Source of the DNA: an uncultured bacterium
GTDB taxonomy: Bacteria; Auribacterota; JACPWU01
Assembly (NCBI GenBank): GCA_964640155.1
Contig: CAZXEQ010000001.1
Span: 79,156 to 111,155, forward strand
Length of the DNA stretch: 32,000 nucleotides
Direction of reading: 5' to 3'
The notes under the pieces: model-generated
Seen by the model: the letters and a program-made list of their open reading frames with translations, nothing else
What the model was told of the DNA's origin: nothing
The model's database searches: none
Shown: positions 1 through 32,000 of the stretch, piece after piece
Layout of the letters: every line of letters begins with the position of its first letter
Numbering within the stretch: position 1 is the first letter of the stretch
Position numbers and translations under genes: made by a program

Positions 1-925
1 AATTTTTGGTATTCAACTCCTTCAAAAAGCCTTCGATCTTGGAATCAATTTTTTTGATACCGCAGATACCTATGGCAATGGGTATGGCGAAACCATTTTA
101 GCCAAAGCCCTTAAAAGCAAGCGTGACAAACTTGTTATCGCTACTAAATTTGGCTATGACATTTACAGTCCTCCACCTGAAAAACGAGGACATCAAGAAC
201 TACCTCAAAAATGGGATGCTGAGCATATTCGCTTTGCCTGTGAACAAAGTCTTAAACGTCTTGAAACAGATGTTATCGACCTTTATCAACTTCACAATCC
301 CAGAATTGATACTTTAAAAAAAGACGAAATATTTAATACTTTAGAATCTCTAAAAAAAGAGGGAAAAATCAGATCCTATGGAGTCGCGTTGGGACCGGCT
401 ATCGCAGAAAGACAAATTGAAGAAAGTCTTTATTCTATTCAAATCCGCAAAGTTCATGGAACTCAAATCATCTACAATCTTCTTGAACAAATGATTGGAG
501 AAAAGATTTTTTCAGCAGCCCGCGCAGAAAACTCAAGTGTCCTTGTCCGTGTCCCCCATGCATCAGGTCTGTTAGAAGGCGTATACACACAAGATACCAC
601 CTTCACGGAAAATGATCATCGCTTTCATCGCATCTCAACAGATGAGAAGAAAAAATTGTGGCTTGATGATGGTCTCAAAAAAGTGGAACAGCTTCAATGG
701 CTTGTAAATGATAAACGTACTTTGGGACAAATGGCCATTCAATTTATTTTATCAGAGCCTTCTATTGCTTGCGTATTTCCTAATATTTATGATTTGAAAC
801 AATTAGAAGAATTCGCAAAAGCTCCAGATACTCCCACACTCACTCAAAATGAAATTTCTAAAATCCAATCACTTTACAAAAGCAACTTTGGCCTACAAGC
901 ACCTCAACCTGCTGTTAAAGCATAA
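1..925 (+). CDS. aldo/keto reductase family oxidoreductase (5' end outside window)
   Basis: The frame starting at nt 2 is open to TAA 923-925. The translation IFGIQLLQKAFDLGINFFDTADTYGNGYGETILAKAL...TDVIDLYQLHNP...GKIRSYGVALGP carries typical AKR signatures. The ORF track shows only the part after an internal Met (389-925). Confidence 0.85.
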   Translation, partial: IFGIQLLQKAFDLGINFFDTADTYGNGYGETILAKALKSKRDKLVIATKFGYDIYSPPPEKRGHQELPQKWDAEHIRFACEQSLKRLETDVIDLYQLHNPRIDTLKKDEIFNTLESLKKEGKIRSYGVALGPAIAERQIEESLYSIQIRKVHGTQIIYNLLEQMIGEKIFSAARAENSSVLVRVPHASGLLEGVYTQDTTFTENDHRFHRISTDEKKKLWLDDGLKKVEQLQWLVNDKRTLGQMAIQFILSEPSIACVFPNIYDLKQLEEFAKAPDTPTLTQNEISKIQSLYKSNFGLQAPQPAVKA

Positions 926-931
926 GTTCTA

Positions 932-1141
932 ATGAAACCTTGCTGCGGAAAAGAAATCAAACGTTCTATCAAGAAACATCGGGATGTAGCTACCTGCGAT
1001 CAATGTAAGTCCCTCATTTTGGCTTACGGAGATGAAGCAGACTTTCAAAAAATGCTTCAGGGATTGGAAAAAAGCAAAATCTCTTTTGAAACTGGAGTTT
1101 CTGGCAAGTTAAAAATTGTTATCAAGCATTTAGTTAAATAA
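932..1141 (+). CDS. hypothetical small Cys-containing protein (69 aa)
   Basis: ATG lies 6 nt after the AKR stop, with no clear Shine-Dalgarno, so translational coupling is possible. It has CC-x16-C-x2-C cysteines and no family I recognise. It ends 11 nt from the convergent stop of the giant gene. Confidence 0.4.
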   Translation: MKPCCGKEIKRSIKKHRDVATCDQCKSLILAYGDEADFQKMLQGLEKSKISFETGVSGKLKIVIKHLVK

Positions 1142-1152
1142 ACAAAAATGAA

Positions 1153-4100
1153 TCAAGCTGCAGCATTAAAAGACTCCGATCTTTCTACAATCACTTGTTT
1201 TCTTTGAACATTGGGCAACTCTCTCAGCGACTTTTGCCCTCTATCAATCTGTCTTTTCCTTGAACGTCGTATTTGTGTACCAACAGCTTCTTCTCTTTCT
1301 CCCAATTCACGAGCAATACGATTGACCCATCCTTGAAAAATCTCCTCTTCGAAAGGTTTTTCCTCTTCACTCATTTGATCGAGGCTCTCAGCAATTCTCA
1401 TAATCGCTAATTCTAATTTTCCTTCTCGGAAAAGTTTTTCCACTTCGGCTTCTAAAGTCACTGTTGCTAAATCCTGTTGCTGTTGCCTTTGTCTTAGTGC
1501 TACCAAGCCAAAAACAATGGTTAAAGCTGGAGGTAGAATCATTCTTCTTGGCGCACCGCTATCAGACACTGTAAGACGAATATCTGGCGCATTATAATAC
1601 CTGGTTCCGATTGAGTTATCTCCTGTAGAAGAAGCCTCTACGGCTCCTGGAACAGAAGGCAAAGCTAAAAGCCCTATCACTCTTTCATAAAGACTACCTG
1701 TCCATCGTCGGACCTCTAAGACTTCACCCCTCTCATCCCTAACATTTGGATGTAGAGAAATAGCATCTCTTAAGGCCACCAATGCTATTAAAAAATCTCT
1801 TCGAACAATCACCTGATTCCCTGATAACTGTACATCCTCTAAATCCAGACTGTCAGAGAAAACCAAGCGTCCCTCACGATAAAGGGTCAATATTTGAGTT
1901 TTTCTTTCAGGGGAAAGATAACGCCCCCAAAATTCTATTAAATAATGATCTACAACATCGATATGAGAAGGTTCTGAAGCCTGATACTCAGAACTAGAAA
2001 TATAAAAATCGCCGGCTCTCCAATGTGCAATTCGCTGCTGACGCGCAACATCAGCCACCCCTTGCAACCTCTCTCTTGTAATGATGTCTGATGACAATTG
2101 AATAAATCTTAAAATTTCATAAGGTTTTAAAGCCAAATAATTTGCAACTTGTACTCTTTGTTCTATTTGTTCATACGTTTCTTGGAATGTTGAGTTAGAT
2201 GGAAAAGTACATTGCCCAAACAAAAGCCTAATAGGCTCTAAAAGTACATTTAACTCTCTTTGCGTTCTGTCTCTAACCTTTTGTATTTGATCTGCAGGTA
2301 AGTCCTGTCCCAAATCCAAAAAGGTTCTCTCCTCTTCAATAACCTGTCTTGCAGTTTGAAGCAAAGCTGTAAAAACACGTTCAATCGGTCGATGACCCAA
2401 GACCTCTTGTTGACCACTATTTTGATCGAAAGGAGCTCTTTCGGAATAAATCCTTTGAAGATTCATTCTCGAAAAAGCTATTTCAGGAGTGATAAGCTCA
2501 CTTACATCTCCTTTCCCCCTAACAAAACTAGCTTCGGAAACAATCATTTCACTCAGAGCAATCATAATATCTGTTTCACCAATGCCCATTTGACGTAACG
2601 CTTGAAGATAATTTTCTGTATCAAAACCCTGAGCAGGAATAATCTCTAAAGCAATCGGCATAAGGATTGCTAGAAGCTCAGCTCTTGTTTCCAGAAAATC
2701 CTGCCAATGCAAAATGAGATAAATAGAAAACACCCGAAAAGCGTTTTCTTGACCCAAAATCTGACGGATTTCTTGAGGTGTTTTTTCTCCCAAATCTCCA
2801 AAAACTTGGTCAAAAACATAATTTCTAAAATGAAAAGAACCATACAAACTTGCAGAAACAAAAATTTGAAGCTTAAGGTTCACCGATAAACTTGGAAAAA
2901 TTTCTTGAATGATTCTTTCCAATCTTTCTCTTGTTGCTGCATCTAAAGAAAGGTTTAGAGCCTGCGATATTAATGAAATATAAAAAGCCTTTTCATTATC
3001 ACTAAGACTACCTCTTCGAATAGACACTTCTGCCTCCGTTAAGATTTGAGTAACAGCTTCTTGTGATGCAAACCCTCCTAATCCCATAGCTAGATTTAAA
3101 AGATTTTGAGCAGCTGAGCGATAATAACTATCGTGATAGCTCACGGGTGTATACGGAATATCTATATTGCAAAGTCGAACGGGATGATACCGACGTTGAT
3201 AACGCTGAAAAAGAGCTCTTATTTGTGTTAAATCTCCAGAGGCAATCACTCTGCGGGCATGAAACAGCTCAATATTACTCAAACCTGTCGAGATCTCACC
3301 GAATTCACGCATCACTGTCTGAGGGTCGTCAGAACGAGCAGCCCATATACCCGGCAAAGTTATTTGTCTTACAGGATGATTCTGTAAATATTCTAAAAAT
3401 CTTTCCCCCACTTCATAAAAATTGTCACTGGGGATAGCGGCTTGATGATATAGTCCAAACACTTTTAAAAGAAAATCCAATTCAGAAGAAGCCCCATGAT
3501 CCCTTAATTCCTGATCAATATTTCTAAAATCAGGGTCCATTGCTAAAATATCCTCAGCAATCATCACCGATAGAACTGGGATCAGCACGCTTTCAACAGC
3601 ATCAACTACTCCTGCCCTGTAAAAAAAATTTTGATAAAAAGCCAATGCCTCTATAATATTTTGAGGTCTTAGATTTCTGCGCTCTTCTCGAACGAGATCT
3701 ACCACAAAAGACCGTGCAGCTACTTTAGCTTCTTCTGAAATCGGAGCTCTATTTACCTCAAATAAAAAACTCTGAAAACGACTCATTTGAACTCTTAAAT
3801 TATCCCCTTGTCCAGAATCTGTTCGTCGAGACATAGACAGAAAAATCCTTCGAGTATCATCAAAATATCTCTGCCGTTTTTGAGGATCCGCCAAAAGCCT
3901 CATAGGTAACCGCATCAAATCACCTTCAAGACTATCCCTTCGCATCACTGCAAGAAGCCGCTCTTGAATAGGAATATCAGTTAATGGACCATTCACTTGT
4001 TGTTGAATCACTTGAACACGTGGCCTTCCCATCAAAGGGCGAACATGTTGATTCATAAATAAAACCCAAGGGTCGTTGGTCGTAACCACTCCATTCAATT

Positions 4101-7100
4101 GAAGATAATTGAGAAAACTTCCATTGAATCCAATAATGCTTTGTCGTGGTTCATCTGGTGTATATCCACGGTCTGGAGTGAAGGATGGGTTACGACGATG
4201 CCATTCCTGCGCAATCACTTCATTACTTCCCCAAATTAAAAGCCCTAAACCTTGTCGGAGTTGTTCTGCATGAGGTGAGGCTGGAACACGAGCAGGATCC
4301 GCAAAAACATAATACCAATCATCAGGATACTGAGCTTGCAATCGAATAAGTTCTTGAAAAAAATAGCGCTGCCGAGAAAAAAAATTTAAGAAGCTGCCCA
4401 TCATCCGAAGCTCCTCCGAAGTAAAAGAAGATAAATCTCCAAAATGAAGCGGAGCATAAATGTTATTTAAATATTCTGCCGTAATTATTGCTGGAGTAGG
4501 ATCATAATTACCTCCATACCCTCCTCTGGATCTCGCCCTAGCTACCTGTGCTTGATATTGAGCTTGAGGACTATCTTCTCTTCTCCAGCGATCTTCTATC
4601 CCCTCTAGTTGAATCCACAAAGTAGACCTTTGAACAGGTGTCAATCCTTGTGAAAATTGATCAAATGCCGTGTTTGCAATTTCTTGGTTTAAACCCCAGC
4701 GTCTGCTTTCTCGAATCAAATAAGCTCTAAACGCATCTCCATTTCCAACATCCACGACTTTTCCATCCGCAAGCTTTTGAGCTGCCATCAAAGCCACACG
4801 TCCAAACAAGTCATGAATCATTCTTTCATTTTCTTCTCCCAAAGCGCCAATATCAGTTAAAAGACCTAAAGCAACATCATTGACCATTTGAAACATATCC
4901 TCTATAAGTCGAAAATCAATGGTTCTATCTACATTTTCATAAGCTCCCACAGCTCTTGAAGCAATTTCCAGTTTCTGAGATATATAAATATCTGTTCTTC
5001 TCAACAAAGTCCTCAAAGAATAGATTTGCCTTAAATCTTCTGGATAATCTGAATCTGAATAAAGAGGGGCTTGGTTAGAAGATTCATTCGATTGCCCTGC
5101 TGTTCTATCTGGCCTGGCGGCTTGGTCTCTTTCGTGATGTTGTCGAATTACACTTTCCTGAAAAACTTGTAAGCGTCGATCTCCTTGTCGAACAAATGTG
5201 GTAGGATCCCTGTTCACCCATCCGCGCCCTCCTCTAGGATTCATGGTTTGACAAATAGCATGAAGCTCTGAAATATCAATCCAGCGACTGCTATTCACAT
5301 CAATTGCCCCATGAACAAGTCGGGCTGGAATTCCTACATATCTTAAAAGAAGCATTTCATACATCGCTAAAACAGCACAAGCAGCTTTGATCTTCTTCCT
5401 GCGCCTAAAAGATTCTTCTTCAAACCCATGATCCAACCAATGTTCAGGAGGAACTGCAAACATTCGTGCAGCATCTTCATCCAACCCATATTCAAATCGA
5501 TCTTGCATAATTTGCTCTACACCTGTGAGTCGAAGGTCATAATCGTCCAACATTCTCAAAGCATCGAGCCGAGCTCTTAAGGTCGGAGGAATGTTTCTTT
5601 CACTCTCAGGAAGTTGTGTATAGTGGGCTATAAATTCTGATGAAGGGGTAAAAGGTACCGGTTGAAACTCATCGAGATGATAAGAAACAATATTATATCC
5701 TACGGGAAGATGAAAACCTTGTAAACGCAAAGTAGCATCTCCGTAAGAATTTGGCACGAGATTAAATCCTTCTGTTCGACCATTGACACGAATACTTGAA
5801 GGGTCAACACGAGAATGAGATGTTCTAAAAAGGCTTATTTCTGAGCCCTGAAAATACATAGTCACTGTCACTCCCTCACCCATTCTTGTTTCAGATAAGG
5901 GAGCATCTGGGAAATCAAGTACTTCCTGAACAACTGCTCCATTAGAATGAACACTCGAATAAGTCCCCAAAGAATAAAATCCTCCGCCTCGACTCAATTG
6001 AGCCAACCAGACGCCTCTCTCACGCAAACGTCCATTTTCAAAAGCACTGTCCGGTTCTGACAATGTATTAGGTCTAAATTCTCTCATTCCAGAAAGCGTT
6101 TGAAGATAACGCGCCCCTCTTTCCACATTATGAAAAAATAAAGAAGCTCTTCTAGAAACTCCAGCCATCATCTCTAATCTTCTAAAACCTCTCACAAAAG
6201 AAGGAACCCAAAAAAGTGTTTGGGCTGGAACTGTTTCTACGGTTTGACGAAGACGAACGCTTGACTGAGCAACAGATGCAGCTTGATCTCTGATCACATG
6301 AACAATGGTTTCAGAATGAAGTCCAAAACTTGAAAATACGATATATAAAACAATCCCCCATCTTAATATCCTAAAAATAAGCCTTTCTTTTAAAGAAGTT
6401 AAAAAGCTAACCCAAGGTCTGGCTACAGTTGTTTTAGATTCTTTAATTTCAAATTTTTCTAAGATTGCTTTTTCTTCAGTCTGTACAGGAGGCGCTTTTA
6501 AGGTTTCCAATGTCTTTTGACTTTGATCTAACAGAACTTTGTGAATTTTGGTTTCAAGATCTTCTAATTCTCCAATAACATCTCTTGATCGGTAAGATTC
6601 TAATCTTTCAATTTTCTTCTTTCTTTGATTCATTTGTCCTACTTTTTCTTTCAATTGATCTAGCTCTTCTGCCAACCTTCTTTCCTCCAAAGCATCACGC
6701 TCAATTGAAAAAGAATTGCTTCTAATTTTTTCAAGTAGGTTTTTTTTCAGTTCTTCTGCGCTTCCTTCACCCTCAATTAATCCTTCTGCATTTTCTTCAA
6801 TTCCAATCAACCTTTGATATTTCTGATGTAATTGAACATTTTCTCTTTCCTTACGAGCAATATCCACCCGTATCTTTTCTAAATCCCCCTCTAGTTTTTT
6901 TTGCTTCAATAACAGGTCTTCGACTCTTGCCTCTCCGAATATATTTTGCAGCTCTTCTTTTAATCGAATTATTTCTCCTTCAAAACGCCAAGGAGGTGCA
7001 TCTCTTGGCGTTTGAGTCATGGTAACTTCTGAAGTAGGAAGCAGACTTTGAATATGTTCAGTCCTTCGATAGATTCGATCATTTCGAAGCGTTCCTTTCT

Positions 7101-10100
7101 CCTTCTCTCTCAAACGTAATTCCAGTACATCTGCGAGAAAAATTCCTGCTTCCTTTTGAGTTTCAGGATTTAAAGTTGGGAAAATCTCTACTAATTCTTG
7201 AGCAATTAAAATTAAAGGAACAACTTCAACCTCACCATTTTCATAAATACGCTGCATATCATATCCATTCACAACAACTCTTATGAGTGGAGATTCTTTT
7301 TGAGAATCAATAATTTTAAGTCCCTTGGCCAAAAGCTTTCTTAAACTAAACGTAAGAAGCGAATCCTCAACTTGTTTTGATTGAGTCTTTTCTTCAAATG
7401 CAATTCCATGTTCTTGAGGTCCCGTTCGAAGAAGAGCTATCAGAAACTCTAGAGTCTGTTCTTCCAAAGTTTCTCCCTGTACATCCTTTCGAGACAGGCC
7501 AAATGTTTTTTCTCCAGAAACGTTTTTGGGAAAAGCAAATTGAAGAAAATTTTTCAAATCAAGAGGAACGGTATAAATCTCATAAATAGAAGAGCTTTTT
7601 TTTCCTTCAGCAATATCATAAGCCTCTTGAATGGTTCTTTCCGCTTGATGATAGCGAGAACGCCCCTTAATAACATGCCGACTTCCTAGCGAAATAAATT
7701 CAAATACAACTCCGGGAAAATCATTTGTTATTCGAATATCTATAGATTCTATACCTGCAACACTGATCTGATAGTGGATCAAGAAATAAGCCAGACGCAA
7801 GGACTGTAAATATTGATCCAAAGCCTGAATCTTTTTGAACAGGTCATTTTTAGTCTTATCATTCGCGCTTATTGACAAATTCTGAAGTTTTTTTCGAATT
7901 ATTAAGATTTTTAAGATTTCAGAAGGATAATCAATATTCTGAGCAGTTAAACTTCTGGCCCCCTCTTTTAGAAAAATAGAATCAACACCTATTTCATCTA
8001 ATGAAATTTTTTCTTTCGTGGCACTTTTATACGAAATTAATAAATTCTCTGAAGAACTCTGTCCGTCTTCAGAATCATCATCTAAAACAACTCTTTCTCG
8101 AAGAAAAACAGCCTCAGTCGATTTTAGATTTGACGACTTGCCTCTGACAACTTGAGCTACCTGCCCCTTCTGATTTCGTTTCAAGAAAAAAATATTCTTT
8201 CCCTCCCATACATCTAAAGGATTTCGTGAAATCTTCGGACTGACAATCACAGCGGGGGAAAACAGATTATAGGAGGCTAAAAATGATACCAACTGTTCTT
8301 CTTGAGCTGTCAGCGCGCTTAAACTTTCAAAAGGATTTAAGGATATTTCTGTTTGATCCTCAGAAATAGGCACAGATAATGTTTTTTCCTCTTCTATTTC
8401 TAAAGCTCTTTGTCTTCTTAGATTTTTAAATTTTACAAAGAGAGTTTTTCCTGTTTTTTTAAGAGTTGACCCAACCCATTTAAAAATAACAAAAACATTA
8501 AATAGAACAAAGGGAGCAATCAATAAAGTTAAAAAAGGCAAACCTAAATAGATAGAAAGAAGAGAAGCAGCATTTAAAACAATATAAAAATCTACAGCAA
8601 AACCAACCATCTTTTGTACTTTTTTAGGCAATTTTCGATAAAGGGGTGTTAAAAAAAATTCAGAAGCAATTCCCAGAAGAACAAGGGTTAATGCAGCACT
8701 CATTGTAAAATGAGCTCCGATGAGGCAAATAAAAACAACAAAAGGAAGAACAAGATAATACAAAAGCGTTTGGCTAACTCTACCTAAAATATGAAAGGCT
8801 CGACGCAAAAATCCTTTTTTTACCTCTTCCTTCTCAGTCTTCTTAAAATACCACCGACCAAATTTGACAATACCTGACTCTTCACCCCAGCGTCTGGCCA
8901 CAGCTGCCACAACTAAACGCCCTGCTGTTTTCATATTTGGATTAAATCGATCCCATTGCAAGGTGCAGTTTTTATGTTTAGAAATGACTTCCACCAAAAT
9001 TCTTCCTTCTTTATCATCTAAATCTCTTAGTATATCCCTATGTTTCTTAAACCATCGATTGACGATTTGATGTACTGTTTTTTGATCGGCCTTACTTAAA
9101 ACATCGATCAATTCTTTAAGCAATGGCTTTAATATATGCCCTTCATCCAATTCCAACTGCTCATGAATTTCTCGCTCCATCGCACTCACTGGAGAAAGCA
9201 TTTTTTTGATAGGATCAGAACTCGGTCGTAGCAAAAGTCTATCTTTGGAGAACTCTTCCCCATGAATCTCATCCCATTGTGTTTTCATCACAAAGTCGTA
9301 ACGTTTAAATCCCAACTCCCCACGAATTTCAGGCGTACAAGCAATATAAGAAATCTTTTTCTTCTCCAAAATTTTCTGAATACCCTCGGTATGAAAACCT
9401 CCGGTGATCAACACAGTCACCGGTCCCCTGTCTCCAGTCTCCAGCAAATCACTATTTTGGGTTTTCTGACTAGGAACTCGCGACTGACGACTGGTGACCA
9501 TTAACGCTTTTTCAGCCATCACTTCATCACGTTTCAGAGCAAACTCATAAAATTTTAGAGCTTCTCTCATGCAATCATCAAATTGATGAATTATTTGAGA
9601 ATTCTCTAGATTTAAATCTTGTACATTATATTTTTGAGATAAAGCCTGCATCGTTATTGCTCTTGATTGCGTATTTTTAAATCCTTTTAATCCAGTTGTT
9701 TCTAACTCTCTTCGCGTCAACTCCAAACGAATTAATTTCTTAAAAATCTTCCATGTTTCATCAAAATCAGCAATGTCTTCTACTTTCTCCAATCTTGCCT
9801 GTTCATAAAGAAATCCTTGAACAAAAGATATTAATTCATTCCACAAAACATCAAAATCAAACTTCTTCTCTTTTTGGCTAATGCTAAGCCACGTTTGTAA
9901 TTGAGGATATTCCTTCTGGAATAAATCTTTTTGAACACTATTTTCTTTTTCATAATTCTGTTTTAATTGAGCCAAGTATTCATCTGCCTTAATATGACCT
10001 AATCGATATTCCAATGTTATTTTCACAATTTCTTTGAATGCATTAGGCGATAATCTTGTCTGAAGATCTTTGATAAGTTGATCTAATTGTGTTTGTGCCT

Positions 10101-10893
10101 CCTTAGAATCAAATGCATTGGTTTCCTGAAAAAAAGTCAGAAAATCTTTCAAACTCGAGGTTTTAGCTAAAAGATGGGGGTGAGATTTAAAAATAAATTC
10201 TAATTCTTTCACCCATTCTTGCCATTTCGGAGAGTTTGAGTGTAAAGATTTGGAAAACTGATCTATTCTTTTTAAATCACTTGAGTAAGCTTTGTCTTTC
10301 AAACTCTGAAGCCAAGCATCAATCGCTGACACACCTTCTTTTAAACTCTCTGCATATTTTCGACAAAGATGAAACGCTTTAAAATTTTCAGAATAAAGAT
10401 GGGGCTCCTCAACTCCATAAAGAGAAGTTTCGTTTTTAAGTCCCATCACAATCTTAGAAAACTCTGCTCCTGTAAGAAGCCCTTGCCTAAGAAATTTTCG
10501 TGCTACTTGCGTCCTCGCGTCTTTATCTGGGAAAATTTCATAAAGAAGAGTTTGTACGGGTCCAGATGCCCCCTCCACTAAAACCTGATCAAGTAAATTC
10601 TCACGGGCAAGCTGCTCTAATGTAATTGCAATCCTCTCCTGAGCCTGTGCCTGACAATGAATATCTCTGATAAGGACCCAAAGTACAGGCCCTTTCCCAT
10701 TAAAAACCTTATTGATTTTCATACCTCTCAAAGCAAGAGAATCAGGCGAAATCTCTGCTATTGGAACAATACGAATCTGGGCAGATGGAATTAGATCTGC
10801 TTTCGCATGGGAAAACGACTCAAGATTCAAAGAATCTAGACCGATGAAACACGAGAGGACTATGGCTATTAATTTGACAATGATTTTTCTCAA
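1153..10893 (-). CDS. giant (3,246 aa) multi-pass membrane protein with transglutaminase-like cysteine protease core, coiled coil and large unassigned regions
   Basis: Uninterrupted 9,741-nt ORF in an AT-rich background. TTG start at 10891-10893 (weak GAGA 5 nt upstream) gives a signal/anchor-like N-terminus, MRKIIVKLIAIVLSCFIGL...HAKA|DL. An in-frame transglutaminase-like motif is present (see sub-features). I checked residue numbering against the DNA at four codons. Confidence 0.85.
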   Translation of the reverse strand: MRKIIVKLIAIVLSCFIGLDSLNLESFSHAKADLIPSAQIRIVPIAEISPDSLALRGMKINKVFNGKGPVLWVLIRDIHCQAQAQERIAITLEQLARENLLDQVLVEGASGPVQTLLYEIFPDKDARTQVARKFLRQGLLTGAEFSKIVMGLKNETSLYGVEEPHLYSENFKAFHLCRKYAESLKEGVSAIDAWLQSLKDKAYSSDLKRIDQFSKSLHSNSPKWQEWVKELEFIFKSHPHLLAKTSSLKDFLTFFQETNAFDSKEAQTQLDQLIKDLQTRLSPNAFKEIVKITLEYRLGHIKADEYLAQLKQNYEKENSVQKDLFQKEYPQLQTWLSISQKEKKFDFDVLWNELISFVQGFLYEQARLEKVEDIADFDETWKIFKKLIRLELTRRELETTGLKGFKNTQSRAITMQALSQKYNVQDLNLENSQIIHQFDDCMREALKFYEFALKRDEVMAEKALMVTSRQSRVPSQKTQNSDLLETGDRGPVTVLITGGFHTEGIQKILEKKKISYIACTPEIRGELGFKRYDFVMKTQWDEIHGEEFSKDRLLLRPSSDPIKKMLSPVSAMEREIHEQLELDEGHILKPLLKELIDVLSKADQKTVHQIVNRWFKKHRDILRDLDDKEGRILVEVISKHKNCTLQWDRFNPNMKTAGRLVVAAVARRWGEESGIVKFGRWYFKKTEKEEVKKGFLRRAFHILGRVSQTLLYYLVLPFVVFICLIGAHFTMSAALTLVLLGIASEFFLTPLYRKLPKKVQKMVGFAVDFYIVLNAASLLSIYLGLPFLTLLIAPFVLFNVFVIFKWVGSTLKKTGKTLFVKFKNLRRQRALEIEEEKTLSVPISEDQTEISLNPFESLSALTAQEEQLVSFLASYNLFSPAVIVSPKISRNPLDVWEGKNIFFLKRNQKGQVAQVVRGKSSNLKSTEAVFLRERVVLDDDSEDGQSSSENLLISYKSATKEKISLDEIGVDSIFLKEGARSLTAQNIDYPSEILKILIIRKKLQNLSISANDKTKNDLFKKIQALDQYLQSLRLAYFLIHYQISVAGIESIDIRITNDFPGVVFEFISLGSRHVIKGRSRYHQAERTIQEAYDIAEGKKSSSIYEIYTVPLDLKNFLQFAFPKNVSGEKTFGLSRKDVQGETLEEQTLEFLIALLRTGPQEHGIAFEEKTQSKQVEDSLLTFSLRKLLAKGLKIIDSQKESPLIRVVVNGYDMQRIYENGEVEVVPLILIAQELVEIFPTLNPETQKEAGIFLADVLELRLREKEKGTLRNDRIYRRTEHIQSLLPTSEVTMTQTPRDAPPWRFEGEIIRLKEELQNIFGEARVEDLLLKQKKLEGDLEKIRVDIARKERENVQLHQKYQRLIGIEENAEGLIEGEGSAEELKKNLLEKIRSNSFSIERDALEERRLAEELDQLKEKVGQMNQRKKKIERLESYRSRDVIGELEDLETKIHKVLLDQSQKTLETLKAPPVQTEEKAILEKFEIKESKTTVARPWVSFLTSLKERLIFRILRWGIVLYIVFSSFGLHSETIVHVIRDQAASVAQSSVRLRQTVETVPAQTLFWVPSFVRGFRRLEMMAGVSRRASLFFHNVERGARYLQTLSGMREFRPNTLSEPDSAFENGRLRERGVWLAQLSRGGGFYSLGTYSSVHSNGAVVQEVLDFPDAPLSETRMGEGVTVTMYFQGSEISLFRTSHSRVDPSSIRVNGRTEGFNLVPNSYGDATLRLQGFHLPVGYNIVSYHLDEFQPVPFTPSSEFIAHYTQLPESERNIPPTLRARLDALRMLDDYDLRLTGVEQIMQDRFEYGLDEDAARMFAVPPEHWLDHGFEEESFRRRKKIKAACAVLAMYEMLLLRYVGIPARLVHGAIDVNSSRWIDISELHAICQTMNPRGGRGWVNRDPTTFVRQGDRRLQVFQESVIRQHHERDQAARPDRTAGQSNESSNQAPLYSDSDYPEDLRQIYSLRTLLRRTDIYISQKLEIASRAVGAYENVDRTIDFRLIEDMFQMVNDVALGLLTDIGALGEENERMIHDLFGRVALMAAQKLADGKVVDVGNGDAFRAYLIRESRRWGLNQEIANTAFDQFSQGLTPVQRSTLWIQLEGIEDRWRREDSPQAQYQAQVARARSRGGYGGNYDPTPAIITAEYLNNIYAPLHFGDLSSFTSEELRMMGSFLNFFSRQRYFFQELIRLQAQYPDDWYYVFADPARVPASPHAEQLRQGLGLLIWGSNEVIAQEWHRRNPSFTPDRGYTPDEPRQSIIGFNGSFLNYLQLNGVVTTNDPWVLFMNQHVRPLMGRPRVQVIQQQVNGPLTDIPIQERLLAVMRRDSLEGDLMRLPMRLLADPQKRQRYFDDTRRIFLSMSRRTDSGQGDNLRVQMSRFQSFLFEVNRAPISEEAKVAARSFVVDLVREERRNLRPQNIIEALAFYQNFFYRAGVVDAVESVLIPVLSVMIAEDILAMDPDFRNIDQELRDHGASSELDFLLKVFGLYHQAAIPSDNFYEVGERFLEYLQNHPVRQITLPGIWAARSDDPQTVMREFGEISTGLSNIELFHARRVIASGDLTQIRALFQRYQRRYHPVRLCNIDIPYTPVSYHDSYYRSAAQNLLNLAMGLGGFASQEAVTQILTEAEVSIRRGSLSDNEKAFYISLISQALNLSLDAATRERLERIIQEIFPSLSVNLKLQIFVSASLYGSFHFRNYVFDQVFGDLGEKTPQEIRQILGQENAFRVFSIYLILHWQDFLETRAELLAILMPIALEIIPAQGFDTENYLQALRQMGIGETDIMIALSEMIVSEASFVRGKGDVSELITPEIAFSRMNLQRIYSERAPFDQNSGQQEVLGHRPIERVFTALLQTARQVIEEERTFLDLGQDLPADQIQKVRDRTQRELNVLLEPIRLLFGQCTFPSNSTFQETYEQIEQRVQVANYLALKPYEILRFIQLSSDIITRERLQGVADVARQQRIAHWRAGDFYISSSEYQASEPSHIDVVDHYLIEFWGRYLSPERKTQILTLYREGRLVFSDSLDLEDVQLSGNQVIVRRDFLIALVALRDAISLHPNVRDERGEVLEVRRWTGSLYERVIGLLALPSVPGAVEASSTGDNSIGTRYYNAPDIRLTVSDSGAPRRMILPPALTIVFGLVALRQRQQQQDLATVTLEAEVEKLFREGKLELAIMRIAESLDQMSEEEKPFEEEIFQGWVNRIARELGEREEAVGTQIRRSRKRQIDRGQKSLRELPNVQRKQVIVERSESFNAAA
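1492..1548 (-). other. C-terminal transmembrane helix of giant protein (aa ~3116-3134), followed by a charged tail
   Basis: RRMILPPALTIVFGLVALRQRQQQQ, then an E/R/K-rich helical tail of ~110 aa. Confidence 0.6.
5194..5421 (-). other. transglutaminase-like core (Cys1839 / His1878 / Asp1896)
   Basis: KIKAACAVLAMYEMLLLRYVGIPARLVHGAIDV...ISELHAICQTMNPRGGRGWVNRDPT matches the classic pattern C-x-x-(F/L)A ... GIPAR-V-G ... H-A ... GW...DPT. Codons confirmed on the DNA: Cys 5377-5379, His 5260-5262, Asp 5206-5208. A beta-rich segment precedes it (aa ~1650-1750). Confidence 0.75.
6316..6387 (-). other. internal transmembrane helix (aa ~1503-1526) separating the Lys-rich and Arg-rich halves
   Basis: ERLIFRILRWGIVLYIVFSSFGLHS. 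Basic residues are concentrated on the N-terminal flank. Confidence 0.65.
6424..6996 (-). other. charged coiled-coil segment (aa ~1300-1490)
   Basis: Long E/K/L/Q-rich heptad-like sequence, for example LKEELQNIFGEARVEDLLLKQKKLEGDLEKIRVDIARKERENVQLHQKYQ...LDQLKEKVGQMNQRKKKIERLE. Confidence 0.6.
8470..8781 (-). other. cluster of about four transmembrane helices (aa ~705-808)
   Basis: Hydrophobic runs are LLYYLVLPFVVFICLIGAHF, MSAALTLVLLGIASEFFLTPLY, VGFAVDFYIVLNAASLLSIYLGL and PFLTLLIAPFVLFNVFVIFKWV. K/R-rich stretches flank the cluster on both sides. Confidence 0.7.
9334..10716 (-). other. possible Tiki/TraB/ChaN-superfamily-like domain with a large helical insert (aa ~60-520)
   Basis: Motif-level only. 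VLWVLIRDIHCQAQAQERIAITLEQL...DQVLVEGA (His79, Glu107) and VTVLITGGFHTEGIQKILEKK (His501) resemble the two His-containing motifs plus the acidic residue of that superfamily. The first motif lacks the usual Gly. Confidence 0.25.
10798..10893 (-). other. N-terminal signal peptide or signal anchor of giant protein (aa 1-32)
   Basis: Positive n-region (MRK), hydrophobic core IIVKLIAIVLSCFIGL, and an AKA-D AxA-like site. Confidence 0.6.
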
Positions 10894-10956
10894 TTTTATC
10901 TCACATATAGAGTTAAGACATGCAAAAGAGATAAATAAACAACTGCCTTATGCAGT

Positions 10957-10985
10957 AAGATACCATAGAATCGCTCTTTTGTCAA
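10957..10985 (-). promoter_or_regulatory. candidate sigma70-type promoter of the giant gene
   Basis: On the minus strand, TTGACA (10985-10980), a 17-nt spacer, then TATCTT (10962-10957). This sits ~60 nt upstream of the TTG start. Confidence 0.35.
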
Positions 10986-11050
10986 TAATAGCAATATTTT
11001 TGTATTATACACGAAATAAAGTACTTATGACACAAATATGTCAACTTGTT

Positions 11051-11078
11051 TTGAAAAATAATCTAAATGTGCTATACT
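11051..11078 (+). promoter_or_regulatory. candidate promoter of the 78-aa ORF (extended -10)
   Basis: TTGAAA (11051-11056), a 16-nt spacer ending in TGc, then TATACT (11073-11078). It is followed by RBS GAGGTG (11085-11090) and ATG at 11099. Confidence 0.4.
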
Positions 11079-11098
11079 TAATTTGAGGTGTCTCTTAT

Positions 11099-11335
11099 AT
11101 GACAATACGAGTGAGAGAAGAAAACCATGAAGTAAAGCATGTCTTGATCGAATTATCAGAAGCGGTTAGTACATTTTCCGTCGAGGTCGAACCAGGACTT
11201 ATCTATCATTACGACGAACAGCTGAACCCTACACAAATTGAGGTTAAAGATACAGCTCTAATTGAACCTTTTCTTAAAGGTTTACAGGAAGTTCTTAAAG
11301 ATCCAAACGTCAAAATCATTCGTAAAGCTGCTTAA
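11099..11335 (+). CDS. hypothetical small protein (78 aa), possibly DUF2283-like
   Basis: Good RBS (GAGGTG, 8-nt spacer) and a plausible promoter. The family guess rests only on size and the beta-rich ...GLIYHYDEQLNPTQIEVKD segment. Confidence 0.5.
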   Translation: MTIRVREENHEVKHVLIELSEAVSTFSVEVEPGLIYHYDEQLNPTQIEVKDTALIEPFLKGLQEVLKDPNVKIIRKAA

Positions 11336-11368
11336 CTGAATTGTTATCAGACTCATCCGTCAACTAAG

Positions 11369-11923
11369 TCAGCTTTTAAATGTCAGCAGACATACCGCTT
11401 GAGACATGGCTCCTTCAGCTCGACCAATAAACCCCAAACGTTCAGCACGTGTCGCCTTTATATTGACCTGTTCCAATTTAATTTTTAATACGCGCGCAAT
11501 ATTTTTTTGCATTTGAGGAAGAAAGGAAACAATTTTTGGGGTTTCCATCACCAATGTTGCATCAATATTTTCTACAGAAAAACCTTTGTCCTCTGTTAAG
11601 GACTTTACTCTTTCTAAAAGAATCAAACTAGAAATTCCACGATATTGAGAATCTGTATTGGGAAAATGTATCCCAATATCCCCTAATCCCGCAGCGCCCA
11701 GCAATGCATCCATAATCGCATGAATCAAAACATCTGCATCAGAATTACCCTCTAACCCTTGAGAATGAGGAATTTGAACTCCACCCAAAACCAATGCTCG
11801 TCCTAAAGTAAAAGGATGAATATCTGTACCAAAACCAACACGAAACTTGGGAGCGGATGATTGAACTGCTTTATTCTTTTTTAAAGTTAATTTAGAAACT
11901 GATTTACGTTTTTTTTGTTTCAT
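11369..11923 (-). CDS. ispF: 2-C-methyl-D-erythritol 2,4-cyclodiphosphate synthase
   Basis: FRVGFGTDIHPF...GHSDADV-like (NSDADVLIHAIMDALLGA)...GDIGIHFP motifs. Strong RBS GAGGAG lies 4 nt before the ATG. A 27-aa Lys-rich N-terminal extension is present. Confidence 0.9.
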   Translation of the reverse strand: MKQKKRKSVSKLTLKKNKAVQSSAPKFRVGFGTDIHPFTLGRALVLGGVQIPHSQGLEGNSDADVLIHAIMDALLGAAGLGDIGIHFPNTDSQYRGISSLILLERVKSLTEDKGFSVENIDATLVMETPKIVSFLPQMQKNIARVLKIKLEQVNIKATRAERLGFIGRAEGAMSQAVCLLTFKS

Positions 11924-11946
11924 TTTTCTCCTCGTCAGCTGTCGTA

Positions 11947-12645
11947 TTATAACTCTTTCATCAAAAATTCGGCCTGCTTTAAATCTTCACGCGTTGTAAT
12001 TTTAATATTTCTTTCATTCCCTTCAATCATCTTTACTGGAATTTTCATCCACTCTAACAAACACGCTTCATCAGTTGCTTTTGCTCTATTTTCACCAGCT
12101 TGCTCAAAAGCTTTACGAAGAATATCCTTTTTAAAACCCTGAGGAGTTTGTGCTTCCCACAAACGTTCTCGATCATGTGTTTTTAAAATATATCCTTTTT
12201 CATTCACTTCTTTAAGCGTTGGTTTTATCTTTAATCCTGGAATAACCGCGTCACAAGACTGTAATGACTCTATTACTTTTTGAATCAAGGAAGGTTGAAT
12301 TAAGGGACGTGCCGCATCATGAACTAAAACAATATCATTGTTAGAAGAAATTTTCTCAAAAGCATTCCAAACGGAATCTTCTCGAGTCAAACCTCCTTCA
12401 ACAAAGGTTTTTAATTTTTCAAAGCGAAATTTTCCCATTGTTTCTTGCCAACTTTTGTCCATCATTTCAGACCGGACGGCAACAATAATTTCTTGTACTT
12501 CTTTTACAGCTTCAAAAGCACAGAGAACATAGGCCAACAAAGGCTTTTTGATCAAAGGATAAAATGCCTTTGGAATTTCTTTTGATCCAAACCTTTCCCC
12601 TTTTCCTGCTGCAACAATAATGGCAGAGACATTCATTTTAAACAC
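11947..12645 (-). CDS. ispD: 2-C-methyl-D-erythritol 4-phosphate cytidylyltransferase
   Basis: N-terminal AIIVAAGKGERFG signature and VLVHDAARP motif. It lies directly upstream of ispF. Confidence 0.9.
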   Translation of the reverse strand: MFKMNVSAIIVAAGKGERFGSKEIPKAFYPLIKKPLLAYVLCAFEAVKEVQEIIVAVRSEMMDKSWQETMGKFRFEKLKTFVEGGLTREDSVWNAFEKISSNNDIVLVHDAARPLIQPSLIQKVIESLQSCDAVIPGLKIKPTLKEVNEKGYILKTHDRERLWEAQTPQGFKKDILRKAFEQAGENRAKATDEACLLEWMKIPVKMIEGNERNIKITTREDLKQAEFLMKEL

Positions 12646-12653
12646 TACTCACG

Positions 12654-14018
12654 TTATGATTTTAATAACTTCTTTAAAGCTTCCTCTACTGTTTTGACTC
12701 CTACTAATTCTATTCCATCCGAAGAAAGTTTCGTCTCACTACCCGAAGGAATCACACAGCGTTTAAAACCCAAATTCTTTGCTTCACTCACACGCCTGGC
12801 CAATCCCTGAACACGACGTATCTCTCCGCCCAAACCAATCTCGCCCATCAAAATCGTATCGTTAGGAACTTCTATTCCTGAAGCCGACGACGCAATTGCA
12901 ACCGCAACCCCTAAATCTGCTGCAGGCTCAATAATTTTCATTCCACCTGCGACATTCACAAAAATATCACAGCCCTCTAAATGAACATGCGCTCTTTTTT
13001 CCAAAACAGCAATCAATAAACCTAATCGATTTAAATCCAACCCAGAAGTTCTTCGACTTGGAAAACTCAAACGAGAACTAGCCACCAACGCTTGAATCTC
13101 AAGAAAAATAGGGCGTGTTCCTTCAAGTGAACTTACCACCACAGAGCCACTCATCCCTTCACATCTTTCTTCCAAAAACATTTCTGATGGATTTCGAACT
13201 TCTACCAATCCATTTTCTTCCATACGAAAAATTCCAACTTCATCCACAGGCCCAAAACGATTTTTAACTGCTCTCAATATCCTATAAGACAAAGACTTTT
13301 CTCCCTCAAAATAAAGAACAGTATCCACCAAATGCTCTAGAATTCTAGGTCCCGCGATAGATCCTTCCTTGGTAACATGTCCTACAATAAAAATGGGAAT
13401 TGAAACCTTTTTTGCAATTCCCATCAATCGAACAGCACATCCTCGTACCTGAACAAGACTTCCGGGAGAGGATTCTAGCTCGGGGTGAAAAATCATTTGA
13501 ATAGAATCTACAATGATCAATTGAGGAGAAGATTCTGTAATCACAGATTCAATGCGTGCTAAATCAGCCTCTGCATATAAGAATAAATTTTTAGCCTCAA
13601 TTCCAAGACGTTTTGCACGATTGCTCAACTGAGAAAGAGATTCTTCTGCGGATACATATAAAACTTTATGCCCTCGTTTAGCAAAAGAAGCTACCATTTG
13701 GAGAAGTAAGGTAGACTTTCCTATACCAGGCTCTCCTCCCACTAAGATAAAAGAACCAGGAACAATACCTCCACCTAAAACCCGATCCAGCTCCTGAAGA
13801 CCTGCAGAACTACGTTTTGTGTCTTCCAAAGGAATATCTGAAAGTAAAACAGGTTTGGAAGGTTCTGCTGAAGAAATGCCTTTTAAACTAAACGATTCTG
13901 GGGTCGAAAATTCTTCTTTAATGGTATCCCACTCTTGACATGTAGAACAGCGACCGGCCCATTGACGAAACATGGCTCCACAAGATTGACAGCTGTATTG
14001 CGTAGCAATTTTAGACAT
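12654..14018 (-). CDS. radA: DNA repair protein RadA/Sms
   Basis: N-terminal zinc finger (CQSCGAMFRQWAGRCSTCQEW), Walker A (GGEPGIGKST), the KNRFG motif and a Lon-like C-terminal domain. Confidence 0.95.
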   Translation of the reverse strand: MSKIATQYSCQSCGAMFRQWAGRCSTCQEWDTIKEEFSTPESFSLKGISSAEPSKPVLLSDIPLEDTKRSSAGLQELDRVLGGGIVPGSFILVGGEPGIGKSTLLLQMVASFAKRGHKVLYVSAEESLSQLSNRAKRLGIEAKNLFLYAEADLARIESVITESSPQLIIVDSIQMIFHPELESSPGSLVQVRGCAVRLMGIAKKVSIPIFIVGHVTKEGSIAGPRILEHLVDTVLYFEGEKSLSYRILRAVKNRFGPVDEVGIFRMEENGLVEVRNPSEMFLEERCEGMSGSVVVSSLEGTRPIFLEIQALVASSRLSFPSRRTSGLDLNRLGLLIAVLEKRAHVHLEGCDIFVNVAGGMKIIEPAADLGVAVAIASSASGIEVPNDTILMGEIGLGGEIRRVQGLARRVSEAKNLGFKRCVIPSGSETKLSSDGIELVGVKTVEEALKKLLKS

Positions 14019-14086
14019 AAGAACTTTAGAGTTAAGAGTTATGGGCTAAAAGTTAAAAACCCAAAAACTCAATGCATTTATTTTTT

Positions 14087-14115
14087 CTAGCCCCCACCGC
14101 TTAGCCCCTAGCCCT
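14087..14115 (-). repeat. G-run motif AGGGCTAGGGGCTAAGCGGTGGGGGCTAG, 5 nt after the mlaD stop (related copy at 21761-21776)
   Basis: Read on the minus strand. A related AGGGGTTAGGGGCTAG lies 3 nt after the mcsB stop. Both are G-runs on the transcribed strand in an AT-rich genome. Confidence 0.3.
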
Positions 14116-14120
14116 ATTTT

Positions 14121-15002
14121 TCATCTCTTTCCAAAAGTAAAATTTCTGGTTTGTCGAGATTCTTCTTTTTTGGGGGGAGCCTTATCAGAAGTTTTCTCTT
14201 TATACAAAAGTCCATTTTTCCTAACCCCACTGATCCAAGCATTCATATTTTCTAAAGTCTTGTGCAAAGATTCATGAAGTGCAGGATTTGAAATGAGTAA
14301 TCCCAAAGTTCCTTTTGATTCCTTTAAATTATTTGAAACCTCTTCAAGGGAATGTGAAATATTATTGGCATGCATTAAAAAGGTCTTAATATTTTCACGG
14401 TTTTCTCCAGTGATAAGAGAAATTTGATTGAGCGAGTCTTTGAGACTTTTTTGCACTTCTTCATCTGTCAAATTCCTTAAATTTTGAATGGTAGCGCGAA
14501 TATTTTCTTTTGTTTTCTCATCAAAAACTTCTTCGAATATCTTTCGAAAATGTTCCACCGTTCTTAAAGCCTCTGCGATCACATCATTCAACGGAAGAGG
14601 CTCTTCACCATCTACTTGTTCACCTGATGCATAGGGTTCAGCCGTTACCGTTTTAGGAATAAATTCCAAATATTTCTCCCCCATCACACCTAAAGAATTC
14701 ACAATCAGTCGTGCATCTTTACGGATAACAATCCCTTTACGAATGGATAATTTTAAATAAACATCATTAGACTGGCGATCAGCAAACTCTATTTTTTCCA
14801 CCTTTCCCACATCCACTCCTGCAAAACGGACCGGAGCTCCTAAAACCACACCATTGGTAAACTGAAAAACTGCGGTAAGAGAATAGGTGTTTTTAATAAA
14901 GCGCATGTTACGAAAGCCAAAAAGAACGATCATCAAGCATAAAGCTGTAAGTCCGATAAAAACAAAAATGCCTACACGAACTTCAATGCGTGAACGATCC
15001 AT
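14121..15002 (-). CDS. mlaD: MCE-domain protein, MlaD-like, with long C-terminal helical extension
   Basis: N-terminal TM (VGIFVFIGLTALCLMIVLFGF) and an MCE domain (GAPVRFAGVDVGKVEKIEF...). About 150 extra helical residues follow. It sits downstream of mlaE and mlaF. Confidence 0.8.
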   Translation of the reverse strand: MDRSRIEVRVGIFVFIGLTALCLMIVLFGFRNMRFIKNTYSLTAVFQFTNGVVLGAPVRFAGVDVGKVEKIEFADRQSNDVYLKLSIRKGIVIRKDARLIVNSLGVMGEKYLEFIPKTVTAEPYASGEQVDGEEPLPLNDVIAEALRTVEHFRKIFEEVFDEKTKENIRATIQNLRNLTDEEVQKSLKDSLNQISLITGENRENIKTFLMHANNISHSLEEVSNNLKESKGTLGLLISNPALHESLHKTLENMNAWISGVRKNGLLYKEKTSDKAPPKKEESRQTRNFTFGKR

Positions 15003-15031
15003 AAGTTCCCTTTCAAAATAGGATTCGAGCT

Positions 15032-15808
15032 TTATCCAACGATTGAAGAACCTTCATGGATTAAAGGTAGAACACTCCCACTCATAAACTGTTGAACAAT
15101 TGTATTCTTTGAAGAACGAAATTGTGATGATGTTCCTATTTCGATGATCTTGCCATCATATAACATTGCAATACGGTCAGCAATCTTAAACGCGCTTGCC
15201 ATGTCGTGAGTTACAACAATAGAAGTGGCATGTAAGCGATTTTTTAATTTTATAATGAGCTGATTAATCACATCTGCCATAATCGGATCAATACCTGTAG
15301 TAGGTTCATCATAAAAAATAATCTCTGGATCCATGGCAATTGCTCTTGCAAGGCCCACTCTTTTCCTCATGCCTCCCGAAAGCTCTGCAGGTTTCATTTC
15401 TTCAATCCCCTCTAAACCAATCAAAGCAAGAAGTTCTCGAACCTTTTGATCTATTTCATTCTTTTTAAGCTGCCGATGCATATTCAAACCAAAAGCAATA
15501 TTTTCATCGATGGTCAAAGAATCAAAAAGAGCGGCACCCTGAAAAAGAACACCAAAACGTTTTCTAAAATCATTAAGTTCGCTTTCTCCTAAAGGAACAA
15601 TATCCTTACCATCAATATAAATATGCCCTGAATCTGGTTTTGTAAGTCCAATAATATGTCTTAATAATACACTTTTTCCTTCGCCACTTTGCCCCATAAT
15701 TACCAAAGTCTCCCCTCGATAAATATCCAGATCCAATTGCCTCAAAACCTGAATATTCCGAAAACTTTTTGACAAACCCTGAATATGAATTAAGACATCG
15801 TTAGACAC
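15032..15808 (-). CDS. mlaF: ABC transporter ATP-binding protein, MlaF-like
   Basis: Walker A GQSGEGKS, signature LSGGMRKR, Walker B IIFYDEPT. GTG start with RBS AAGGAG 6 nt upstream. Confidence 0.85.
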   Translation of the reverse strand: MSNDVLIHIQGLSKSFRNIQVLRQLDLDIYRGETLVIMGQSGEGKSVLLRHIIGLTKPDSGHIYIDGKDIVPLGESELNDFRKRFGVLFQGAALFDSLTIDENIAFGLNMHRQLKKNEIDQKVRELLALIGLEGIEEMKPAELSGGMRKRVGLARAIAMDPEIIFYDEPTTGIDPIMADVINQLIIKLKNRLHATSIVVTHDMASAFKIADRIAMLYDGKIIEIGTSSQFRSSKNTIVQQFMSGSVLPLIHEGSSIVG

Positions 15809-15860
15809 ACGAAACTCCTTAAATTGTCAGGAACCCTACCTATTTCACACACAATCAAAA

Positions 15861-16676
15861 TTAAAATAAAACAATAGATAAGAAAAAATCTGAAACTAAG
15901 ATTGAAACACAAGAAAAGACCACAGCCTCCGTTGTTGCCAACCCAACTCCTTCAGCACCATTTTCAGCGTTGTAACCTTTATAACAGCTGATAATTGAGA
16001 TAAGAATCCCAAAAACTGTTGCTTTGACAAGACCATTTAATAGATCTGAAACTTTTGTGTAATCCAGCATGTTTTGTATAAAAAAAGTCTGATTTACATG
16101 AAGCATTTTGACTCCCACCACATACCCTCCTAAAATACCGATGAGAACAGAAAATGCCGTCAAAAGAGGAACAACTATGAAACAAGCCAAAAATCTTGGG
16201 ACAATTAAATATCGTATAGGATCCGTAGCCATCGCTCTAAGTGCATCGATTTGTTCTGTCACGCGCATGGTTCCAAGTTCAGCAGCCATTGCTGCACCCA
16301 CACGACCTGCCACCATCACCGCTGTTAAAACAGGGCCCAATTCACGCGTCATCGAAAGTCCCACCAAAATCCCAATCGCGGTATCCATGGTGATTTGATG
16401 AAATTGATAATAGGACTGTACCGCAAGCACCATCCCAGTAAAAGCTCCCGTCAAAAGAACAATGGGCAAAGATAAAACTCCACATTGATAGCACTGCTTG
16501 ATAAAAAGATCTTTTTTGGTGGGGAATTGAGAGAAAACACCTCGAATTGCTTGAAAAAATAGAATGGTGATACCACCTAGCTGATCCATGGCATCAATAA
16601 CGGATTGTCCTAAATCCTCAATAATATTTACAATCCAGAAACGGCTGGTGCGGAAAAAACTTCGCCTTTTACGCAC
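15861..16676 (-). CDS. mlaE: ABC transporter permease, MlaE-like
   Basis: Conserved MlaE segment RELGPVLTAVMVAGRVGAAMAAELGTMRVTEQIDALRAMATDP. GTG start with GGGGAG RBS. Confidence 0.85.
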   Translation of the reverse strand: MRKRRSFFRTSRFWIVNIIEDLGQSVIDAMDQLGGITILFFQAIRGVFSQFPTKKDLFIKQCYQCGVLSLPIVLLTGAFTGMVLAVQSYYQFHQITMDTAIGILVGLSMTRELGPVLTAVMVAGRVGAAMAAELGTMRVTEQIDALRAMATDPIRYLIVPRFLACFIVVPLLTAFSVLIGILGGYVVGVKMLHVNQTFFIQNMLDYTKVSDLLNGLVKATVFGILISIISCYKGYNAENGAEGVGLATTEAVVFSCVSILVSDFFLSIVLF

Positions 16677-16700
16677 AAAAAACTCCCCATTATTGATTAA

Positions 16701-19130
16701 TCAAAATTTAAATTTTTTCCTGACACCAAACATTTGTTCACTTTCATCCATTCTAAAAAGGAAATCCTGATTAGGCTGAAGTTCATATTCTAATTGAAAC
16801 TGCGCACCTGGAGAATGCTCATCCATAGAATCTTCATCTAAACTTCCACTGGCTTTCACACCCACGGCCATACGTTTATCAATTTTTTTCATCAATGTTA
16901 ATTCCTGTAAATCTTCATCCTGACGAAGCTCAAAACCTTTTAGGCCCATATGATGAGGATCCATATTAAATCTTACATGTTTAAATGGTTTTCTCCCTTT
17001 TAAATCAATCGAACCGGAAACAAGCCACTGACCAGGATCAGTGATCACCACAGAATTTTTAAGATCAACCGTTTTTCCAAACCCTGAAAGACTAAAAGAA
17101 GCCTCTTTAAATTTAAGATCGAAGAACTGTCCATGGGCAAAATCTACTTTTCCTTCCCAATGAGGATAATCCATAGCCCCTTTCAAAGAAATTTTACCAT
17201 TCATGACACCTTGGAGATAGGGAGCCTTGTGCCGGGGGAAAAAGACACCTAGTCGAGATAAATCTGCATTTAAAATAGTCCAAGTCAAATCCAAGGTGTT
17301 ATCTCTAAAACGATAATATCCTTCCAAAAAATATTCTTGTCCCAATCTCATATCTTTAAAATAAAACTCTTGTTGAGTTGAATCAAAAGAAAAGTCTCCT
17401 TGTCCATCCGGGAAAGAAACTTCATTGATTTTTAATTCAGTTAAAGCTAAGTGGCCTTCTAAAGAAAACTTATTTTCAAAAATTTGGAAGATCCCAATCA
17501 AATCTAAATGAGCATCTAGCACAAATGCCCCTAGTTTAAAATGTCGCAGATGAAACACCATATTCCATTTTCCATGAATTTGATGATCCCCTTCCTCTTT
17601 AAATGCAATTGTGCTTTGAAACAAAATACTTTTCTTCCACCGAAGTGATCCTGTGATTATCTTTTCAATACCATCTTTCCACCAAAACAAACCCTGAACT
17701 TTAGGCCTATATGCCCAAATTTTTAGAATGGATAAATTCTGCGTCAACGCAGTTCTAAAATTGATTTTATTATTTTTAAAATTCAACACTCCTCCGCTTT
17801 GAAGTAAAGACCTTCTTAAACTACCAAAAAACTCACTACTCCAATTAGAAACAAACTCAGCTTGTTTTACTCCACTAGAATTTTCAGATAAAATGGAAGA
17901 GCTTTTTAAGTTAAAAATAAGTTTTGGAAGTAATTGTAAAAAACCGTTTAAGCGGATTCGATCCATGAGAATCATTTCTTGTAAAAAAATCCCTTCTTTC
18001 ACAACAAGAGCATCTCCCTTTAAATTTAAAGGAAAAGACTGCTGATGAAGAAATAAATCTCCTTCTAAACCTTTCAAGGAAAGACCACCTCGATCCCATG
18101 AAATCTTTTTCGTTTTTAACACCCATTTCAATGAACTTAAAATGGAAGGGACTCGATCTGGAAAGCCTCTGAAAGTCCCCTTAAGAATAGGATTTTCGAG
18201 AGGTCCTTTAAGGTATGTATGGAAAACTCCGTCCTCGGCCTGGCACATCGCTTGAGCATTAATAAATCTGTCATTTTCTTTCTTTTTCAAAGAAGCACTT
18301 GCAATAACAATCGCTCCTTCTTCAATCCATTGCAAATGAGTCAGACGCCATTGCCCCTTACGAAATAAAATATTTAAATTGATGGAAGCTTCTTTTTGAG
18401 ATGGATAGATAACTTTGACATTCTCTAAATTGAAATGGGCTTCCTGAAGAACTTTATTTTTGAAAACGATTTTTCCCTCAACAGAACCGTCCAGAAATTT
18501 AAAACCAGAAATAACCCGATTGAGTTGTAACAAAGAAAAGTCTGTAATCACAAAACGTAATTCATCATCCTGTCGAGTCACGAAAATTTGATTGTGATGA
18601 CCTTTCATAGGAGTGCGCGCCATAATGCGCCAGCTCGTTCCTTTACCTTCAGGCAAGACTTCGAAAGACATTTGTTTAATGTACAACATGGCATTTCTCA
18701 AATCACTCGACAAAACTTTATTCCACAATAACCTTAAGGGATCATCAGAACCTCTAGAAAGATGGGGAGTGAATTTTAAAAGCTCAGAAAGATGTTTTAA
18801 ATGTACAAAAGTTGATTTTAAAAAAATAGGTTCGTAAAAATCTCTCTTAAAGAAATCCCCCAAACGATATTCTGTAGAAATCTCCTGAACCTTAAGAAAA
18901 TTAAAAAGAGAAGAGTGATTGGCTTTTAGTTCAACTTGTTTTAACTGTAAGCCTTCAATGAGCCCTCCCTCTAATTGATTAACATCAACATTCAAAGGAA
19001 GAATCTCAGATAATTTATACGAGAGAATGGTGCGTCCTAGACTTGTCCAAAGAGGAGCAAAAAAATGACTTTGAGTCGTCATTCCAATCGCAAAAGGGAT
19101 AAAAATATAGAAAAAATATCTCTTCTTCAC
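16701..19130 (-). CDS. large envelope protein (809 aa), putative AsmA/TamB-like
   Basis: A single N-terminal TM is followed by long beta-rich, repetitive amphipathic sequence of the kind seen in AsmA/TamB-family proteins. The C-terminus ends ...FGVRKKFKF (terminal aromatic). It is first in the apparent operon with mlaEFD. The functional call is tentative. GTG start with GGGGG RBS. Confidence 0.5.
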   Translation of the reverse strand: MKKRYFFYIFIPFAIGMTTQSHFFAPLWTSLGRTILSYKLSEILPLNVDVNQLEGGLIEGLQLKQVELKANHSSLFNFLKVQEISTEYRLGDFFKRDFYEPIFLKSTFVHLKHLSELLKFTPHLSRGSDDPLRLLWNKVLSSDLRNAMLYIKQMSFEVLPEGKGTSWRIMARTPMKGHHNQIFVTRQDDELRFVITDFSLLQLNRVISGFKFLDGSVEGKIVFKNKVLQEAHFNLENVKVIYPSQKEASINLNILFRKGQWRLTHLQWIEEGAIVIASASLKKKENDRFINAQAMCQAEDGVFHTYLKGPLENPILKGTFRGFPDRVPSILSSLKWVLKTKKISWDRGGLSLKGLEGDLFLHQQSFPLNLKGDALVVKEGIFLQEMILMDRIRLNGFLQLLPKLIFNLKSSSILSENSSGVKQAEFVSNWSSEFFGSLRRSLLQSGGVLNFKNNKINFRTALTQNLSILKIWAYRPKVQGLFWWKDGIEKIITGSLRWKKSILFQSTIAFKEEGDHQIHGKWNMVFHLRHFKLGAFVLDAHLDLIGIFQIFENKFSLEGHLALTELKINEVSFPDGQGDFSFDSTQQEFYFKDMRLGQEYFLEGYYRFRDNTLDLTWTILNADLSRLGVFFPRHKAPYLQGVMNGKISLKGAMDYPHWEGKVDFAHGQFFDLKFKEASFSLSGFGKTVDLKNSVVITDPGQWLVSGSIDLKGRKPFKHVRFNMDPHHMGLKGFELRQDEDLQELTLMKKIDKRMAVGVKASGSLDEDSMDEHSPGAQFQLEYELQPNQDFLFRMDESEQMFGVRKKFKF

Positions 19131-19160
19131 TGTTTCCCCCTTAGATTCTTCACAATGTAT

Positions 19161-19169
19161 AGTATAGCA
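19161..19169 (-). promoter_or_regulatory. candidate extended -10 (TGcTATACT) upstream of the AsmA/TamB-like gene
   Basis: The minus strand reads TGCTATACT, identical to the element at 11070-11078 (+). The -35 is weak. Confidence 0.3.
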
Positions 19170-19241
19170 AAAATGATGGGTATTTTGTGAGATGAATGAG
19201 AGATATTAAACAGAGAACAAAAAAATAAAAAACTAATAAAA

Positions 19242-21671
19242 TCAAACCCAAGAAAACGTGAGATGGTCGCCTTCAAGAGCTACATTTAATTTTTGTCCTA
19301 CCGTCATCTTCTTCTTAAGGAGCTCTTCAGAAACGGGATCCTCGATAAATTTTTGAATCGCCCGTCTTAAAGGTCTTGCGCCATAGACGGGATCATAACC
19401 TTTATTGATGAGAAAGTCTTTTGCTTGATCCGTTAAATCAATATCATAACCTTTGAGAATCAAACGATCTCGCACTTTTTGTAATTCAAGATCTATAATT
19501 TTTGCAAGATCCTCTTTCACCAGTGAATGAAAAACAATGACTTCATCAATACGATTCAAGAATTCTGGTTTCAAAGTCTTTTTCAACTCTCCCATTAATT
19601 TATCTTGAATATCATCATAAGTAGAAGCAGATGATTCTTCATGAAACCCAACCGAAGTACGTTTCTTAATCAGTTCAGCACCAATGTTAGATGTCATAAT
19701 CAAAATGGTATTTCTAAAATCAACCACACGACCAAAACTATCTGTTAATTTGCCTTCTTCTAAAATTTGCAAAAGCACATTAATCACATCGGGATGAGCT
19801 TTTTCCATTTCATCAAAAAGAACAACAGAGTAAGGTTTTCGGCGAACCTGTTCAGTGAGTTGACCTCCCTCTTCATAGCCCACATAGCCCGGAGGAGAAC
19901 CTGTTAAACGAGAAACAGCAAATTTCTCCATATATTCAGACATATCAATTTGAATCATAGATTCTGAATCATCAAAAATATATTCAGCCAAAGCTTTCGC
20001 CAAAAGCGTTTTTCCAACACCCGTAGGACCTAGGAAAATAAAAGAACCAATAGGCCGTTTGGGATCTTTCAAATCTGCTCGAGATCTACGAACTGCCCTA
20101 CAAACAGCTCTAACAGCTTCATTTTGACCCACCATCAGCTTGTGAATCCCCTCTTCCATATTAAGTAGTTTCTCAGTTTCTACTTGCTCAATACGAGCCG
20201 TGGGAATCCCTGTCCATTTGGAAACAATTTGAGCAATATCTTCTTCTGTCACCATTACTTTATGTTCGCTTTTTTGTGTTTTCCAATCCGTCAAAGCTTC
20301 TTCTAATTTAAAACGCATCATACGTTCTTCATCGCGAAAGCGAGCAGCTTTTTCAAAATCTTGTTCTCGAACAGAAGCTTCTTTTTTATTCTTAACTTTC
20401 TTCATTTCTTCTTTAATGCCTTTAATAGAGCCAGGCTCTGTGACAGCATGTATTCTTGCTTTTGCAGCTGCTTCATCAATTAAATCAATGGCTTTATCGG
20501 GCAAAAAACGACCTGTGACATAACGATCTGAAAGGCGAACAGACGCTTCAAGCGCAGCATCTGTAATCACGGCCTTATGATAAGACTCATATTTATGTCT
20601 TAGGCCTTTTAAAATTTCGATGGTTTCAGTCAAAGAAGGAGGATCTACCATCACAGTTTGAAAGCGTCGTTCTAAAGCAGAATCTTTTTCAATGTATTTA
20701 CGATATTCATTCAAAGTCGTTGCGCCCACGCATTGAAGCTCTCCTCTGGCAAGAGCAGGTTTTAAAATATTGGAGGCATCAATCGCTCCTTCTGCAGCAC
20801 CTGCTCCTACAATCGTATGAAGTTCATCAATAAAAAGAATAATATTCTGGGAATTCTTAATTTCCTTCATCACAGCCTTAATGCGTTCTTCGAATTGCCC
20901 ACGATACTTGGTTCCTGCAACCATCAAAGCAAGATCCAATGTAATGAGACGTTTATCTAAAAGATTTTCTGGGACATCTCCAGAAATAATTTTCTGTGCC
21001 AGCCCTTCTACAATGGCTGTTTTGCCCACACCTGCTTCACCTAAAAGAACAGGATTATTCTTTCTGCGGCGGCAAAGAATTTGAATCACACGCTCAATTT
21101 CACCTGCACGACCAATCACCGGATCCAATTTATCTTCTTTAGCTAATTCTGTTAAATCGCGTCCAAATGCAGTGAGCGCAGGACTACGAGAACCTTCTTC
21201 AACATTTTCTGGAATTTCTCCCTTACCCGAAAATTCTGTTCCTAATTCCTTGAGCACTTCGGCTCGAGCAGCTTCAATATCAACATTCAAACTTTGTAAA
21301 ATTTTTGCCGCAACCCCTTCCCCTTCGCGAAGAAGACCCAAAAGCAAATGCTCTGTGCCGATATAGGTATGACTTAATTTTTTAGCTTCATCTAAAGCTA
21401 ATTCAATCACTCGTTTTGCACGAGCAGTTAAAGGAATATCTCCAATCATTTTAGTTTCCGGTCCGGTGCCCACAGCTCTTTCTACTTCCATACGAACTGT
21501 TTCAAAATCTAATCCCATTTTTCTCAAGACATTAACAGCTACACCTTCACCAAGCTTGATTAAACCCAGCAAAATATGTTCTGTGCCGATATAGTTATGA
21601 TTAAACCGATCGGCTTCTTTGCGCGCTAGAATAATGACTTGTCGTGCACGATCCGTAAATTTTTCGAACAT
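19242..21671 (-). CDS. clpC: ATP-dependent Clp protease ATP-binding subunit ClpC
   Basis: Double Clp_N repeat, two AAA+ modules ([16 protein letters not shown]), and a UVR-like linker ([14 protein letters not shown]). RBS GAGGAG. Confidence 0.95.
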
Positions 21672-21712
21672 AATTTTTCTCCTCAGACTTCACTAAATCA
21701 TTTACTAACATT

Positions 21713-21740
21713 ATGATAGCACATCAGTTAGGAAATGCAA
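21713..21740 (-). promoter_or_regulatory. candidate clpC promoter
   Basis: On the minus strand, TTGCAT (21740-21735), a 16-nt spacer ending in TGc, then TATCAT (21718-21713). Confidence 0.4.
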
Positions 21741-21779
21741 CACGGCCTAAAAACTATTCACTAGCCCCTAACCCCTGTT

Positions 21780-22844
21780 TTACTCCAAATGCTCATCTCT
21801 TAAAATTTTGCGTATGAGCGTGGCTCTCTTTTCATCTCTTTCTTTTTGATTAAGTTTTTTGCTGAGAATTTTTTGAATATGCGCAGGCTGTGTCAGCAAA
21901 AAAAGCTCATTTACTACTTTAATATCAATTCCCTTCACCACCTCAAGTTCAATCCCTGTTCGCAAAGCACTTAAAAGATTCATTGTCTCAGCAGAACTAA
22001 TATGATGTGAGTATTTTAAAATCCCAAAAGCACGACCAATACGGTCTTGGAGCAAAGGAAGCTCCTTTTTTAAAAGGGCTTTTCTGGCATTTTTCTCATG
22101 CTCAATCACTTGCTGAATAATTTTTTCCAGCTTTTCTACGATTTCTACTTCCGCTTTTCCCAAAGTCAACTGATTGGAAATCTGGAAAAGATTTCCAGAA
22201 GCTTCAGACCCCTCACCATACCATCCTCTCACGGTAAGACCTAATTTAGTGACGGCTTGAAGAACTTGATCAATTTGACGGATCATGACTAATCCAGGCA
22301 AATGAATCATCACAGAAGCACGCAAACCTGTTCCTATATTAGTGGGGCAAGCTGTCAAATAACCATATTGAGCAGAATACGCATACTCTAAATCCTTTTC
22401 CAAAACATCATCAATCTTGTTGACGCGGCTTAATGCATTCATCAATTGAAAACCTGAAAAGAGAACTTGAATTCTTAAATGATCTTCTTCGTTGACCATG
22501 ATACTTACTTGTTCATCTTTGCTGATAGCAACACCTCGACTAACCTTTGCCTCAGCGTGCTCTTTGCTGATCAAATGACGTTCATGAAGAATCAACCGCT
22601 CAACATCCGATAAAAGATCAAAACGAATAAAAAGATAATCTTGAGTCGCTGAATACTTGCGTAACGCTTTTTCTACACGACTGACGACTTCTTTAAGCTC
22701 TTCTTCTTCGGCCCAGTGAGAAAAACAAAATCCAACAATATTTCTGGCAAGACGAACTCTTGTAGAAATGACAATCTCAGACTGAGGGCCCCGGCCTTCA
22801 AGCCAACTTGCTGTCTTACTCATCATTGTGTCAATATCGATCAT
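21780..22844 (-). CDS. mcsB: protein arginine kinase McsB
   Basis: ATP:guanido phosphotransferase-type catalytic domain (...TACPTNIGTGLRASVMIHLPGL...). It has a 4-nt ATGA overlap with mcsA and lies upstream of clpC. Confidence 0.9.
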   Translation of the reverse strand: MIDIDTMMSKTASWLEGRGPQSEIVISTRVRLARNIVGFCFSHWAEEEELKEVVSRVEKALRKYSATQDYLFIRFDLLSDVERLILHERHLISKEHAEAKVSRGVAISKDEQVSIMVNEEDHLRIQVLFSGFQLMNALSRVNKIDDVLEKDLEYAYSAQYGYLTACPTNIGTGLRASVMIHLPGLVMIRQIDQVLQAVTKLGLTVRGWYGEGSEASGNLFQISNQLTLGKAEVEIVEKLEKIIQQVIEHEKNARKALLKKELPLLQDRIGRAFGILKYSHHISSAETMNLLSALRTGIELEVVKGIDIKVVNELFLLTQPAHIQKILSKKLNQKERDEKRATLIRKILRDEHLE

Positions 22845-23341
22845 TTCTTATATCTCTTCGCTTCTTTCATTGCACTAATTTGATCCCGCAACCGGGCTGC
22901 TTCCTCAAAAGCTTCAGAGTGAATCGCTTTTTCCAATTCAATCTCTAAATCTTTAACATTTTTTTGGGCTGATTCTCGCTTTAACCATTTCTTTGGGATT
23001 TTTCCTACATGCTTTGATGTTTTATGAATCGTTTCAAAAAGATGCGTCAGCATCGCCCCAAAAGTTGTAAAACATTCTGCACAACCAAATCGTCCCACTT
23101 CTTTGAACTCACGATATTGCATCCCACATTCAGCACATTCTAAATCATCCGAAATTTTTTGTCCGCCTTCTAAATCCGCTAAACCAGCCAAAAGATCTGC
23201 TACAGAAAATTTAGAATAAACATCAATTCCCTTTTCTTTCGCACAACCTTCACAAAGGTTTATTTTTATCATTTGATTCTTAATAACCTCGGTGTAATGA
23301 ACAGTTGCCTTCTTTTTATGGCATACTTCGCAGAGAACCAT
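22841..23341 (-). CDS. mcsA: McsA-like activator of protein arginine kinase (zinc-finger plus UVR domain)
   Basis: Four CxxC pairs (CEVC, CEGC, CAEC, CAEC) and a C-terminal UVR motif (EAFEEAARLRDQI). Confidence 0.85.
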   Translation of the reverse strand: MVLCEVCHKKKATVHYTEVIKNQMIKINLCEGCAKEKGIDVYSKFSVADLLAGLADLEGGQKISDDLECAECGMQYREFKEVGRFGCAECFTTFGAMLTHLFETIHKTSKHVGKIPKKWLKRESAQKNVKDLEIELEKAIHSEAFEEAARLRDQISAMKEAKRYKK

Positions 23342-23418
23342 TTTTTCTCCAACTCGAAAATTCTATTGATGTGTTTAACAAAGAGGAAGCCCTTTATTAA
23401 TTTCAGTGTTTATACAAT

Positions 23419-24297
23419 TTACTTTTTTCGTAAAACAGGGGTTCCTTCTTTTTTAGTAAGTGCTTCATATTTTTTAGAAAGAGCCATCGTTTTCTCACCA
23501 GGTCGTCCTGTGCCAATCACACGACCATCCACTTTAACCACAGGGACTACACCTGCTGCCGTTCCAGTCAAAAAACATTCGTCCGCATTATAAAGATCAT
23601 GCAAAACAACTGTCGATTCCAAAACTTTAAAATCAACTTTCTTTGCAAGATCCATCACCGCGCGACGTGTAATTCCATTTAAGAGACCACTGTCCAAGGA
23701 AGGAGTTATAAGTTCATTTCCTTTAAAATAAAAAATATTATCACCCGTACACTCCGCCACAAATCCACGATCATTCAACATAATAGCTTCTTGGTATCCA
23801 GATTGAATCGCTTCAATTTTGGCAAGAATGTTGTTCAAATAATTGAGTGATTTAACCCAAGGAGGGAGCGCATCTGGATTAATCTTACGTGTGGTCGCAG
23901 TAATAATCTCCATCCCATCTCGATAGATATCGTCACTGTAAAGTGAAATCTTATCGACAATGATAATCACTTGAGGTTTCTGACATTTGTTAGGATCTAA
24001 ACCTAATGAACCCACACCCCTTGTAATCACAAGGCGAATATAAGCATCTTCATAAGGGTTTTGTCCCACAGTATCCACAACAGCTTGGGCCATTTCTTCT
24101 TTTGCCATGGGAACTGTTAATAAAATCGTCCGCGCAGATTCATAAAGCCGATCCAAATGTTCTTTTAATTTAAAAATTTTATTTCGATAGACACGAATCC
24201 CTTCAAACACGCCATCCCCATACAAAAGCCCATGATCAAAAACAGAAATGCTGGCCTGTTCTTTCGGAAATATTTTTCCGTTGATATACACTTTCAT
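23419..24297 (-). CDS. ilvE: branched-chain amino acid aminotransferase (class IV)
   Basis: DHGLLYGDGVFEGIRVY and a class IV fold-type pattern. I prefer the ATG at 24297 (RBS AAGGA 8 nt upstream) over the track's TTG at 24339. The TTG lies inside the predicted promoter/TSS region. Confidence 0.85.
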   Translation of the reverse strand: MKVYINGKIFPKEQASISVFDHGLLYGDGVFEGIRVYRNKIFKLKEHLDRLYESARTILLTVPMAKEEMAQAVVDTVGQNPYEDAYIRLVITRGVGSLGLDPNKCQKPQVIIIVDKISLYSDDIYRDGMEIITATTRKINPDALPPWVKSLNYLNNILAKIEAIQSGYQEAIMLNDRGFVAECTGDNIFYFKGNELITPSLDSGLLNGITRRAVMDLAKKVDFKVLESTVVLHDLYNADECFLTGTAAGVVPVVKVDGRVIGTGRPGEKTMALSKKYEALTKKEGTPVLRKK

Positions 24298-24341
24298 TTC
24301 TTTTGTCCTTTGTAGTTTAGGGTCTATTTTTACTTTCAAAA

Positions 24342-24350
24342 ATTATATCA
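24342..24350 (-). promoter_or_regulatory. candidate extended -10 (TGaTATAAT) for ilvE
   Basis: The minus strand reads TGATATAAT, ~45 nt upstream of the ATG at 24297. Confidence 0.4.
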
Positions 24351-24351
24351 C

Positions 24352-24383
24352 AATTCTCAAATCAGTTTATTGATTTGAGAATT
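24352..24383. repeat. perfect 13-bp inverted repeat AATTCTCAAATCA-N6-TGATTTGAGAATT
   Basis: Arms at 24352-24364 and 24371-24383 are exact reverse complements. The repeat overlaps the lolD stop codon and occupies the -35 region of the ilvE promoter candidate. Confidence 0.6.
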
Positions 24384-25083
24384 AACAAGAAGTCTGGATT
24401 CTTCCATCTTTAAGATAAAGCACCCTATGAGCCCTCTTAAGAAAATCAGGATTATGCGTCACCATCACAACAGCTAACTTTTTTAATTTTTGAATTTGAT
24501 CCAGTAAATTTAAAATAATTTCCCCTGCTGCGACATCTAAATTACCTGTAGGCTCGTCTGCGAGCAAGATTTTTGGATCGTTCATAAGCGCACGTGCAAT
24601 CGCAACACGTTGTTGTTCACCCCCAGACATCTCTTGAGGTCGATGAAACTTTCTATTCGTTAATCCCATAATCTCAAAAAGTTCATCTGCTTTTTGAGCT
24701 ACTTCTTTTTTAGAACGGATTTTAATATCCTGCGTCAAAAGTGCTGGCAAATAGACATTTTCATAAGCATTTAACTCTGGGAAAAGATGATAAAATTGAA
24801 AAATAAAACCTAACGATTGATTGCGCAAAGAAGAAATTAAACGATCTGAAGCTTGAGTTATATCCGAGCCCAACACATGAACAGAGCCTGAAGTTGCTCG
24901 GTCCAACCCTCCTAAAATCTGCAAGAAAGTACTTTTGCCACTTCCAGACGGACCCATCATCATCACAAACTCACCTGCCCATAATGAAAAATCAATCCCC
25001 TTCAGAACTTCAATGGAAGTCTGACCAAGCGTGTAAGTTTTCTTGAGATCTTTGACTTCAATAAGTTTTTCGTTAGAGGTCAT
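24382..25083 (-). CDS. lolD: ABC transporter ATP-binding protein, LolD-like
   Basis: Walker A GPSGSGKST, signature MSGGEQQR, Walker B LLADEPT. It lies directly downstream of the LolC/E-type permease. Confidence 0.75.
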   Translation of the reverse strand: MTSNEKLIEVKDLKKTYTLGQTSIEVLKGIDFSLWAGEFVMMMGPSGSGKSTFLQILGGLDRATSGSVHVLGSDITQASDRLISSLRNQSLGFIFQFYHLFPELNAYENVYLPALLTQDIKIRSKKEVAQKADELFEIMGLTNRKFHRPQEMSGGEQQRVAIARALMNDPKILLADEPTGNLDVAAGEIILNLLDQIQKLKKLAVVMVTHNPDFLKRAHRVLYLKDGRIQTSC

Positions 25084-25108
25084 ATTTCAAAATTTTATAG
25101 CTCTATTT

Positions 25109-26362
25109 TTATTCATATCTTATCGCTTCTACAGGATTCATTCGAGAAGCCTGAAAAGCTGGATACAAAGCAGCTAAAAGACTTAAAACAAAAGCACATC
25201 CTGCAACAAGCAAAGTTTGTTTTAAGTTTAAAAGCGTTGGAATTTTATCTAAATAATAAACATCTTTCGGGAAAAATTCGAATCCTGTCCATCGATGAAT
25301 CGCATTTGCAATAGGATTAAGATTGAGAGTGAGAACAATCCCTCCTACAAAGCCTAAAAATGTTCCCAGGGATCCAATCATCAAACCTTGAATGAGAAAA
25401 ACCTTCATAACACAATTTTTTGATGCCCCAATCGCTTTGAGAATACCTATTTCTTTTGTCTTTTCCATCACCATCATAATCAAGCTGGAAGCAATGTTAA
25501 AAGCTGCCACTAAAATAATGAGAGACAAAATCCAAAACATCATCCACTTTTCTGTCACAATTGCGCGAAAAAGATTTTTATTCAATTCAAGCCACGTTCG
25601 AATCGGCGCAGGACTTTTCATTTTATCCAAAATGACTTTCTTCACCTCAAAAGCATCATTCAAATCATCAATCTGAATACTGATCCCTGTCACAGACTTT
25701 CCTAAACCGTACAATTCCTGACCCAACTCTAATGAAATATAAACGAGCGTCATGTCATACTCATACATCCCAGAATCAAAAATACCAATCACTTGAAAGC
25801 TTAAAGAATGCGAAGAAAGACCTAACGGAGTTGGGATAGAAATCGGAGATAAGAGATCAATCGAATCACCCAACTGAAGTTGAAAAGATTTTGCAAATTC
25901 ATTCCCTATAACAATGCCACGTCCTTTTGGAACAGAATTAAAATCCATAGACCCTTGAGCTATATATTGGCGAATTTGTGTGGTCTTTTCCTCATAGGCA
26001 GGGTCAATCGCTCTAATCACAACACCATAGACCTTGTCTTTCAATCGAGCTAGAATCTGACCTGAAACAAAGGCAGACGCCCCTCGAATTTCTGGAATTG
26101 CTTCAAGCTGATTTAATACTTCAGAATAATTTTCAATGGCCTTTCCCCCACTCATCGTCAATGGGGAATAAACCCCTAAAATTCTCTTTTTTAAATCTGT
26201 GTCAAACCCACCCATGACGGAAAGAACCACAATCAAAGCCATCACTCCCAGAGCAATTCCAAAGATTGAAAATATATTAATGAGAGAAATCCAGCGATGA
26301 CGATGTCTGCCTCGAAGATATTTGAGGCTAAGAAAAAAAGAAAAAGGAAGACGTGTGATCAT
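25109..26362 (-). CDS. lipoprotein-releasing system permease, LolC/E family (single copy)
   Basis: MacB-type periplasmic domain plus FtsX-type C-terminal TM bundle. The N-terminus MITRLPFSFFLSLKYLRGRH... is typical. The ATG at 26362 is preferred over the track's TTG at 26374. Confidence 0.8.
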   Translation of the reverse strand: MITRLPFSFFLSLKYLRGRHRHRWISLINIFSIFGIALGVMALIVVLSVMGGFDTDLKKRILGVYSPLTMSGGKAIENYSEVLNQLEAIPEIRGASAFVSGQILARLKDKVYGVVIRAIDPAYEEKTTQIRQYIAQGSMDFNSVPKGRGIVIGNEFAKSFQLQLGDSIDLLSPISIPTPLGLSSHSLSFQVIGIFDSGMYEYDMTLVYISLELGQELYGLGKSVTGISIQIDDLNDAFEVKKVILDKMKSPAPIRTWLELNKNLFRAIVTEKWMMFWILSLIILVAAFNIASSLIMMVMEKTKEIGILKAIGASKNCVMKVFLIQGLMIGSLGTFLGFVGGIVLTLNLNPIANAIHRWTGFEFFPKDVYYLDKIPTLLNLKQTLLVAGCAFVLSLLAALYPAFQASRMNPVEAIRYE

Positions 26363-26438
26363 TTTTAATTCCAACGAAGTTTACAATTAACGGTGTACAT
26401 TGTACGGTAAACTGTTAACTGTTCACGGTACACCATCT

Positions 26439-27872
26439 TTACGCTTCTGGTCTCATATGAGGGAAAAGAATCACTTCACGAATGGATTCAATACCCGTCA
26501 AAATCATGACCAAGCGATCAATTCCAATTCCCAAACCACCAGCGCAAGGCATGCCATATTCCAAGGCCCTCACAAAATCATGATCCGCTTCTTTGCCTGT
26601 GGCTTTGGCCTGTTCGTCAAAGCGTTTGGCCTGATCAATCGGGTCATTCAACTCTGAATAAGCATTAGCAACCTCTAGCCCTTGCATAAAAAGTTCAAAA
26701 CGCTCTGCACGACTGGAGTCCCCTTTTTTTGTTTTAGCCAAAAGACAAAGTTCTGTTGGATAATCAGTGATAAATGTCGGCTGAATTAATTTTTCCTGAA
26801 CCACTTTTTCAAAAATCTCATTCCATACTTCGATGCCAGACCAATGAGGATCTACAAAAAGACCCAACTTTTTTGCTTCAGCTGCAGGATCTTTCACATG
26901 AGATATATCAATCCCCGCATATTCACGAATGGATTCAAAATAGTCCAGTCTTCTCCAAGGCGACTGAAAATTTAAAACTTGCCCACCCCAACTTTGAACT
27001 TCTCTTTTCTTAAAAAGGTGATCGCATAAACTGCCAACCAGATTTTCAGTCAATTGCATCATATCCGTATAATCATCATAGGCTGAATAAACTTCAAGCA
27101 TGCTAAATTCAGGATTATGAAATCTTGAAAGCCCCTCATTCCTAAAGTTTCGATTCAGCTCGTAAACCTTTTCCAACCCACCCACCAAAAGCCTTTTCAA
27201 ATAAAGTTCAGGAGCAACTCTTAAATAAAGATCTATCCCCAGTGCTTCATGAAAAGTTTCAAAAGGTTTTGCAACAGCTCCCCCCGCAATGGCCTGCATC
27301 ATGGGAGTTTCAACTTCTTGAAATCCAAGACCATCCAAAAAAGAACGAATCTCTCGAATAATTCCAGAACGCGTTTGAAAAATTTTTCTTACCTCAGGAT
27401 TGGAAATCAAATCTACATAACGTTGACGATAGCGAATTTCAACATCTTTTAAGCCATGCCATTTTTCAGGTAAAGGGCGTAGGGATTTAGAAAGGAAGAC
27501 AAAATGCTTTGCTAAAATTGTAATTTCACCTGTTTTGGTTTTGAAAAGCTCTCCTTCCATCCCCAAAACATCTCCAATATCCCCTTTTTCAAACAAGGCG
27601 AACTGTTCTTCTCCAATAATATCTTTCTTAACATAAAATTGAATGCGTCCAGTTCTATCCTCAATATTTCCAAAAACAGCCTTGCCATGCCCTCTTAAGG
27701 CCATCACACGTCCTGCAATCTTTGCCGGCATAGCTTCCTGAAAAGATTCAATACAACCTTGCATGGTATGGGAACGAACAAATTTCCGACCGTAGGGCTC
27801 TAGCCCTTTTTCAAGAAGGAACTGAAGTTTTTCTTTTCTCTGCTTAATTAAATCATTATCTGAATCAGTCAT
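26439..27872 (-). CDS. lysS: lysine--tRNA ligase (class II)
   Basis: Canonical LysRS sequence starts at MTDSDNDLIKQRKEKL... (ATG 27870-27872). The 56 codons added upstream by the ORF track start at a TTG and read through a promoter-like region and a GC-rich element. Confidence 0.95.
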   Translation of the reverse strand: MTDSDNDLIKQRKEKLQFLLEKGLEPYGRKFVRSHTMQGCIESFQEAMPAKIAGRVMALRGHGKAVFGNIEDRTGRIQFYVKKDIIGEEQFALFEKGDIGDVLGMEGELFKTKTGEITILAKHFVFLSKSLRPLPEKWHGLKDVEIRYRQRYVDLISNPEVRKIFQTRSGIIREIRSFLDGLGFQEVETPMMQAIAGGAVAKPFETFHEALGIDLYLRVAPELYLKRLLVGGLEKVYELNRNFRNEGLSRFHNPEFSMLEVYSAYDDYTDMMQLTENLVGSLCDHLFKKREVQSWGGQVLNFQSPWRRLDYFESIREYAGIDISHVKDPAAEAKKLGLFVDPHWSGIEVWNEIFEKVVQEKLIQPTFITDYPTELCLLAKTKKGDSSRAERFELFMQGLEVANAYSELNDPIDQAKRFDEQAKATGKEADHDFVRALEYGMPCAGGLGIGIDRLVMILTGIESIREVILFPHMRPEA

Positions 27873-28006
27873 CTCTATTGCTCCAAAGAATTTACAAATC
27901 AGCTCATAATTAATATGCGAAAGATTAGTATAGGCAATACAGACTGTCAAGTAAAGCCGATCTGTATTTGAACGATCGCTGGCAAAAAGTGTGTTCTTTA
28001 CAATAC

Positions 28007-28090
28007 GGGTGACACTCGGCGGGAGCCCCGCCGCGCGCAATTTTTCATGAGCACGGTGGGGCTGACGAGTGGCAGGACCTGTTTCTTTTT
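28007..28090 (+). other. GC-rich structured element of unknown function in the lysS / TolC-like divergent region
   Basis: By my count 28007-28079 is ~two-thirds G+C, against AT-rich flanks. Hairpin CGGCGGG-agc-CCCGCCG (28017-28033) is followed by a T5 run. An alternative pairing joins GCCCCGCC (28025-28032) with GGTGGGGC (28055-28062). That pairing needs a G-U, so it works only on the plus-strand RNA. It is enclosed by CACTC/GAGTG (28013-17 / 28067-71). Confidence 0.25.
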
Positions 28091-28189
28091 CAAAAAAATA
28101 CTTTGATAGATTAGTTTTTTTCTTTAAATAAAAGTGTTACATTTCCATTTCACTCAATTCAACTCATTGTGTTAAGATGTTTCCTTCAT

Positions 28190-29671
28190 ATGAAAAAATT
28201 TTTTTCTCTTATCTTCATCATTTTTTTAAGCACTCAACTTCTCTTCTCAGAAGAAATACAGAACCTTACACTTCGAAGCGCATTGGATCAATCCCTCCAA
28301 TCCAATCTCAACCTTCATGTAGAAAGATTTAATCCTGCACTTGCAAAATTAGAGATCAAAAAAAGTTGGGGAATTTTTGACCCTATACTCTCTTTAGGTT
28401 TACATTATCAGAATGAGGAGATGCCTCTTACACGCCAATACTCTATTGCAGCGGGAGGACTAGAAGCTACGGAAGATCGAAATATTTTCTTCTCTTCGGG
28501 ATTGACCGGGAAAGTCCCTTGGGGTACTGAATATAAATTTGACTTTACATCTACACGCAATACAAGCACCTTTAATCAGTTCAATTCAGAATATCCACAA
28601 AATGCCTCAGCAACCCTTGTTCAACCTCTGCTTAAAGATTTTGGTTTTGGATCCAATCTCGCTTACATTCGTATTTCGAAAAACCGTTATAAAGCCTCTC
28701 AACTAAAATTAAAACAGACCATGATCGATCTTATCACCCAGGTAAAATTTACTTATTGGGATCTTGTTTTTGCATATCAAGATCTCGAAGTCAAAAAAGA
28801 ATCTCTAAAGCTCTCCCAATCATTATTGGAGCAAAATCGTGCACGTGCAAAAATAGGGACATTGCCCGGATTAGAAGTCGTTCAATCTGAAGCAGGTGTT
28901 GCGGTGAGAGAAGAAACTATTTTAACCGCTGAACATGAAATTAAAGATAAAACAAATCAACTTAAAAGTCTTCTACTAAAAGATATCTCTTCTCATCTAG
29001 AAGAAAAAATTTTTCCTCAAGACTCACCCTCTCCTCTTCACCAAAAGACTGATCCAAAAGAAGCCATACAAACTGCATTGACACATCGAACAGATTTGGA
29101 ACAAGCAAAAATTGAACTCGCCAATCAAAATATTTTTCTTAAGTATTATCACAATCAATCTCTTCCCCGCATTGATTTGGAAGGAACATTAGGTCTTAAT
29201 GGTTTAGCCGGAAGTTTTGGAAATAGCTGGGAAGATTTAGCTGAAGGAAATCATCCCGTATGGGGTGCAGGCTTAGTCTTTAAATACCCTCTAGGGAATC
29301 GAACTAACAAAGCTAATTACAGCCAATCTAAACTCCAAATCAAAAGAAGCCTTCTTGAAATCAAAAGATTAGAAAATGCAATTATTCTTCAAGTAGATAC
29401 AACCGCAAACAAAGTAGAAACATTTTGGAAAAGAATTCAGGCCGCAACATCCTCACAAAAATTTGCTGAAGAAGCTCTTCAAGCTGAACAAAAAAAATAT
29501 GAAGCGGGTACCTCTACCAGTCATAATGTTCTTGAATTTGAAGAAGATCTTGCCATTGCCAAATCCAATAAAATAAGAATTGAAATTGAATATCTTAAAG
29601 CTCTTGCTGAATTTGAAAAAGTCGTAGGAGTCGCTTTAGAAAAAGAAGATATCCATGTTATTGAAGAATGA
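28190..29671 (+). CDS. TolC-family outer membrane efflux protein
   Basis: Signal peptide MKKFFSLIFIIFLSTQLLFS. Two-repeat OEP architecture with characteristic coiled helical segments. The ATG at 28190 is preferred over the track's GTG at 28169. Confidence 0.8.
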   Translation: MKKFFSLIFIIFLSTQLLFSEEIQNLTLRSALDQSLQSNLNLHVERFNPALAKLEIKKSWGIFDPILSLGLHYQNEEMPLTRQYSIAAGGLEATEDRNIFFSSGLTGKVPWGTEYKFDFTSTRNTSTFNQFNSEYPQNASATLVQPLLKDFGFGSNLAYIRISKNRYKASQLKLKQTMIDLITQVKFTYWDLVFAYQDLEVKKESLKLSQSLLEQNRARAKIGTLPGLEVVQSEAGVAVREETILTAEHEIKDKTNQLKSLLLKDISSHLEEKIFPQDSPSPLHQKTDPKEAIQTALTHRTDLEQAKIELANQNIFLKYYHNQSLPRIDLEGTLGLNGLAGSFGNSWEDLAEGNHPVWGAGLVFKYPLGNRTNKANYSQSKLQIKRSLLEIKRLENAIILQVDTTANKVETFWKRIQAATSSQKFAEEALQAEQKKYEAGTSTSHNVLEFEEDLAIAKSNKIRIEIEYLKALAEFEKVVGVALEKEDIHVIEE

Positions 29672-29919
29672 AACCCTCTAACAATCAACCTAAAGTTTCT
29701 CTCAACACACTCGGTCAACTCTGTCCTCAACCCATCATTGAAACCGCAAAAAAAATAAAAAAAATGAAAAAGGGCGAAATTTTAGAAATTCTCTCAGACG
29801 ATTGGGGAATGAAACTTGATTTGCCCGCCTGGTGTAAAATGACAGGTCATGAATTGATTCAGATTCAAGAAGAAAAAAATCTACTCAGATCCTGGGTAAA
29901 AAAAATCATTGCTAGTTGA
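29668..29919 (+). CDS. TusA/SirA-family sulfurtransferase-like protein
   Basis: LNTLGQLCPQPIIETAKKIKKMKKGEILEILSDD...AWCKMTGHEL matches the TusA CP-x-P motif and fold pattern. It has an ATGA start/stop overlap with the TolC-like gene. Confidence 0.7.
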   Translation: MKPSNNQPKVSLNTLGQLCPQPIIETAKKIKKMKKGEILEILSDDWGMKLDLPAWCKMTGHELIQIQEEKNLLRSWVKKIIAS

Positions 29920-30606
29920 TTCCAAACGCGTCAACTTTGCTAAACTCCCTACATATTTATCCGCCTCTCTTGTTGGTTTAGGAATTCGATAACCATCACA
30001 ACAAGCTAATGTAAAATTAATTGCATTCTCTAGATCTACTTTATGTCCTGGCGATACAAAGATAGGATTCACATTATCTTTTGTTCTTAATACAGCACCT
30101 ATGATTTCTTTTTTTGACTTAAGTTCAGAGAAGTTTCCCTTTTGTGGAGGAGGTTCAATAAATTGACCAAACAATCTAGATTTAGCACATCCAATCGTAG
30201 GTTTGTCTAACCAAAGACCCAGATGACTTGCAATACCTAATCTTCTTGGATGAGCAATGCCCTGTCCGTCAAAAAATATAAGATCGGGTTCATGTTCAAG
30301 TTTACAAAAGGCTTCTAATAATATAGGCCCTTCTCGAAAAGCCAAAAGCCCTGGAATATAAGGAAACGAAAGTTTACCCACAAAAGATTTTCTTTCTAAT
30401 TCTTTCAACTCTGGGAAACTGTAAACAATCACGCCTGCAATTCCATTACCTAGCTTTAAATCTAATGAAATATCGGCTCCTGCAATCACTTTTACAGGTT
30501 CTTTAAGCTCAGAAACCAAGACTTTTTGAGTTAAATCATCCTGTATTTGAAAAGCCTCTCTTAGGAGAACTTTCCATGTATGAAGTGCTGGTTTAACAAT
30601 TTTCAT
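29881..30606 (-). CDS. nfi: endonuclease V
   Basis: VIAGADIS... and DGQGIAHPRRLGIASHLGL motifs. RBS GAGGT. The 3' end overlaps the convergent TusA-like gene by 39 nt. Confidence 0.9.
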   Translation of the reverse strand: MKIVKPALHTWKVLLREAFQIQDDLTQKVLVSELKEPVKVIAGADISLDLKLGNGIAGVIVYSFPELKELERKSFVGKLSFPYIPGLLAFREGPILLEAFCKLEHEPDLIFFDGQGIAHPRRLGIASHLGLWLDKPTIGCAKSRLFGQFIEPPPQKGNFSELKSKKEIIGAVLRTKDNVNPIFVSPGHKVDLENAINFTLACCDGYRIPKPTREADKYVGSLAKLTRLESTSNDFFYPGSE

Positions 30607-30717
30607 TATGAATTAACCTCATTTCTTCTCCAATTTTAAGCATAAGTAAACCTAAGTATCTTCACACAAATCAATTGCGTAATCACATTATTTCTCTCAT
30701 ATTTTATCAAGAAAAGC

Positions 30718-30747
30718 TTGACAAAGGCTTCCCTCAAATGTTAGCCT
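30718..30747 (+). promoter_or_regulatory. candidate promoter of the riboswitch leader
   Basis: TTGACA (30718-30723), an 18-nt spacer ending in TGt, then TAGCCT (30742-30747), giving an extended -10 configuration. Confidence 0.4.
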
Positions 30748-30804
30748 TTAATCAGAAGTAATGAAGTAGCTAGAACCACTAGCTGGTACAACTGAATAAA
30801 CAGT

Positions 30805-30960
30805 ACCTTGAAAAAGGCAAACTGTTCGAAAGAGCAGGACGCAAAGCTTCAGGCCCTCAGAAAAGCCGTAGCTCGTGTGTCGTAAAGCGTATCTCATTGA
30901 GATACGAAGAGCGAAGTACGATTTACGATCTTTAATAGGGTAGCTGGGCTGCCAAAGGGT
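30805..30960 (+). promoter_or_regulatory. GEMM-I (c-di-GMP-I class) riboswitch aptamer
   Basis: 30816-30847 reads GGCAAA-CTGTTC-GAAA-GAGCAG-GACGCAAAGC. As I recall the V. cholerae Vc2 aptamer, it reads GGCAAA-CCAUUC-GAAA-GAGUGG-GACGCAAAGC. Junction and GNRA-loop residues are identical, and the two stem differences are compensatory. The 3' element AGGG-TAGC (30937-30944) parallels Vc2 ...GG-UAGC. In between is a long nested second helix: CCCT/AGGG, AAAG/CTTT, CGTA/TACG, TCGTA/TACGA, and CGTATCTC-att-GAGATACG at 30888-30906. Aptamer boundaries are approximate. Confidence 0.8.
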
Positions 30961-30976
30961 TAGGCAATACAAAAAC

Positions 30977-31027
30977 CCTGTTCTTCGAATGTGATTAAGC
31001 AATCATTTGAAGATCAGGTTTTTTATT
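30977..31027 (+). terminator. intrinsic terminator / expression platform of the riboswitch
   Basis: A ~17-bp imperfect stem (30977-30996 paired with 31001-31018, loop AAGC) is followed directly by TTTTTTATT (31019-31027). It ends 14 nt before the RBS GGAGGG (31041-31046) of the downstream gene. Confidence 0.7.
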
Positions 31028-31050
31028 GCTTACCCAAGCTGGAGGGTAAA

Positions 31051-32000
31051 ATGAAAACTCTTCTAAAAAGAAGTGAAGGTTACACGTTTTTAGAGATTCT
31101 CACCTCAGTCTCAATCATTATTATCATTATATCGCTTCTTGCCTCAGCTATTACAGCAGCTCGGGAAAAGGGCTTGCAAGCTAAGTGTATCAACAATCAA
31201 AAGAATCTTGCAGCAGCTCTCATTATGTACGCGCAAGATTATGAAAGCTTCCCTACTCAATTGGCTAAAATAGATCATTTTCGCCAAGATTTAACTTCTT
31301 CCAATGAAGGTTACGCTTATGCAAGCAATATGCAGTCTTATTATGCCCATGAGATTGATGTAACGCGATGTCCTAAAGTAAGTGGATCTATCACGGATAC
31401 AAACCCTACTTACTCTTATGGAATCAATACTCTCGTAGAAGGACGTAATTTAAGCGATATTGTGGACCCATCCAATACCATTGTGGTAACGGATAGTGCT
31501 AATAAAGACGCTGTAATGACAAAAGATGATGTGTCTTTCCGACATTTAGGTGGAGCCATCGCAGGTTTTGCAGATGGCCACGTAGAATGGGTGCGCTTTA
31601 ATCAAATAGATGAAACAGGAGCTGGATCATCAGGAACATCTGGATCCTCGGACGGAACAGACGATGGAACTATTCTGCCTGGAGGTGGTGTTTCTTTTGA
31701 CCCAGAAGGTAATCCCGATCCCCCATCTGATGATGGTTCTGGATCCGGTGGTGGATCAGGCTCTGACAATGATGACGATGGTTCTGGATCTGGCAGTGGA
31801 TCAGGCTCTGATGATGATGACGATGGTTCTGGATCCGGCAGTGGATCAGGCTCTGACAATGACGATGATGGTTCTGGATCCGGCAGTGGATCAGGCTCTG
31901 ATGATGACGACGATGGTTCTGGATCTGGCAGTGGATCAGGCTCTGACAATGACGATGATGGTTCTGGATCTGGCAGTGGATCAGGCTCTGATGATGACGA
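31051..32000 (+). CDS. prepilin-type N-terminal cleavage/methylation domain protein with H-X9-DG motif and acidic Gly/Ser/Asp repeat tail (3' end outside window)
   Basis: Absent from the ORF track because no stop falls in the window. RBS GGAGGG, then ATG at 31051. The N-terminus MKTLLKRSEG|YTFLEILTSVSIIIIIISLL has the G|xxxxE pilin leader and hydrophobic helix. FRHLGGAIAGFADGHVEW gives H-X9-DG. From ~aa 229 the protein becomes (GS)5-D(D/N)DDD repeats. Confidence 0.85.
   Translation, partial: MKTLLKRSEGYTFLEILTSVSIIIIIISLLASAITAAREKGLQAKCINNQKNLAAALIMYAQDYESFPTQLAKIDHFRQDLTSSNEGYAYASNMQSYYAHEIDVTRCPKVSGSITDTNPTYSYGINTLVEGRNLSDIVDPSNTIVVTDSANKDAVMTKDDVSFRHLGGAIAGFADGHVEWVRFNQIDETGAGSSGTSGSSDGTDDGTILPGGGVSFDPEGNPDPPSDDGSGSGGGSGSDNDDDGSGSGSGSGSDDDDDGSGSGSGSGSDNDDDGSGSGSGSGSDDDDDGSGSGSGSGSDNDDDGSGSGSGSGSDDD
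31735..32000 (+). repeat. 45-nt in-frame tandem repeat, at least 5.9 copies, continuing beyond the window
   Basis: Units start at 31735, 31780, 31825, 31870, 31915 and 31960. The consensus is GGTTCTGGATCYGGCAGTGGATCAGGCTCTGAYRATGAYGAYGAT. DNDDD and DDDDD variants alternate, giving a 90-nt super-period. Confidence 0.95.

Follow-up and report, generated by a model that had tools for sequence, protein, structure and literature searches.

A membrane-anchored giant protein of an Auribacterota-like bacterium joins the N-domain of a giant-protein family to a rare transglutaminase-like module

The transglutaminase TgpA (PA2873) of Pseudomonas aeruginosa, a 668-aa protein with the Pfam families PF11992 and PF01841, has an active transglutaminase (TGase) domain between its fifth and sixth transmembrane (TM) helices (PMC3507681). 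TGases have also been found to cross-link themselves (PMC4526674). In the TIKI superfamily (Tiki, TraB/PrgY, ChaN, erythromycin esterases/Bcr135, RRSP and HopBA1), a His and a Glu are 28 residues apart in Bcr135 (His85-Glu113) and in RRSP (His3902-Glu3930) (PMC6254334). Among giant proteins, Archaeovorins were defined as proteins of >30,000 aa with glycosyltransferase, methyltransferase, NUDIX and SecA-DEAD domains, and cleavage of giant proteins by an N-terminal peptidase was proposed in the same study, which mentions neither the TGase module nor the N-domain described here (West-Roberts et al. 2023, bioRxiv 10.1101/2023.11.21.568195).

In the ORF listing of the window, the whole stretch of 32,000 nucleotides analyzed here, one minus-strand ORF of 3246 codons plus a stop was observed at 1153..10893, with a TTG start (Table 1). 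The NCBI protein (P0001, 3225 aa) starts at codon 22, and the 21 codons omitted there are conserved at the protein level in the homologues P0002 and L002 and encode a signal peptide. The initial annotation held that such a frame could not be chance, and indeed the probability of 3246 stop-free codons at 38% GC is ~1e-97. The gene was 100% identical in the NCBI 621-kb contig and a Logan contig (0 mismatches over 11 kb), which are probably the same underlying data. The entire architecture recurs in P0002, a syntenic orthologue from a different sample. Since the giant protein is 40% identical to this orthologue and the neighboring proteins are 65-82% identical to theirs, the giant diverges fast. 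An assembly chimera, a decaying pseudogene or an otherwise nonfunctional ORF is extremely improbable. In favor of such a reading, both identical assemblies may share the same reads; against it stand the 9.7-kb open frame, the end-to-end recurrence of the architecture in another sample, the invariant catalytic residues and a Lys to Arg replacement that indicates residue-specific selection. We conclude that a single genuine gene encodes this giant, a modular protein anchored in the membrane of an Auribacterota-like diderm.

Table 1. Features of the giant gene and its neighbors, in positions of the window.
Feature	Residues (aa)	Position	Strand	Basis
Whole gene	3246 aa	1153..10893	-	ORF listing and translation
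Signal peptide (RK n-region, 12-aa h-region, AKA-DLIP)	1-32	10798..10893	-	Site conserved in P0002 and L002
N-domain, α/β core interrupted by helical insertion	33-700	8794..10797	-	Family comparison and AF2 model
Four TM helices in two hairpins	708-728, 731-752, 762-785, 786-807	8473..8772	-	Hydrophobicity; conserved in P0002 and L002
Middle region, no assignable domain	808-1300	6994..8472	-	Pfam tiles, P0053 comparison
Charged coiled-coil segment	~1301-1490	6424..6993	-	Heptad periodicity, composition
Hydrophobic/TM segment	1505-1525	6319..6381	-	Kyte-Doolittle 1.74
Lysine-free zone	1526-3116	1546..6318	-	16 Lys vs 156 Arg
β-rich segment	~1611-1742	5668..6063	-	DSSP strands in low-confidence AF2 model
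Transglutaminase-like core	~1750-1900	5194..5646	-	PF01841, triad, PDB profile matches, Foldseek 3isr
Triad codon	Cys1839	5377-5379	-	Translation
Triad codon	His1878	5260-5262	-	Translation
Triad codon	Asp1896	5206-5208	-	Translation
Helical lysine-free region	~1960-3100	1594..5016	-	Alignment with P0053
Hydrophobic motif/TM (RMILPPALTIVFGLVALR)	3117-3134	1492..1545	-	P0002 nearly identical (RMILPPALSIFVGLMA)
Charged C-terminal tail, lysine reappears	3135-3246	1156..1491	-	Composition
78-aa gene, divergent from giant gene	78 aa	11099..11335	+	82% identical, same position and orientation in syntenic locus L013
69-aa Cys-rich gene, convergent with giant gene	69 aa	932..1141	+	75% identical, same position in L013

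The domain layout read initially from the translation was retained, with the strand, minus, now added; the quoted motifs are in the translation and Cys1839, His1878 and Asp1896 are exactly at the claimed positions. The anonymity of the N-terminal domain (see below), the promoter and the orphan status of the flanking ORFs were not retained. The four promoter-like sites upstream of the gene are no commoner than in shuffled sequence (2.6 ± 1.7 expected), so a promoter of its own was not supported. The "two tiny orphan ORFs" are both conserved genes at the syntenic locus, and the product of the 78-aa gene has weak similarity to DUF2283 (E = 0.11). The genomic context is of a housekeeping and envelope type (Mla, Lol, TolC), and ClpC-McsAB genes are present together with Mla and Lol. 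A chlamydial origin, to which this combination might point, was discarded in favor of Auribacterota after the genome scan. An apparent pseudogenization of an AKR gene at the window edge was an artefact, as the gene simply continues past the window.

The protein fuses two units, (i) the signal peptide and N-domain and (ii) a very rare TGase module. At the N-terminus, where a signal or anchor peptide had been proposed, a hydrophobic stretch (aa 4-20) is followed by a conserved AxA-DLIP cleavage-type site, kept as ACA-DLIP in P0002 and AQA-DLIP in L002. The ~670-aa N-terminal part belongs to a large giant-protein family, which was defined in this analysis: the N-domain was found in 51 other giant proteins and heads at least 50 giants of 1.8-5.3 kaa, and nearly all members have signal-peptide-like N-termini. 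These giants occur in Omnitrophota, Elusimicrobiota and Auribacterota, with a concentration in the first two, and as multi-copy paralogues per genome. Only aa ~60-540 is shared among them, and the cargo behind the N-domain varies (PGK, PMM, GAPDH and others). The protein studied here has the features by which the family was defined, namely a signal peptide, an invariant H/Q/E/Y/R/GGFH set and a length >1,000 aa. Invariant or near-invariant residues of the N-domain are D77-x-H79, Q85, E107, Y449, R455 and G498-G-F-H501. Stand-alone homologues of the N-domain (for example P0060; 335 aa) are exported and located in Fur/ZIP operons.

That the N-domain is probably a divergent member of the Tiki/ChaN superfamily (PF04187, PF01963 and PF05139) is suggested by its D-x-H…28 aa…E…R…GGFH set, which is invariant, by recurrent PF04187 matches below threshold and by local fold matches. 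H79 and E107 are 28 residues apart, as in Bcr135 and RRSP; with D77, R455 and H501 they agree with the TIKI-type active-site set (2His/2Glu plus Arg, the His-Glu pair ~28 residues apart), in the superfamily arrangement [D/E]-x-H…28 aa…E…R…GxxH. Of 24 N-domains, 4 had PF04187 as their top Pfam match, as did 6 of 10 stand-alone homologues; the best of these matches scored 21.3 bits (E 3e-4), below the curated cutoff of 27.7 bits. The AF2 model of the N-domain (pLDDT 77.8, pTM 0.66) has an α/β core, with predicted parallel β strands and flanking helices that may correspond to those of the superfamily, and the domain is probably exported, as are ChaN and Tiki. Unlike in the superfamily, the core is split by a helical insertion of ~270-330 aa (aa ~170-440). 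Among the best 16 Foldseek matches to the PDB, local matches to 5t09 (probability 0.38) and 3b55 were observed with E>1; both are TIKI-superfamily folds (PMC6254334). The helical insert dominated the Foldseek search with the whole N-domain, and no PDB match had E<0.1. Profile searches of PDB sequences, run with the entire N-domain, with its core only and with the stand-alone family, gave no TIKI structure and none that was relevant, and hhalign against a shallow E. coli YbaP/TraB profile was negative (probability ≤3%). We know of no prior description of giant proteins with a TIKI-like domain as their constant N-terminal head.

The transglutaminase-like core that had been proposed for the second unit was supported by several lines of evidence. 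PF01841 (Transglut_core) matched a tile of the protein with 23.6 bits (cutoff 23.0) and the whole protein with 20.4 bits, and scored 26.7 bits in P0002 and 34.5 bits in P0053, a distant homologue. Tiled Pfam scans, a check proposed with the initial annotation, found Transglut_core and nothing else, and nothing was added by NCBIfam for the whole protein and tiles. Cys1839, His1878 and Asp1896 are invariant in all four homologues (a 3-sequence alignment plus L002). All 13 matches in a PDB profile search with the TGase region were transglutaminases; the Cys aligned on Cys277 of TG2 (GQCWVFA), and the His and Asp on HAW…vDPT of 6g49. The best PDB sequence match was 6g49, a bacterial protein-glutamine γ-glutamyltransferase, which we take to be the periplasmic domain of TgpA. 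For the TGase region, AF2 gave a poor model (pLDDT 49.7). The order of its secondary structure fits a papain-like α+β core, with the Cys at the N-terminus of a helix and the next strands bearing or preceding the His and Asp. With this low-confidence model, on which the likeness depends, the sole significant Foldseek match was 3isr, a putative cysteine protease of Cytophaga hutchinsonii (E = 2.8e-4). Since the match covers 257 of 285 columns, the arrangement of a β-domain and a TGase core is probably common to both. Proteins of the 3isr type are small and soluble, whereas the core studied here forms part of a membrane-bound giant. The β-rich segment also gave weak Foldseek matches to Ig-like and adhesin domains.

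The second unit has few relatives. When aa 1530-2729, a part of the module of middle region, coiled coil, TM segment, β-rich segment, TGase core and helical region, was searched in 1.84 billion proteins, only two relatives were found, and none turned up when metagenome contigs were scanned for the TGase module. From the middle region to the C-terminal anchor, the module is known from only three other proteins. Blocks at aa 973-1339 and aa 2389-2893 are common to the protein and P0053, which carries a HEAT array; a profile search of the PDB with the latter block gave no relevant structure. The strongest 3.5-residue hydrophobic periodicity of the protein is at aa 1331-1470, consistent with the annotated coiled coil of ~190 aa, a segment with 21% D+E and 19% K+R. 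The absence of HExxH and P-loop motifs was likewise upheld: HExxH is absent, and the single Walker-A-like match, at aa 913, is not conserved and was dismissed as chance. A whole-protein phmmer search of the PDB returned only chance Kv-channel matches, and no internal repeats were found in the protein. Of the >2,500 aa initially called unassignable, ~2,500 aa remain so, and the N-terminal ~670 aa can now be assigned to a family.

The composition of the second unit is unusual. Only 16 lysines and as many as 156 arginines were found in aa 1526-3116 (Fisher p≈1e-27), compared with 137 lysines in the first 1,500 residues, and "lysine-free" describes the ~1,200-aa region better than the earlier label "Arg-rich". 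The ends of the zone are the hydrophobic segments at aa 1505-1525 and aa 3117-3134. Lysine is replaced by arginine at aligned sites, which preserves the charge, and K1974 and K2040 are the only conserved lysines in the helical region. The depletion is conserved in P0002 and L002, and is absent from P0053 and 50 other family members. Since P0053 has the same TGase module with normal lysine content, the purge is no inherent property of this enzyme. Foreign GC-rich DNA was rejected as the cause because GC3 is equal in both halves (0.265 in the zone and 0.269 in the N-terminal half). A cause that acts on exported proteins across the genome, such as alkaline adaptation, was rejected too, because two exported proteins encoded nearby, the TolC-like one and MlaD, have a normal lysine content (8.2% each).

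The TM layout agreed with the initial annotation, with four helices, one segment before the TGase zone, a final one after it and a charged tail. The position of the aa 1505-1525 segment is kept in all four homologues, and it is only marginally hydrophobic in the others. The topology evidence is self-contradictory. The conserved signal peptide and the exported homologues place the N-domain outside and thus the TGase zone inside. The outer flanks of the four-TM hairpin cluster are rich in Lys and Arg; the K+R counts of the flanks, 17 vs 3, give a positive-inside tally which favors the TGase zone outside, as does the analogy with TgpA.

We tentatively propose that the protein is a membrane-tethered protein-modifying enzyme, either cross-linking or a thiol protease, with one catalytic head on each face of the membrane. 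The N-domain, on the exported side, would be a divergent Tiki/ChaN-type His/Glu hydrolase or a metal- or heme-binding head. The two hydrophobic helices would set the TGase zone on the face opposite to the N-domain, middle region and tail. Its thiol center may be active and modify envelope proteins or those of a partner cell. It would either transamidate Gln residues by way of a Cys1839 acyl-enzyme, with cross-linking or deamidation as the outcome, or cleave (iso)peptide bonds. Since the TGase-like superfamily also includes proteases and inactive members, the chemistry of the core could differ. The lysine purge would most likely keep the tethered scaffold from acting as an acyl acceptor, or restrict the acceptors to K1974 and K2040.

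Several other readings were weighed against this proposal. In one of them, the TGase-like and/or Tiki-like domains cleave a giant precursor into functional pieces, much as West-Roberts et al. proposed for giant Omnitrophota proteins. MARTX toxins are known to process themselves, the TIKI superfamily includes the proteases Tiki and RRSP, 3isr was deposited as a protease, and the architecture of the family is modular and shuffled; nevertheless, we consider a self-processing polyprotein rather unlikely, since neither linkers nor cleavage-site motifs were found, membrane segments separate the two putative protease domains, and the lysine purge is left unexplained. An enlarged TgpA-like enzyme, with a periplasmic TGase zone between TM5 and TM6 for housekeeping cross-linking of the envelope or cell wall and the rest as scaffold, is also unlikely. 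The protein does share with TgpA the triad core and its order, five TM segments (here after a signal peptide), the TGase zone and then one TM; the 6g49 match, the positive-inside tally and the Mla, Lol and TolC context point the same way. However, DUF3488 (PF11992) and DUF4129 were not detected at E≤1, and the protein is not TgpA-type. Its TM region lacks homology to the TgpA counterpart, and it is five times larger than TgpA; its additions are the signal peptide with the Tiki/ChaN-like head, the coiled coil, the helical scaffold of 1,200 aa and the lysine-free composition. Moreover, its fast divergence and extreme rarity are unlike an essential housekeeping enzyme, and the signal peptide contradicts an outside TGase zone.

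We also doubt that the protein is an attachment or attack machine and a small cousin of Archaeovorin-type giants, although the two have a signal peptide and TM segments in common, and the N-domain family is concentrated in the same host lineages, Omnitrophota and Elusimicrobiota. The odd sugar-metabolism domains of N-domain giants, of glycolytic type and apparently exported, are the same as those reported in Archaeovorins; the HEAT array of P0053 is the commonest Archaeovorin domain, and multi-copy paralogy and rapid divergence fit as well. The protein is, however, about ten times smaller than Archaeovorins; the Pfam scan of its 3,246 aa found no SecA-DEAD, glycosyltransferase, methyltransferase or NUDIX domain, and adhesin and lytic domains were likewise not found. 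Metagenome-assembled genomes of Auribacterota were also interpreted as those of free-living fermenters (PMC9324843), which counts against this reading. By analogy only, a constant N-terminal part with variable enzymatic cargo recalls MARTX and polymorphic toxins, and the TIKI-fold domain RRSP occurs in MARTX toxins, but RTX repeats, CPD and toxin-delivery domains are absent here, and the TIKI-like domain is the constant head rather than cargo. A bolder and quite improbable reading takes the N-domain as the mark of unrecognized Sec-exported modular "enzyme-carrier" giants of Omnitrophota, Elusimicrobiota and Auribacterota, and the TGase zone as membrane-delimited and "lysine-proofed". In that case the paired hairpins, given their "inverted" charge bias, would insert into some membrane that is not the inner one of the producer, and the protein would possibly be a cross-linker that polymerizes via only K1974 and K2040, or the module would possibly be exposed inside another cell and evade lysine-directed tagging such as ubiquitination.

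For the giants of uncultured bacteria, a conserved and probably catalytic head that is common to dozens of proteins with swappable cargo provides a handle on an open problem, and its stand-alone version in Fur/ZIP operons is small enough for expression and study. A purge of lysine over ~1,600 residues that fits precisely between two membrane segments gives a rare and sharp signature of compartment-specific selection, and it may allow topology and exposure to be read from sequence where predictors disagree for such proteins. If the purge reflects self-protection or the restriction of acceptor sites, it would amount to a new principle in the design of tethered cross-linking enzymes. The lysine-free property points to a specialized protein-modifying role at the cell envelope.

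In the ORF listing of the window, the giant is encoded by a single minus-strand ORF (1153..10893; 3,246 codons, TTG start), and the probability of such a stop-free frame arising by chance is ~1e-97 at 38% GC. The motifs and residue numbers of the initial annotation were reproduced in the translation: Cys1839 in KAACAVLA, His1878 in ELHAICQ and Asp1896 in GWVNRDPT. Two contigs, one from NCBI (621 kb) and one from Logan, encode an identical protein, but they are base-identical over 11 kb and therefore probably not independent of each other. Independent support for the gene's reality is given by P0002, a syntenic orthologue of 3,696 aa from another sample, which is 40% identical to the query over nearly the whole length and lies in the same gene order as in the window (mlaEFD-radA-ispD-ispF-[78 aa]-giant-[70 aa]-…-AKR). 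The neighboring genes are 65-82% identical between the two loci, so the giant diverges far more quickly than the genes around it. A genome scan placed the closest relatives in Candidatus Auribacterota MAGs (N-domain identity 68%), with several paralogues in each genome.

The giant is modular, and its hydropathy segments are listed in the table. The coiled coil noted earlier was supported by a hydrophobic heptad periodicity that peaks at aa 1331-1470. The query has no HExxH motif, as had been observed for its Arg-rich helical region, and its single Walker-A-like match is not conserved. The NCBI record of the query (P0001, 3225 aa) starts at codon 22, so that the signal peptide is missing its hydrophobic core (window 10830-10893, minus strand). 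Because conservation with P0002 and with the orthologue fragment L002 extends through the 21 upstream codons, and all three share the cleavage motif AxA|DLIP, the NCBI start is probably wrong.

Features of the giant, its small flanking genes and the stand-alone homologues of its head
Feature	Position	Strand	Remarks
Signal-like hydrophobic segment	N-terminus of query		hydropathy
Four-helix TM cluster	aa 708-807		two tight hairpins; hydropathy
Hydrophobic segment	aa 1505-1525		hydropathy
Short conserved hydrophobic motif	aa 3117-3134		RMILPPAL…; hydropathy
69-aa gene	window 932-1141	+	75% identity in syntenic locus; CC…CxxC pattern
78-aa gene	window 11099-11335	+	82% identity in syntenic locus
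Stand-alone head homologue	L014 6001-7008
Stand-alone head homologue	L016 4001-5011
Stand-alone head homologue	L017 4001-4987
Stand-alone head homologue	L018 4001-4975

A 406-aa tile of the query scored 23.6 against Transglut_core (Pfam), above the gathering score of 23.0, and the scores were 26.7 for P0002 and 34.5 for P0053, a distant homologue. Searched exhaustively with phmmer, 1.84 billion representatives contained only these two relatives of aa 1530-2729, and a metagenome-contig scan found no further ones. Neither the three-sequence alignment nor L002 shows any change at Cys1839, His1878 or Asp1896. All PDB matches of the three-sequence profile (13/13) were transglutaminases, the best being 6g49 (E=0.021); the query Cys sits on Cys277 of TG2, and the His and Asp on HAW…vDPT, so the intact thiol triad aligns with the transglutaminase catalytic residues as proposed. 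The AF2 model of this region was poor (pLDDT 49.7), the order of its elements fits the fold, and its sole significant Foldseek match was 3isr (E=2.8e-4, 257/285 columns). The TgpA type is defined by the DUF3488 domain (PMC3507681); both DUF3488 and DUF4129 were absent from the query in Pfam, and it is therefore not TgpA-type. One likeness to TgpA remains, however: counted after the signal peptide, TM segments five and six enclose the transglutaminase zone, as they do in TgpA.

Three blocks of the query recur in P0053 (4,029 aa): one in the middle region (aa 973-1339), the β-TGase block (aa 1555-2008) and a helical one (aa 2389-2893). The N-terminal domain of P0053 is a different one, and a HEAT array is inserted; judged from these blocks, the transglutaminase module is mobile between heads. 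The HEAT-repeat array of ~550 aa lies between the transglutaminase core and the shared helical block, and the same ~150-aa domain with a HEWTEH (HExxxH) motif is found at both ends of P0053 (aa ~430-600 and ~3830-3990). L002 (239-5945) is 65% identical to the query in the head and only 33% in the transglutaminase region, whereas the values for P0002 are 47% and 52%, suggesting that modules were recombined or shuffled among paralogues.

Residues 1526-3116 of the query contain 16 Lys and 156 Arg, compared with 137 Lys and 85 Arg in the first 1,500 residues (Fisher p≈1e-27), and lysine returns in the C-terminal tail. Foreign DNA was rejected as the cause because the two halves match in GC3 (0.269 and 0.265) and other residues are barely altered, which points to selection on lysine. 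The depletion was not seen in P0053 or in the other 50 family members, and the exported TolC-like and MlaD proteins encoded nearby contain 8.2% Lys each; hence it is neither a property of the transglutaminase module itself nor a genome-wide trait of exported proteins. At 46 positions with Lys in P0053, the query mostly has Arg (14/46) and keeps Lys at 1. The same lysine switch is present in P0002 and L002, and only K1974 and K2040 are conserved between orthologues. The 1505-1525 segment directly precedes the zone, whose other end is marked by the conserved RMILPPAL… motif, and these sharp edges argue that the two hydrophobic segments are true compartment borders.

The head (aa 33-700) probably belongs to the TIKI superfamily (Tiki, TraB, ChaN and erythromycin esterases), to which it was assigned by three weak, independent lines: residue pattern, Pfam and fold search. 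In a 24-sequence alignment His79, Gln85, Glu107, Tyr449, Arg455 and Gly498-Gly-Phe-His501 are invariant, and Asp77 and Glu162 nearly so. The resulting pattern, D-x-H…E…R…GxxH, has a His-Glu spacing of 28, equal to that in Bcr135 (His85/Glu113) and in RRSP (Glu3900-x-His3902/Glu3930 plus Arg4001/His4030) (PMC6254334). PF04187 (ChaN, 'Tiki superfamily') was the recurrent top Pfam match, for 4/24 heads and 6/10 new stand-alone homologues; the best E-values lay between 3e-4 and 5e-4, and every match was under the 27.7-bit cutoff. The AlphaFold2 model was usable (pLDDT 77.8, pTM 0.66) and consists of a small α/β core split by an all-helical insertion of ~270-330 residues; 5t09 (HopBA1) and 3b55 (Bcr135), both listed as TIKI folds (PMC6254334), were among its few compact Foldseek matches in 350,000 PDB chains. 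Two results speak against this placement: profile searches of PDB sequences with the head found no TIKI member, and no similarity emerged when hhalign was run with a shallow YbaP/TraB profile. A core-only profile retrieved exported homologues of ~335 aa (E≈1e-34); this stand-alone family has no Pfam annotation. A Fur-family regulator lies just upstream in every locus examined, with a ZIP metal transporter in between at L018 (one locus only), a context suggestive of ChaN-like metal or haem chemistry.

The database search with the query returned 52 proteins of 1,800-5,300 aa, mostly from Omnitrophota, Elusimicrobiota and Auribacterota, which, except for P0002, have only aa ~60-540 in common with it. 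Nearly all members of the head family have signal-peptide-like N-termini, and the cargo after the head varies widely. P0003 and P0014 both have a signal peptide and no TM segment. In P0003 a phosphoglycerate kinase and a GlpX-type FBPase (aa 713-930 and 1218-1375) directly follow the head, and P0014 carries a complete phosphomannomutase and a PMI domain (aa 1595-2317). Other members carry GAPDH with TIM, PGI, aldolase, glycogen/trehalose synthases, UbiB kinases or M48 peptidases. Members of the P0003/P0014 type would imply either that glycolytic-type enzymes are exported or that the export signal is misunderstood. Glycolytic-type domains also occur in apparently extracellular parts of the Archaeovorin giants (West-Roberts et al.), which however exceed 30,000 aa and have other defining domains.

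Judged from its conserved signal peptide and from the export of its stand-alone homologues, the head would lie outside and, by parity, the transglutaminase zone in the cytoplasm. The reverse orientation is argued for by the TgpA precedent and by the charges flanking the segments (Lys+Arg within 15 residues: 17 on the head/middle/tail side vs 3 on the transglutaminase side), and thus the two kinds of evidence disagree on the side faced by the zone. P0053 and other family members repeat this design, in which a positively flanked hairpin comes after an exported domain, and similarly implausible localisations were described for giant proteins by West-Roberts et al.

The genes around the giant in the window have ordinary housekeeping and envelope functions of diderms (ispF, ispD, radA, mlaDFE, clpC-mcsB-mcsA, lolCD, lysS, a TolC-like gene and endonuclease V). 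The two small flanking ORFs, initially described as orphans, are conserved in the syntenic locus and are hence real genes; the 78-aa protein has a weak DUF2283 likeness (E=0.11). Promoter-like sites are present upstream of the giant but show no enrichment over shuffled sequence, so the promoter candidate assigned to it cannot be told from chance. In the P0002 locus (L013), a HepT/MNT toxin-antitoxin pair (17376-18204), not present in the window, lies between the small ORF and AKR, and a 1,064-aa N-domain-family paralogue (19423-22617) lies directly past AKR. Between mlaE and clpC, the window encodes an 809-aa protein with an N-terminal TM segment (16701-19130, minus strand), which has no Pfam domain and a faint TamB-like match as its sole NCBIfam match; it may work with the Mla genes in lipid transport as an AsmA/TamB-like partner. 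The clpC-mcsB-mcsA genes (19242-23341, minus strand; protein-arginine kinase system) occur in a diderm-type setting with Mla, Lol and TolC, which had first suggested a PVC or Chlamydiae-like lineage, rejected since the genome scan found Candidatus Auribacterota closest. On the plus strand, a c-di-GMP-I-GGC riboswitch (30807-30957; RF03167, 66 bits) is followed from ~31048 by a prepilin-type (G|YTFLEIL) DUF1559-like gene continuing beyond the window edge (32000), with a 45/90-nt tandem repeat in its 3' part (31732-32000) encoding acidic Gly/Ser/Asp repeats.

The folds are already known, while the architecture of the query, a Tiki/ChaN-like domain that heads a whole family of giants and a lysine-free membrane-delimited zone are not described in the literature searched; neither West-Roberts et al. 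nor a 2026 Omnitrophota preprint mentions the head domain or any transglutaminase. Since transglutaminases self-cross-link (PMC4526674), the lysine purge might stop the tethered scaffold from serving as acyl acceptor, or might leave just two lysines as acceptors. That P0053 has no such purge weakens the acyl-acceptor explanation and would leave room for a compartment-specific cause. The favored reading, a tentative one, is that the giant is a membrane-tethered, two-headed protein-modifying enzyme. Its transglutaminase-like center would form an acyl-enzyme on Cys1839 with protein glutamines, leading to cross-linking or deamidation, or would alternatively cleave (iso)peptide bonds. At one membrane face it would target proteins of the envelope or a partner cell, and the Tiki/ChaN-like head would act, or bind metal or haem, at the other.

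Follow-up and report, generated by a model that had tools for sequence, protein, structure and literature searches.

A predicted class I c-di-GMP riboswitch with a long P3 helix in the leader of a pilin-like gene from an uncultured PVC-group lineage

The window, the whole 32,000-nt stretch of DNA analyzed here, ends in a pilin-like gene on the forward strand that starts with an ATG at 31051 and runs off the window at 32000, as judged from Pfam, a profile search and the translation. The encoded protein has a prepilin-like N-terminus (MKTLLKRSEG|YTFLE..., with G10 at -1, E15 at +5 and a hydrophobic helix) and a DUF1559-type domain with an H-X9-DG motif (H165...D175-G176). PF07596 matched the protein at 26.2 bits (cut-off 23.3), GspG matched partially and below cut-off, and PF07963 (N_methyl) gave no match to it. 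Proteins named 'prepilin-type processing-associated H-X9-DG protein' were reached by a profile search, and acidic Gly/Ser/Asp tandem repeats, DDDDGSGSGSGSGS, begin at about 31732. The original prediction for this DNA had proposed that a riboswitch controls a pilus-type gene, and the prepilin-like DUF1559/H-X9-DG gene at ATG 31051 bears out that link.

Upstream of the gene is a conserved 5' leader (30742-31050, +) that comprises the riboswitch and its expression platform, is 97.4% identical to the leader of a related locus, L005, and contains a Shine-Dalgarno sequence, GGAGGG (31041-31046, +), read from the sequence 4 nt upstream of the ATG. In a promoter scan, no site upstream of the aptamer fitted the consensus; TTGACA at 30718-30723 (+), also read from the sequence, is a candidate -35 hexamer of an uncertain promoter with no good -10, unchanged in L005 and followed by a spacer that varies. 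Antisense to the aptamer and terminator runs an 84-aa open reading frame with a TTG start (30748-31002, -). It had been called spurious, and its relatives agree: L005 has a frame-shifted patch caused by two compensating indels, L006 has stops in all three antisense frames, and the frame can be removed from the annotation. The same riboswitch precedes the homologous gene in L002, L003, L005, L006, L191, L192 and L195, from related metagenome-assembled genomes (MAGs) labelled Auribacterota or 'Chlamydiae', and five of these leaders have long P3 tips. By comparison, c-di-GMP-I riboswitches were absent from the ~0.9 Mb surveyed around 64 distant DUF1559 genes.

The assignment of the leader to the GEMM-I (c-di-GMP-I) class was supported by two covariance models. 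Searching the whole window with cmscan at gathering thresholds, a wider form of the check that had been proposed, gave a single riboswitch in 32 kb, a significant plus-strand match to RF03167 at 30807-30957 (66 bits, with the cut-off at 59; E 1.1e-13), which covers all 80 positions of the model. A second family of the same clan (CL00126), presumably RF01051 (cut-off 35), also exceeded its own cut-off. Independently, we built a covariance model, R1, from 27 normal-length c-di-GMP-I aptamers from other loci, RF01051-called ones among them and none from the window; it matched the same interval at full length with 67.8 bits (E ~5e-15). The class, strand and extent originally predicted thus stand, as do the 32-nt core, GGCAAACTGTTCGAAAGAGCAGGACGCAAAGC, at 30816-30847 and the GGTAGC 3' element at 30939-30944. 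A degenerate version of the core, GCAWACN5GAAAN5GGACGCAAAG, occurs once in the window even when three mismatches are allowed and in none of 100 shuffles. We also aligned 140 related aptamers to R1 (alignment A5), since MAFFT misplaces the P3 3' strand when long and short aptamers are combined; pairing-based detection and model-based alignment were used instead. In A5, 95.2% of cells were paired and 19 of 22 pairs changed on both sides, values that none of 500 shuffles reached and that were far lower in all slid controls.

All parts of a GEMM-I aptamer could be placed on the sequence. P1 pairs CCUUG (30806-30810) with CAAAGG (30953-30958) through GC, UA, UA, CG and CG pairs with A30956 bulged, in agreement with the Rfam alignment, where model positions 1-80, 3-77 and 4-76 are paired. 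Junction J1/2 (AAAAAG, 30811-30816) leads to the P2 hairpin (30817-30842), placed by the Rfam alignment and R1, with 2-bp and 6-bp stems, an AAA/GAC internal loop and a GAAA tetraloop (30828-30831); all six pairs of the longer stem change on both sides across the 140 aptamers. An AAA linker (30843-30845) connects P2 to the next hairpin, and the stems, 3-nt internal loop, GNRA tetraloop and linker are as described for GEMM-I (PMC1950547). The Rfam alignment assigns AA (30843-30844) to J2/3. The P3 core 5' strand, AGCUUCAGGCCC (30845-30856), forms 10 of 10 standard pairs with the 3' strand, GGUAGCUGGGCU (30939-30950), which carries an AG bulge, and 9 of the 10 pairs covary in A5. The heptamer CTTCAGG, which had been considered impossible to place, is an ordinary part of this 5' strand and no structural anomaly. 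Junction J3/1 (GC, 30951-30952) returns to P1. Of the conserved inter-helical pair C44-G83, both nucleotides are present, C30840 belonging to the GAC loop and G30943 to the AG bulge, a result that covers their presence only. Directly 5' of P1, a small hairpin read from the sequence (GGUAC...GUACC, 30785-30807, +) overlaps the P1 5' strand with its own 3' strand, and an analogous hairpin, CCUGU-AGAAG-ACAGG, lies in the same place in L006. Minimum-energy folding without constraints did not recover native P1 and P3, the forced native fold lying ~4 kcal/mol above the minimum, as is usual for aptamers that depend on ligand and tertiary contacts.

Between the aptamer and the gene, folding predicted two competing hairpins. 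The first is a 6-bp antiterminator (30956-30979, +), formed by AGGGUU (30956-30961) and AACCCU (30974-30979). Until the terminator 3' strand emerges, the nascent transcript has this hairpin as its minimum-energy fold (-6.5 kcal/mol); of the hairpin's bases, A30956-G30958 also belong to P1 and C30977-U30979 to the base of the terminator. The second is an intrinsic terminator (30977-31027, +) whose stem of 14 bp is imperfect (30977-30991 paired to 31004-31018) and carries a 12-nt loop, with the U-run UUUUUUAUU behind it at 31019-31027; a simple terminator scan missed this terminator because the loop exceeds 8 nt. The same layout is found in L002, L003, L006 and L191, and the full terminator forms in folding with the aptamer forced. 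Rfam rows for mir-1303 and mir-4782 were rejected as chance matches to the terminator hairpin.

This layout predicts a gene that is switched off by c-di-GMP. Without ligand, P1 would be weak, and AGGGUU, made up of P1 3'-strand bases and the three that follow, would pair with AACCCU; the antiterminator would then occupy the base of the terminator stem and leave the remaining upper stem separated from the U-run, so that RNA polymerase would read through into the gene. With c-di-GMP bound, the junction and P1 would be locked and half of the antiterminator removed, allowing the complete terminator (30977-31018 and the U-run) to form and transcription to stop before ATG 31051. With no more than 6 bp, the antiterminator faces a terminator of roughly -18 to -21 kcal/mol, so the polymerase may read through unbound RNA inefficiently. 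Two related aptamers, L002b and L002c, have a stronger counterpart of the antiterminator (-11.9 kcal/mol), which takes up the whole GCCAAAG P1 strand. An alternative hairpin in L191 competes with P1 and not with the terminator, so the switch logic is not uniform across relatives. Taking aptamer and platform together, we conclude with high confidence that 30806-30958 (+) is a class I c-di-GMP riboswitch in the leader of the pilin-like gene, most likely acting as a transcriptional OFF switch, as do the functional class I switches of C. difficile, which are of the termination type (PMC6366702). The identity of the aptamer, its ligand-site nucleotides, its conservation and its linkage to the gene are observed directly; that it binds c-di-GMP and in which direction it switches are predictions from sequence and folding.

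Class I switches of other species can also be ON switches or translational; the class is ON in B. thuringiensis and does not control termination in V. cholerae (PMC6366702). A genuine aptamer in the window might likewise turn its gene on with c-di-GMP, or act mainly on translation or mRNA stability and not on termination, a reading that we consider unlikely but that keeps some weight. Adhesion factors are usually favored by high c-di-GMP, which might be expected to induce a pilin-like adhesin; moreover, read-through RNA at 30957-30969 can pair with 31025-31036 in a ~80-nt hairpin adjoining the Shine-Dalgarno sequence, and extra pairings in L002b, L002c and L191 could mask that sequence. The terminator of the window, however, does not overlap the aptamer, so ligand cannot directly prevent its formation, the sole element competing with it has bases in common with the P1 3' strand, which is how an OFF switch is arranged, and no predicted fold of the window leader pairs the Shine-Dalgarno sequence.

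The second helix had been described as much longer than in the textbook example, and indeed 83 nt separate the P3 core strands (30856-30938, +), compared with a mode of 17-30 nt among the 140 related aptamers. Folding predicted that this tip forms a rod without branches, interrupted by a purine-rich 4x4 internal loop (AAAG/AAGA) and ending in an 8-bp terminal hairpin, CGUAUCUC-AUU-GAGAUACG. The canonical 11-nt tetraloop receptor, CCUAAG...UAUGG, is absent from P3, where the window has CCCUCAGAAAAG...CUUUAAUAGGG. GEMM was first described with variable-length stems in the P3 hairpin, and the 11-nt receptor for the GAAA tetraloop is optional, being naturally missing in about half of GEMM RNAs (PMC1950547). 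Its loss therefore does not exclude membership of the c-di-GMP-I class, and because it is missing, affinity could differ from that of Vc2, the V. cholerae aptamer. The suggestion that the element may be a structural variant holds in that the long tip is real, but P3-tip insertions of 59-103 nt are known in other RF01051-accepted c-di-GMP-I aptamers. No other Rfam family was found in the insert on the plus strand up to E = 10, and a search for a mobile or repeated element found no further copy of the 83-nt insert in the window or in 190 fetched loci. A K-turn in the purine-rich loops of the inserts was rejected by eye, as the strands do not fit the consensus.

Comparison with L005 pointed to strong purifying selection on the aptamer. 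Identity was 100% in the aptamer core, 98.9% in the expression platform and 91.4% in the P3 tip, compared with 75% in the intergenic DNA just upstream of the leader and 87.6% in the first 570 nt of the coding region. These values bear on the possibility that the element is a decaying, non-functional remnant, inactivated by the P3 insertion and the loss of the receptor. The tip is the fastest-evolving part of the leader, relatives contain degenerate copies (a truncated aptamer at 1294-1340 of L192 and a composite one at 8774-8901 of L002), and some C. difficile c-di-GMP riboswitches are non-functional (PMC6366702). Decay nevertheless seems very improbable, given a core and platform conserved perfectly or nearly so between flanks that diverge by 12-25%, intact ligand-site and junction nucleotides, the persistence of long tips in six leaders of the gene family and the natural lack of the receptor in so many GEMM RNAs.

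The tips of these six leaders are 58-109 nt long and all self-complementary. It is conceivable, though we think it rather doubtful, that the long receptor-less rod is a selected module of pilin-leader c-di-GMP-I riboswitches and not neutral padding; if selected, it could offer the P2 tetraloop a replacement docking surface, time the folding of the RNA, or make contact with a protein or another RNA. In support, a separate metagenomic family with a different, conserved long-tip insert precedes classical type IV pilin genes, and in that family a pilin-like gene lies downstream of 16 of 19 long-tip aptamers versus 7 of 73 short-tip ones, counts that include called ORFs only and are not phylogenetically independent. 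Against it, there are in effect only two lineages, and within the window's clade conservation across the aptamer is lowest in the tip.

Three positions named as ligand contacts in Vc2, G20, A47 and C92 (PMC4744006), correspond in the window to G30816 (the last base of J1/2, model position 10), A30843 (the first base of J2/3) and C30952 (the second base of J3/1, Rfam model position 75). The window therefore has the canonical c-di-GMP set, and c-di-GMP is the predicted ligand. In A5, the G20 position (column 10) is G in 138 of 140 aptamers and the C92 position (column 221) is C in 128 of 140.

RF03167, the c-di-GMP-I-GGC variant, is the top Rfam family for the window, L005 (66.5 bits) and L006 (59.4 bits), which would fit a true member of that variant with an altered binding site and a ligand other than c-di-GMP. 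We take 'GGC' to denote positions 20, 47 and 92, presumably as in Weinberg et al. 2017 PNAS and as read from the printed consensus; the variant is not mentioned in the NAR 2017 '224 RNAs' paper. At the A47 position (model position 37), however, the RF03167 consensus, GACGCGAAG, has a conserved G, whereas the window, L005 and L006 have A (GACGCAAAG), so the label is not to be taken literally. RF03167 is also the best-scoring family for L002a, which is of normal length and carries A47, so the label is not diagnostic. The P3 of the RF03167 model lacks receptor and distal-stem positions, which makes the model more tolerant of the unusual P3 of the window, and R1, built from A47 aptamers only, matches the window as described above. 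We give an altered ligand site of this kind very little credence; for annotation, the case shows that aptamers whose binding site is canonical can receive the Rfam 'GGC variant' label. Recognition of 3'3'-cGAMP in place of c-di-GMP is equally improbable: cGAMP-sensing GEMM-Ib RNAs share the GEMM-I fold and a paralogous aptamer in a related MAG (6745-6829 of L002) has A at the G20 position, which may point to specificity variants in the lineage, but the Rfam alignment shows G30816 and not the A of GEMM-Ib, G20A is the change linked to cGAMP binding (PMC7288161), and G is nearly invariant among the related aptamers.

The original claim of cyclic-dinucleotide signalling in this organism can reasonably be drawn from the strong purifying selection on the aptamer. 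No GGDEF, EAL or HD-GYP gene (c-di-GMP synthase or hydrolase) was seen in the 32 kb of the window. Through the riboswitch, a PVC-group lineage that has barely been studied (labelled Ca. Auribacterota or 'Chlamydiae') gains a well-supported gene predicted to respond to c-di-GMP; a genomic study of the phylum, the only one that we searched, mentions type IV pili and neither c-di-GMP nor riboswitches (PMC9324843). The riboswitch would also link the abundant, functionally obscure DUF1559/H-X9-DG pseudopilin-like proteins to second-messenger control, providing a testable handle on the timing of their production. In terms of RNA biology, the element is an ordinary class I riboswitch, one more example of a well-known class and not a new kind of RNA; its sole unusual trait is the long, receptor-less P3.

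Among known systems, the window element resembles Vc2 (RF01051) in its three-helix junction, P2 stems, AAA/GAC loop, GAAA tetraloop, AAA between P2 and P3, AG bulge in P3 and equivalents of G20, A47 and C92, and it shares with RF01051 and Vc2 the 5' UTR location and the association with pili, motility or surface genes. It differs in a P3 tip of 83 nt versus about 20, in a continuous rod in place of the 11-nt receptor and short distal stem, and in its uncultured PVC-group host. RF03167 is the best-scoring Rfam model, with a fitting 5' AAAGGC junction, G before C92 and P1, but has a conserved G where the window has A at the A47 position. The C. difficile Cd1 riboswitch (Cdi-1-3, flgB operon) likewise has an intrinsic terminator downstream of a class I aptamer, and there c-di-GMP favors termination, making it an OFF switch (PMC6366702); Cd1 is experimentally validated and regulates flagella, whereas the window element is predicted and precedes a pilin-like gene. 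Cdi-2-4 (pilA1) of C. difficile, another c-di-GMP riboswitch, regulates a type IV pilin gene by way of termination, but it belongs to class II, has an unrelated fold and is an ON switch. The Geobacter GEMM-Ib 3'3'-cGAMP riboswitches have the same fold and Rfam family, and differ in having A at position 20, where the window has G. Lastly, the long-P3 c-di-GMP-I aptamers of metagenome contigs (such as L122, L140 and L132) share the 59-103 nt tip insertions, are RF01051-accepted and, like the window, have a pilin gene downstream. Unlike the window, they keep the CUAA...AUG receptor, have their own conserved insert (GUCAUUGCGAG-hairpin-CGAAGCAAUCUCAUAC) and often occur in tandem, and their pilins are short classical type IV pilins, whereas that of the window is of the DUF1559 type.

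The window holds one riboswitch, which adds a new member to the c-di-GMP-I class. Rfam cmscan, run over the whole window at gathering thresholds, reported just one riboswitch. It lies on the plus strand (30807-30957), where RF03167 (c-di-GMP-I-GGC) matched over model positions 1-80 of 80 (66 bits, cut-off 59, E 1.1e-13) and a second family of the same clan likewise scored above its own cut-off. An independent covariance model, R1, trained on 27 normal-length aptamers from other loci with the window and its two closest relatives left out, matched the same interval at full length (67.8 bits, E ~5e-15). A degenerate core pattern occurred once in the window with 3 mismatches tolerated and in none of 100 shuffles. 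When 140 aptamers were aligned to R1, a fit that somewhat biases the result toward the structure, 95.2% of cells were paired and 19 of the 22 pairs varied on both sides; the covariation values were matched by none of 500 shuffles and slid controls fell far below. The original prediction had read a GEMM-I riboswitch from a 32-nt core, a GAAA loop and a GGTAGC element, all of which lie where it placed them, and the plus-strand matches to RF03167 and R1 support its class reading.

In the Vc2 aptamer of Vibrio cholerae, c-di-GMP is contacted by G20, A47 and C92 (PMC4744006), whose equivalents in the window are G30816, A30843 and C30952; the equivalents of C44 and G83 (C30840 and G30943) are both present. 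At the A47 position, G is conserved in the RF03167 consensus (GACGCGAAG in the cmscan printout), and the A of the window makes this alignment column a mismatch. "GGC" probably stands for the identities at positions 20, 47 and 92, a reading with which the consensus agrees (G at model positions 10 and 37, C at 75). If so, assignment of the window to the GGC variant is rejected, as A30843 replaces the defining G. The top score of RF03167 probably reflects only that this model includes P1 and lacks P3 positions for the receptor and the distal stem. In line with this, an ordinary normal-length A47 aptamer on the Chlamydiota-labelled MAG contig L002 (4994-5077) also scores best with RF03167, and Rfam assigns RF01051, with an insertion of 68 nt, to long-P3 aptamers in which the receptor is retained. 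An A at position 20 has been associated with cGAMP binding (PMC7288161); the window has G there, which predicts c-di-GMP as its ligand. The sole A at this position among the 140 aligned aptamers is in a paralogous aptamer at L002:6745-6829 (CUAGCAAAC, the signature of cGAMP-sensing GEMM-Ib), located before a 335-aa pilin-like gene.

All elements of the aptamer could be placed on the plus strand: P1 (30806-30810, CCUUG, with 30953-30958, CAAAGG; A30956 bulged), J1/2 (30811-30816, AAAAAG), P2 (30817-30842; stems of 2 and 6 bp, an AAA/GAC internal loop and the GAAA tetraloop), J2/3 (30843-30844, AA), the P3 core (30845-30856 with 30938-30950, including an AG bulge) and J3/1 (30951-30952, GC). The second helix, described from the bare sequence as much longer than in the textbook example, indeed has 83 nt between the P3 core strands, compared to a mode of 17-30 nt in the 140 related aptamers. 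These 83 nt are predicted to fold into an unbranched rod that contains a 4x4 internal loop rich in purines and ends in a perfect hairpin of 8 bp. Neither the short distal stem nor the usual 11-nt receptor for the tetraloop (CCUAAG...UAUGG) is present in P3; the receptor is missing from about half of GEMM RNAs, and variable-length stems in the P3 hairpin were part of the original GEMM description (PMC1950547). No further copies of the rod were found in the window or in 190 other loci, indicating that it is no repeated element. All ten P3 model pairs are standard, and CTTCAGG, which had been considered unplaceable, is part of the ordinary P3 5' strand. With this correction and that of the GGC label, which fails at its defining base, the original interpretation is supported. 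The conserved leader has two small hairpins 5' of P1, one at 30768-30784 (AGCUAG-AACCA-CUAGCU) and one at 30785-30807 (GGUAC...GUACC); the latter overlaps the P1 5' strand and has an analogue in L006, from a groundwater MAG.

The gene downstream (31051 to beyond 32000, plus strand) encodes a protein with a prepilin-like leader (MKTLLKRSEG/YTFLE, E at +5), a match to Pfam DUF1559 (26.2 bits, cut-off 23.3), a partial match to GspG and an H-X9-DG motif (H165-X9-D175-G176), making its earlier description as a surface or pilus-type protein a fair one. From ~31732 to the window end at 32000 the gene consists of a near-perfect 45/90-nt tandem repeat encoding DDDDGSGSGSGSGS / DNDDDGSGSGSGSGS units, which runs off the window; in L006 the syntenic orthologue, 812 aa in length, contains long stretches of low complexity that are acidic and Ser-rich. 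A 115-aa minus-strand ORF at 31602-31949 is the mirror image of the repeat and probably spurious.

Close homologues of the N-terminal 190 aa of this protein are few, and all seven have a c-di-GMP-I aptamer in the leader: a Ca. Auribacterota MAG (L005; 91% protein identity, P3 tip 83 nt), a Logan contig (L192; 59%, 73 nt), the "Chlamydiae bacterium" groundwater MAG L006 (57%, 96 nt), another "Chlamydiae bacterium" MAG (L191; 55%, 58 nt), an ENA contig (L195; 42%, 109 nt), L002 (41%, a composite aptamer before this gene and three other aptamers on the contig with tips of 16-17 nt) and a second ENA contig (L003; 39%, a normal-length aptamer of 83 nt in all). This riboswitch was not found in the ~0.9 Mb around 64 distant DUF1559 genes from phyla including Verrucomicrobiota and Planctomycetota. 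Between the window and L005, identity is 100% in the aptamer core, 98.9% in the expression platform and 91.4% in the P3 rod, compared to 87.6% in the first 570 nt of the coding region and 75% in the intergenic DNA just upstream, a pattern indicating that the leader is under strong purifying selection and that the rod is its least constrained part. The rod sequence differs among relatives even where the core is identical (window versus L192), while its self-complementarity is kept in every relative; a selected function for the rod seems improbable to us.

Several arrangements in the relatives were unusual. On the 10.7-kb contig L002, five c-di-GMP-I aptamers (4994-9950; a pair in tandem, one on its own and a composite) precede three paralogous pilin-like genes, an arrangement that looks like duplication of a cassette of riboswitch and gene. 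The composite (8774-8901), upstream of the closest L002 homologue (P0002), has two serial P2-like GAAA hairpins and an inserted hairpin; Rfam (51 bits) and R1 (40 bits) align it differently, and the element may have degenerated or may represent a new arrangement. Downstream of the window-like riboswitch and gene, L192 has a truncated pseudo-aptamer (1294-1340; P1 and P2 without P3) and the start of a third aptamer (1515-1541), preceded by the 5' leader motif of the window (ACUGAAUAA.ACAG.UACCUUG).

The aptamer and terminator are overlapped by an 84-aa minus-strand ORF (30748-31002, TTG start). Two compensating indels put a patch of it out of frame in L005, and L006 has stops in all three antisense frames; the ORF is spurious, as originally proposed. 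Chromosomal housekeeping genes make up the neighbourhood (endonuclease V, TusA, TolC-like, LysRS, LolCDE-/MacB-like, McsA/McsB/ClpC, Mla, RadA, IspDF), and no GGDEF, EAL or HD-GYP genes were found in the 32-kb window. Two further minus-strand ORFs encode 3246 aa (1153-10893; only a sub-threshold transglutaminase-core match) and 809 aa (16701-19130; no match in Pfam or NCBIfam). The LysRS ORF (26439-28040, minus strand) gives 533 aa from the listed TTG and the identical database protein has 477 aa; translation probably begins 56 codons after the listed start. The closest labelled relative is a Ca. Auribacterota MAG; LysRS relatives with 72-74% identity are labelled Chlamydiae/Chlamydiota, followed by named Auribacterota genera at 57-60%. 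Auribacterota is a PVC-group phylum, and a study of its genomes noted type IV pili and left c-di-GMP and riboswitches unmentioned (PMC9324843).

Between aptamer and gene, a terminator hairpin (30977-30991 with 31004-31018, 12-nt loop) is followed by the run UUUUUUAUU (31019-31027), and GGAGGG (31041-31046) precedes the ATG at 31051. Before the terminator 3' strand is made, the minimum-energy fold of the nascent RNA contains a 6-bp hairpin (-6.5 kcal/mol) in which AGGGUU (30956-30961) pairs with AACCCU (30974-30979), using three bases of the P1 3' strand and three of the terminator base. When the aptamer pairs were enforced in folding, this hairpin was lost and the full terminator formed. This is the classic OFF arrangement, in which ligand would stabilise P1, block the antiterminator and cause termination; termination-type OFF control is the most likely mechanism, and given a functional aptamer we lean toward the OFF direction. 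Comparative evidence is mixed but mostly supportive: the L002 aptamers L002b and L002c form a stronger counterpart of the antiterminator (-11.9 kcal/mol), in which the entire GCCAAAG strand takes part, L006 fits less well, and the alternative hairpin of L191 competes with P1, not with the terminator. Control may have a second layer, at translation. In the read-through transcript, 30957-30969 can pair with 31025-31036, extending the terminator hairpin to ~80 nt and adjoining the Shine-Dalgarno sequence; in L002b/c, the complement of the Shine-Dalgarno region is instead provided by the U-run together with GCCUC. Functional class I switches in C. difficile are termination-type OFF switches, and the same review advises case-by-case testing of switch direction (PMC6366702).

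Control of pili genes by GEMM, tandem copies, terminators and variable P3 length were already described in 2007 (PMC1950547). Long P3 tips are not unique to the window: among the matches listed, tips of 59-103 nt occur in roughly one fifth of metagenome aptamers. These long-tip aptamers (L122, L140, L132, L169, L173, L090, L149 and others; often tandem), which Rfam accepts as RF01051, have their own conserved insert (GUCAUUGCGAG-hairpin-CGAAGCAAUCUCAUAC), unlike that of the window, and almost all precede genes for classical type IV pilins (MYSFRKSKKGFTLIELMVVVAIIG...). Among the matches listed with a called downstream ORF, a pilin gene came next for 16 of 19 long-tip and 7 of 73 short-tip aptamers, though these are not independent counts, as the long-tip aptamers form one sequence family. 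The window clade is a second lineage, with an apparently unrelated insert, that pairs a long P3 with a pilin-like gene, an association that may merit specialist attention.
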